This document shows positions 1 through 64,000 of a stretch of DNA of 64,000 nucleotides, piece after piece (positions within the stretch are counted from its first letter, which is position 1; every line of letters starts with the position of its first letter). Source of the DNA: Hypanus sabinus. Taxonomy: Eukaryota. A program made the translations under genes and the position numbers. The notes under the pieces were generated by a model, which saw only the letters and a program-made list of their open reading frames with translations, was not told where the DNA came from and searched no databases. The stretch is from NCBI RefSeq assembly GCF_030144855.1, contig NC_082713.1:53816001-53880000 (forward strand), given 5' to 3'.

Positions 1-164
1 CAAACAGAAGTCAAAAGATTGAAGTTCTTACTGGAAGTATAGAGAGAAGCAAGGTGATCCATGAAAGGAGCTTTTACCAGAGTGTATAAAGTATTGTGTG
101 GAGTTTTGGTCACTTTGAGGAAAGTCACTGTCAATCTGAAGAGAATACAGAAGAGATTTATAAA

Positions 165-965
165 GAGTCCCTTCTCCTTTCATCATTCCCCACTACATTT
201 CCTCCTATTATTTATCCCTGCAAGTGGGAGAAGTGCTACAACTGCCTACTCACCTCCTCTCTCATCTCCGTTCAGGACTGCAAACAGTCCTTCCTGTTAA
301 GACAAAACTTCACCTGCAAGTTTGAGACACCTACTGTATCTGGTGCTCTCAAAGAAGCCTCCTCTACATTGGTGAGGCACAATGTAAATTGGGGGACCGC
401 ACTTCACTCAGTCCTCAACAAGCAGGTTTTCCCAGTGGTTGATCATCTCCATCCCAACATGTGGGCCCATGGACTTCTCTTCTGCCACAATGAAGCCACT
501 CAAGTTGGAGGAGCAACATCTCAATTCTGCCTGGGTAGTGTCCAACCTAATAGCATGAGCACTGATATTTCTAACTGGGTAATTTCTCCCTCTTCTTCCA
601 TTCTCCACACTGGCTCTCCCTTACCTCTTCTATTCATCTGCCTATCACCTCCTACTGATGCCCCTCCTCCTTTTCTTTCTCCCATGGTCCACTCTAACAG
701 ATCTCCTTCTTCAGTGCTTAACCTTTTCTACCTTTCACCTTGCTGCTTTTAAACTTCATCCCCTCCACCACCTACCTTCTTCCTCACCTGGCTTCACACA
801 TCATCTGCTAGCTTGTATTTCTTCCATTCCCCCCACCCCAGCCAACTTCTTATTCTGGCTTCTTCCCCATCCCTTTCCAGGGTCTTGGCCTAATATGTTG
901 ACAGCTTATTCCTTTCCATGGATGCTGCCTGACCTGCTGAGCTCCTCCAACATTCTCTGCATGTT
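165..965 (+). mobile_element. Decayed Penelope-like retroelement 3' fragment (GIY-YIG endonuclease remnant plus terminal repeat)
   Basis: tactgtatctggtgctctc...ctctacattggtgag...ggggaccgc reads YCIWCS..LLYIGE....GDR (GIY-YIG-like). It is followed by a CT-rich tract and the gatgctgcctgacctgctgag terminal motif shared with other copies in the window. Confidence 0.7.
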
Positions 966-979
966 CCTTTTCAAAGCTT

Positions 980-1375
980 TTGCCTGGACTAGACGGCCAG
1001 TTATAAAGAGATGTTGGCTATGCTGGGTCTTTATTCCTTGGAGAATTATGGATGATCTCATAGTAGATTATGAAATCATGAAGGTACAGACTAGGTCTTT
1101 TCCCCAGGGTTGGGGAATCCAAAATGAAAGAGCACAGTTAAGAGGGAAGCGATTTAAGTGAGACCAAAGAGGTAACTTCTTTAACACAGAAGGTAGTCAG
1201 TTCCTGGAATGAGCTGCCAGAGGAAGTAGTTGAGGCAGGAACAATTAAAACATTTAAGAGGCATTTAAGATACATGGAGAAGGACTTGGAAGGTTATGGG
1301 CCAAACACAGGCCACTGGGATTATCAGGGAGTATGCTGTGGTCAGCACGGACCATTGGGCCAAAGAGCATCTGAC
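980..1375 (+). mobile_element. Decayed CR1 LINE 3' end
   Basis: Resembles the CR1 RT C-terminus and 3' UTR (aacttctttaacacagaaggtagtc...ctggaatgagctgccagagg, i.e. NFF.Q.V...WN.LP). Confidence 0.7.
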
Positions 1376-1558
1376 TCCAAGGAACCAGGTTGGATTGGGG
1401 AATATGAAGTGAAAAAAATTATCATTGATGGCTTAACAATTCTTTTCACAAAAGTGCTACCTTCAACATCACAGGTCATGACCCCTTTCAGGTCTTCTTT
1501 GGTACTTCACCCATGCAAATTCACCAGTAACTTTCTACATCAGCTGACCAAAGTCCAC

Positions 1559-2231
1559 TGTGCTGTCTTTACGACAGTTATTTAGTTTATAATATTTTCG
1601 CTTAGTAATTCATTCAATAGTATTTTCTAGTTAGAATTAGAAGTGTTTAAAGTATATTCATTGCATGTAAAATATATCGGCATGTGATGACGTCACATCC
1701 GGTTTCGCCGCGTCTTGTGGGAAAACACCGGTTTGAAATTAGCGCGAGGGTGGGGGCTTTCCACGAGGCTCACCTGAGCACAAGCAGTTTTGCAGGCATG
1801 AGAAATCACAGTGAGAGCAACGCTGTAAGTTAATAGATAATCGATATATTGAACTAAGATGTTAACGCTGATCCTGTTAGAGGTAACGACGGTAGATAAT
1901 GTTTATGCTTTCGTTAGTTAAAGAGTCGCGGATAGTTTGCATGGAAGTGTATTTAAAGTAGTCAATGGAGCAGGTAAACTCTCCCTGTATACTGCACCTT
2001 AGTGTAATGTAGTTATAGTCACCTTTGCAAGTATTTACACTTGAAATGTGATATTAAGGAAGGAACAAATACTGTATCAATCTTGTATTGTTTTATCAAC
2101 AGTTTTCACCATATGTTAATGTGAAGAGTGAACAGTAAATGGTTAATCTTACTGCGATCTGGTTTGCATTGGCTGTGGTTTATCCGGACGTTAAATTCGG
2201 CATTTCGTTACACCCGAAGGAGAACGTTACA
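1559..2231 (+). repeat. 5' LTR of BEL/Pao element (673 bp)
   Basis: Direct repeat of 4048-4717; starts tgtgctg, ends gttaca. Confidence 0.95.
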
Positions 2232-2269
2232 GTGAAAAAGCGGCATTATCAGGTGTTTCAAGTGCTGCA

Positions 2270-3985
2270 ATGTCAGCTCAATCCAGCATCAAGTCGACGC
2301 CGCCCAGCGACAAGGGCAGTAAACCGACATCAAGTAAGCCCACCCAGGCGTTATCAGGTGTTCCAAGTGCTGCAATGTCAGCTCGATCCGGGATCAAGTC
2401 GATGGCGCCCAGCGACAAGGGCAGTAGAACGACATCAAGTAAGTCCGCACAGGCAAGAGCCAAGGCAGAAGCCGCCAAGGTGCGACTGCATTACGCCAAA
2501 CAAGAAGCAGTTTTGAAAATTAAACTGGCTGCCAGAGAAGCCAAAAGGGCCGCCAGAAAGGCAGAAGCCGCCAAGGTGCTACTGCGTTACGCCAGACAAG
2601 AAGCAGTTTTGAAAATGAAACTGGCCACCAGAGAAGCCGAAATCCAGAAAGAAAGGGCCGCCAGAGAAGCCGAAAGGGCCGCCAGACAAAGAGAAGAGGC
2701 CGCCAGAGAAGCCGAAACCCAGTTGGAAATGGCAAAAATATCGACAAAGTTGCAAGTGCTGCAGCGAGAAAGAGAAGAAGAAGCTGCCATGGCGGAAGCA
2801 AAGTACATAGAAGAAGCTGAAGGGTCGCGTGATCTGACCGAAGCAAGATCTACTTTAGAAAGGACCAGACTGGAACGCACAAGCGACTATGTACAATCTC
2901 AAATAGACAGGCAGGCTCGTCTCCCCTCTCCATACGTATTCGATAACTTCCCCAGCTACGAGGAACCTCAGAGAGTCACGATTGCATCACATCCATACAA
3001 GGAAGGAAATTTACCCTCACGGCTCCGTGATGAAGTCAAGAATGAAAGAACCGACAACGCTCCTTCACCCCCACAACAGGACGGCGGGGAGGGAGAGGTT
3101 CACTCCAGGACAACAATTGTCAGCTCGAACTGTACAGAAGTTTGCGGTCAAACTCAGTCAAGCCGTTCTTGTTCCGAGATCTGCCTCACTGAGGTGTACC
3201 CTAAAGAAGCACAACAAGACATTACCAAGCGTAAAGTAACCGAAGAGACGCTAGGTCAGTCAGTTTTCGTTCAAACCGAGCACGGAAACAAACTTGCACA
3301 ATCAGCTCAAGATACCATTTCTTTAAAACCCAAAGACACCAAGGTCTTCAGAGATGAAGCAAATAATGGGGTTGCCCCATTACCCTTCAGAGAACCACGC
3401 CAGCGCTCACCAGATAACAAAGAGCAGGCAGTCAAACGGTTCACGTCCTTACGGAAAACCCAGAAAAGGAAACCTGAGATGCAGCAACACACCCGATTGG
3501 CTCACGAGGTACTGTGCACCCTAATGGCAGAGGTCACAGCCATTATAAACGCACAATCATTCCTACCTGTGTCTTCTGACCCAGAAAACCCCTTTATACT
3601 TTCGCCATCAACGCTCCTTATGCAGAAGGCAGGAGCACCTCCTCCACCAGGAGACTTCTCAGACAAGGATTTGTACACAAAGCAATGGAGACAAGTCCAG
3701 GCTCTGGCAAATCAGTTCTGGCCTCGCTGGAGACAAAAATATCTACCTTTGTTGCAACAGAGACAAAAGTGGACAGAACCCCGAAGGAATCTTCAAGTTG
3801 AAGACTTAGTCCTGCTCAGGGACAAGCAAGCCACCCGCAACAGCTGGCCAATGGCCAGAATCACTGCTACATTCCCTAGCGAGGATGGACATGTCAGGAA
3901 GATCGAATTGAAGACTACCGACCAAGGCGATGTGAAAAATTTACCAAGGGCCAGTTACAGAAGTTATTCTACTTCTACCCAATGA
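2270..3985 (+). CDS. 571-aa mosaic BEL/Pao gag-pol remnant: Gag N-terminal coiled coil, linker segments, and integrase C-terminal (DUF5641-like) domain
   Basis: Contains the motifs CTEVCG..SRSCS.ICL..VYP, LG.SVF.QT...NKLA.S..D, VAPLPFR.PR.R.PDN..QA..R..SL, HEVLCTLMAEVTAIINA and QWRQVQALANQFW.RW...YL..LQ.R.KW...RRNL.V.DLVLL.D....RN.WP.ARI...FPS.DG.VR. No protease, RT (YxDD) or RNase H motif is visible. Confidence 0.85.
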   Translation: MSAQSSIKSTPPSDKGSKPTSSKPTQALSGVPSAAMSARSGIKSMAPSDKGSRTTSSKSAQARAKAEAAKVRLHYAKQEAVLKIKLAAREAKRAARKAEAAKVLLRYARQEAVLKMKLATREAEIQKERAAREAERAARQREEAAREAETQLEMAKISTKLQVLQREREEEAAMAEAKYIEEAEGSRDLTEARSTLERTRLERTSDYVQSQIDRQARLPSPYVFDNFPSYEEPQRVTIASHPYKEGNLPSRLRDEVKNERTDNAPSPPQQDGGEGEVHSRTTIVSSNCTEVCGQTQSSRSCSEICLTEVYPKEAQQDITKRKVTEETLGQSVFVQTEHGNKLAQSAQDTISLKPKDTKVFRDEANNGVAPLPFREPRQRSPDNKEQAVKRFTSLRKTQKRKPEMQQHTRLAHEVLCTLMAEVTAIINAQSFLPVSSDPENPFILSPSTLLMQKAGAPPPPGDFSDKDLYTKQWRQVQALANQFWPRWRQKYLPLLQQRQKWTEPRRNLQVEDLVLLRDKQATRNSWPMARITATFPSEDGHVRKIELKTTDQGDVKNLPRASYRSYSTSTQ

Positions 3986-4047
3986 CTGATTAAGAGACTA
4001 AGTTTTGTACTCTGCTCATTGTGACCTTACGAAGGTCAAGCGGGGAG

Positions 4048-4717
4048 TGTGCTGTCTTTACGACAGTTATTTAGTTTATAATATTTTCGCTTAGTAATTC
4101 ATTCAATAGTATTTTCTAGTTAGAATTAGTGTTTAAAGTATATTCATTGCATGTAAAATATATCAGCATGTGATGACGTCACATCCGGTTTCGCCGCGTC
4201 TTGTGGGAAAACACCGGTTTGAAATTAGCGCGAGGGTGGGGGCTTTCCACGAGGCTCACCTGAGCACAAGCAGTTTTGCAGGCATGAGAAATCACAGTGA
4301 GAGCAACGCTGTAAGTTAATAGATAATCGATATATTGAACTAAGATGTTAACGCTGATCCTGTTAGAGGTAACGACGGTAGATAATGTTTATGCTTTCGT
4401 TAGTTAAAGAGTCGCGGATAGTTTGCATGGAAGTGTATTTAAAGTAGTCAATGGAGCAGGTAAACTCTCCCTGTATACTGCACCTTAGTGTAATGTAGTT
4501 ATAGTCACCTTTGCAAGTATTTACACTTGAAATGTGATATTAAGGAAGGAACAAATACTGTATCAATCTTGTATTGTTTTATCAACAGTTTTCACCATAT
4601 GTTAATGTGAAGAGTGAACAGTAAATGGTTAATCTTACTGCGATCTGGTTTGCATTGGCTGTGGTTTATCCGGACGTTAAATTCGGCGTTTCGTTACACC
4701 CGAAGGAGAACGTTACA
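4048..4717 (+). repeat. 3' LTR of BEL/Pao element (670 bp)
   Basis: By eye it differs from the 5' LTR only by one 3-bp indel and two substitutions. Confidence 0.95.
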
Positions 4718-5504
4718 TCCACTGTTGTTGGTATACTTTTCCCCCCATGAAGTATCATTCATCTGTTATTGAGCTACATTTGCTGTTTTCCATCACCTCA
4801 ATCTTCAAATTCTCTCCTTGTATTTGCCCACATTCACTGCTACAGATTCTACAAAACTGTCTAGTGTACTGGTCGGTCTATTGTACCCTTAGGCCATACC
4901 ACTTGGAAACAGGCCACTTAGACCATCCTTTCCTCCGTCCTTTAGAGATGACACCCAAGTATTTAAAAGCTGGATGTATGCTTCACAATTCAGGCTATTA
5001 AGACTCTCTGCACCCTAGATTTCTCTATTTATTTTTAGCCCTCTTCACAACTACTGTTTCCACTAGACTTTGGGCACCATTCCAAAAATCTCCTCCCTAA
5101 GCTTGTGCACCATTACTTTCTGAAGTATTTACAACAGTCATCATAGTTTATAAAGTGCCTTTAATTTGTAGCTTTTCTATCACTAAGGGAGTAGTCACGA
5201 TAATAAAAAAAATAGGCGTTTGGAAAATAGTGGAAGTGCTTGGTCTTGTGAAAAGAATTAAATGAAAATACACGCACACAAAACATATTTAATCCCATGA
5301 TCTATTTCACCATCCACAGCTACCTTAGAGGGTTGCCAAGTGTTTGTCCAACTGTTTACATAAGGCATGCTTTTCCAGATGAATTTCTTGTTGGGTCATT
5401 CAAAGCCTTTATGTCTCAACCACACGTAGAACTGGGAAGGAAGTCCCAAGCAGTATAGGACAACAAAATCACTTTTTAAAAATTAATATTAACACGTATA
5501 GCAG

Positions 5505-5780
5505 GGATAAACGAGATTCTGCAGATGCTGGAAATTCAGAACACATAAAATGCTTGAGAAACTCAGGTCAGACAGCACCTATGGAGAGGTAACAGTTGAC
5601 ATTTTTGGCTGGTCCTCTTCTGGAAAGAAATGGGAAAGAGTGATAATAAGGTGGGGGTGAGAGGGGAAGGAGTACAAGCTGGCAGGTGATAGATGACTCA
5701 GGGTGGATGGAGAAGGGAATGAGGTAAAGGACTGAAGGATCTGATAAATGGGAGTTGACCATGTGAGAAAGGCACTGTAG
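5505..5780 (-). mobile_element. Penelope-derived terminal repeat fragment
   Basis: tctgcagatgctggaaatt...aaaatgct...aactcagg...cagcacctatgg is the reverse complement of the family 3' end, followed by the antisense of the CT-rich tract. Confidence 0.65.
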
Positions 5781-6052
5781 CGAGCCAGTGGCATTAAAAA
5801 GTTCAGGGCAATGACATCTTTAATGACTGTTCACGTGTCCTCCTTGCAATGAGGTTTTCAGCAAGTTAGGTTGAAGTATATGCTAGTTCACTTCTCTACA
5901 GAAAATATCAGTTTGCTCAAAAGTCTTGGATTTCAGGCATTACTGCAAACACAGTCTTAAATTAAGTGCTTCATTATTAAGAGATTCTCCTTCCAATCCT
6001 TGGAAAGATGTACTGAACCAAGCCCAAAATACCACGGTTTATTTTCAAGAAA

Positions 6053-6230
6053 TGTACACAAAATGCTGGAGAAACTTAGACCAGGCAGCATCTATAGAAA
6101 AAAAGTACAGTCGGCATTTCGTAAAAAGTGACGTCAACTGTACTTTTATCCCCCACAGATGCTGCCTGGCCTGCAGCGTTTTGTGAGTGTTGCTTGTTTC
6201 CAGCATCTACAGATTTTCTCTTGTTTGTGA
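6053..6230. mobile_element. Short inverted (palindromic) Penelope-derived element
   Basis: Left arm acacaaaatgctgg...ccaggcagcatct...gtacagtcg pairs with right arm actgtac...agatgctgcctgg...ttttgtg. Both flanks contain ggtttatt(tt)caag, a possible decayed TSD. Confidence 0.75.
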
Positions 6231-8334
6231 AGGTTTATTCAAGTAAGAATAATCTTGATGTCCTGGTCAATATTTAATCAACCACCCCCACAAAGAAATC
6301 AACTACAGTATACTTCATCCACCCCCACTGTTGTTTGCCTAGTCTAGCTGTTTGCAAATCATCTGAGGTGATACATTTACTCCAATTACACAAATTATTG
6401 TGCAAAGCACTTTAGGACATCGTGAGATGCAAGTGGGACCCTGGCTTTGTCTCTGGTAGCTCTGAAAATAGTTGAAAGCATTCTAAATTTGATGCAAATA
6501 AACTTTGTGCAAGGACATTTTCTAATGGATATGCCAGCAAATTCAAAAGTGGGGTATATATATTTTTAAGGAAGTGTTGCAGCATCAAAATTACCACTTC
6601 TCCTTTAAAAGCTCAACTAAACCTGTACAACTGGTGTTTACATCCATGACTGTATGTCCTCTATTACCTTGTGGGTTTTATGCGCAATGAGACCCATCCA
6701 GAAAAATATGGTTTAGTATCTGACCTTATTGCTATCCAATTTATAGATTACTTGTTAAAATGGCGATCCAAGCAAAAGCAGTTTCTGCTAGCCACAAATT
6801 ATGTAGGTATCCTCAAAGTAATGCATCACATCCAAAATCTACTCCATTCAGCTCCAAAGCGTAAATGGAAACAAACAACATTCTACATCAAAAATTCAGA
6901 GGTGACATGGTAGAAATTTAACCAGGCTCAACAGTGTGACTGTGTCAGAAGGGCAGGTGCCTTTTGCCTCTTCTGCATAAGTGAGCCTTTCACAGTCAAA
7001 CACAAATGTGATTCAGGCAATGGCTACACCAGCACTTGAAACAAAAATCAATAATGACAGTCTGAGGATACAGGACACAGAAAGGAATTTAGGAGGGAAA
7101 GGGTAGGGAAAAAACTGAACAAAACAAGGATAGAAAATAAAAGGGAAGGTAATACACAAAGTTAAAATGTGAGTGCTGAGACACAACAACACACTGTTGC
7201 AGCCTATAAAATGCTACACCATTTCCTGATATAGTTAACCATAACAGCCTAGCAAAACCTTACTTAATATCATTGTGTTAAAGTATTGCTATTCTACAGC
7301 CTTGTTTGACACAGAAAGCTATCACAGCACTTTTTGTATACACACAAGCTGAGTCCACTGACCTGCTATTTCATATAGTCCTGGATATTTTTTTTTGGTG
7401 AAAGGAAACTTCTTGCATTGCTGGTTTTCTGAGCTTAGTCTATTCTTCCGCCCACAGCACTTGTCAGCATTCGTCAGCAGTCACGTGGCATACTTTACCG
7501 CACTGCTGGTCAGTGGGTGGGACATCTGCTGAAGCAAGACAATACTCTCCTCTCCTTCAATCTACAGTGTGCCCAGAATCAGCAACCATTTAAAACGGGG
7601 CTTGTGACTTAACACAAATATAACACAAAAACATTAAATAAGGATTGCAACAAAAAAAAGCTTGAATCACATCAGAAGATAAAGCAAGAATCTGTAGCAG
7701 TGTTTTTCCTGCCCCTTTAAATAAATGTAATTGCTTTGAGGAAGAGTTAAAAATCCTCCATAAATGACAACTGAGTAACTGCTCGGTCACTGTAATGGAA
7801 AAAATGGGAACAAAAAGACCCACAATTGCTTCAAAATGCTCAATTATGTCATATGAGGCAGCTGACCCTCATATGACCTTTTGCGCTCTATCCTCCAATC
7901 ACTTGGGCTCGGTAGTGCCAGTTGTTCAAAAGTTAATGATCCTCTTTTTTGCATAAGTTATATTTTGTAACGTTAGTCAATCAGCTTTTTTTTAAACGTT
8001 ATTACACTTTTTGTCTGTTCTATCTCAGTGGAACTGTGAGGTTTAGTTCAGATCCTCCAGTTTTTTTTACTGACTAGGATACAAAAGTTAAATTTCCCAG
8101 AACTATGTCACTTAACAAACACGAGCACAACCATAAGCTATTCAGCAGCATGTACATAAATGTTATTTATATTATCTGCCATAATGCCTAAAATTTAATT
8201 AGTGTTCAGTTACTCAAACATTTTTACTGTAGACTTATGGGAGCCTTTAAGACTCCAATTTTAATGACCAGATTTTTCTTAATGGTGGACTTGGAGCTGG
8301 GTACTCCTGATGCCCCAGTGGTAAGGAAGCATGT

Positions 8335-8712
8335 CTCATTAAGATAATTTTGTTATATGTGTCATATAATTTGGGCTATCATGGTCTATGTCCCTAATTG
8401 TTCTTGGAAAATTTTTCTACATAAGTGGCTTGACATTGTTTTCTCCTGGGCAATGTCTTTACAAGAAGGGTGATCCCAGCCATTATCAATACTCTTCAGA
8501 GATTGCCTGATATCAGTGGTCGCATAACCAGGACTTGGGGTATGCACCAGCTGCTCGTACAATCATCTGCCAACTGCTCCCATGGTTTCACATGACCCTA
8601 GTCAAGGGGCTAAGCAGATGTTACACCTTGTCCAAGGGTAACCTTCACGTAGCAGAGGGAAAGAGTGCCTTCACCTCCTTTGTTAGGGGCATATCTCTAT
8701 CCTGCCACCCAA
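8335..8712 (-). mobile_element. SINE-like interspersed repeat (same family as 52085-52465 and 53915-54250)
   Basis: Shares blocks such as ccagccattatcaatactcttcagagattgcctg and caccttg(t/c)ccaagggt with the other two copies. Confidence 0.75.
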
Positions 8713-9030
8713 TAGGATAGTTAAGGCCAAAAGTATTTAGTTTTGAGCAAATAGGAAATAATGTTGGAGTAGTCTTTAACAGGTTTCAACCAATTGAGGT
8801 TAATAAGAAAGCTCACACAGCCAGAACATCCTGGACCTTCTGCACCCTGATAGAGGCAGATTCATGTGGTTAACGGATGGAAGAGTCCAGATTTTCCATA
8901 GGCTAAAGCAGTTATTAATGGATTCCAAGTTGACAGGTCTGCAGGGCACAGAACAATCAGAAGCCCTATGAGAGTAGTACAGCAAGTATTCTCAACCGTC
9001 ACCAGAATTACTAGAAAGAGGCAGACCTGT

Positions 9031-9852
9031 TAAGATGGCACTAAATGGCTACTCCTTTGCTTGCATTGTCAAAAACAGCTTTATTTCCATCTCTAATGTC
9101 TCTATTTTTCCCTTTCAGGGTTCTTTCGAAAACCCGACCTAGAGTTACACGCTGACTTTGGTTCGTTCAGGAATGGGGCCCGTTCTCGGGGTTTCAGGAC
9201 CGGCCATTGTTCGGCACCCCAAGGAGAGTGTCTTCAGCCTGCGAGTCCAGCTCGAATTTGATAGCCCAAAATCTCGGGGCTCTACAGGCAGGCAGATCGA
9301 GGGTCGATGTCACAGCAAGAAACCCATTTGTCATCAGGGGGGGTTAGGATATCTGCCGTGGGCCCGAAGACATGGGACCTTTGCAATCTTCAGGCACAGA
9401 GCTCAAAAAAAGTGACGGAACAGACTTCTAACACCTTAAACTAGCAAGTTGTTTGGTGTCTTCCCACTCACTGGGAAAATGGAGACACCTTTTTCTCCCT
9501 TATTAGGGAGAGAGAATCTGCAGTATGTCGAATGTCAGGTGTAATGCAAAGTCTTAGGGGTAACTGCAAGTCTGTCTTTCCTATTGCTTTGCTCACGCTT
9601 GAGTGCTTGGTGATGGTGCCATTGAAAGCTTTTTTTTGTCAGTGGAGGGAGGGGGGGGAATGGTTGCTCGCTGCCGCTTATGCACAGGAGGGAGGGGAGC
9701 TGGGGGGGGGGGGAACTTTGGGGCTCTTATGTTTTTCTGTCATTCATTCTTTGGGCCACTTCCGTTTTTGTGGATTATTGCAAAGAAAAATCATTTCAGG
9801 ATGTATATTGCATTCATTTCTCTGACATTAAATTGGACCTTTCAACCTTTGA
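9031..9852 (+). mobile_element. Non-coding interspersed repeat with LINE-like 3' tail
   Basis: Begins with aagatggc (YY1-like), is locally CpG-rich, has G-tracts and ends attaaa followed by acctttc/acctttg repeats. Related tails lie at 22100-22460 (-) and 33198-33295. Confidence 0.55.
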
Positions 9853-10439
9853 TTTCAATGTTTGGTGGCAAATGGCATTCATTAACATTCTTAGCCCATA
9901 CCATTCTTTCTTCCACAGTATACACTTATTTTTTTTCTGGCATTAAAGAATTCATCACCTTTTGAAGTTATAATCATTTAAAGAAACAAGTCACATGCCC
10001 TCCCAACACCATTGCTTATACCAACATCTTGTATCTCATCTCCATGTACAGTTTCACAAAAGTAATTTTACTGGTTGCAATCCTATCTATCCATGCTTCT
10101 CAGGATGATTCAATAACTTCAGCCAAGAAATACTTCTTTGGTACCCTTAGGCTAACCACCCATGAGGTAGTTTCACAATGGTGTTCCTTAGTTTAGTTTT
10201 GCTGGTTGCCTCTCAGAGATCAGGTAAAATTAACATACAAATCTACAGCAGCTCAATTTACACTAGAAAGCTTCAATCCAGTTTCTGTCCACCTTGTTTC
10301 CTACTGGAATCCACAAGTCATGGTTATAAACATTTGCATGACTGTAAACGCAATGGAGTCTGATCTCACTTCAAATGACCGCACTATCAATCTACAACCT
10401 TTACTTCTCATGGGCATCCCAAGTCAATGCTTTACTGAA

Positions 10440-11245
10440 AAAAAATCAGAATTAATATCACCGGGAAACATTCTGGAACTTGTTAACTTAGTGGCAGCAG
10501 TGCAATGCAATACACGATAATATAGAAAAAAGTACAAGCGTTTTTATTAAATAGTTAAGTTAAAAATAGTGCAAAATCAGAAAATAATAAAAGTGAGGTA
10601 GTGTTCATGGGTTCAATGAGCATTAAAGAATTGGATGGCAGAGGGGAAGAAGTTGGTCTTGAATTGCTGTGTGCTCGCTCCTTCAGGCTTCTCTACCTCC
10701 TTCCTTACATGACCTGGGTCTTTAATAACAGATGCCACATCTCTGAGACACTGCTCCTTGAAGTCTTGGATACTACGGAGGCTAGTACCCAAGATGGAGC
10801 TGACTAAATTTATAACCTTCTGGAGCTCCTTTCAATCCTGTGCAGTAGCTCCCCACATACTAGACAGTGATAGAGCCTGTCAGAATGCTCTCCATTGTAT
10901 CTCTGTAGAAGTTTGAATGTTTTAGGTGACAAACCAAATCTCCTCAAACTCCTAATGAAACATAGCCACCGTCTTGCCTTCTTCACAGCTGCATCGATAT
11001 GCTGGGACCAGGTTAAATCCCCAGAGAGCTTGACAACAAGGAACTTGGAATTGCTCACCCTCTCCACTTCCAGTCCCTCTATGATGATTGGTTAGTGTTC
11101 CCTTGTCTTACCCTTCCTGAAGTCCACCATCAGCTCTTAGGTCTTACTGGCATTAAGTGCAAGATTTGTTGCTACAACACTCAACTAACTAGTATATCTC
11201 GTTCCTGGAAGGCCTTTCATCTCCATCTGAGATTCTACCAACAAA
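10440..11245 (-). mobile_element. Rex1/Babar-like LINE 3' fragment
   Basis: ORF 10810-11067 encodes ERVSNSKFL...LTWSQHIDAAVKKARRWLCFIRSLRRFG; the tail ends in ctgatt-type repeats. Confidence 0.8.
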
Positions 11246-11854
11246 TACTAGTGTGGTCCAGTATATTAGAACAGAACTCTCATTATTCAGAAGGTTTTTA
11301 TCTAGGTGCACCACTCATTTTAACCATGTGTATCAAAATCAGTGCAGCACCCTGCAAGAGGGGTGAAATAACAACAATGCTACTTCAGCCACTGTTCAAG
11401 CACAAATGTTAAGAGGCAGAAATACAAGGTTTCCACTAGTTAAAACTGTAAGCATTTCTAATGATACTGTATCTCTAATATAGCAGAGACCATCCTTGTA
11501 TTTAAGTACACTGATACATGACAGTAATGGAGCTACCTTTTCATAGAGTCAAAATTCTCCAATAAGTAGAAGTGTTGTTTGTGAAATCACAAGCCAATGC
11601 GGAAGACACAAGCCAACAAGATGACAGGGCCAGTATCAATATATTATTAGTCATCACCAAAATTGGTGGTCAAGGCAAAATGCACCCACACCTCCAAGCT
11701 TCATTAACAGGACTTTTTTTTTAATTTATCCAGTTTCTTTTTTGTTTTAAAAAAAACCCCTAAAGTCTGCAAAAAGTGAGAAAAATATCACAGGCATCTT
11801 TGACAACCTTAGAAGCCACAATTCACAAGTATTCTGATGCTGAAATAAGCTCCA

Positions 11855-11995
11855 GTAACACAAGAGATGATGCAGATTTAGAAAATCCACAGCAACACAT
11901 AAAATGATGAAGGAATTCAGCAGGTTAAGCAACATCCATGGAAAGGAATGAACATTCAATTCTTTGGGCTTGGATCCTTCATCAAGACCCAAAAT
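11855..11995 (-). mobile_element. Short Penelope-derived repeat with decayed hammerhead core
   Basis: Minus strand reads gtcttgatgaaggatccaagcccaaag...ttcctttccatggatgttgc...cctgctgaattcc. Confidence 0.65.
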
Positions 11996-14481
11996 GCTGA
12001 CAATTTTAATTTGTAATAGAAACAGCAAAAAAAATGCACTTGCCAATGTGTCAATTAATTGAATGTCTAACTTTCTACCTTCCTGTTTTCCTTGAAAGCA
12101 TGTTTGGGAAAAAAAAACAGGATAAGATGTTATTATCTCTTGTGCCAATGGGTTGTGAGCACCTGCTCAAGACGGCCTTGATGCTGGAAGTGGCACAGGG
12201 TTGACACGGGTTGTCAAGTAGGCATCCTCCCTACTCTATGTTTCATCAGTAAGCACATCTGCAGAGGGTTCGATGTCATCTTCTGGCATCCCAGAGTTAT
12301 TCCCCCCCCCCCCCCCCCGCCCGTTGTGTCCTCCTACTCTCTTGGAACCCAGGAGAGGTCTTTTCACTTGATCTGAAGCCACTCCCTGCTTCTTTACACT
12401 GCCTCTGGTGATTTGCCATGGACTCTGCCCATGGATCACTAACTCCTTCAGCTATTTGGTGTTGGATACAACTATAAATCCCCAACAACCCACTTCCATA
12501 GGACAAACTTTGGTTTTCCATTCCCATCGTTGAGCTGCTAGATCTGCATAATACTTAACAATAGATCCAAGAAAGATGAATATGTGTAAACACAATCTAT
12601 AATCTCATTCCAGATGGCCACTGAGGGCAAAGCATCATAATTCAATATCTGCATAAAATCATTTCACAGCCAGATACACTAGGATCCAATCAAGGAGCTA
12701 CAGCCCAAGCAGATATTTCTTCCCACTTCCTTTATTTCCAAGTCCAACAGTATTGCAGTTCTAACAAATAGGCTAAATCAGCTGATATTTCATTTTGATG
12801 GGAGCTACCATTGCCTATCAGCTGATACATATTGTATTGGCCTGTTGGAAAAGTGAATAGTCATACATTTGTGTGTTGATGTTGGGAGTGGCACAGGGTT
12901 GACGTGGGGTTTTCATGTGGGCACCCTCCTTCCTCATCGAGTGTTTTGAGCTGTATCATCCTGCATTTAAACCACTCAGTGTAGAACATATACATCAGAT
13001 AAGTGTCCATAAAATAACTTAAACCCAAAGAATTTATTTTTCCACACCTATGCCTAACATGATGAATTTTGCTTCTGTACCTTCCAGAGTCGGTAACCAT
13101 TAAAAGTAGCAATTAATAAGGTACATACAAAAATAATTATTTTTGTTTACACGAACATGTGAGAACACTAATATTGTTTCATTATAAGTAGATATTGAAT
13201 ATTGATCCTCAGTGGTCATATTCTTAAAGGTTTATTGCCAGTGGATAAAGCAGTTCACGTTCAAGTTTTACAATACGAATCACGATTTTCATGCTACAAG
13301 TTTTTCTCATTAATTTTGATGTATATACACAATTCAAACTATCTATTTTATTACAAGTGTAATTTTTAAAATATGCAACCATCAATTTAACCATGAAATT
13401 TAATTTTTGATATTAGAATAGCATCTGGAAGGAAAACTTCCAAATGAATCACTAACAATCCTGTTACTATGATATCAAACTATGTTTGGCTCCTGCCAAG
13501 AACGATTACTATACTTTCAAATCCTAACACAAACGGCATTTGGCCCATCTTGCTAAGTCAACCCTCAGTTTCCTGCAATCTATTCTGTTGAATGCCCATT
13601 AACTCTTCCTTCTTCCGCTGCACCAGTCACACAGGCTTTATCAGCAGTAAAAGATGGGAGAATAAGATTTGGTTTTTAAACCTGAAATACATCAACAGAA
13701 GGATATCAGAAACACATTCAATAGCAAATTTCACAAAGGAATTTAAGAAGTATTTCCCCTTGAATCAGAGATCAGGGACTAACGGGACTAGGACCAAGTC
13801 TCTTGTGTCTCCACTAACTAGCTGGTCCCATTAAAAAGCCTCATGGGCATAAAGGCTGAATGCCTCATTCTTCATTTTATAATTTTATATTCCCACCTCA
13901 GCCAAGCCAATTATCAAAGAAGGCTGCTCAACTCTACTCAAATACATCCTAAACAGGATCTATTGGGTGAATAAGCATCACCCATAAATAATGTTTAAAA
14001 ACAATCCTAATGAACTTTTCAAAAACTTTCAAGGAGATGTGTTTAAAATAGTTTTCTGAAATCTAAATATGGCCATGGAATTCCATTGTTATTAACAATA
14101 TACTTGAAGAGAGTCAATCCAATAGAAAACTGTATGAATAAAATTGAGTAGAACTTTGCAACTGTATTTAAAGCTGCATATCCAGAAAATATATGCCACA
14201 GTCATTTTAGGATAGGCTATATTGATGACTGACAGATTGTTCTACAAGATGTTCACTCAGGCAAGAGAGAATGTGGATGTAGCATAACAGGTATTAATCA
14301 ATTATATTAAAATTACTTTGTTCTTTTCTGTCAGAAATTGGCATTGCTACATTTTATATTTAGAAATTGTTACTGTTTCAGTCTTCTGTTCATCTATGAT
14401 AGGAGTCTTCAAATATTGTTACATGTACCATATCCAGAAGAAAGTGCGCCAGTGGATAAAGCTAGACCTCATCCATCACAT

Positions 14482-15641
14482 ACACAATAGACAGTAGGTG
14501 CAGGAGTAGGCCATTCGGCCCTTCTAGCCAGCACCGCCATTCACTGTGATCATGGCTGATCATACACAATCAGTACCCCGTTCCTGCCCTCTCCCCATAT
14601 CCCTTGACCCCGCTATCTATCTAACTCTCTCTTGAATGCATCCAGAGACTTGGTCTACACTGCCTTCTGGGGCAGAGCATTCCACATATCCACCACTCTC
14701 TGGGTGAAAAAGTTTTTCTGCATCTCTGTTCTAAATGGCCTACCCCTTATTCTTAAACTGTGGCCTCTAGTTCTGGACTCACCCATCAGCAGGAACATGC
14801 TTCCTGCCTCCAGTGTGTCCAATCCCTTAATAATCTTATATGTTTCAATCAGATCCCCTCTCATCCTTCTAAATTCCAATGCATACAAGCCCAGTCGCTC
14901 CAATCTTTCAACATATGACAGTCCCGCCATTCCAGGAATTAACCATGTGAACCTACATTGCACTCACTCAATAGCAAGAATGTCCTTCCTCAAATTTGGA
15001 GACCAAAACTGCACACAATACTCCAGGTGTGGTCTCACCAGGGCCCTGTACAGCTGCAGAAGGATCTCTTTACTCCTATACTCAATTCCTCTTGTTATAA
15101 AAACCAGCATGCCATTAGCTTTCTTCACTGCCTGCTGTACCTGCATGCTTGCATTCATTGACTGATGTACAAGAACACCTAGATCTCATTGTACTTCCCC
15201 TTTTCCTAACTTGACACCATTCAGATAGTAATCTGCCTTCCTATTTTTGCCACCAAAGTGGATAACCTCACATTTATCCACATTAAACTGCATCTGCCAT
15301 ACATTTGCCCACTCACCCAACCTGTCCAAGTCACCTTGCATTCTCATACCATCCTCCTGACATTTCACACTGCCACTCAGCTTTGTGTCATCAGCAAATT
15401 TGCTAATGTTACTTTTAATCCCTTCATCTAAATCATTAATGTATATTGTAAACTGCTGCAGTCCCAGCACCGAACCTTGCGGTACCCCACTGGTCACAGC
15501 CTGCCATTCCGAAAGGGACCCGTTAATCACCACTCTTTGTTTCCTGTCAGCCAGCCAATTTTCAATCCATGTCAGTACTCTGCCCCCAATACCATGTGCC
15601 CTAATTTTGCCCACTAATCTCCTATGTGGGACTTTATCAAA
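14482..15641 (-). mobile_element. 5'-truncated CR1 LINE (RT C-half and 3' UTR) with in-frame stops
   Basis: Three consecutive same-frame ORFs (15186-15671, 14964-15158, 14655-14963) carry FDKVPH, GVPQGSVLG, KFADDTK and LVRPHLEYCVQFWSP. The 3' UTR matches the copy at 27390-29140. Confidence 0.95.
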
Positions 15642-15774
15642 GTCAACAAAGACTTTATCACAAGATAACATTCTTCTGTGTCAAAATGGCATTCGTTTTT
15701 TTTTAAAAAAGTTGGACTTTGGCAGACTTGGGGGAAAAAAGCAATTTACTTTTCAAATTCATCTTCTTAGAGTA

Positions 15775-15895
15775 ACGCACACAAAATGCTGAGGAACTCA
15801 GCGGGTCAGGAAGCATCTCTGGTAATGAACCCGAGACCCTCCATCAGGATTTGAAAGAAAGGGGGCATAAACCAGAATAAGGTGGGGGGGGGGGA
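15775..15895 (-). mobile_element. Penelope-derived terminal repeat fragment
   Basis: acacaaaatgctgaggaactcagcgggtcagg...ccgagaccctccatcagga; the minus strand gives cctgatggagggtctcgg. Confidence 0.7.
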
Positions 15896-16229
15896 AGTAC
15901 ATGGGGTTTAGCGTACATAGAGTGCTGGCTGATCAGCCTGGCATTGTTCATTTCTTTTCAGCTGGACAGTCCCATTTACACGCCCGTTGTCCCACAGAGA
16001 GGCGTTGAACAATGCAATTCTTTTTTAGTTGGTTCCCTTTCATAACTATGGAGGTTTACTCTTAAACCTGTTTCCTATTAAAATTACATCGGAAAAATAC
16101 GAAAATTAAACACAGAAATCAATTTCAAGTATTACTTAAACATACAGCGCGGAAAATTGCGATTCCAGATATACCCGACCTGCCCTCCACAGAATATTTA
16201 AAAGGGTTAAATGCCGCATTACAAACACA

Positions 16230-17000
16230 AGCGATACTCTAACGAGTGTCGGTACGAAAAAGGCGTTTTTGGTGCTGCTGAATAAATTCCCTCACTCTGC
16301 CGCACCGCGTTTATGGCAGGGTGAACGCCCGGTGCATTCGCACCTAGCCCGGCATTTTCGGCACCCGTGCAATCCTCCTTTAAGTGCAGCCAGGCTGGCT
16401 CGGAGCCCCAGTTCCTGTCTTTGTGAGTGCGGAGGCGGGCGCTTGCGGCAGCCGCCCCTCGGCCCGGGGACCCACCCTCGCCCTGCACCGTGCAGGAGCT
16501 GGGAAGGGCGGCCACCGCTCCGGGAGAGGGCGGACTGTCGGCGACGACAGCAGGCGGTGGAACTGGAGACAAGACTGGGAAACGGGGCTGGGTTTCCCTC
16601 CCTCCCAACCCGTAGCTCGGGTCCGCACTTACTTTCTCCACCTCCGAGTGCATGGTACCGCTTGCGTCGCTCTGTTTGCCCGTGGCCACTCCTCGCTGCC
16701 TCCTCCCTCGGTCGCTGCCTGTTTCACTGAGCTTCCTGGCGGGAGGATATTCTCATGGCCTGGGACTGGATGGGTGTGTATGGGCGTGGGGAGGTAAACA
16801 GGGCGGCTGGATTATTAAATATGTATATAAATGAAAAGGCCGACCTTGCCCGGTTGTCTATCGAAACCAGCTGCCTTCCCCTAACCCCACCCTTGCGGCA
16901 ACGCCCCGTCGCTGTTTTGAGCACCACGCACTCGGGCACCGCCTCAAAGCGGCAGCGCCGGCGCCTCTTTGGGTCAGATTCCCACTGATCCCACGAGCCT
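16230..17000. promoter_or_regulatory. CpG island / probable promoter
   Basis: GC- and CpG-rich, apparently non-repetitive stretch in otherwise CpG-poor DNA; GC boxes (gggcgg, gggcgtgggg at ~16782); splice donors on both strands. Confidence 0.85.
16633..16653 (-). CDS. Candidate coding part of a first exon (MHSEVEK) of a host gene running leftwards; identity unconfirmed
   Basis: Minus strand reads ggtaccATGcactcggaggtggagaaa|GTAAGT: A at -3 and a consensus donor, inside the CpG island. Confidence 0.5.
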
Positions 17001-17138
17001 CTCCTTCACAAACGGCCAAACTATACGCCAATGTTACATTGGACCTTTCGACAGTAAATGCCAACATTGAAATATATTTTGCCCGAAAAAGGGAAAAAAA
17101 AATCACTGCTTTCCTTTCTGGTTGTGTTTCATTTGCAG

Positions 17139-17151
17139 TGAACCATGGAAC
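17139..17151 (+). other. Candidate 13-nt micro-exon containing an ATG
   Basis: Pyrimidine-rich acceptor tttcatttgcAG, exon tgaaccATGgaac, donor GTAAGC. Confidence 0.35.
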
Positions 17152-18169
17152 GTAAGCAACCTGTCTTCATCCTTCAGATCTGCTGTAGGCGTTGACTGAC
17201 ACATACAGGGTGGGGTAAAATGCAACGTGCTGAAACCCTACTCCAACCAAAGAAAGTGCTACATTTTAATGATGTACTGTAATATCATTGTGCACCGGGA
17301 GAATCCACTATATTAAAAACACAACATGGCGTGGGAATGTTGAAATTATCCATTTTAATCTCTTTTCCCACACATTTTGCTTTATATTCTTCAAATGCTT
17401 ATTCTGCCATCCTTTAATGAGCGTGTTCCCATTAAAATGGTTTCATCCTCACTAACTTCCTTTTCCTCTTTCAGATCGTTCTTAAAACGTACCTACTTAA
17501 TTCAGCTATTCTTCACCCCTCCCCACCCCCACCCATGTTGCTGCAAAAGGCACTTGGTGATTTAAATAGATGTTGAAAATCTCCACACTGAAGTATTTTA
17601 CCAATCAAGATATATTTCGTAAAAAAAATGTCTGACTTCACATGTCTCAGCAATGAATGACAGCTGCATCTATCCCATTTTTCAATTTCCTTATTCTGTA
17701 GTCTTGTAGCATGGATTGTTCCAGAGGAACTCAGTTGCACCAAGCAGGATGGTATTAAGATTTGTAGCAGCTTGTCCTGTTTTTTGTATTTGTCTATATT
17801 TTATTTGGAACACATGCCTTAATTTTCTGAAAACGGCCACCACATACTTTTGTGATTTCTACAACAAACATTTCAATCAAGTTGTGCATGACTTCCATTT
17901 GTTTTTTTCACAAACCCTAACAATTTAGTTATAGCAGAACCAACACTTTTTTGTGCCTCTGTGATATCCCCCCAAATTGGATTACCTTCTTGGTTAACAC
18001 ACTTTTTTTCATGATGACACGTCTTCTTTAAGTAGTGTACTGTGAAATAGTTTGACTCAATATCCTCAATGTCGCTCACAAAATACTGGGTCCTATTTTT
18101 ACTTCAATTTAGTTAAAAAAAAGACACTGCAAAATATTTTCCTGAGTGTCTCTGTCATTTCCCTCTCAG

Positions 18170-18264
18170 GTCCAAGAAGGTTTCTCTCCAAGAGTTCACT
18201 TTCTCAGCTATCACTTCTAACATGCTTAAAATGAAACCAAATATCTACTCATAAATAGGAGATG
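18170..18264 (+). other. Candidate 95-nt exon (non-coding or UTR)
   Basis: Acceptor tctctgtcatttccctctcAG and donor ATG|GTAAGC. Confidence 0.35.
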
Positions 18265-20659
18265 GTAAGCCTCCAGCAACAGTGTAAGTGATGACTGATA
18301 ATGAAAAATAATAAATTTGAAATAGGAAGTTTCAGAAGCATGGTATTTAAGAGACTAGGCTTGAGCTAAGGAGATGTAAGCAAAAAGTACAAAAATGAAC
18401 TGTTTTTAGAAATTCTTCCCACCAAGTACAGATGTCTATTATTAAGAAAGAAAAATAATGGAGGAAAATGGGCAGGTAGGAAATAACTTATAAAATAAAA
18501 GAAGAAAAGGACCTTGGATGGTAGATGATGATAAATATGAAATCAGACAAAAGGAAAATAAACTGGCCAGAAAAAAGAAGTAGGAGAAGAGTTTATTAAG
18601 TAAGGAATGTCAAAAAATGTAAACTATTTTAATAATTAAATTTGCAAGATTGAGTAGAATGGTCTAAAAGGTGGCCTACTCTGATATATGAATTCAATCC
18701 ATCGAATACATCAAATAAGTTATTTCCTCTTTTTACACAGAACTAAACTGCTTTGCAAACTATGGTTTTTGAATTTCTAAGGTTGGAATGGAACGGGTGC
18801 GAAGTGGAAATCAGATGTCGCAGTAATTAATCAACTGAGGAAGTTAAAGGAAATGTGTTCCAAATGAGCTTCAGAAATATACATTTCATTCACATTGATC
18901 TCCTTCAGTGAGCCATTTCATAAAAGGCAGTTCTCTGAGGAATGGTTAGGGATCAAGTAATAGCAAAATTTGAGATATGGTTCATAGGTAACCTAGTAGA
19001 ATCCACCAAACTAGTGTCATTTGGACTAGAAGGCATCCTGAGGAACAAGTTATGAAACAGCTGGTTAGACATGGCTCAACAAAAGAGGATCATAATGGGT
19101 GCAAGAGAGATTGGTCAAGATAAAAGTTGGTGCATTATATGTAAATCTGAGCTTTTGATGAGCAGTGAGGCCAGGTTAAGAAGATCTGGACCAGTAGATA
19201 AATTCCTGAAGTGATTTAAAAAGGCAGGAAATAGGTGGGGAAAAAAAGAGAAAATCAAATTGTCAGAGGGTCATACGGAATAGAAACATCCAGCACATCC
19301 ACAGCAAGTGTTGCACCCATATCTATTAATCCTACAGCCTTCCATCCATTGGCAATTCAAATGCATTCAAATTGATAATTAAAAGTACATAGTCCTCATG
19401 GCAAAGACCATCATTTGTAAAATGATTTGCAACTGGATACAGAAAGAAACCTGTCCAAATGATATAAAACTGGGAGCAGTTTCAAACTGGAAAACATAAG
19501 CAAACAAAATACTAACAGGTTGAGAAAATGCACAGAAGGTTCTGAATAAGTTGGGAGAATTGGTCATTTGCCAGCTCAGTGTCATTCCAATGTTATTTAG
19601 CACCAGTTTTCCATTTGGAAGAGCTTACACTGCATGTTTGAAGCATTGTGTGATTGGATAGTGAATGTAAGTAATCAATTAATACATTCCCTTTTCACCT
19701 ATTTTCATTTTGGGCAAGATTATACATTCCAAGGACTCTCTTAACCGAAAATATATCACCACTAAATTTGTTTTGCTCGACCTATGGTTAATACTGGTTC
19801 TGCTTTACTTATAATATAACATCCATTTCACATGTGTGCCACATACTGCATAGCTGAAGGCACTGGCAGATGTATATCTAGCACACATTTTGTTATAGGG
19901 AAAACAAGAAAATCTGGTTGGCAATCAGCATACACTCATATTATAGACCAATCCTTCGGTTAATGCGAACTATAATACAGATTGGGTAAAGATAGCAAAT
20001 TTTCTTACCTGAAATAGTAAATCAGGGTGAGTTTTTACAACAAACAATGTTATTTGTATTATCCCAGATCAATTGCAAGAACTTAAGATAAAAGAGACTC
20101 TGCAGGTGCTAAAACACACATAAAATACTAGAGGAACAAATCAGGTCATGATTGCTCTTGTATCTTTTTGCATATAACTCATATAAACTCCAGATGTACT
20201 GTCAATAAGGGATTTCCAATCTCTCAGTATCCATCAGACTTTTGATCTTAGACAATAAACTATTCCCATTATCCTTGCTGCAACCATGACGCTTTCATTT
20301 CATTGCACTTCATTATACTATCCATTGTTCACCTACGTGTTACTGGGTGACAAAGATAATTCAATGATTACGTGGAGAATCTGCACAATTATTTGCAGTT
20401 GGCAAACAGGGGGGCAAGTAAGCCATTGGCTTATTGAGGTTGGAGAATTGCATAATTGGTTGATAAAGTACTCAAATTTGTCGTGCCTGGTGTAGATTAA
20501 TATCCTTGACAATCATTTGAGCAAAGCTATTAAATAATCAGCTGAGGCACAGGAGGAAGAGGGTGTTCAGAAGAAGCAAGGGGACATTAGGCACCCCCTT
20601 CTCAGCTAGATATTCTCAAATCAAATAAATGTCAGTGACCGCAATCTTAACTCACTTTT

Positions 20660-20915
20660 TACTAACATGAGATTGAGCACTGAAAGGCCCTTTCAGCCCT
20701 TTGAGCTGCACCGCCCAGCATCCCCCAATTTAACCCTAGCCTAATCATGGGGCACTTTACAATGAACAATTAATCTACCAACTGGTATATCTTTGGACTT
20801 TGTGAAGAAACCCACATGGCCTCAGGGAGAACATACAAACTTCCTACAGACAGTGGCAGGAATTGAACCTGCGTCGCTGGTACTTTAAAGCGTTGTGCTA
20901 ACCACTGCGTCACTG
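20660..20915 (-). mobile_element. tRNA-derived SINE
   Basis: Minus-strand head gcagtggttagcacaacgc...caggttcaattcc (A and B boxes); body shared with 49377-49568 and 21870-22020. Confidence 0.8.
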
Positions 20916-21869
20916 TTTCCTTCTTTCACTGACCACCCAAGCATGATTATGTGACAACAAAACCCAAGTCAAACTAAACACTTACTTCCAAATTAAATGT
21001 TCAAGTTATGTCATATTGCACAAATTATGTCAAGTAATCTCTCATCTGCATCCAACTGTCCTGGATCTCCAATATGGTTTCAGAGAGTGATTGCAGCATG
21101 CTGGTGGAAACCTGTTGGCTTGGCGTGGAGGAAACAGTGGCTTATCTTCGAGGATGATCGTAAGCAACCCTATGCCTGGAAGATCTAATGCACAGTTTAA
21201 CAACCCAGCAGTTGTCACTGGAGCGACACTGAAAATGATAATACACTGTATAGAAGTCTATATTCATCACAACAAACAGCCATCATTGTTTAGACACTCT
21301 TGGTAGAGCCTCACAAACCCAAAGATATATCACATTTTTAAGCTGTTAAAATCAAAGCTAACAGTAGGTGATTCACTACAATTTCAATAGTTACAGTGTA
21401 GGGAACACATAATTTCCTTCATTATTTTGGGTTGAAAATACTTCTTTCGAATGACATATCTACAATGACAAACACCTCAGTCTTCAAACACCTTTGTCAC
21501 AAAGTATTTCACACAAATAAATTCACACTAAAAGTTTCTGGGGGCAGAAATTCAAGACACCTTAAATTAATGTTGTCTGGGCTGTCTGTGAGTACACTAA
21601 TATCAGAAGTACATAGAAACTATAGATTACCCATCCCTATGACAATGTTTGATATAAGTGAACAACATCCATCTGGTCTACCAGCGTCAACTCAGTCCCA
21701 ATGGTGCAACTAACTTAGCCTATGTTACCTGGTTTGATGCAGGCCAACTAACACAACAAGAAATCTATGCCCTCAATCATCCATTTACACTAAACCTACA
21801 TCCCATTTTTGATCCTCCCCACATTCTCATCAACTTTGTCCAGGTTTTACCACCCATCTACACACTAGG

Positions 21870-22020
21870 CACAATATACAGTGGCTAATTAACCCACCAA
21901 TCCATGTTTCTTCCAGATGTCAGTGGGAACTGGAGAACCTGGAAGTAACTCATGTTTACAGGGATAACATACAAAGTTCATGCACACTGCACTCTAGTTC
22001 AGGTGTCTGGAACTGAGGCG
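21870..22020 (-). mobile_element. Decayed tRNA-SINE fragment
   Basis: aattaacccacc...gggaactggagaacctgga...gggataacatacaaa matches the SINE body at 20660-20915. Confidence 0.55.
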
Positions 22021-22029
22021 GCAGTAAAA

Positions 22030-23735
22030 GTATATAAAGTCATTGAACACAGATATAGGCCCTTCAGCCCAACTCATCCATTTTATGATCAAAGTATGCA
22101 TACATTATACAACCTTGAGATTTGTCTCTTTTGTCACAGAACAAAGAAACCCCAAAAGAACCAATTTTAAAAGACCATCAACCACCCAGTGTGCTGAGAG
22201 AAAAAAAATCATACGAACAATAAATGTAAGCAAATAGCATTCAGAACAAAAGTTTTCCAAAAGACATGAAGCCAGACTATGCCTGGAGCAGGCCAGAGCC
22301 TCATTTCAGTGCAGAGCTGAGTAAACATCATATAGCAGAGAGCAGAACCAGCCCACCCCATGCCTCCGGTCCCAACACCCTGAACTTTTCAATCTGGCTC
22401 GGCACTTAAATCCTCCAAACGTTCTTGCTCTCAAGGGCTTGGACCTTGCCACTGCGATCCAACCCGTGCTTTTAAATATCATGATTGTACTTTCCTCAAA
22501 TGCTTTATCTGACAGCTCATTCCATATATACGCACATACCATCTACATGAAGAAATTGCTCCTTTATAAATCTTTCTCCTCTCATCTTAAATCTTTGCCC
22601 TCTTGTTTTTATTTCTCTTTCCATGGGAAAAATGGCTGTGTGCATTCATCCTATCTATGCCCCTCATGATTTTACTCACCCCAATAAATTTTCCTCCTGA
22701 ATCTCCCACATTATAAAGAACAAAGTCCTAGCCTGCCCAGCTATCCACTATAATTCAGATCCTCAAATCCCAGTAATCTTCTCATAGACAAGAGAAAATC
22801 TGAATCCCAATGAAGGGTCTCAGCCCAAAACATCAACTATTTTCTCCTTTCCATAGATGCTGCCTGGCCTGCTGAGTTCCTCCAGCATTTTGTGTGTGAA
22901 TCTTCTCATAGATTTTCTTTGCATTCTTGGCAAGTTAATGACATCATTCCTATAACAGTGTGACCAAAATTGTATTCCATACTCCAGTGAGGCCTCATTA
23001 ATGTCCTGTACAACTGCAACATTACATGTCAGCTCTTATACACAACGGCCTGACTAATGAAGGACAGCATGCCAGTCACCTTCTTCATCACTCTGTTTAC
23101 TTGTGACACCACTTTCAGCTAACTATAGTGCTATAATCCTTGGTCCCTCTGTTCTACATCACTCCCTAGGGTGCTTCCATTCACTCTGTAAGTCCTGGTT
23201 TGACTTCCCAAGATGCAACATCTCATACTTATCTCGATTGTAACACCATTTGCCAGACCTCATCCCACTTACCCAGCTGATCAAGATCCCCCTGTAATTT
23301 GAGATAACTTTTTCCACTGTCCACAATGCCATATATTTTAGAATCATCTACAAACTCTACAACCCATGCTTTATACATACTCATCTAAACTGTTTATACA
23401 AATACTGAACAACAAATATTCAGGCACCAGTCCCTATGGTACACTGCTAGTCACAGGCCTTCAGTACAAGAAACTACCATCTACATCATCCTCTAGTTCC
23501 TACCAATTAGTAATCTAGTGAGCTGGATCCCTAACCTTTCAGACTAGCCTATCATGTGTGATCTTCTCAAAGATCTTGCTTATGTCCATAAACACAATAT
23601 CCACTGCCTTTTCACTTTGTCTTTGAAAAGCTCTAACAGATCTGTCAGACACGATTTCTCATGCACAAAGCCATGCTGACTATCTATAATCTGACCTTGT
23701 CCATCCAAATGTAGGTAGATACTGCCTGTTAGAAT
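22030..23735 (-). mobile_element. Decayed CR1 LINE with nested insertions
   Basis: Minus-strand peptides SQHGFVHEKSCLTDLLELF and DKYEMLHLGKSNQ. Interrupted at ~22100-22460 by a LINE-tailed repeat and at 22789-22898 by a Penelope-derived repeat. Confidence 0.8.
22789..22898 (+). mobile_element. 110-bp Penelope-derived insertion with 14-bp TSD
   Basis: aatcttctcataga is duplicated at 22775-22788 and 22899-22912; the insert contains atgaagggtctcagcccaaaacatcaact and gatgctgcctggcctgctgagttcctccagc. Confidence 0.85.
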
Positions 23736-23739
23736 TGCT

Positions 23740-24475
23740 TTCCTTTGTGACTCCCTGTCCATTCTTCCATCCCCACCAACCACACCTTGTGACATGCCGC
23801 TTTCTCATGCAACTGCCGAAGAGGAAACATCTATTGTCTCTGCTCTTCCGTTCCCATCATCCAGGGATCCTAACAATTATGCCAAGTGAAGCAGTGAATC
23901 ACTTGTTCCTCTTCTAATCTAGTGTCCTGCATTTGATGTATTCTCTTCTACCTTGAAGAAACCAGACACAGACAGGGAAACCAAATGGAGACACACAAGA
24001 CAGAAGATGGTGGAATTTGAATTTAAAAAAAATATTGGAAAAACTCAATAGATCAAGCAGCTTTTCTGGAGGCAAAGGGGTAGTTTATATTTCTGACACA
24101 CACCCTGGTATTAGTCAGAAATATGAACTGCCCCTGGAGCAGGATGGATAAGTGCATTATGGCGAACCTGTGTTCCTTCTTCATGCTCTCCCTTCCTCTC
24201 CTATCAGATTCCAGCATCTTCAGTCCTTTGTCACTTCCACCTATCACCTTCCAGATTCTGGCCTCGTACCCACTCACCTCCATCCTCCCCTGCCTTCTGC
24301 TAATGATCCCCCTCACCTGGCTCCACATATTAACTGCCAGCTCTGGCTCTACACCTTTCTTCCAGCTCTTTTTTCTCCGTTCAGATAAAGTGTCTCAACA
24401 CGAGATGCTAACTATCCATTTCCCACTGTAGATGCTGCCTGAGCTGCCATGTTCCTCCAGGCTTTTAACGTTGCT
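23740..24475 (+). mobile_element. Decayed Penelope-like fragments (GIY-YIG remnant, inverted terminal piece, 3' end)
   Basis: Similar to 165-965; ends gatgctgcctgagctgccatgttcctccagg; an inverted piece lies at ~23990-24110. Confidence 0.6.
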
Positions 24476-25184
24476 CTCACTTTAAGTGGTGCTAACCTTT
24501 CAGCTTCTGATCCCAGCTGAGGTACAGGCACTGAAGAGGATGATTAATTATGCTGCACACACCCATTATGCGAATGTGCAGGCAACACAAAGTTGAGCTA
24601 TCGCTAGTACCAAACACAATGGACAAGGGTTGACCTTACATTATGATCCACAACGAGTCCTAGGGTTTAGCTCCTGCTTCATGGCAACTTTGAATGATTA
24701 GTGATCCATCATACATTGATGAATGACCAACCACTAAAGCAAATAATTCCTCATTATTTCATAAAACAACAACAAAAATTATTTCTCTAATGTAAATTTA
24801 TCTTTAACTTACTGAACCTTTTGCCCTTCCTTTTTATCTTCTCTATCTCCTGATGACTGAAATTGTCTCTGATCATTTATTGTACATTACTAGCAAATGC
24901 AGCATTGTTATTGTCAAATAATACTTCTGAATTATTGTCAGTAGGAGACATGTTTCATGTTGATAATCTTTTACATTGCCTCAAATATCATACATACATT
25001 TTCTAAGACTTCATGATTATAACTCTGAATGCTGTAAACATTCAGAATCTAAGAGGGGAACACCACTTGAGGTTTGGCTTCCATTGCCAATAGATATATT
25101 CAATTGCTTTGCATAATATGAATCATAGTTTTTTCAACAAATGGCGAGTCAAGGATGTTTAATTACAAGAATGCTTCTATGTAT

Positions 25185-25770
25185 GTCTCTAATTCCTGAG
25201 GAGACTGAGGTCCTTTAACATCTGCCGGACGATGCTGAGGATGTTCTACGAGTCTGTGGTGGCCAGTGCTATCATGTTTGCTGTTGTGTGCTGGGGCAGC
25301 AGGCTGAGGGTAGCAGACACCAACAGAATCAACAAACTCATTCGTAAGGCCAGTGATGTTGTGGGGGTGGAACTGGACTCTCTGATGGTGGTGTCTGAAA
25401 AGAGGATGCTGTCCAAGTTGCATGCCATCTTGGACAATGACTCCCATCCACTCCATAATGTACTGGTTAGGCACAGGAGTCCATTCAGCCAGAGACTCAT
25501 TCCACCGAGATGTAACACCGAGTGTCATAGGAAGTCATTCCTACCTGTGGCCATCAAAAGTTATAACTCCCCCTTTGGAGTGTCAGACACCATGAGCCAA
25601 TAGGCTGGTCCTGGACTTATTTCCACTTTGCATGATTAACTTATTATTATTTAATTATTTATAGTTTTACATTGCTATATTTCTTCAGTATTCTTGGTTG
25701 GTGCGGCTATAACAAAAACCAATTTCCCTCGGGATCAATAAAGTATGTCTGTCTGTCTGTCTGTCTGTCT
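25185..25770 (+). mobile_element. Rex1/Babar LINE 3' end
   Basis: ORF LRMFYESVVASAIMFAVVCWG...RINKLIRKA...HPLH...RKSFLPVAIK; terminus gggatcaataaagta followed by (tgtc)n. Confidence 0.9.
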
Positions 25771-26754
25771 GGTCACCCACATATCGATTCTTCATGCACT
25801 TTTTGTATTTTTGTATTTTCAGGACTGTACTAACACTCATATCTCTCCAAACAGCACAACCCACTATCTAAATGTATTATTCCATATTGTTTGGGATTTG
25901 AAAAATAAATACACCAAAAAAGGTGGATTATAGAAGGGGAACCTTGATTCCAAGTACACAAGGACAATTTAAGAGAAAGTTTGGATTGACCAAAAAAAGG
26001 GCAGAAAGGAAAAATGAAAAAAAAAAGATATCACTTAAAGTCTGACATTTCTAAAATCTCCCTGAAAAATTAAGAACCCCAGAAATGAGACTCATTCTTG
26101 TAATATTTAATTTATGGTGACTGAAAGGTTGATTGCTAGTCATTAATATTTATCTCATTGTTGTAAAAGCCTGTAATGATAAGACTTAATGTTCTGTTAA
26201 TCTGAAAAAACAGCAAGTTCCTAAAACAGCTAATCAGATGGCAACTTCATAAAATCAGATATATTCCTGCTTCTTATCCCCTGGGTATTGTTTTCTTTGC
26301 TACTTACTTTGGGAAATCTCTAATATTCGGCCATCTGATTGTTCAGAAATCCCAGTTATAAATCTAATCCCAATAGTTCAGCAAGCACTTAGCTCACCAG
26401 ATGCTTATTCCACTGCTCTCTCAAACACACAGGGGCCACATATACCAAGGATTTTTGAACACATTGGGCCTTGGTTCCCAAGCTCCCTCAAGCACACTGG
26501 ATCTCAGTACAATTGAGAATCGAAGATAATTGAAAAAAGAAGAAGCAAAAGCTTCAAACAGTAATCAGTGATATGGAAGGTTTACAATCCCCACAAAAAC
26601 TGCAGCTGACTGGCAATATTGTGGAGAATTGAAGGATCTTCAAGCAACAGTTTGAACTGTTCTTATCAGCGATTGATTATGAAGAGAAATCGGGGAAAAA
26701 AATAAAGCAGAATTGGAAATGACGTCGTAGAGAAGTAGAAAGAAGGAAAATGAA

Positions 26755-27147
26755 ATGAAACAAGTAAATGTAGTGATTGAAGATGAACGTGAGGAATTTT
26801 ATATAGATGAGCTTTATGAAAATGCTGACATGGAGCATATAAAAGTAGTTGCTGCAGTGTCTGAGACAACCAAACAGGAGGCAATTGATGCAAAAAAGCA
26901 AATGGAAGTGGAAGGAATTAGCAAGGATAGAGTCCAAACAGAAGCAGGGAAGCAGATTGCTGAGGAGGATAGTGTGAACTGCTTACCTGAAATTCTAGAT
27001 TCTAACCAGGAGACATGTGAGAGTATACCAAAAAGTTTAGTTAAGATACATGAAGAAAAGCTTAAAGCAGAAACGAAGAAGAAAAAGAAGAAACACAAGA
27101 AGAGTCATGGCACAGTAGTGAAGAGCCAACTTCAGAGTTTTGTATAG
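26755..27147 (+). CDS. 130-aa acidic/lysine-rich ORF inside the pol-less Gypsy-type element; function unknown
   Basis: Open frame with E/K-biased composition and a KKKKKKHKK basic cluster, lying between the gag remnant and the PPT. Confidence 0.35.
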   Translation: MKQVNVVIEDEREEFYIDELYENADMEHIKVVAAVSETTKQEAIDAKKQMEVEGISKDRVQTEAGKQIAEEDSVNCLPEILDSNQETCESIPKSLVKIHEEKLKAETKKKKKKHKKSHGTVVKSQLQSFV

Positions 27148-27389
27148 ATTTGTTTATTGGTTAATGTTGTTATTTGTTTTACTAGAAGATGTGATTCTTC
27201 AGAGATTCAGTTAAAGGATGCAGATGAGACAAAATATGTAAATAATAACAAGGAAACACAATATCTGTGTGTACCACTTAGGTCTACTTGTGTTCATAAA
27301 CCCACAGAGAGACTGATAGAGACTTGTTCAATTATGTCTTTGTCTTGATTAATGTTGTTCTTTATTTTTACTTTTTAAGGAAGGACAGA

Positions 27390-29140
27390 TAGACAATAGA
27401 CAATAGGTGCAGAAGTAGACGATTTGGCCCTTCGAGCCTGCACTGCCATTTTGAGATCATGGCTGATCATCTACTATTAATACCCAGTTCCTGCCTTGTC
27501 CCCATATCCCTTGATTCCCCTATCCATAAGATACCTATCTAGCTCCTTCTTGAAAGCATCCAGAGAATTGGCCTCCACTGCCTTCCAAGGCAGTGCATTC
27601 CAGACCCCCACAACTCTCTGGGAGAAGAAGTTTTTCCTTAACTCTGTCCTAAATGACCTACCCCTTATTCTCAAACCATGCCCTCTGGTACTGGACTCTC
27701 CCAGCATCTGGAACATATTTCCTGCCTCGATCTTGTCCAATCTCTTAATAATCTTATATGTTTCAATCAGATCCCCTCTCAATCTCCTTAATTCCAGCGT
27801 GTACAAGCCCAGTCTCTCTAACCTCTCTGCATAAGACAGTCCAGACATCCCAGGAATTAACCTCGTGACTCTACGCTGCACTTCCTCTACAGCCGGGATG
27901 TCCTTCCTTAACCCTGGAGACCAAAACTGTACACAATACTCCAGGTGTGGTTTCACCAGGGCTCTGTACAAATGCAAGAGGATTTCCTTGCTCTTGTACT
28001 CAATTCCCTTTGTAATAAAGGCCAACATTTCATTAGCCTTCTTCACTGCCTGCTGCACTTGCTCATTCACCTTCAGTGACTGATGAACGAGGACTCCTAG
28101 ATCTCTTTGTATTTCTCCCTTACCTAACTTTACACCGTTCAGATAATAATCTGCCTTCCTGTTCTTATTCCCAAAGTGGATAACCTCACACTTATTCACA
28201 TTAAACGTCATCTGCCAAGTATCTGCCCACTCACCCAGCCTATCCAAGTCACCCTGAATTCTCCTAACATTCTCATCACATGTCACACTGCCACCCAGCT
28301 TAGTATCATCAGCAAATTTGCTGATGTTATTCTCAATGCCTTCGTCTAAATCGTTGACGTAAATCGTAAACAGCTGTGGTCCCAAAACCGAGCCCTGTGG
28401 CACCCCACTAGTCACCACCTGCCATTCCGAGAAATACCCATTCACCACTACCCTTTGCTTTCTATCTGCCAACCAGTTTTCTATCCATGTCAATGTCTTC
28501 CCCCCAATGCCATGAGCTCTGATTTTACCCACCAATCTCCTACGTGGGACCTTATCAAATGCCTTCTGAAAATCAAGGTACACTACCTCCACTGGATCTC
28601 CCCCGTCTAACTTCCTGGTTACATCCTCGAAAAACTCCAATAGATTAGTCAAGCATGATTTACCCTTGGTAAATCCATGCTGGCTCAGCCCAATCCTATC
28701 ACTGCTATCTAGATATGCCACTATTTCATCTTTAATAATGGACTCTAGCATCTTCCCCACCACCGATGTCAGGCTGACAGGTCGATAGTTCTCTGTTTTC
28801 TCCCTGCCTCCTTTCTTAAAAAGTGGGATAACATTAGCCATTCTCCAATCCTCAGGAACTGATCCTGAATCTAAGGAACATTGGAAAATGATTACCAATG
28901 CATCCGCAATTTCCAGGGCCAAATCCTTTAGTACCCTAGGATGCAGACCATCTGGACCTGGGGATTTGTCAGCCTTCAGTCCCATCAGTCTACTCATCAC
29001 TGTTTCCTTCCTAATGTCAATCTGTTTCATTTCCTCTGTAACCCTATGTCCTTGGCCCATCCATACATCTGGGAGATTGTTTGTGTCTTCCTTAGTGAAG
29101 ACAGATCTGAAGTACTTATTAAATTTTTCTGCCATTTCTC
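27390..29140 (-). mobile_element. Young 5'-truncated CR1 LINE with uninterrupted RT frame
   Basis: Plus-strand tail tagacaatagacaatagg; the ORF2 frame is open from the truncation point (EMAEKFNKYF) to the stop. Confidence 0.95.
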
Positions 29141-29201
29141 TGTGATATGGTGATATAACATGAAATGATGTGCCAGTTCCTGATTGGAGAGCACTGAACA
29201 T
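27477..29201 (-). CDS. 574-aa CR1 reverse transcriptase ORF (no endonuclease domain; N-terminal ~20 aa from flanking LTR sequence)
   Basis: Motifs KSPGPDG, NYRPVSLTS, SQHGF, YLDFQKAFD, GVPQGSVLGP, KFADDTK, LVKPHLEYC, all stop-free. Confidence 0.85.
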   Translation of the reverse strand: MFSALQSGTGTSFHVISPYHREMAEKFNKYFRSVFTKEDTNNLPDVWMGQGHRVTEEMKQIDIRKETVMSRLMGLKADKSPGPDGLHPRVLKDLALEIADALVIIFQCSLDSGSVPEDWRMANVIPLFKKGGREKTENYRPVSLTSVVGKMLESIIKDEIVAYLDSSDRIGLSQHGFTKGKSCLTNLLEFFEDVTRKLDGGDPVEVVYLDFQKAFDKVPRRRLVGKIRAHGIGGKTLTWIENWLADRKQRVVVNGYFSEWQVVTSGVPQGSVLGPQLFTIYVNDLDEGIENNISKFADDTKLGGSVTCDENVRRIQGDLDRLGEWADTWQMTFNVNKCEVIHFGNKNRKADYYLNGVKLGKGEIQRDLGVLVHQSLKVNEQVQQAVKKANEMLAFITKGIEYKSKEILLHLYRALVKPHLEYCVQFWSPGLRKDIPAVEEVQRRVTRLIPGMSGLSYAERLERLGLYTLELRRLRGDLIETYKIIKRLDKIEAGNMFQMLGESSTRGHGLRIRGRSFRTELRKNFFSQRVVGVWNALPWKAVEANSLDAFKKELDRYLMDRGIKGYGDKAGTGY

Positions 29202-29339
29202 GCATGGGTTTACAAGAGTGTATCAGCATGTGGCAGGGTTAAGGTGTGTTTGTTTATTTCTGTAAATAAAAGTTCTTTAATTCTTCCAGAATATGATTCT
29301 TTATTGTGAACCCACAGAACGTTTAAATAGAAGTAACAT

Positions 29340-29690
29340 AAGAGTGGCATCCATTATTAATGACCCCCATCACCCAGGAAATGCCCTCTTCTCATTGTTA
29401 CCATCAGGAAGGAGATACAGAAGCCTGAAGGCACACACTCAGCGATTCAGGAACAGCTTCTTCCCCTCTGCCATCTGATTCCTGAATGGACATTGAACCT
29501 GTGAACACTACCTCACTTCTATCATTTTCTGTTTTGCACTGTTTTTTATTTAACTATTTAATATACATACATACTTAATGTAATTGATTTACTTATTTAT
29601 TTCAATATTATCATGTATTGCATTGTACTGCTGCAGCTAAGTTAACAAATTCCATGACATATACCAGTAATTTTAAACCTGATCCTGAAA
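29340..29690 (+). mobile_element. Rex1/Babar-like LINE 3' end
   Basis: SIINDPHHPGNALFSLLPSGRRYRSL....RFRNSFFPSAI, then an aaacctgat tail. Confidence 0.85.
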
Positions 29691-29995
29691 TATGTTACAG
29701 TATTAGTTGAAATAATATTCGATAATCCAGAAAGGCTGCCAGCCCAGCATCATCTAAGTTTCAAGCAGGTCAGGTCAATAGAATTTTACTACATTTTTAC
29801 TGGAATTTTACCGAATTGGGGCTGTGGCCTGCATCTAATAGGCTCCTGAATCAGCTGTGACTGGCTTTGTGGCTGTGGATTCACTCTCATGAACTTCAGT
29901 TCTGAATGTTATTTGCTTACTATTATTGTTTGCACAATTTGTTTTTCTCTACACGTTGGGTGTCTGACAGTCTTTTTTTAATGAGTCCTATTGGG

Positions 29996-32900
29996 CCTAC
30001 TGCAACTCAGCCGGCACACCGCCTGGTGCACTTCAGTTAACCAGGCACCCAGCAGGACTAAAAACAAAACCTGTCGAAGGACGGATGAACTCCTTGTGAG
30101 TCAACGGCCACCTACTGTCTGTGTGAGGAGTGGCGTGCCACACAGTCTTTCGTTTTGTGCCTTGTAGGGCATTATGATGACAGACAACCCAGCAAACCCT
30201 ATACTTCCAGAGCCGGGAGTGCTCAGGAAGTCTGCACAGCGCCCAGACCCTGGTCTAGACAGGTAGTACAAAGATGCAACCTCAAACCCTACGGGGAGAG
30301 TTGAGTCCAACAAGGGGGCCAAGCGAAGTGCGCCTGTTTTGCGCTGTAAAGTAAAAACAATCATCTCAACTTTCATACACCATCCGCCTCTTGCCTTAAT
30401 ACAGAGCTGGCATCACAGGCAAGCAGATATGAGATCTCCATCCTGGGGATCCAAGAACACCATCATGTACATCCAGATGAAGAGATAAGGTTCACAGAGG
30501 TAGAGGGGTTGCACCTCGTCAGCTCGTCCGCATGGAGAGAGTCGACGACGATGTCAGCACAAGGCAGAGGAGGGCTGATGTTGAACCGCAAGGCGAAGAA
30601 GGCACTGAGGTGCATAGTCTCTGTCAGTGACAGAATCCTTACTGAGGAATTCGACGGAAACCCGGCGACCTCTGTCATCATCTGTTAATCCCTGCATATC
30701 TGCAGCAAGGAGAAGGAGGTGGAGACCTTCTACAGTAAACTTCATGAAGTTGTCACTTCAATACCTGCACATAACTTCCAGCCTGTGCTTGGCGATTTTA
30801 ATGCCCAGGTCGGACTGGAAGATGTTCCATACTCATACCACGACTTTACCAACAGAAATGGACAATACCTTGTTGATTTCACCCAGGAACACAGTCTCAT
30901 TGCCGCCAACACAAAATTCAAGAAGCGAGTGGTAAACTGTGGACATACAAAAACAGAGCCTCCCTCAACAGGAAACATCTCAACTACATCCTCGTAAGAA
31001 CAAAATGGCGTAATTGTGTGATCAACACAGAAGCCTACAGCACCTTCAGCTCGGTCAGTTCTGACCACAGAGGAGTATCAAAGCAAGTGAGACTGAGCCT
31101 GCCGCAACCCAAAGCCACAGGTCCCAAGGAGAAGATGGACTGGAAGGCATTCTCTTCACAACCTATTCTTCAAGCCCAGTACACTGTGGAAGTGAGAAAT
31201 CGCTTCGGCCCGCTGGAGAGGGAGGAGGAAGAGACTGCCACCAACCGCCATCAGCGGCCTATAGATACACACACAGATGCAACAAAGAGTCTGACTACTG
31301 TGAAGCGAATCAAAAAGAGCCGGATCTCAAAACATCCTGACGTCGCAGCAAGAAATGTGGTCAATGCTTGTCATGCCGAACATAGAAGGAGCGAAACAGA
31401 AGAGCTCAGAGACAAGTTCAAGACAGCAAAGAAGAATCTCTTTGCCACATACGACTGACTGAAGGAAGAGGAACTAGCTGAGAGGATTAGAGGGGTAGAG
31501 GCTGCTAATGAAGACCAGCAGCTTGGAGAAACATGGCGCCTGGTCAACGAGATCAGCAGACGGAAGAAGTCCCCATCAGGTCAAATAAGAGGTCAAACAG
31601 CAGAGGATCGTGTCCAGACATGGTTTACCCACTTCAAGAAGCTGCTGGGAAGCCCTCCAATGATCACGGAAGAAGAAGAGGACATACCCACAATACTAAC
31701 GCAAATCAACATCGATGACCACCATTGGGGAACTGAAGAAGGCCAAATATGCTCTCAAACAGGGCAACAGCGCTGGACCAGATAGAATAGCACCAGATGT
31801 CCTGAAGAATGACGACCTGGATGACATTGTGCTGGACATATGTAATACGGCACTGACGAAAGGCGACAAACCAGAACAGTGGTCACTCTCAAACATTGTC
31901 CCTGTTCCCAAGTCTGGATCCCTCACGAAGACAGATAACAACCACGGTATCAGCTTGACCTGCATCTTAGCAAAGCTGTACAATCGGATGATCTTGAACA
32001 GGTTTCGTATCACCATTGACCCTGAGCTAAGATTCAATCAGAATGGTTTTTGGTAGAAGCTCACAACAGTAATGCAAATACTTGCTCTCCGTAGAATCAT
32101 CGAGGAAGTCAAGAAGAACAACCTACAGCCGCGCTTACTTTCATCGATTTTCACAAAGCTTTTGACTCCATTCACCGAGGTAAAATGCTGAAGATCCTGA
32201 AAGCTTACAGAGTGCCAGACCATCTATTGAGAGCAATAGAGTCCAGCTATACCAAGACCACAGTAAAAGTTGTATCACCAGATGGAGAAACAGCAGTGTT
32301 CGAGTTCCTGGCTGGTGTGCTGCAAGGAGACACTCTGGCACCCTACATGTTTATAATCATCGTCAAGCTCTACGTCAAGCTACCAAAGTTCATGACAAGC
32401 TTGGTTTTACTATAAAACCAGGACAAACTAAAAGGGTCAGACCAGTTACGCTTACAGATCTCAATTTTGCAGATGACATAGTCCTGCTCTCTGACCAGAT
32501 TGAGGAAGCACAGCAGCTACTGATAAAAGTGAAAATTGAGTGCAATAAAGTTGGACTTCACCTAAATGCTAAAAAGAGAGAGTACATGGCGTTCAACTGC
32601 AATGAAGGTACTCTCAAGACTGTAAAGAATGATACCATTAAGAAAGTCTTAGACTTTAAGGACCTCGGGTCAAGAATGATGAGTTTGGAGAAGGACATAA
32701 ATACAGGGAAGGCGCTGGCGTGGAGGGCTATGAATGACGTGAAGGGAATCTGGAGGTTGAACCTGACCAGAGGGCTCAAAAAGAGGATCTTCATAGCAGT
32801 CAGAGTTCCTTCTCACATACAGATGTGAGACGTGGACGCTCACCAAGACCATGTGAAAGGCACTAGATGGTTGCTATACACGAATGCTCCGGATGGCTCT

Positions 32901-33197
32901 GCACATGATGAACATCGAGCTCTATGACGACCTACCGATGCTCACTACTAAAGTCAAGGTGAGAAGACTGCAACTAGCAGGGCACTGTCTACGCCACCCT
33001 GAGCTATCTGCCAGCCTAGTCATCACATGGGAGCCCAAGCATGGGAGGGTGAACCCCGGGCGCCCTCCCAAGACTATGGTCAACACGCTCCTAGAAGATG
33101 TAGATGAACTGAACACCCTGATGAGGGAGAGAGGAGAGTGGAGAGTCCGTCATCGTGCCCGATGCTGGCCCCCTAGGCCTGAGTCGACATAGTAGTA
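29996..33197 (+). mobile_element. Near full-length decayed RTE-clade LINE (APE and RT) with 9-bp TSD
   Basis: TSD cctattggg at 29987-29995 and 33198-33206; APE motifs LGDFNAQVG and SDH; RT motifs SAGPD, KAFDSIHR, GVLQGDTLAP, FADD; LAGHCLRH; short tagtagta tail; several stops and frameshifts. Confidence 0.9.
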
Positions 33198-34829
33198 CCT
33201 ATTGGGTTTCTTTGGTTTGTGGCTGCCTGTAAGGAGACAAGTCTCAAGGTTGTATATAATATACATAATTTGAATATAAATTTATTTTGAACATTTTGGA
33301 AGCAATTAAGTTAAGTTACAAAATGCTAATGGTCAGGACTACTATCTTTAACATCCTTGTGCATTAGGGCAAAGTTTTCATTGCTTGTCAACTATATCGC
33401 TTTGTAGGATTAAATAATGCATTAGTTCAGGTCAGGAGGAAAGCAAATCCTGTGAAGTATCATGGGTATAGAAAAATTACAGGGGAAGTAAAGACTGTAT
33501 TGCAAACATTGATAAACTTTCAGCACGCTTGTCCCTTTGTCTGCTTCTATGCTGCAGAATTGGATTCTGATGGTCTAGAGGCAAAAGACTGAGAAATGAC
33601 TGTATCAACGGATTTCTTTCAAAAAAAGCATATTTACCCAAGTACACTTTTGGAATTAAATAATTGTGTATACAGCAGGGAATGCATTGCCTTTCTGTTG
33701 GAAGCTACTGTATATCTCTTTTACAGTCAATATGCAACATGTAGCTATTTCAAATATATACATAAGTTTTCAATACATTGTTCAAATACTGGAATGTACA
33801 ATCTGTTTTTAAAGCAATAGTTAGTAAACGAAGCTATCACAATATTCTAGGAGGAGCAGAAAAGTAAAAGTTTCCAGGTGTTGAATTTCCATAAAACTCC
33901 AGCAAGAAAGTGTCCTTAGATTTTAAAACCAATGCAACTGCTTTGATCTTCACTGGAGTTACTAATCATTCAGTTGTAGCTTCACCATCACTGTGCAGCT
34001 CGAGAAAACAAATACAAAAAAGTACAAATCATTGTGCATAGCCCTGTATGAACTGGACCCATTTTGTTTGAGCTCTTTATGTCTCATGCTTCAGGGTGTA
34101 AACTCCTCAGTCACATTTGTTAGAGTTTAAAGTTCAACACATAGCCTAAGTTAGTGAACAAAGATGTTGTAGAACTGCAGCTTTTAAAGTTGACAAATTT
34201 TTTGAAGATTTAAGTGACTCACTACTGCATTGGGAATGCATGTCTAAGAAGCTCACCATTAATTGCAGCAAGACGAAGCTCCTGACTCAAATGTGACAAT
34301 GAATAAAGAGATAGTGACTGCAAAGTTTGGTGTGAAAAGGAATACCAAACAAGTAACTATTAAACCAAGAGAGTACAAAATATTAATCCCATTCTAGACC
34401 GGAATCAGGGGAAGGACAAGTTGATTAGAGATGATATAGCTTTTCTAAAATATAAGTAGGAAGAGAAGAAGTTCTAGCAGAAAACCTGCTACCATTGTAG
34501 TGGAAATCATTCATCACATCTGTGTTAGTTCAGAGCAGCAAGATGCACTGATTGGAGCAAGCAAAAGCACGTAGACTCTGAACGCAGAGGTAAACAGAAT
34601 TCAAGAAAAGGTAGTGACAGTCAAGCAGTGTCCCAACAGGAGTGAAACAGTTACAGTAGGAAATCACAGAAGTGAAATTTATATAGCATTGAGGGGAATG
34701 AACAATGAGGAAGCCTATTTAAACAGCACTAGTACTACTAGCCATGATATTATAAAGAAAACAATTTTGAAATTAAAAATAACCAAGACAGCAATATGAA
34801 TGTTGATATAATCACTGATCGCATAAGCA

Positions 34830-37742
34830 GTGCATTAGGGATGCAGAATCAAAAAGGGTAGCAAATACAGTACTCAAAGTGTTATATCTCAATGCCCGGA
34901 GTTTAACAAATAAGGTGGATGATCTTGTTGCACTATTACAGATTGTCAGGTATGATGTTGTGGCCATCACTGAATTGTGGCTGAAGGATAGTTGCAGTTG
35001 GGAATTGAATGTCCATGGTTACACGTTGTAACAGAGGGACAGGAAGGTAGGCAGAGGAGGTGGCGTGGCTCTGCTGGTAAAGAATGGCATAAAACCAGTA
35101 GAAAGGCGTGACATTGGATCAGAAGATGTTGAATCCTTGTGGGTAGAGTTAAGAAATTGCCAGGGTAAAAGGACCCTGATGGCAGGTATATACAGGCCTC
35201 CCAACAGTAGCTGTGATGTGGACCACAGATTACAGTGGGAAATAGAAAATGTGTGTCTAAAGGGCAATGTTATGATAGTTCTGGGAGATTTCAACATGCA
35301 GGTCGATTGGGAAAATCAGGTTGGTAATGGATCTCAAGAGCGTGAGTTTGTTGAATGCCTATGAGATGGCTTTTTAGAGAAGTTTGTCATTGAGCCTAAA
35401 AGGGGATCAGCTCTATTGGATTGGGTGTTATGCAATGAACTGGAGTTGACTAGGGAGCTTAAGGTAAAAGAACCCGGAGGAGGCAACGTAACTGACTTCA
35501 TTTCTAATGATTGAGTTCGGATTGAAATTTGAAAGGGAGTAAGCAAAGTCTGATGTAGCAGTATTTCAGTGGAGTAAAGGAAATTACCATGGTATGAGAG
35601 AGGATTTGGGGGAAATAAATCGGAAGGAGATGCTGGCAGAGATGACAGCAGAGCAGCAATGGCATGAATTACTGGGGAAAATGAGGAAGGTGCAGGATAG
35701 ATGTATTCCAAAAACAAAGAAATACTCAAATGGCAAAATAGCACAACCATGGCTGACAAGGAAGTCAAAGCTAATGTAAAAGCAAAAGAGAGAGCAAGCA
35801 ACAAAGCAAAAACTGGCAGGAAGATAGAAGATTGGGAAACTTTTAAAAACCTATGGAGAGTAACTAGATGAAGTATTAGGAGGGAAAGATGAATATGAAA
35901 ACAAGATAGCAAACAATATCAAAGTGAATAGTAAAAGCTTTTTCAAGTATGTAAAAATAAAAGAGAGATGAAAGTGGGTATAGGACTGCTAGAAAATGAG
36001 GGTGGAGAAATACTAATAGGGGACACGGAGATAGCAGATGAAATATATGAGTATCTTGCATCAGTCCCAATGCGGAAGACACTTAGCAGTGTGCCAGATG
36101 TTGAAGGGTATGAGGGAAGAGAAGAGGGTGCAGTTACGAATACAAGGGTGAAGGTGCTCAAAAACCTGAAAGACCTATGGGCACATATGTCACCCAGACC
36201 AGGTGAACTGAACCCTAGTGTTCGGAAAGAGTTAGCAGTAGAGACTGTGGAGCATTAGAAATGATCTTTCAAAATTCATCGGACACTGGCATGGTGCCAG
36301 AGGACTGAAAAACTGCAAATGTCACTCAACTCTTTAAGAAAGGAGGAAGACAGCAGAAAGGAAACTATAGACCAGTTAGCCTGTCCTCAGTGGTTGGGAA
36401 GACGTTGGAGTTGATTGTTAAAGATGAGGTTATGGAGTACTTGGTGATGCAGGACAAGATAGGACAAGGTTGGTATGGTTTCTTTAAGGGAAAATCTTGC
36501 CTGACAATCCCTGTTGGAATTATTTGAGAAGATTACACATAGGATAGATAAAGTGGATATTTGGACTTCTAGAAGGCCTTTGACATGGTCCCACATGTGA
36601 GGTTGCTTACCAAGTTAAGAGCCCATGGTATTACAAGAAAGATACTGGCATGGTAGTATTGGCTGATTGGCTGATTGGTAGGAGACAGGGAGTGGGAATA
36701 AAAGGATCCTTTTCTGGTTGGTTGCCAGTGACTAGTGGTGTTCTGCAGGGGTCGGTGTTGGAACCACTCCTTTATATACTGTATTTCAATGATTTAGATG
36801 CTGGAATAGATGGTTTTGTTACCCAGTGTTTAGATGAAACAAAGATTGGTGGAGGGGCAGATCATTTTGAGGAATTAGGTAGGCTGCAGAAGGACGGACA
36901 GATTAGGAGAATGGGCAAGAAGGTGACAAACAAAATACAATTTTGGAAAATGCATGGTTATGTACTTTAGTAGTAGAAATAAATGTGCAGACTATTTTCT
37001 AAATAGGGAGAAAATCCAAAAATCTGAGATGCAAAGGGACTTGGAAGTCCTTGTGCAGAATACCCAAATGTTTAATTTGCAGATTGAGTCGGTGGTGAGG
37101 AAGGCAAATGCAATGTTAGCTTTCATTTCAAGAGGTCTAGAATACAAGAGCAGGGATGTGATGCTGAGGCATAATAGGGCACTGGTGAGGCCTCACCTTG
37201 AGCATTGTGAACAGTTTTGAGCTCCTTATCTAAGAAAAGATGTGCTGCCATTTGAGAGGGTTCAGAGGAGGCTTACAAAGATGATTCCGGGAATGGAAAG
37301 TAACCTTTATTGGCTCTGAGTTGGTACTCACTGGAATTTAGAAGGGTGAGGGCGGATCTCACTGAAACCTTTTGAATGTTGAAAGGCTTAGACAGGGTAG
37401 ACATGGAAAGGATGCTTCCCATGGTGGGGGAGTCTAGGATGAGCAGGTGCAGCCGCAGGATAGAGGGGCATCCATTTAATACAGAGAAGCAGAGAAATTT
37501 GTTTAGCCAGACCATGGTGAATTTGTTACCACAGGCAGCTGTGAAAGCCAGGTTGTTGGGTGTATTTGAGGCAGAGCTTGATAGGTTCTTGATTGGACAT
37601 GGCATCAAAGGTTGTGGGGAGAAGGCCAGGGAGTGGGTCTGAGAAGGGGAATAAAGCAATAAAGCATCAGCCATGATTGATTGGTGGAGCAGGCTTGATG
37701 GGCCAAATGGGCTATTCCTGCTATTATGTCTTATGGTCTTAT
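34830..37742 (+). mobile_element. Decayed CR1 LINE, near-complete ORF2 (APE and RT)
   Basis: YLNARS, GGGVALLVK, IYRPPN, GDFN, VTSGVLQGSVL, LVRPHLEHC; 3' tail tatgtcttatggtctta. Confidence 0.92.
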
Positions 37743-40155
37743 AATCCTATCCTGATAAAGGCAGAAAAAAAAACAACATTACTTGGCAGTCAACAACTAG
37801 CAGTAATACATACAGTATATACCTGGCTATCGTGGGAAGTGAAATCATCACAAAAGTGTTGCAGGTGATTTTAGAAAAGATGCTACAGGAGGTCTAGTAT
37901 TGTTTATGTACATAGGATCTCAATTATATTCATCCTGCCTTGTCTTTTTGTTGATTTGTGTGCCTCTCGCTGGACTACTGCTCTCCTTGTTATGATTTTG
38001 CTCCTTATTTCCACACCACTGCTGCTTTGAATGCTTGACTATTTAGACTTTTTGTACTCTGTTTAAGCTTGGTTACACAGTCTACGTGTTTTTTGCTTTC
38101 TATAAACAGAGCATTTTGCTGCTCTGAAGGAATACAATATTGCAGAAGGATCCCTGTTACAATGGAAGCAGGGTTCCTGCATGACCAGCTGTTTGCACCA
38201 CTCTTGCTCACATGATCTTACCCATGCTCCTCTGAGTTCAAATATGGATGGGCATCCAACATTACCTGATTACTCTGCTGGTTCAACAAAATTAACATCA
38301 ATATCACTTCAAAGATCACTCATTAAATTTCTAATTGTGCAACATCAGTTTTTGCTTTTACTTTAAGATGAGGCAAGCAATATAGAAATGTAAATATCCT
38401 TACATATTATTACATATTATGGCACAGGGTACAGTAGATGCCAAAGCTTGTTTCAGCCCCATGTGTCTTACATCTATTATTCAGTATAATCAGCAATGGA
38501 CTTCATTAAAACTCACTGAAAATACATATCTTACAGACCTAATTGACTGTAAAGGACTTTGGAACATCCTGAGGACTTGAAGGACATAATGTAGATGCAA
38601 ATATACTTTTCCTTCCCCTTCCTGTTTGAGGTCATTATGCCGGGGGGATATGAGTTGCCAGAGTGGTTTTGTGTTAAGAACGTAACTCTTTGTGTGGAAC
38701 AGAAACTCCTTTGCAGAAGTCTGCTTCCATAGCACCTCAATTTTGAAAGAAAAATTGAGATAAGTTGAGGAAGGTTGTAAACATGCTGGAGGATGCTTTA
38801 ACAGACTGTAATATAGCAATCTTCACTCTTCACTCACTAAGTGATCTTTTCCAGACTGGGCTGGATTGCACTAAGTGTCATCTTACTCCAGGAAATATCC
38901 ATCACAATCTTATGAGTATCCATGCCTCTTCTGGTCTGGTTTTTCAATCAATTACCTCCAAGTCAAGAGGATCATTCACCTCTTGATCTCCTGATTACAC
39001 ATTTTAAATTATTTGAAGATGTAAGGGTACTTCACGTGTTGATTCCATTTCAGCTGAATTCAATTGCTATTAAGCAGTAAAGTGCTTTGAGGCTAACCAG
39101 AAATCTCAGTTCACCAACCTTGTCTGTTCAATCAAAACAATTGGTTTGATCTTCACATCACAGAATTCTTATGGAAGGTTCTGGATGAAATCACCTGTCT
39201 GGAAAATCATCTAACATTATTCCAAAGCTCCAGAAGGATCTCAGATTTTTTTAAAAATTTAGAATGTTGACATATCTGTGACCTTCATATTGTACAGCAA
39301 TTATATCCCACCATGTCTTATATAACCAAATATCCAGATTTCTCCAAGTGAGTTCTTATTCTCACTCTCCTTGGGTGATTGGTGTGTACAGTGAACATTT
39401 CATGCAGTAAGTGATTGAACAGGTACACAAACATGAGAAAATAGCCATGAGACCAGACAGGTCTTCCCAGACTTTCAAAATATTTATGGCTATTCTATGC
39501 TATCTCATCTCAACTTAAGTGTCAGTTCTCCAAGACACTTAATTCATCAATCAATCAAGTATTGATGATCTAGTCCCCACTCTTTGAGGCAGAAAATTCC
39601 ATCCAGAGATTCAATTTCCTCTAAGAGAAGAAATTTCTAAATATCTTAGTTTTTAAATGACTGGCCCCTAATTTTGTAGCTGTATCTCCTTGTTCATGAT
39701 TCTCCGATTTAATTCGTTTAACGCAGGATTTGTAATAAACTGTCACGGCATGTAACGATGATGATGATGCAATGATGTAAATTAATGCTTTCTATTAGCA
39801 AAAGGAGCATATTATCTAACTTCGAACATGCAAAAATACTTAAGATGTGTCAGGAAATGTGATGGAAACTTGACCCAGAGCAGCAGCGATAATTTGGCAG
39901 TAAACAATAACTTTAATAACAGATCGCAAAATAGCATGCCGCAAGAGAGAACAGAAACTAAACATGAAAGGCAACAAGGTCAACTTTAGCCAGGGAGAGG
40001 AACACTAGGAACAACTGGTGAGGCCAGCTGGTTTGGTGAGTGAACAAGGAATGTGATTAAGAATTGCCCTTGCCCCAGATCCTCACAGCCTGTCTTTTCA
40101 GTCTTTCTGAGCTGGTGTTTAAAATTGACCAAACAACGGAACACCAAAAGACTTT

Positions 40156-40262
40156 ACACGAGGAAATCTGCAGATGCTGGAAATTCAAACAACACACACA
40201 CACAAAATGCTGGTGGAACACAGCAGGCCAGGCAGCATCTATAGGGAGAAGTGCTGTCAACA
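40156..40262 (-). mobile_element. Penelope-derived terminal repeat fragment
   Basis: aaatctgcagatgctggaaatt...acacaaaatgctggtggaacacagcaggccaggcagcatcta. Confidence 0.8.
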
Positions 40263-43200
40263 TGCTCTTTGGTGCTCTGGAGGGAGGAGTGAAGATCATG
40301 GATAATAAGCAAAATCGGCTCTCACCACTGAATAAATCCACGGCGGTGGAACCACAGGCGTCGAGGGACGGGTGGGGGCCGCAAGAGCCCAGAGGCGCAC
40401 TGGTTGCAGGATTTGGACCCGGGGTACCAAGGGCAGGCAGTGATGAATTGATAGCTATGGGCCATGGAAAATCCAGAAGCTGCTGTGCAACTGAATGGCC
40501 GGAATGGGATGAGGAGAAATCTACTGGAGAGCGTGATGGCCAGCACGTACATACAGTTATCAGGAGTGTCGGGCGGAGTAGGCTCGTGCTGGAGGGGCTC
40601 AGCAGCTCTGGCTCTCAAAGTCCCAGATGGCCAGAGTGAGGATTTGAGAGGATGGAATGGTAGGTCTTTGTTTCAACTGGGTTGAACCGTCATTACAGGG
40701 TGCCTGCCTTTATGTTCTTAGAATCAGTCGGTAGGAGGTAGTGAAATTGAATTCAGGCCTGATGAACCTGATGTAGGCTGAGCTGGCTGGTCTGTTGTAT
40801 GGATATGAGATTCTGGTGATCAGTCCAGATCAAGAAGGGCTCAGAGTTTCCCATCAGCCAATGTCTCCATTCCTCCAAGGCCCATTTATTGGTGAGTTGT
40901 TCCCTGTCTCCTACTCCATATGAAGCTGTGTAGGATTGAACCTCTGTGAAAAGTCAAAAGGTTGTGTCTTCCCAACCAGTTCTCACTGGGACAGGATGGC
41001 TGTGGCACTGACATCAGAGGCATCCACCTCTACCACAAAATGTCAGGAGGGGTTCGGATGGCAGAGAGCGAGAGCAGTGATGAAGCCCCACAGAAGCATG
41101 GAGTGCGGCAGCAAACCAGGTTATCCGTGAGGTGGGTAACTTTGCGACGGAGGTGAGAGAAGCCATGATTTCACTGTAGTTTCTGATGAAACTGCGGTAT
41201 TAATTGGAGAGGCACAAAAAGTGCTGTGGCTCTTTGAGAGTTTGCAGTTGAAACCATTGAACAACAGTGCACACTTTCTATGGTCCATGGTTATGCCTTG
41301 AGGTGAAAGGATGTAACCAGGAAGGAAATGATTGGGGTGTGAAGCTGCCGTTTTACCAACCTGCAGAACAATTGGTTTTGAGGAGACACTGAAGGACTGA
41401 ATGGATGTGACAGACATGCTCTTGGGGGTCTTGGAGAAGATGAAGATGTCATCAAGGTAGACAAACACATTCCTGAATAGCATGTCTCAGAGGAGATCAA
41501 TAATGAAAGCTTGGAAAACAACTGGGCTGTCAAAAAGTCTGAAAAGCATTACCAAGTATTCGTAATGACCAGTGGGCGTTGCGCACACTCTTACACCTGG
41601 CGAATGCAAATCAGGCAGTACACACTCGTAAATCCAGTTTGGTGAAGGTCTGGGCCTCATTGAGTGTTTTGAATATGCACAGCGGCAGGGGGAGAAGATA
41701 ACAAGTCTTATGGTAATCTCACCCAGCCGCAGCTCCTTGAAGAAACTCTTAAGAAACTGGAGCTGCAGCTTGATCACCTTCAGCTCAAATGGGAAGCTGG
41801 AGAGGTGGTAGCACCTACAGGGAGGTAGTCACCCCTAAGTTTCAGGAGGCAGGTACCTAGGTGACTGTCCAGAGAGTGAGAGGAAATGGCAGCCAGTACA
41901 GAGCATCCCTGTGGTTGTATGCCCCCTATAATAAGCATACCATTTTGGTTACTGTTAAGGGGGGCGGCCTACCATGGGGGAGCCACGGTGGCCAGGTCCC
42001 TGGCACTTACTCTGGTGCTGTGGCTCAGACGGGAAGAGGACAGCTGTAGTGAAAAGGGATTCCATAGTTAGAGAAGTAGGCACAAGATTCTATGGGCACA
42101 ATAGAGACACAAGGATGGTATGTTGCCTCTCAGGTGCCAGGGTCAGGGGCGTCTCAAATCGGGTCCACTGCATTCTAAACAGGGTGGGTGAGAAGACAGA
42201 AGTTTTGGCACACATTGGCACCAATGACATAGGTAGGAAAAGGGAGGAGGGCCTGAAGAGAATATAGGGAGTTGGGTAGAAAGCTGAAAAGCAGGACCTC
42301 CTGGGTAGTCCTCTCTGGATTGCTGCCTGTGCATTGCGCCAGTGAGGGTAAGAACAGAATGACTTCGTAGATAAATGTGTGGCTGAAGAACTGGTGCAGG
42401 GGGCAGAGTTTCAGTTGTCTGGATCATTGGGATCTCTTCCAGGGAAGGTATGACCTGTACAAAAGGTGTAGGTTACACCTGAACCAAAGGAGGACCAATA
42501 TCGTAGCAGGCAGGTTTGCTAGAACTGTCGGTGAGTGCTTAGACTAATTTGGCAAGGGGAATCAGAATCAGAGTGATAGGGCAGAGGATGGGGCAGTTGG
42601 TGTACATGCAGAGGCAGTAGGATGAGTTGCAGTGTAATGTTGAGAAAAATGAAAAGAGTGATGAATGCACAACTGATTATGTTATATTAGAATATAGGTA
42701 GTATACGGAATAAGGTAGATGAACTTGTAGCACAGGTAGAAATTGGTAGGTATGACATTATGGCTGAAAAAAGATTATAATTGGGAACTTAACAACCAGG
42801 AATATACCTAGTATAAACAGAACAGTTAGATTGGCAGTGTAGTGCTGTTATTCTGTTGGTGAAAAATGAAATCAAATCCTTAGAAATAGGTGACATAGGA
42901 TCAGAACTTGTAGAATCCTCGTGGATAGAGTTAAGAAATTGCAAAGGTAAAAAGACCCTGACAGAAGTTTTATACAGGACTCCAAACAGTAGCCAGAATG
43001 TGGGATACAAATTACAACAGGAGATAGAAAACGCATGTCAAAAGTGCAAAATTGCAATAATCATGGGGGATTTCAATATGCAAGTAGATTGGGAAAATTA
43101 GGTTGGTGCTGTACCCTGAGAGAGAATTTGTAGAATGCTTATGAGATGGTTTTTTAGAGCAGCTTGTGGTTGAACCCACTAGGGGAAAGGCATTCTGGAT

Positions 43201-43535
43201 TGGTGGTTGTGAACTGGATTTGATTACAAAGCTTAAGTTAAAGGAACTCTTAGGAGCCCGTCATGATAATATGATAGAATTAATACTGCAATTTGAGAGA
43301 GAGAAACTAAAATCAGATGTTTCACTATTACAGTGCAGTAAAGAGTCTTGAGAGGGGAGCTAACCAAAATTAATTTGAAAGGGACACTAGCAGGGATGAC
43401 GGCAGAACAGCAACAGCTGCAGTTTCTGGGAACAATTTGGAAGGCATCCCAAAAGAAGTACTGCTTGAAAGGCAGGATGATGCAACTACGGCTGACAAGG
43501 GAAGTCAAAACCCTAATAAAAGCAAATGAGAGGGT

Positions 43536-44195
43536 ATCAGAATCAGAATCAGGTTTAGTATCACTGACGTATGTTGTGAAATTCACAGCAGCAGTACAGT
43601 GCAATACATATAACAGAGAAAAAACAGCATTACGTTAAGTATATATATTAAATAGTTAAAGTAAATAAATAGTGCAAAAATAGAAATAAAAAAGTAGTCA
43701 AGTAGGGTTAATGGGTTCAGTGTCCATTCAGAAATCAAATGGCAGAGGGGAAGAGGCTGTTCCTGAATCATTGAGTGTGTGTCTCCAGACCTCTGTACCT
43801 CCTGCCTGATCATAGCAATGAGAACAAGGCATGACCTGGGTGATGGGTATCTTTAACAATGGACACGGCCTTTTTGATGCATCAATTCTTGAAGATGTTG
43901 TGGATACTAAGGAGGCTAGTGCCCATGATTGAGCTGACTAAGTTTACAACTCTCTGCATCTTTCTTTGATCCTGTGCTGTAGCCCCCCACCCCCCCCCCC
44001 ATAGCAGATGGTGATACAACCAGTCAGAATGCTCTTCGTGATACATCTGTAGAAATTTGTGAGCCTCTTTGATGATATATCAAATCTCAAACTCCTGGTG
44101 AAATATAACCGCTGTTGTGCCTTCTTTGTAGCTGCATTGCATTGATAGGTTGGGTCCAGGTTGGATCCTCAGGAGTATTGATACCCAGGAACCAG
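43536..44195 (-). mobile_element. Rex1/Babar-like LINE 3' fragment nested in CR1
   Basis: (tcagaa)n tail on the plus strand; the body is the reverse complement of the sequence type at 29340-29690. Confidence 0.85.
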
Positions 44196-44539
44196 GGAAA
44201 TTACTGGGAAGTTAGAGAATTGGGAAGCTTTTAAAAACCAAAAGAAAGCAAGTAAATCAAGCCATAAGGAGGGAAAAGGTGAAAATATGCAAGTTAGCTA
44301 GCCAATAATATCAAAAATGATACCAGAAGATTTTAAGATATATAAAGAATAAAAGGTTCAAAGTACATTTATTCTCAAAGAATGTATTAAATTATACAAG
44401 CTTGAAATTTGCTTGCTCACAGGTAGCTACAAGAAGGGAGAGAGGCAGAAAGGAAATTAAAGGCCAATTAGCCTGAACTCAGAGGGTGGGAAGATGTTGG
44501 AGTCGATTGTTAAGGAAGTGATTTTGGGGTGCTTGAAGG

Positions 44540-45031
44540 CACAGTCCAGCCGTCATGCAGCTACGGATCTTGGACCTGCATAAGGTGTCTACAGCATGGG
44601 CTATTGATAAGTTTGTGGCCTAAGGTAGAAGGAGGTGAGTTATACAGCTCTCGTTACATGCACATGTACTTCAACTCTTTGAGTGCTTATGCAGAAAATT
44701 TGAAATTCATTACTCATCGGGGTGATTGATAAGTTCATGGCCTAAGGTAGGAGATGAGTTATTAACCAAACTTTCTGCATAATCACTCAGAGTTGAACTA
44801 CATGTGCATGTAACGAGAGCTGTATAACTCACCTCCTTCTACCTTAGGCCATTAACTTATCAATCACCCCTGCTGTGGGCACTTGCTGGAGGTCCAAGAT
44901 CCATATGCTCCACGACCACTGGACTGTGTCTGTAAATGTAGGAGGGGACTATGTTGAAAAATAAATGTGCTAGGTTTTCTAAAATTGATTCCATCTACCT
45001 TAGGCCACGAACTAATCAATCACCCCTCGTA
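44540..45031. mobile_element. Mariner-derived palindromic MITE nested in CR1
   Basis: Right end ...atcaatcacccctcgTA (mariner-type TIR plus TA); ggggactatgttgaaaaataa reads GDYVEK*, like a mariner transposase end; long inverted arms at 44540-44718 and 44753-44928. Confidence 0.8.
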
Positions 45032-48000
45032 CTTGGATTTTCAGAAGGCCTTTGACAAGGTGCCATTCAAGAGGCTGCTCAGCAAGATAAGAGCCCATGG
45101 TATTACAGGAAAGATACTAGCATGCAGAGCATTGGCTGACTGGCAGGAGGCAAAGAGTGGGATTAATGGGAGCCTTTTCTGATTAGCTGCTGGTGACTAG
45201 TGATTTTCTGCAGCAATCGGGATTGGGACCACTTCTTTTTACGTTTTATGTCACTTATTTGGATGACCGAATCAATGGAATTGTGGCCAAGTTTTGTGGA
45301 CAATACGAAGTTAGGTGGAGGGCAGGTAATGTTTAGGAAGCAGAGAGGATGCAGAAGCACATAGACAGATTGGGAGAATGGGCAAAGAAGTAGCAGTTGG
45401 AATATAGCGTCAGGAAGTGTATGGTAGAAGGAATAAAAGCATAGACTATTTTCTAAATGGGGAGAAAATTCAAAAGCCTGAGGGGTAGAGGACCTCAGGA
45501 GTCCTCGTGCAGGGTTAACTAAAAGTTATCTTGCAGGTTGAGTTGGAGGTGAGGAAGGCAAATGCAATGTTAGCTTTCATTTCGAGAGGACTAGAATACA
45601 CAAGCAAGGATGCAATGCTGAGGCTTCATTATGCACTACTGAGGCCTCACTTGGAATATTGTGAGCAGTTTTAGACCCCTTATCTGAGAAGGGATACGCT
45701 GACATTGGAGAGGGTTCAGAGGAGGTTCGTGGGAATAATTCTGGGAATGAAAGTGTTATCATATGAGGAATGTTTGATGGCTCTGGGCCTGTACTCACTG
45801 GAATTTAGAAGACTGAGGGGATGATCTCAAAGGCCTAGATAGAGTGTATGCAGACAGGATGTTTCCTTTGGTGGAGGGAGTCTAGGACTAGAGGGCACAA
45901 CCTCAGAATATAAGGGCGGTTCATTTGGAACAGAGATGAGGAGGAATTTCTTCAGCCAGAGGGTGACGAATCTGTGAAATTTATTGCCACAGGTGGCTGT
46001 GGAGGCCGGCTCATTGGGTTTATTTAAGGTGGAGATTGATAGCTTCTTGATCGTTCAGGGGCAAGAAAGGTTATTGGTAGAAGGCAGGAGTATGGGATTG
46101 AGGGGGAAAATAGATCAGCCATGATGAAATGATGGAGCAGACTCAATGGACCAAATGGCCTATATCATCTCTTAGGTCTTATGGTCTGTGGTCATAGTTT
46201 ATTGAGCCCACGGTAGTCAATGCAGACACGAAGACCCCAATCTTGCCTTTTGACAAAGAATAATCCTGCGCAGCCTGGGGACAGGGATGGGCAAATGAAG
46301 CCTTAGTGTGGTACTTTGATGATATGGTCATTGATGGCTTGTGTCTCAGAAGAAGAGAGAGGGAACAGACAGCCTTGGGGTGGGGTGGTGCCCGGGAGGA
46401 GGTCAATCATGAGGTGGCAGGGCGCTGGCTTCCTTTTTACTGAAGGTGATGTCTAAGTCGTGCTATTCCTCTGGGACTTTGGCGAGGTTGAGGTTTTCTG
46501 CCACCTCCAAGGATCTGTAAGGTGAAGTCAATGGAGGTTACAGGCAGCTGGTCCCCAGCTCAGCAGTGCACCTAATGACCAGGTGAAGAGAGGGCTGTGT
46601 ATGGAGAGCAAGGAGTAACACAGGATGAGAGCAGTCGATCAGGAGGAATCGAATGGACTTGTGGTGCTCTTTGATGCTCATATGTACAGGCCGTATGTGC
46701 ATTCTGACTATTCCAGACCCCAAGGGATATCTCTCAATGGCTATATCATTGAAGGGGTAAGAGATAGGCTCAGAAGGGAATCCAAGTTGCTCACATGAAG
46801 TCTGATCCAGAAAGGTGTCTGTTGCACAGGAACCCACCAGACTGTACTGTACATGTAAAGCTGACAGTGTGGAGGAGGTCAGAGAGACTGAGGTGGGCCG
46901 GGGAGAGCTTGTCAGGTAGAAAGCCCCTTGTCTCTACCTGGAGGCATTGTTTCACAGACACAGTGGGCACTTGTTGTGTTGGTGGTCTGATTAATTGCCT
47001 CTCCACCAACAGTCAACCTCAAGGGGGTGTGAAGGGAGCTGCTCCTTAACTGCATAGATACTGGAGGCGTTGGTGTTGAAATGATTCTGGGCAACTCACT
47101 GATGATCTGGAGGGTTGTTCCATAGGACATTTGACAATACAGAGACCCAGAATGATGATGCTCCTGAGGTCAGTGGGCATTGCCTGGGTAGACAGTTCAT
47201 CTTTCAAACTCACCGAGAGACCGTGATGGTAATGGACCAGCAATGTTTCCACATTCCAGCTGCTCTCTTCCATCAGGGACTTGAATTACACTGTACAATC
47301 CTGCACAGAGCACAGGCAAAGTATTGGATCCACTATCTCCCTTCCACTTCCCAGATTGTCAGAAACCTGATGCATCTCAGCAGTGAATTCCTCCTATTTA
47401 TTGTATGTGGTGACTTTATTGTCCCATTAAGCTGTGACCCAGGTCAGAGCTCACCCAGCCAAGAGAGATAAGGAAGGCAATCTTGCCCCAATCCATAGAA
47501 TACAGCGTTGGGTTGGAGGTCAGTTAAAGCCTTCCGGCACAGGAATCTGGGGCTGACAGGGAGGAGTTGACTGGTTCAGGAGGCAGAGTGTTAGCCGAGA
47601 GGGGTGGGCAGGTGGTCAGTGTTTTCCAATTCCTTCTGGAATGTGTGCTTGTGTTGGACAACTTCCTTTAGATGAACATACTCTGCTGTCTCCATTGATG
47701 GTTCACGCATCCTGTCAGAAAATGTAGACGAGGCGTGACCCAAAAGCAGAGCAGTGGAAACAATTTAGCAGTAAACGATAACTTTAATAATAGATCACAA
47801 GGTAACAAGCCACAATGGGCCACCTAACAAGAGAGAACATATACCAAAGACATCAGGAAACAAAGTAAACTTTATTCAAGGCAATTGAAAGCTAGGAGCA
47901 ACTGATAAAGGCCCACTGGTTCAATGAGTGAACAAGGACTGTGGTTGAGAACTGGGTTTAAATAAGCTGCAGGTAGTGAGTCTGGAACAACTGGCAGGTG

Positions 48001-48939
48001 AATCCTGTTAGCTGTCTGGGGACTGGGAGGTGTCAGTGGGAGCAAGACTGATACGTTGATTAAAGTGCACCACATTTTTCTCAGGGGAGTCAAGTCAATC
48101 CTGCACAAGTAAATAATCAAACCTAGCTCCTTACTGGTCTGAATCTACTACTCTGCATCATGCAATTACTCAATCTTTTTAGCAGAATTGAAGGGTTTCC
48201 CTATTTATGTATCAACCAGAATTACATTTCTTGCCCCCAGTGTTTGTTTAGGACTTTCTAATTAGAAATGTTCAGAGCTCAGCAAAGAAATGCATGTAAC
48301 TCGTATCAAGCAGAAGAGAGGTGGCTTCAATTGTTTTGTTTTGATGAATTAATTTCAAACATTTGTTTTTCAATGTGGAAAATTACAAATCTGTGAGCAC
48401 GAAAACTCGTGTTGTCATTAAGTTGATGGCCCACAGGCAGAGGTTTTGGTCCCAACTGATAATAGCAACTCATTTTTCCAAAGAAAAAATTGCTTATTCC
48501 TCCCACACTCCGCTCTCACACAGGGACATTCTGAGGCAGAGCATCTCATTGTGTGGTTACTATTTTCCAAACAGTGTAAACTATTGAATTTTGGAAGATA
48601 AATGGTCTGGTGCAAGATGATTTTAATGATTTTAATACACTGGGTGGAACAACTGTAAGGTTCCATTAGAGAGCATTATTTTTCAATATCCTGCAGGATT
48701 TTTGACAGCACTGCAGGTTCCTGCCCAGGACAAGCAACTCCAATTGAATGCAAACCAAGCTGATGAAATGGAATTATAATAACAATAAATAAAAGATGCT
48801 TGCCTCATGAGATAATAAAATGAGTTCATACCAAGCCGATTTTCAATTTAAACCCGATGTACAGTATATCACTGTAATAAAGGAAGAAATTAGGTATCAT
48901 ATCAACTTACATCTGTTCATTGATCCCATCTAGAAAATG

Positions 48940-49368
48940 CATATTTAGATGTCAGCAGAAGTTTTGTTGTGATGCATCCCTAGCTCCCTGATTAAGTTAC
49001 TTGGAAAAAAAATTGCCCCAGTTCTTTTTGCCTTACAGGACAGTAACAGCCCACATGCCTGCACTGTCCCTTTATGTAGGCCTCCGTTAGTCTTGATAGA
49101 CCATGGATTTGCACCTTGGAAAGTTTCCAGGGTGCCAGCTTTTTTTTTATGGAAGACTGGCAGTTGCACATCTCCCCTCTCCACGCCACCGCTGTTGTCC
49201 AAGGGAAGGGCATTAGGACCCATACAGCTTGGCACCGGTGTCGTCGCAGAGCAATGTGAAGTTAAGTGCCTTGCTCAAGGACACACACTTAGCCTCAGCC
49301 AAGGCTCGAACTAGCGACCTTCAGATGACTAGACGAATGTCTTAACCATTTGGCCATGCACCAACACT
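48940..49368 (-). mobile_element. tRNA-derived SINE
   Basis: Minus-strand head with A box tggccaaatgg and B box gttcgagcc, then gtgtccttgagcaaggcacttaac. Confidence 0.8.
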
Positions 49369-49376
49369 AGTCCCTT

Positions 49377-49568
49377 TATAGCCCTGTGACCAATTAACCT
49401 ACTAACTGTACTAACCTACTAACCGGTAAGTCTTTGGGATGTGGGAGGAAACCAGAGCACAGAAAGGAAACCCGTGCGGTCACAGGGAGAATGCACAAAT
49501 TCCTTACAGACAATGGCAGGAATTGAACCCGGGTCACTAGCGCTCTAGTAACATTACGCTAACCACTA
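49377..49568 (-). mobile_element. tRNA-derived SINE (family of 20660-20915)
   Basis: Minus strand reads gtggttagcgtaatg...gacccgggttcaattcc...tttcctcccacatcccaaagac. Confidence 0.85.
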
Positions 49569-50444
49569 GTTTCAAGAGAAAAGAAAAGGGGGGAAAGCTG
49601 GTGAAAAAGCAAATGGCTGAATTGTTGCTTTAAATGTCACTGCCTAGTGCCATTATACTATGTGACGTGTGAAACTGCAATAACAAAAGTCATTTATTCT
49701 CCAGCTTTTAATACCTTACGTTCTCCCCTTTCTTCCTATTGCTTCTTTGCAAGGGGCTCATGCACATTCCAATCGACTTCATCACTAGCAAGGACAAGGT
49801 GATATTTTACACTTTTGTATATTTCCACACCATTGTTGTTCATGAAGGATAGAGGCATGGACCTTCCACAAGTAATACATAAAAATATAGATACCACTAA
49901 AGCTGTTGACAACAACTCCTGAGGCTGCAAAAAGATAGGGTAGAAACTACCTCCATTGATATAGTAACCTCTATATAAATTTCATTTTGTACAGTACGTC
50001 TCAGCCTGCTTGTTGCAGCTCCACAAACATAGAGCTGCAAACCAAACCATATTCCTGATCTTTGGTCTTCCTGATGCTGACATGGGCTTTCGCCACCAAT
50101 TTATTTCACACTCTGGCCTTGGCTTTGACCCAGATCCTGATCCTCAGTGTTCCTGTTGGCAAGCCAAAGCGTGGATCCAGCCTCACACTGAGCGCTGATA
50201 TTTCACTACCTGGCCTATGGTAAACAGTATTCACTGGAAGCCACAGGAAAGGGTTCTTAGTCTTTTGAATTTCAATGGCGATTGGTAGTCCACGGGGAGG
50301 GTTCTGGTGGATCTTTTTATCAGCACTTCTAACAATACAGGCTCACCTCATGATGATGCAGATCACAGATAGTAAACCAGTAGATAAGCCAAGGTTTAGT
50401 GTAGTCAACATTGCAGTGTACATGTAGTTAGCATGTAGTTAATG

Positions 50445-51888
50445 TCCCTGTGCCGAAAAAGTCTTCAGTGTCCTGCCTAAATGACTCCATCCCGTTGCTC
50501 TTACATCCATCATCATGAAGTGTTTTGAGAGGCTCGTCATGAGGCATATCAAGACCCTGCTACCCCCCTCACTGGACCCCCTGCAGTTTGTGTACCATCC
50601 CAATCGCTCAACAGATGACGCCATTGCCACCACCCTCCACCTGGACCTAACCCACCTGGACAAAAAAGGCACATACATTCGGATGCTGTTCATAGACTTC
50701 AGTTCAGCATTCAACACAATCATCCCTCAGAAACTGTTTGGAAAGCTGAGCCTACTGGGCCTGAACACCTCCCTCTGCAACTGGATACTAGACTTCCTGA
50801 CTGGGAGACCTCAGTCAGTCCGGATCAGGAGCAGCATCTCCAACACCATCACACTGAGCACGAGGGCTCCCCAGGGTTGCGTGCTCAGTCCATTGCTGTT
50901 CATTCTGCTGACCCATGACTGTGCTGCAACACACAGCTTGAACCATATCATCAAGTTCACCGATGACACGACCGTGGTGGGTCTCATCAGCAAAAACAAT
51001 GAGTCAGCTTACAGAGAGGAGGCTAACAGACTGGTGCAGAGCCAACAACTTGTCTCTTAATGTGAACAAGACAAAAGAGATGGTTGTTGACTTCAGGAGG
51101 GCACAAAGCGACCACTCCCCGCTGAACATCGATGGCTCCTCGGTAGAGATCATAAAGAGCACCAAATTTCTTGGTGTTCACCTGACGGAGAATCTCACCT
51201 GGTCCCTCAACACCAGCTCCATAGCAAAGAAAGCCCAGCAGCATCTCTACTTTCTGCGCGAAGTCTGAGGAAAGTCTATCTCCCCCTCCCGGATCCTCAT
51301 CACATTCTACAGGGGTTGTATTGAGAGCGTCCTGAGCAGCTGCATCACTGCTTGGTTCAGAAATTGCACCATCTCGGATCGCAAGACCCTGCAGCGGATA
51401 GTGAGATCAGCTGAGAAGATCATCGGGGTCTCTCTTCCCGCCATCACGGACATTTACACTAAACGCTGCATCCGCAATGGAAACAGCATTATGAAGGACC
51501 CACGCACCTCTCATACAAACTCTTCTCCCTCCTGCCATCTGGGAAAAGGCTCCAAAGCATTCCGGCTCTCACGGCCAGACAATTTAACAGTTTCTTCCCC
51601 CAAACTATCAGACTCCTCAATACCCGAAGCCTGGACTGACACCTTACTGCCCTATTGTCCTGTTTATTATTTATTGTAATGCCTGCAATGTTTTTGTGCA
51701 CTTTATGCAGTCCTGGGTAGGTCTGTAGCCTCGTATAGCTTTCTCTGTGTTGTTTTTTTTAAGTAGTTTATTCTAGTTTTTGTACTGTGTCATGTAACAC
51801 CATGGTCCTGAAAAATGTTATATCATTTTTACTATGTACTGTACCAGCAGTTATGGTGGAAATGACAATAAAAGTGACTTGACTTGAC
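50445..51888 (+). mobile_element. Rex1/Babar LINE, 5'-truncated, frameshifted RT
   Basis: [52 protein letters not shown]; terminus aataaaagtgacttgacttgac. Confidence 0.92.
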
Positions 51889-52084
51889 ATTCCAACCATT
51901 TCAATTAATCTAATTCACATATCTGTATCCCTACTTCTTACCTCAAGTAATTGAGTGGGAATCAAGCATAGGAACATTGTTAATTTTTCCTCTCCTTAGA
52001 CTTGGATTATCAAAGCTCCATTTTTCATACCTTTCCCCACCAACATCTTTTTGCAATACAAAATGAAAGAATAAAATCAAAGTT

Positions 52085-52465
52085 GAAACACCATCATCAT
52101 AATTATGTGCCGTGGCATTTGACATCATCATTACGTGCTGTGTCGTATGACATGCACAGTCATGAACGTGGCAATTTTTTCTAAAGAAGTGGTTTGCCAT
52201 TGCCTTCTTCTGGGCAGTGTCTTTACAAGTCTGGTGATCCCAGCTAGTTTCTATACTCTTCAGAGATTATCTGCCTGGCGTCAGTGGTCACATAACCAGG
52301 ACCTGTGATATGCACTAGCTACTTGTACTACAATCCACCACCTGCTCCCATGGCTTCACATGACCTTAGTCAGGGGGCTGAGGAGGTGCTGCACCTTGCC
52401 CAACGGTGACCTGCAGGATAGAGGAGGGAAGGAGCATCATACACCTATCTCCACCCTACCACCCA
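52085..52465 (-). mobile_element. SINE-like repeat (family of 8335-8712)
   Basis: Shared blocks gtggtttgccattgccttcttctgggcagtgtctttac and caccttgccc; (cat)n tail. Confidence 0.75.
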
Positions 52466-52846
52466 AAAAGTTTAATGCACATTACAAAAGCTTATAGAAT
52501 TTAGCTACTGATTTTTTTGCTATATTTTAATGTTTTCACTACAGTTTCTAGATGAAGATGTATGCTTCCACCAAAATAATTTATTGTAGGAGCTTGTTTC
52601 AAGGAACTGTGAGAGCTGGGGTTGAAGCTGGATTGTGCATCAACTTCCCCAATGCGTTTCTATTATTTTGTCATCAATAGACTTACTGTAATAGTGCCTG
52701 GCATCTTCTGTTCATTTATTCCCCAAAGACTTTCTTGAGGGATAAAATTTCTCATTTTTAGTCTACGTTTCAAAGAAAAACTTTTGATGTAGTCTTTCAT
52801 CTGTATTCTATTATAAATTTATGTCTTAGAAATTATCCTTCAATGG

Positions 52847-52927
52847 TAGGGAGTTCCCAACCTGGGTTCCAAGGACCCCTCAGTTACTGCTAGGACTCCA
52901 TGGCATTAAAAATGTTGGGAACCCCTG
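52847..52927. mobile_element. 81-bp hAT-type MITE
   Basis: TIRs tagggagttcccaac / gttgggaacccctg; flanks ttcaatgg and ttcaaagc (8 bp, 6/8 match) fit a decayed hAT TSD. Confidence 0.7.
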
Positions 52928-53914
52928 TTCAAAGCAGTTATTTGTCGTTCTGTGGGTGTACCGCAAAGGGAATTTTAAATGCAAAGAAATAGCTCTCTGT
53001 GGCTTTGTATCTCTTTGCTTATTTCACTCAAACTTAGGCAAACCAACTCAATATATCAAGTAGTTTCAAACAACATTATATCTATTTCAGTTTTTGCTGT
53101 TTTTTTGTGCAAGCTTAAAAGAAACATCCTGTTATTTGGAATAGGGCCCCACCTAAAATACTGGGCACAGCCCCACATCAAATTATTCACTGGGGAGTTC
53201 CAACAACTGCAGGCAATTACTGGCCTTTGAACAGTTTCTAAAAACTATATTTTGTTCAATAGGGCCTCGCCAAAGCTTTTTAAAATTGCTTTTTTCAGTT
53301 TACTAAGAAACTGACAAAGATAAGTAGTGGAAGGAATTGAGGCTAGGTTAGATCAGAAATAATCCCATTGAGCGATGCATCAGGTTTGTGTGTGTGTGAT
53401 GTTTTGCTGCATATTATGTCCAAGTAGTCCTCAAGCTAGCATGATTCATCTCTACAGCTGGTGACAGCTTTTTTTTAAGCTTCGGGCAGCTAATAGTCAT
53501 CTATTCTTTGCAAAGAGGTTTGCTTCTTCAGATTGTACACAGGAGCAAATTCCTTACAAGGGGCCATTCTTCCAAATAGTTCTCACTAGTTCTCCCCTCG
53601 GTGACAGGTTCTTGTTCTCTAGCAAAGAACTTCAGACATAGAATGGTACAGCACACCATATGCCCTTCTCCCATGACCTATAAAAACCTACCCCATGAAC
53701 AATCTAACTCTTTCCTGCTAACCATCCATTTTCATACATCCATAAAATGTACCTGTTGTATCATCCTTCACCACCACTCCCCGCAGTGTGTTCCAGGCAT
53801 CCACACTTACTGTGTTCAAAATCTACCTCTGACATCTCCCTGAAGCTTGATTCTGATATAGACAGGATGTTGACGATGATAAAAAATAAAATCGGAGATA
53901 ATTTCTATCTGTAA

Positions 53915-54250
53915 TCAGTGTGGTGGGGCGGAGATACATCGGCGCTCCTTCACCCTGCTAGCCTGTAGGTCACCCTTGGGCAAGGTGTAGCACCCACTTA
54001 GCCTCTGTGATCATGGGAGCAGGTGGTGGATGTTTGTATGAGTGTGTATCACAAGTCCTGGTTATGCAACCACTCACATCAAGCAATCCCTGAAGAGTAT
54101 TGATAATGGCTGGGGTCACCAGTCTGGTAAAGACACCGCCCAGAAGAAGTCAATGGCAAACCACTTCTGTAAAAACATTTCCCAAGAACAGTCATGGTTA
54201 AGACCATAATTGCCCATGTCATGCAATACAGCACATAATGATGATGATAA
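53915..54250 (+). mobile_element. SINE-like repeat (family of 8335-8712)
   Basis: gaagagtattgataatggctggggtcacc...caatggcaaaccacttctg, with a (tga)n tail. Confidence 0.75.
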
Positions 54251-56574
54251 ACTCCGCAAGGGATGGGCAAGTTTAACACAGATTTAACACATGCTCTTAA
54301 CTGCTGTATAAGGCAGCAGTTCACTACTGTACAGGTGGCTACAGGCATACTTTGCCTCTGAGCGGCACAATTTAGAGCTCAGTTTGCTTGATGCATTTTG
54401 GGGTGAAACATTGAGGAACAGCTGTTATGCACAAACGTTCCAGCATTTAGTGTGTGTTGCTCAAGATTTCCAGCATCTGCAGAATCTCTTGTGGCTCACT
54501 GGTGCTCTTATTTGCAGTTGGCTTCAGCTGCTATTAGTGGAAGTAGATTTTCATCTTCTGTAAGTTACTTATCAGTCTTGTAAGTGGCAGACAGATTTTA
54601 GTTCTTAAAAGCAATTGTATTTTAAAATTATACCATCACCGTGAGAAGTTAACTTAAAACTAAATATATTACTTTCTTCACAAGCTGCCTGATCTGCTAA
54701 GTGCTTGGGTATCTCTGGAACTCACTGTTTATGAAGAGCAGTCAACAAGTATCTAGACAAACATCTAAAGAGCCAAACCCTGCAGGGTTGCAGACCCAGA
54801 GCTGGGAAGTGGGATTGATCTAATATCCATTGTTTGCTAGCTTGGCCACATAACCTCTTTCCATGTGCAATTTTCTATGATTTGACAATAAATAACAAGT
54901 CCTTATTAATTTGCAGCTCTACGGTATCTCTACTAATTTGCAACTCTACTAATCCCTCATTCTATCACAAATGTAGGTACTTGCAAAGGGTTTTGTGGGT
55001 TCTACTACCAAAATGTGTCATTTTGTATTTATCTGCATTGAAAACTTTACCAAATGCACATTCATTCCTTAGCTTTAGTAGAGGCTTCTTGTATCTTATT
55101 GCTATAAATTCCACCACTAGGAATTTAATCATTAAAAGACCCCCACCTCCCATTATGCATTACGTTGTACTGCTGCTGCAAAACAACAAATTTCATGATG
55201 TGTGTCAGTGATAATAAACCTGATTCTGATATTATCTAAAACTTAATTTAGCATGCAGTGCAATTTTTTAAACTGAGTTTCCAAACTAATCTTTGATGTA
55301 AATAATGGTGAAGGGTAGATTGTTGTGAAAAACAACATTCTACCTTTCATCAATCTGAGGAAAAGCCTTTAATTTATCAGTATTTTACTGGGGGCAGGGG
55401 GTGGTTTGTGGGTGGGGAGTAGTTTTGTTCAGGAGTCACATGAAGTGGAATTTTGATTCTTGAGTGCAATTTATTTTCTATTTGGCTTCCTACCTCAAAG
55501 CCAACAACACCAATTAACTTGGCCGATTCTGGGCCAGGAATACATTACAGCTGGCCATAAACCTGGAGCAGAGAGGGAGAGTACACTAGGTCACCCTAGA
55601 TCTTGCAAAGGATTAACTGCAGTTGATGAGGAGCTCTAATAGGCAGGTGCAGAAATGACGCTTGGTTGCACAGAGAAGATTTGGCTACTTTGAAGACCAG
55701 ATTCAGGAAGATCTGATCATGGCGGGTGGAGATAGTTTTTAAGAATGGTAAGGAAATCAGTAAGGAAGGATTACCCTTTTTGAACTGAGGTAGGTGCTCT
55801 TGCTTCTTAAGCCACAAGTGGTACTCAAGGAATAAGACTGTTTTGCCTCCCTTTAGTCTCTGATGCACCCAATCTGCAGTATTTGCTGTGTTTAAAGTCA
55901 ATAAATTAGATTCTTCTTCCTGCCCACTGCCTCCTACCGCTTCCCGCTCTGCCTCATAGCCCTCTGGTTTTGAGTTCCCTTTCTGATCTTTCTCTGACAC
56001 CGGCAGCAGTCTGCAATATGCAGTAAACGACAATGAAGTGTTCATGGCAGTCTGTATGTACAGTACAGCCCCAGACTAATATGGACAATAAAATACCAGC
56101 TTGACAAGAGCTGTAGTTTGTTCCACTCTAACCCTGTAACTTCCATGAAGAACGTTGTTTGGAGTGTGGTGCCAGTGGAGTCACTATTAAGGATGCTATG
56201 GAATGAACACCTCAGAAAGAGACAGTCCTTGTTAATTTAAGCAAATGCTTTTGGCTTTGGACGGTGTCTGAGCATCCTGAAAGTTAGTTCAGAAGCTGCT
56301 TTGTTAAGAATTCCTTTGGCAGCAGGATATTATTTTAAAGCAACAAACTAGCACAATAAGCTCCTAATTGTATGATGATCACAGTTTATAGACGTGAGCT
56401 GCAGTTTATGTTGTTTTGGGTGGAAATGTGCACAACTAGTGATATCATAATGTTTAGGCTGGGTGACACTTTTACTAAATGGTGCAATTTTACCCAAAAG
56501 CCATCATGGGACAAAATCAAATTCTATGCAGATAGCATCTAAAAAGAGGCTTTGTACTTTCCAGGCTTCCTGGT

Positions 56575-57640
56575 TGATCAGAATCAGATTTAATATCACG
56601 GCATATGCAGTGAAATATGTTGCTTTGCAGCATCAGTATATTGCAACACATAATATTTTTTAAAAAAATATAAATTGCAATAAGAAATATATTTTTAAGA
56701 ATTAAATTAAATAAATAGTGCAAAAAGAGAGTAAAAAAAAAGTCTGCTGGCAATGGGGAAGAAGCTGTTCCTTAAAGGCTGAGTGAGTCCTCAGTCCTCA
56801 GTGTACCTTCTCCTTGATGGTAGCAATGAGAAGAGGGCATGTTTTTTTGTGATGGGAGTGCTTAGTGACGAATGCAGCTTTTTGAGGCATCACTTTTTTG
56901 AAGATGTCCTTGATGCTGGGGAGACTTGTGCCTACGATGAGGGTGGCTGAATTTGCAACTTTCTGCAGTTTTTTCTGATCCTGTGCAGAGGCCCCTCCGT
57001 ACCTGACTGTGAGTGATGCAACCAGTTAGAATGCTATACAATCTCTCCTTACATTTGTAGAAATTTGCAGGAGTCTTTTAGTAAAATACCAAGTCCCCTC
57101 AAACTCCTAATGAAATATAGCCACTGCCATGCCGTTTCCATAATTAGATCAAAATGTTGGGCCCAAGATAGATCTTCAGAGATGTTGACACCCTTCCCAC
57201 TGCTGATCTCTCGATGAGGACTGCTGTGTGTTCCCTTGTCTTCCCCTTCCTGTGTCCACAATCAATTTCTTAGTCTTATTGACTTTGAGTGCAAGGTTGT
57301 TGTAGTGACACCACTCGGCCAGCTGACCTATCTCATTCCCATACGCCTCATTGTCACCATTTGAAATTCTGCCAACAATAGTTCTGGATTCAGCAAATTT
57401 ATTAATGGCGTTTGAACTATGCCTAACCACACAGTCAAGGCATAGAGAGAGTACAACAGTGAGCAAAAAACGCATCCTTGAGGTACGCTAGTGCTGATTG
57501 TCAGTGAGGAGGAGAAGTTATTTCCATTCTACATTGACTGTGGTATCCCAATGAGAAGCTTAAAATCCAGTGGCAGAAGGAGGTACAGAGGCCAGGCTTT
57601 GGAGCTTGTTGATTAATATTGTGGATGTTGATGGTATTGA
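56575..57640 (-). mobile_element. Decayed Rex1/Babar-like LINE
   Basis: Minus-strand peptides NKFAE..TIVGRIS, WCHYNNLALKVNKTKKLIVD and LSWAQH...LYFIRSLR. Confidence 0.85.
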
Positions 57641-57765
57641 ATGCTTCGAGACATGCAACACAACACCAACCACTGTCGATAAAAGCAGCAGACTTGAGAA
57701 GGGCTCTGCAGAGAGTTATCCCCATAAGGAGGCCAGGGCAGGCAACACCCAGGCCGAGTACTCAG

Positions 57766-60700
57766 TATTGTGCGTTTAACATATCAGTAATATTTGAGTA
57801 ATATTGTAAATATATTGTTTCATTAAGCAAACATTGTTGTTTGCGTAATGCGTTGTGGGTTATATATAAGTGTACGTGAATTGCATATGTCATGATGCTA
57901 CTTACCCCATGATACATGCACAGCTTGCTTAAAGGGAAAAAACAAAGTCTGACTCAGATTCTCGGCTCCCTTACTTCATTTCAATTAGATCTTACGATTT
58001 GGAGTTACAAACATAACAGTGGTGCTATGGAATGAAATTCACTGGTTCATAAACAGTGAGCACTGGGTGATAATAATCATAAAAACGAGCATAAATGGCT
58101 GGTTACTTCAGAAAGATTGATTTGCTTGATCAGGTAATTGGCATATGTATACTGAGCAATATGCATGATTGAGCGATACTTTAAAGCAAATGGAATAGCC
58201 GATGAGATACAAGCACCAGTTTTTCTAAGGTGTATTGGATGGAAAAGCAGTTTGCTTTGGAGTTTGATTGATCCAACCAATCCAGTCGAAATGAGCTTTA
58301 CTGGTATCATGAAAGTTATGTAGGAACATTTAGAACCAAAATCATTGTTGACTGTGGAATGCTTTAGGTTTCATAAGTGAAAGGAAAAGGAAGGGGTATC
58401 CATTAAAGCGTACGTGGCTGAAGTGAAGTGATTATCTGAGCATTGTCAGTTCAGATGAGGGCTTAATGGTGCATTGAGAGATAGTTCCGTTTGTGGAACC
58501 TCACAAGAAAACATTCAAAAATGACTCTTAACTGAAGCACAACTTACATTTAGAAGAGAAGTGGAAATTGTATTAACGGAAATAGCAGCGAGGGACAGAA
58601 TTGAGTTGCGACCAGGAATGAAAGTGAGTGTGAACAAAATTGCAATGTCTAAACAGAAACCAGCCTGGTCGAACAAATAGCACTACTGATGTGGCAGGGG
58701 CTCACGTGCACTACACCAATGCAGATATAAAGGCAAAACTTGCAGAAATAGGAAACATATAAAGAGCATGTTGGGCAAACTAAAATAAATGGACTGCACA
58801 GGGAAGAGAGTAGACTAAAAAGTCAAATTGCAATATTGATCTAAAAACTCCAAAATCTGGGCCTCTGCATTCCCTCTGCAACTGGATCCTTGACTTCCAA
58901 ACTGAAAGACTACAATCTGTGCGGATTGAAAAGAACATCTTCACCTTGCTGACAATTAGAACTAGCCCATCTCAGGGATGTGTGTTTTGCCCACTGCCCT
59001 ACTCTCTCTAAACCCATGACTGTGTGGCTATGCACAGCTCAAATGTCATCTACAAATTTGCTGATGACTCAACTATTATTGGCCAAATTTCAGATGGTGA
59101 CTAGAGGGCATAGAACAGTGTGTATATCAGCTTGTTGAGTGGTTTCACACAACAACCTTGCACTCAGCATCAATAAGACCAAAGAACTGATTGTGAATTT
59201 CAGAAATGGGAAGACAAACAAACACTTAACAGTCCTCACAGAGGGACCAGAAGTGGAAAGAGTGAGCAATTTCAAATGCTGGATATCAGCATCCCTGAGG
59301 ATCTGTTCTGGGCCCAGCATATCAATGCAGCTATAACGAAGGCATAACAGCAGTTATGCTTCATTAGGAGTTTGAGGAGATTTGGTATATCACCAAAGAC
59401 ACTTACAAATTTCTACAGATATACCCATGGAGAGCATTCTGACTGGCTGCATCACCACCTGTATGGGAAGGTATGTCACTGCACAGGATCAAAATAAGCT
59501 GCAGTCATTTGTCAACTCAGTCAGCTCCATCATGGGATACATCCTCTGTTGTATCCAAGACATCTTCAAGCAGTGATGCCTCAAAATGGCAGCATCCGTC
59601 ATTAAGTACATCGCCCAGGACATGTCCTGCTCTCATTGCTACCATCAGGAAGGAGGTACAGGAGACTGAAGGCACACACTCAATGATTCAGGAACATATT
59701 CTTCCCCTCTGCTATCAGATTTTTGAATGGACATCGAACCTGTGAACACTACGTCACTTCTTTATTTTTATTTTTGCACTACTTATTTAAGTATTTTATA
59801 TATATATATTACAGTAATTCATGGTTTTTCTCTAATATTAGGTGTTGCAATGTACTGCTGCTACAAAGGCAACTTATTTCACAACATATGTCAGTGATAT
59901 TAAACCTGATTCTGACACTGAATCTGATTCAGTTTCAAAAAGAGCACTAATCAGCTCTCATCAGTTGATGAGAGTGACACCGGAATGAGTAGCCTTGAGA
60001 TTTATAATGTGAAATCTAATATTAGACAAGCAACATGGCCTACACCGGAGAGTGAACGTCAAATTAATCAAAATGGAGTTGGACACTGGCTCAGCTGTTT
60101 CGATTATTCCACAAAATGAGTTTGAGCGGCATTTCTAAGATACTGAACTGAAGCCTGAATATATCCAATTAAACACTTATACTGGAAATAAGATAACTCC
60201 TGTGGCAATGACATGTGTAACAGTGAAATACAACAACGATCAAGCCATGTATGTGGTAAAAATAGGAGGGCCAGCACTGTGGGGACGTGAGTGGCTGAGT
60301 TAACTACAATTTGATTGGAGATCCATTCACTATTTGCATGCCACATCCCCTCCAATAGAGCCAACTGAAAGCAAACTGAGAAAGCTACTGGATGATACCA
60401 CAGCAGCGTTCAAAAGTGGCACTGGAAAACACAAACATATCAAAGGTAAAGTAGTGTTAAATGAAAATGCCACAAGCAAGTTTTACAAATTCCATCCCGT
60501 TCCTTGTACTATCTGTGATAAAGTAGCTAGTGAGCTCGATGGCATGGAGGTGTAGGAATTCTTCCCAAGGCTGAGTGGAGCCTATGGGCAATACCAGTGG
60601 TTCAAGTAGATAAAACGAATGATCTGTCAGGATCTGTTGTGGATTGAAGGTCACCATCAACTCAGTACCGAAAGTGGAACAATACCCTCTGCCCAGAATA

Positions 60701-61560
60701 GAGGATACCTTGGCAAACATTTCTGGAGGAAAACACTTCAGCAAAGTGAACTTGGCTGAGGCCTACGTACAGAGGGAGATGGAAGGAGAGTCCAATGTGT
60801 TTCTCACCGTAAAACTCGCAAAGGACTTTATTGTTATAATGGGCTTGTTTTTCAAGTAGCATCTGCACTTACACTCTGGCAGGAAACAATGGACCAGGAG
60901 ATGCAAGGCTGTCCAGGCACATTGTTTTACCTGGATGACATCATTGTTAGGATGACATAGAACATGTCCAAAATCTCAAGACAGTGATAAAAAAAAAGGT
61001 AGATCGTGGGCTCAGAGCACAATGCTAAAAGTGTGATCAACATACAGGTTGAATCCTACAACTTCCGTAGAGGAGGCACCAGAACCTGAGATCAGTTCAC
61101 AGTCAAAACCCTCCCCTGCCATGCAGTGTGTCCCCGCACCACCCCACTTGTCAGGAAAGATGTTATCCCACAAGTGTACTATATCCTCCACTGTGATTAA
61201 ATCTTCAGGCCTGAATGGCACAATTTAAAATTTACTATGCTGTGGATATCTATATGGTAGTTGTATTATATGGTGTACTATATTTGTAGTAGATTTATAT
61301 AAGTAGAGATGAATTCTATATTGAGATTAAGTTAAATATTTAATATTTGAGTAATATTGGAAAGATTAAACATGCTTTGTTGTTTACATAATGCATTGTG
61401 GGCTATATGTAAGAGAATGTGAATTGCATGCGTCATGATCCTCCATGTAATATGTACACACCTTGCTTAAACTAAAAAAAACAAAGTTAGGTTCATATTC
61501 TCAGCTCCCTTGTTTTCCTTTCAATTAGTTTTTATGTTTTGGTGTTACAAACTTGTAACA
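57766..61560 (+). mobile_element. Decayed Ty3/Gypsy LTR retrotransposon with 5-bp TSD
   Basis: TSD ctcag at 57761-57765 and 61561-61565; diverged LTRs 57766-58018 and ~61330-61560; gag from atggctggttac; protease MELDTGSAVSIIP (~60073); RT YPLPRIED and YLDDII. RNase H and integrase are deleted. Confidence 0.88.
58835..59931 (+). mobile_element. Rex1/Babar-like LINE fragment nested in the Gypsy element
   Basis: [38 protein letters not shown]; attaaacctgattctga tail. Confidence 0.88.
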
Positions 61561-62981
61561 CTCAGGGAGTGTGCACACCAACACACTGCTGTCTTCACAA
61601 AGATCTTCAACACTTCACTCATCCAGTCGGTGATATGCTTCAAATCAGCCTCCGTCATCACCGTACCAAAGAACTCTATACATTCAGAACAAAATGACTA
61701 CCACCCTTTAGCACTGATGGCAATCATTATGAAGTGCTTTGAACGGCTAGTGATGGCACATTGACTTGCTAATGTTCTAACCATTGTTGACAGAATTTCA
61801 GATTGTGATAAAGGGCATACATGGCTGAGATATACCAGTTAGTTGACTAGTGTCGCAGCAACAATCTTGCACTCAATGTCACCAAAATCAAAGAGCTGAT
61901 TGTAGACTTCAGAAAGGGTAAAACTAATCCTGCTAGAGGGATCACAAGTGAAGAGGCTGAGAAATTCAAAGTTCCTGGGTGTCAGTATCCCTGACAACCT
62001 AACCTGGTTGCAACATATTGATGTAACTACAAAGGAGAGAAGACAGCAGCTACATTTCATTAGAGTTTCAGAAGATATAGTTTGTCAACTAAAACACTGG
62101 AAAACTTCTACTAATGTACCATGCAGAACATTCTGACTGGCTGCATCACCATCTGGTATGGGGATACAGAACAGGATCGAAATAAGTTGCAATATTCTAA
62201 TATTACTCAATATTTAAAACTTATAAAATCAGTCAGCTCCATCATAGTCTCCACAGTATCCAAGACATCTTCAAGAAGTGGTGCCTTAGGAAGGCAGCGT
62301 CCATCATTAAGGATGCCCACTACCGAGGATATGCCCTCTACTCATTGTTACCATTGAGCAGAAGGTATAGAAGCCTGAAGGCACACACTCAGTGATTCAG
62401 GAACAGCTTCTTCCCCTCTGCCATCTGATTTCTGAATGGACATTGAACCTATGTACACTACCTCACTACTTCTTTATTCCTGTTTTCTTGCACTACTTAG
62501 TTTAACTTAACAATTTAATAGACATATGTATACTTAATGTCATTCAGCTTTTTCCCTCTATATTCATTTATCATGTAGTTCATTGTACTGCTGCCATACA
62601 GTTAACAATTTTCATGACATATGCTAGTGATAATAAACCTGATTCTGATTCTGAGATCAAAAACTCCATTCGCCCGTCAGTCTGAGCACCCTCACAGATG
62701 GGCAGCTGAAAGGGACAGGCACAAAAAGGTTCTTCATGCAAACTGTGGTGTATATTCAGAATGAGCTACCAGAAATAGTAAATATGTTTCCATTTCTGTG
62801 ATTCTTCATGCAAACAATCACATTGTGAGTATGCACATTCCAGCCAACTCAAGTTTCGTTATCGTATTTTTGTTTCAGTCTTGTTGAGTCTTGACTGAAG
62901 CACGCTTACCTTAATGCACATTCTGGAAAATAAGATTACAACTTAGATTGACATTGTAATGGAGCGATTATTAAATTAGTA

Positions 62982-63170
62982 ACACAGACAAAATGCTGGA
63001 GGAACTCAGCAGGCCAGGAAGCATCTATGGAAAAGAGTAAACAGTCGACCTGAGTCCTGATGAAGGGTCTTGGCCCAAAGTGTCAAATGTTTACTCTTTT
63101 CCATAAATGCTTCAGCATTCTGTATGTGTTGCTTTGGATTTCCAGCATCTACAGATGTTCTAGTCTTTGA
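62982..63170. mobile_element. Short inverted Penelope-derived element with hammerhead-like core and ~13-bp TSD
   Basis: Flanks tattaaattagta (62969-62981) and tattaatttagta (63171-63183); inverted arms around gagtcCTGATGAagggtcttggccc. Confidence 0.8.
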
Positions 63171-64000
63171 TATTAATTTAGTATTAAGTTACTGCTTCTG
63201 AGCTACAGTGATAGCGATAGCTTCTAGTTTGAGAGTTTTAATTAGTAGCCTTGTTGACCTGGCACTTGTATTTTCCTTTTGTTCTACGCAGTTCTTATTA
63301 GAACTCTGTGAACTGTTCATTTTCATCCTGTGTCTCTCCCTCTGCTCCTCAGCCATCACCAAACACTGTCAGCAAGGCTCGAACATCAAAAAGCACCCAG
63401 TGGAGAGAGAACAGCTAACTATCACTGTTCCTTTTAAACTGCACAGGTGTACTGCCACGCAGTAACTGAAAAGTTCCCATGCACACCGCCTTTCTTGCGG
63501 CGCAGCTGGAATTTTCTTTTATAGAATGCTAATATAACATTGAAATTATGATGATGTAATTGTGAAATACTCTGCAATTAATTATGTGTCAATGAGTAAA
63601 ATCCACAAATTTTCTAAATAATAAATGTATCACAACCTTTACTTTGAAACATTTTCGAGCTTCAACACATTTAGGTTGACAGCGTTTCAAGTTACAACAC
63701 TGTTACACTGAACAGCAAGCTTTTGATCCTGTGCTATTACAAATGCAACCAATTTTGAATTTGGAAGAGTGAAAGTTTTACGACTGATAAACAATACCCA
63801 GCTACCATTATGATCCACAACAAAACTGTTCTTTCAAAAAAAATCGCATCAATACTGCAATTTTAAATTTGTCATTTCTGAGAAAGTTAAGCAGGTTCAA
63901 TTAAGGCATTCACTGATGTTGAACTACATGCTTAGAAATGAAGAAGTTGAAGAACTGCCAATTGTTGTTGACATCACTGGAACATTTCACGCTTCTATTG

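What the first reader, a model, noticed from the sequence alone, without database searches (positions are those of the whole stretch)
2270..3985. Miniature BEL/Pao element that deleted all its enzymes but kept one continuous 571-aa ORF
Seen: the 1.8-kb internal region is almost entirely one stop-free ORF, stitched from separated parts of a BEL polyprotein: Gag coiled coil, pre-protease CTEVCG..SCS linker, post-protease/pre-RT linker (VAPLPFR), and integrase C-terminal domain. Known: autonomous BEL elements carry capsid/zinc knuckle, protease and RT-RH-IN core between these blocks. Inference: at least three large deletions (near DNAP|SPP, VYPK|EAQ and EMQQH|TRLAHE at ~3485) each preserved the frame, about 1 in 27 if random. 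This suggests selection to stay translatable, for example NMD avoidance, cis-packaging by a mini-Gag, or a defective-interfering/restriction-like protein. Caveat: an extra A near 3937 shifts the last ~17 codons (the canonical-looking KIYQGPVTEVILLLPND* is in another frame), so the exact protein may not matter.
Basis: partly seen in the sequence, partly recalled or inferred. Interest (0 to 1): 0.78.

Follow-up and report, generated by a model that had tools for sequence, protein, structure and literature searches.

The report
Mini BEL retrotransposon keeping fused ORF
This is a recently inserted 3.2-kb copy of an enzyme-less stingray BEL/Pao retrotransposon. It belongs to a family of over 100 copies whose single reading frame is stitched from leftover polyprotein pieces, and that protein sequence now drifts almost neutrally, so it is a tidy example of a known kind of genomic parasite.

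Summary
Window 1559-4717 is a complete LTR element: LTRs of 673 and 670 bp that are 99.3% identical, TG..CA ends and a 5-bp TCCAC duplication. A 571-codon ORF fills 94% of its interior.

The ORF joins four polyprotein pieces: the Gag N-terminal coiled coil, the pre-protease linker, the post-protease linker and the integrase C-terminal domain (DUF5641). Three deletions of 1104, 573 and 2607 bp separate them. All are multiples of three, and each junction shows microhomology.

The deletions were stepwise, because intermediate forms exist in Hypanus sabinus, and the largest deletion also occurs in Hemitrygon akajei. At least 81 RefSeq protein clusters of H. sabinus, misnamed "plectin-like" and similar, are copies of this family. 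Seven copies checked at DNA level, this one included, have their own 5-bp duplications and nearly identical LTRs.

The selection inference is only partly supported. dN/dS among mini copies is about 0.92, against 0.25-0.38 in the protease-bearing intermediate family. A subfamily with a 53-bp frameshifting deletion has still spread. Two tests show shared variants depleted of truncating changes and of changes at conserved sites (p about 0.03 each), and my sample is biased towards intact copies.

The closest analogue is the mouse IAP IΔ1 element. An unbiased genome census is the deciding test.

The parts
1554..1558 (+). Target-site duplication, left copy (TCCAC)
   Evidence: The same 5 bases directly flank both LTR outer ends. 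Ten of the eleven other family elements examined have their own exact 5-bp duplication; L010's differs by one base.
1559..2231 (+). 5' LTR, 673 bp, TG...CA ends
   Evidence: 99.26% identical to 4048-4717. 95-96% identical to the LTRs of the full-length element L004.
2232..2269 (+). Short leader between the LTR and the start codon (primer-binding-site region; the tRNA was not identified)
   Evidence: Read directly. It is contiguous with the LTR in the 95.3% match to L004 7226-8015.
2242..2451 (+). Tandem duplication of 105 bp (35 codons) that includes the start codon, giving two in-frame ATGs (M1 and M36)
   Evidence: 89% identity between the units. Some family members start with the single-unit form.
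2270..3985 (+). 571-codon fusion ORF
   Evidence: 81-94% identical over 97% of its length to many H. sabinus RefSeq proteins.
2270..3049 (+). Block A: Gag N-terminus. A disordered S/T/K/P-rich head is followed by a long helix (aa 57-185) with 96-bp and 21-bp internal repeats.
   Evidence: BLASTP to the Gag-bearing proteins P0085 and P0201. AlphaFold2 gives a single helix at aa 57-185 with pLDDT above 90. Repeats.
3050..3057 (+). Junction 1: 1104 bp are missing relative to L004 and L005 (capsid-like DUF1759 domain and Zn knuckle); in frame; imperfect microhomology
   Evidence: DUF1759 is found in the deleted stretch of L001, L004 and L005.
3058..3203 (+). Block B: linker that precedes the protease (CTEVCG...SCS motif)
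   Evidence: Predicted disordered.
3204..3206 (+). Junction 2: 573 bp (191 codons, the protease domain) are missing; in frame; AAG microhomology
3207..3479 (+). Block C: linker between protease and RT (VAPLPFR motif)
   Evidence: Predicted mostly disordered.
3480..3489 (+). Junction 3: 2607 bp (869 codons) are missing relative to L004, covering RT, the Pfam 'Peptidase_A17' region and the rve integrase core; in frame; 8-10 nt of imperfect microhomology
   Evidence: The same junction is present in the Hypanus intermediates L001 and L005 and in Hemitrygon L006.
3490..3934 (+). Block D: integrase C-terminal region. Pfam DUF5641 covers aa 471-552 (nt 3680-3925).
   Evidence: The AlphaFold2 model of this region has helices followed by a small five-stranded barrel with pLDDT 87-91. 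Foldseek gives only weak matches to Tudor/chromo/KOW-type barrels, best E 9e-3.
3935..3939 (+). A5 run carrying one extra A that is private to this copy. It shifts the last 17 codons.
   Evidence: Alignment with seven other copies, all of which have A4.
4031..4047 (+). Purine-rich tract directly upstream of the 3' LTR (candidate polypurine tract)
   Evidence: Read directly. Identical in all eight aligned copies, including the full-length L004. Its function is inferred.
4048..4717 (+). 3' LTR, 670 bp
4718..4722 (+). Target-site duplication, right copy (TCCAC)

Best explanation
Window 1554-4722 is one young insertion of a non-autonomous BEL/Pao LTR retrotransposon family of the Atlantic stingray (Hypanus sabinus or a very close relative).

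The family arose from an autonomous 7.3-kb element by three successive internal deletions. Each has short microhomology at the junction, as expected from template switching during reverse transcription (inferred).
- First, RT-RNaseH-integrase core was lost, giving a Gag-protease-linker-integrase-tail element of about 4.7 kb.
- Then the capsid/Zn-knuckle part of Gag was lost.
- Then the protease was lost.

The mini element keeps the LTRs, the leader and the purine tract of the autonomous form. It must therefore be copied and integrated by enzymes supplied in trans (inferred).

Its 571-codon ORF is a leftover fusion: disordered head, long coiled-coil helix, about 160 disordered linker residues, then the integrase C-terminal barrel. 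The frame is open because each founding deletion was in frame and because the copies are young. The amino-acid sequence is no longer under detectable purifying selection. Any selection against truncation is at most weak.
For: Structure:
- LTRs, TG..CA ends and TSD.
- Block-by-block homology and junction lengths of 1104, 573 and 2607 bp.
- A full-length partner, L004 7226-14551, with LTRs 95-96% identical to the mini's. It carries DUF1759, RVT_1, Peptidase_A17, rve and DUF5641.

Stepwise origin:
- Forms with only the largest deletion: L001, L005, P0201 (47 members), and Hemitrygon L006, P0180 and P0229. The junction is identical in all those checked at DNA level (L001, L005, L006).
- Protease-bearing forms with two of the deletions: P0020, P0063.

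Real and recent transposition:
- Seven mini copies (window, L007-L012) lie on different chromosomes. Six have an exact 5-bp TSD of their own; L010's differs by one base.
- Within-element LTR divergence is 0-1.2%, and zero in L009. Copies differ from one another by 2-6%.

Relaxed protein constraint:
- Pooled dN/dS is 0.92 overall (Gag N-terminus 0.93, post-protease linker 0.91, integrase tail 0.80).
- Variable codon columns: 22 synonymous-only against 109 amino-acid-changing. This does not differ from neutral (p 0.12), and w<=0.3 is rejected (p 4e-15).
- For contrast, the intermediate family compared between the two stingray genera gives w 0.25-0.38 in capsid, protease, linkers and integrase tail.
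- The autonomous copy keeps 45 of 45 BEL-wide conserved residues of the tail. The Hypanus deletion derivatives P0201 and P0003 have lost 4.

A 53-bp frameshifting deletion lineage has spread widely, and L012 is a bona fide insertion of it.
Against: - Three of three founding deletions are in frame, and so is a fourth, independent large deletion in the sister subfamily L002. By chance this is 1/27 or 1/81, though both figures are subject to ascertainment.
- Truncating events are depleted among variants shared by two or more clusters (1 shared against 10 singleton) compared with missense variants (62 against 87). Fisher one-sided p 0.029.
- Substitutions at conserved sites of the integrase tail are mostly singletons (11 singleton, 3 shared, against 21 and 25 elsewhere; Fisher two-sided p 0.037, one-sided 0.030).
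- These points hint that lineages with a damaged frame or tail replicate less well.
- No intact autonomous helper was found. The only annotated pol-bearing copy of this family has gag and pol in different frames and older LTRs (1.5% divergence).
- All copies except the window's were reached through annotated proteins, so the share of intact copies in the genome is unknown.
Confidence: 0.6

Rival explanations
1. The frame itself is selected but the protein sequence is not. RNAs that can be translated from end to end replicate better. Possible reasons are that a long untranslated 3' stretch marks an unspliced RNA for nonsense-mediated decay, or that translation brings the RNA to helper proteins in cis. 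On this view only in-frame deletion derivatives found successful families, while amino acids drift freely.
For: - All three founding deletions are in frame, as is an independent one in L002.
- dN/dS near 1 coexists with many open frames across copies that differ by 2-6%, a divergence that arose in replicating lineages.
- Truncating variants are under-represented among shared variants (p 0.029).
- The one frameshift lineage that did spread moves the stop to about 50 codons before the normal end of the ORF, so it tests this idea only weakly.
- Ordinary non-autonomous LTR elements are described as full of stops and frameshifts (PMC9744471).
Against: - The sample is ascertained through annotated proteins of 314-999 aa, so lineages with early stops were invisible.
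- About one lineage in five stays stop-free by chance at this depth.
- The p values are marginal and post hoc.
- The broken intermediate L001 has a proper TSD and LTRs only 0.75% diverged.
- No expression or decay data are available.
Confidence: 0.3
2. The fusion protein has a function of its own. It might be a mini-Gag whose coiled coil joins helper Gag assemblies and whose integrase tail binds nucleic acid, promoting packaging of its own RNA in cis as reported for the IAP IΔ1 fusion protein. Or it might be a dominant-negative, defective-interfering protein that damps the helper, as Ty1 p22 does.
For: - The two foldable parts, the long helix and the C-terminal barrel, are retained whole, and the deletions remove whole domains.
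- There is a weak depletion of conserved-site changes among shared variants in the tail, and dN/dS there is 0.80.
- In the intermediate family the tail shows w 0.29 between genera although the integrase core is gone.
- Precedents exist: PMC6466679 and PMC4599808.
Against: - dN/dS of 0.9 in the helix and linker blocks rejects constraint of the strength seen in the intermediates.
- The derivatives have lost 4 of 45 conserved tail residues.
- A lineage lacking the last ~50 residues, with most of the predicted barrel gone, still spreads.
- The capsid and Zn-knuckle parts that normally assemble particles and bind RNA are absent.
Confidence: 0.08
3. These are host genes, either domesticated Gag-derived genes or true plectin-like, intersectin-like or myosin-like genes as RefSeq names them.
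For: RefSeq names and gene models.
Against: - Each copy examined sits between two LTRs with a 5-bp TSD at a different genomic site.
- There are dozens of paralogues with dN/dS about 0.9.
- The only Pfam domain is the BEL/Pao integrase tail. The names reflect coiled-coil composition.
Confidence: 0.01

Closest known systems
Mouse IAP IΔ1 (1Δ1) elements
   Same: An internally deleted, non-autonomous LTR element whose deletion is in frame and creates a new Gag-Pol fusion ORF. It depends on full-length relatives in trans, yet is the most successful subtype (PMC6466679).
   Different: IΔ1 has one 1.9-kb deletion and belongs to a class II ERV. Here there are three successive deletions in a BEL/Pao element, and no capsid or enzyme part remains. 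The IΔ1 fusion protein was shown to act in cis; here nothing is known about the protein, and its sequence drifts near-neutrally.
LARD/TRIM elements and degenerate non-autonomous subfamilies such as wheat RLC_Angela δn
   Same: They keep the LTRs and cis signals of an autonomous partner, lack enzymes, are mobilised in trans and can outnumber their partner.
   Different: Those elements have no ORF, or a coding region riddled with stops and frameshifts (PMC9744471). Here a single frame spans 94% of the interior in most annotated copies.
Ty1 p22/p18 (self-encoded Gag-derived restriction factor)
   Same: A truncated Gag-derived product of a retrotransposon that could interact with full-length Gag (PMC4599808).
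   Different: p22 is the capsid (C-terminal) half of Gag and comes from a subgenomic transcript of the autonomous element. The stingray ORF lacks the capsid part and sits in a separate, mobile, multi-copy element. No inhibitory activity has been tested.
BARE2 of barley
   Same: A family that depends on a related autonomous family (BARE1) for a missing function while keeping most cis features (PMC3735527; the details are from my own knowledge of the literature).
   Different: BARE2 keeps pol and lacks a translatable Gag, which is the reverse of what is retained here.

Membership tests
BEL/Pao LTR retrotransposons (Belpaoviridae) | Two LTRs with TG...CA ends, flanked by a short (4-6 bp) target-site duplication | tested here: met
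   LTRs at 1559-2231 and 4048-4717 with a 5-bp TCCAC duplication. Eleven related elements have 5-bp duplications too, exact in ten and one base off in L010.
BEL/Pao LTR retrotransposons (Belpaoviridae) | Coding sequence homologous to the BEL/Pao polyprotein (Gag DUF1759, protease, RT, 'Pao peptidase' PF05380 region, rve, DUF5641) | tested here: met
   The mini has DUF5641, E 4e-26. The partner L004, with the same LTR, has DUF1759, RVT_1, PF05380 (E 1.5e-45), rve and DUF5641 in that order. The nearest relatives are 1,900-aa fish BEL polyproteins.
BEL/Pao LTR retrotransposons (Belpaoviridae) | RT sequence that groups with BEL/Pao in a phylogeny | not tested
   The mini has no RT. No tree was built for the partner's RT; only Pfam and best-hit evidence is available.
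Non-autonomous in-frame deletion derivative (IAP IΔ1-like) | Shares LTRs and flanking cis regions with an autonomous element of the same genome | tested here: met
   95-96% identity to L004 across the LTR, leader, first Gag codons, integrase tail, 3' UTR and purine tract.
Non-autonomous in-frame deletion derivative (IAP IΔ1-like) | Lacks RT and integrase core, so cannot move by itself | tested here: met
   2607 bp covering RVT_1, PF05380 and rve are absent. Pfam finds only DUF5641.
Non-autonomous in-frame deletion derivative (IAP IΔ1-like) | The deletion(s) preserve the frame and create a fusion ORF | tested here: met
   1104, 573 and 2607 bp are missing, giving one 571-codon ORF.
Non-autonomous in-frame deletion derivative (IAP IΔ1-like) | Amplified by transposition after the deletion | tested here: met
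   Seven mini copies share the same junctions but have different insertion sites and TSDs. There are 72 mini-type and 9 protease-bearing annotated protein clusters.
Non-autonomous in-frame deletion derivative (IAP IΔ1-like) | The fusion protein promotes the element's own mobilisation in cis | not testable with these tools
   Needs expression and mobilisation assays. The sequence evidence (dN/dS 0.92) does not favour a strongly constrained protein.
LARD / TRIM (non-coding non-autonomous LTR elements) | No open reading frame in the internal region | tested here: not met
   The ORF covers 1716 of 1816 internal bases.
Domesticated Gag-derived host gene or restriction factor (Fv1-like) | A fixed host locus without LTRs or TSD, under purifying or positive selection | tested here: not met
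   LTRs and a TSD are present in every copy examined. There are many paralogues, and dN/dS is about 0.9.

The most novel reading that the evidence does not exclude
In this BEL/Pao lineage an open frame running the whole length of the RNA is itself required for efficient replication, whatever it encodes. The reason would be protection from nonsense-mediated decay or translation-coupled capture by helper proteins. Only in-frame deletion derivatives could then found families, and the ORF persists as a 'translated spacer' while its amino acids drift.
Probability: 0.28. Interest if true: 0.65.

Novelty: new member of a known kind. Interest (0 to 1): 0.4.

Why it matters
There are three reasons.

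1. **Annotation.** At least 81 RefSeq protein clusters of the Atlantic stingray are ORFs of this retrotransposon family. They carry names such as plectin-like, intersectin-like, caldesmon-like and GRB10-interacting GYF protein 2-like, and should not be counted as host genes.

2. **A deletion series that can be studied.** The family offers a clean, apparently still active natural series: the full-length element, a Gag-protease form, a coiled-coil-protease form, and the mini. Protein constraint falls stepwise along it, from w about 0.3 to about 0.9. This is a convenient system for asking what a non-autonomous LTR element really needs.

3. **An open question about reading frames.** If a genome-wide census showed that only in-frame derivatives succeed, it would give rare evidence that translatability matters for retroelement RNA, separately from the protein it encodes.

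As it stands, the element is a well-documented example of a known phenomenon.

Tried and rejected
- **Other copies nearby.** I found none in the window and none in the roughly 20-kb flanks fetched around the mini copies L007-L011. So I obtained no unbiased sample of unannotated copies.
- **Genome census.** None of the searchable DNA collections holds a stingray genome, so a census was impossible.
- **Large HMMER search.** I did not run it. The word search and the family scans had already identified the protein, and the claim does not rest on an absence of relatives.
- **Rfam.** Nothing in the whole window reached a gathering score.
- **Fold search.** The C-terminal model gave only weak matches to Tudor/chromo/KOW-type small barrels (best E 9e-3). 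This is compatible with an integrase-type C-terminal barrel but proves nothing.
- **Literature.** Searches for a described non-autonomous BEL/Pao family or a stingray transposon study covering this element found nothing specific.
- **Primer-binding site.** The bases after the 5' LTR do not start with the usual TGG, and I did not identify the priming tRNA.
- **Analyses left out by rule.** Tree-based analyses that need consensus or ancestral sequences were not run. I used only pairwise and site-pattern counts.
- **Gene model of P0044.** It does not translate collinearly from its locus. I used only the collinear reading of the locus, which reproduces the protein's C-terminal 60 residues and stop, and I did not reconstruct the spliced model or join any exons.
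- **Human sequence.** No contig looked human.
- **Rejected ideas.** The antisense ORFs at 2520-2880 are by-products of the repetitive GAAGCC-rich coiled-coil region. The host-gene reading is refuted by the LTRs and TSDs.
Full report
**What is in the window**

It lies inside a complete LTR element. The LTRs are at 1559-2231 (673 bp) and 4048-4717 (670 bp). They are 99.26% identical, start with TG and end with CA.

Five bases, TCCAC, are duplicated on either side, at 1554-1558 and 4718-4722. The interior is 1816 bp, of which the ORF takes 1716. A purine-rich tract (4031-4047) abuts the 3' LTR.

Pfam recognises only DUF5641, the C-terminal domain of BEL/Pao integrases, at aa 471-552 (E 4e-26). 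No second copy lies in the window, and Rfam finds nothing.

**Where it comes from**

A word search with the ORF returned at least 81 protein clusters from the RefSeq annotation of Hypanus sabinus (Atlantic stingray). About 144 member sequences stand behind them. Most are 480-640 aa long, and 42 of them cover 97% of the query at 81-94% identity.

Their RefSeq names include plectin-like, intersectin-1-like, caldesmon-like and GRB10-interacting GYF protein 2-like. These names reflect only the coiled-coil composition. The window is therefore from H. sabinus or a very close relative (inference).

Almost all full-length members end in ...LLLPND. The window copy has one extra A in an A-run (A5 at 3935-3939, against A4 in seven other copies).

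**Mapping the junctions**

I compared the window with three reference forms:
- Longer stingray proteins.
- L004, a full-length element (7226-14551, 7.3 kb). Its LTRs are 95-96% identical to the mini's. Its coding content is DUF1759 in gag, then RVT_1, PF05380, rve and DUF5641 in pol.
- L005, an intermediate element with an intact 1097-codon ORF.

The result is as follows.

| Part of the mini ORF | Corresponds to | What is missing after it |
|---|---|---|
| aa 1-~260 | Gag N-terminus | Junction 1 (3050-3057): 1104 bp, the capsid-like DUF1759 domain and Zn knuckle |
| aa ~260-312 | Linker before the protease | Junction 2 (3204-3206): 573 bp, 191 codons, exactly the protease |
| aa 312-~405 | Linker between protease and RT | Junction 3 (3480-3489): 2607 bp, 869 codons, covering RT, the PF05380 region and the integrase core |
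| aa 404-556 | Integrase C-terminal region | none |

All three lengths are multiples of three. Each junction shows 3-10 nt of imperfect microhomology. This is what template switching by reverse transcriptase would leave (inference).

**The deletions were separate events**

- Elements with only the largest deletion (Gag-protease-linker-integrase tail, 1044-1097 aa) form a family of their own. In Hypanus these are L001, L005 and P0201 with 47 members. In another stingray genus, Hemitrygon akajei, they are L006, P0180 and P0229 with 32 members. The junction is identical in L001, L005 and L006, the members checked at DNA level.
- Proteins such as P0020 and P0063 carry the first and third deletions but still have the protease.
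- I saw no form with RT that also had the first or second deletion.
- The most economical order is therefore: third deletion, then first, then second.
- A sister subfamily (L002, LTRs about 75% identical) carries a different large deletion, pol aa 463-920, which is also in frame.

**Are the copies real transpositions, and how old are they?**

I fetched the DNA of six other mini copies (L007-L012). Each is 2.9-3.35 kb long and has two LTRs and its own 5-bp duplication (one base off in L010). Each lies on a different chromosome or at a different site.

LTR-to-LTR divergence within these mini copies is 0 to 1.2%. It is zero in L009 and 0.3% in the window copy. The longer relatives L001, L004, L005 and L006 likewise have 5-bp duplications; their LTRs differ by 0.15%, 0.75%, 1.5% and 2.4% (L006 also has 29 gap columns). 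Copies differ from one another by 2-6%. Most of the differences between copies therefore arose in replicating lineages, not after insertion.

**Selection on the protein**

Codon alignment of the six collinear mini copies (window, L007-L011; Nei-Gojobori counting; the window's shifted tail excluded) gave these pooled dN/dS values:

| Region | dN/dS |
|---|---|
| Whole ORF | 0.92 |
| Gag N-terminus | 0.93 |
| Post-protease linker | 0.91 |
| Integrase tail | 0.80 |

By columns, 22 variable codon columns are synonymous-only and 109 change the amino acid. The neutral expectation is 23% synonymous. This does not differ from neutral (p 0.12), but w<=0.3 is rejected at p 4e-15 and w<=0.5 at 3e-7.

By contrast, the intermediate family compared between the two stingray genera (L005 against L006) gives w 0.35 for capsid, 0.26 for protease, 0.25-0.38 for the linkers, 0.29 for the integrase tail and 0.57 for the Gag N-terminus.

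The autonomous copy keeps all 45 residues of the tail that are at least 90% conserved across fish and invertebrate BEL elements. The Hypanus deletion derivatives have lost four of them. Constraint on the protein thus falls stepwise as the element shrinks, and it is not detectable in the mini.

**Selection on the frame**

About 4.8-5.3% of random substitutions in this ORF would create a stop. A lineage at the family's depth (about 0.02 per site) would therefore stay stop-free with probability about 0.2, before counting indels. Many open copies are therefore not in themselves proof of selection.

My sample is also biased. Every copy except the window's was found through an annotated protein of 314-999 aa.

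Within that limit I ran two site-pattern tests on 53-71 mini proteins:
- Truncating events after the first about 300 codons: 10 are private to one cluster and 1 is shared. Missense variants: 87 private and 62 shared. Fisher one-sided p 0.029, two-sided 0.051.
- Substitutions at conserved sites of the tail: 11 private and 3 shared. At other sites: 21 private and 25 shared. Fisher two-sided p 0.037, one-sided 0.030.

Both tests point to some disadvantage for damaged lineages, but weakly.

Against a strict requirement, one truncating event has clearly propagated. A 53-bp deletion shifts the frame inside DUF5641 and ends the protein in ...NGQNHCYIP. It is present in at least 9 clusters whose contigs indicate at least 7 chromosomes, in both protease-less and protease-bearing forms. 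Its member L012 has normal LTRs (0.9% diverged) and a GGCTG duplication.

**The protein**

AlphaFold2, using an alignment of family members, predicts the following:
- a disordered S/T/K/P-rich head (aa 1-56);
- one uninterrupted helix at aa 57-185 with pLDDT above 90, the coiled-coil part;
- a second helix;
- about 160 disordered residues, which are the two linkers;
- a C-terminal helical region ending in a small beta-barrel.

A separate model of the tail, built with 40 diverse BEL sequences, gives the barrel pLDDT 87-91. Foldseek matches it only weakly to Tudor, chromo, PWWP and KOW barrels, best E 9e-3. This is the fold class of retroviral integrase C-terminal domains (my own knowledge), but the match is not significant.

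**Who mobilises it**

The mini shares with L004 the LTRs, the leader, the first Gag codons, the integrase tail, the 3' UTR and the purine tract, at about 95% identity. An L004-type element is therefore the natural helper (inference).

L004 itself has gag (7936-9846) and pol (9677-13822) in different frames. The cause is a 23-bp length difference in the pre-protease linker. Its LTRs are 1.5% diverged.

A word search with its pol found no other Hypanus protein of this family in the 760-2417 aa range. The source of enzymes for the very recent insertions is thus not identified.

**Verdict**

The structural interpretation is right: a miniature BEL/Pao element made by three independent in-frame deletions, and present in many copies.

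The functional inference, selection to remain translatable, is possible but not shown. The protein sequence drifts near-neutrally, youth explains much of the intactness, one frameshifted lineage spreads, and the positive signals are marginal and ascertainment-prone.

The closest described analogue is the mouse IAP IΔ1 element. It is a non-autonomous in-frame gag-pol deletion derivative that out-competes its full-length relatives, and its fusion protein acts in cis (PMC6466679). Typical non-autonomous LTR elements, by contrast, have no coding region or a ruined one (PMC9744471).

I rate this a new member of a known kind, of moderate interest. A census of all copies in the assembly would decide the open question.

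Noticed in passing
H. sabinus RefSeq proteins P0001-P0081; window 2270-3985 is an unannotated or variant member: At least 81 protein clusters (about 144 sequences) annotated as plectin-like, intersectin-1/2-like, caldesmon-like, myosin-9-like, GRB10-interacting GYF protein 2-like and so on are ORFs of this retrotransposon family. The names come from coiled-coil composition.
   Followed up: yes
L004 9677-13822 (pol of the full-length stingray element): Its best non-stingray matches are 1,900-aa BEL polyproteins of otophysan teleosts (Pangasianodon 79%, Danio 78%, Pimephales 77% identity over 97% of 1381 aa). That is closer than many teleost-to-teleost pairs in the same list (57-70%). For a cartilaginous against a bony fish this suggests horizontal transfer.
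   Followed up: no
window 3049-3489 compared with L004, L002, L005 and L006: Mosaic similarity. The mini is about 95% identical to L004 in the LTRs, the Gag start and the integrase tail, but only 76-80% identical in the two linker blocks. Those blocks are 84-93% identical to elements whose LTRs are only 75-81% identical (L002, L006). dS between L005 and L004 is 0.05-0.10 in capsid, protease and tail but 0.51 in the post-protease linker. This points to recombination between BEL lineages.
   Followed up: partly
Proteins P0043, 44, 48, 55, 60, 66 (no protease) and P0059, 64, 74 (with protease); locus L012 ~4700: The same 53-bp frameshifting deletion in DUF5641 occurs in both protease-less and protease-bearing forms. 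Either recombination shuffled it between them, or the protease deletion happened on more than one background.
   Followed up: partly
L005 against L006 (Hypanus against Hemitrygon intermediates): In a family that has lost the integrase core, the integrase C-terminal domain and the adjoining linker still show dN/dS 0.25-0.29 between genera. Either the tail has a role independent of integration, or exchange with autonomous copies keeps it conserved.
   Followed up: no
window 1980-2270; ORF 2139-2516 (+): If transcription starts downstream of the TATA-like TATTTAAAG near 1950, the leader holds five upstream ATGs. One opens a 125-codon ORF that overlaps the main start in another frame. The autonomous element shares this leader.
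   Followed up: no
window 27477-29201 (-), 50515-51060 (+), about 30600-33200 (+): Other retroelement remains. There is a 574-codon ORF with an RVT_1 domain (E 1.5e-30), a 181-codon RVT_1 fragment (E 6.6e-19), and a degraded stretch that looks like a non-LTR element, with a run of broken ORFs of 90-146 codons and a GC and AT-skew profile like that of the mini element. The assignment of the last stretch is by eye only and no domain scan was run. None is related to the mini element at DNA level.
   Followed up: partly
L002 6977-13700 and L003 5380-11697: Sister BEL subfamilies in the same genome are also represented by internally deleted copies. L002 has an in-frame loss of pol aa 463-920. L003 is a degraded copy missing about pol 290-537. 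Deletion derivatives seem to be the rule for this clade in the stingray.
   Followed up: partly
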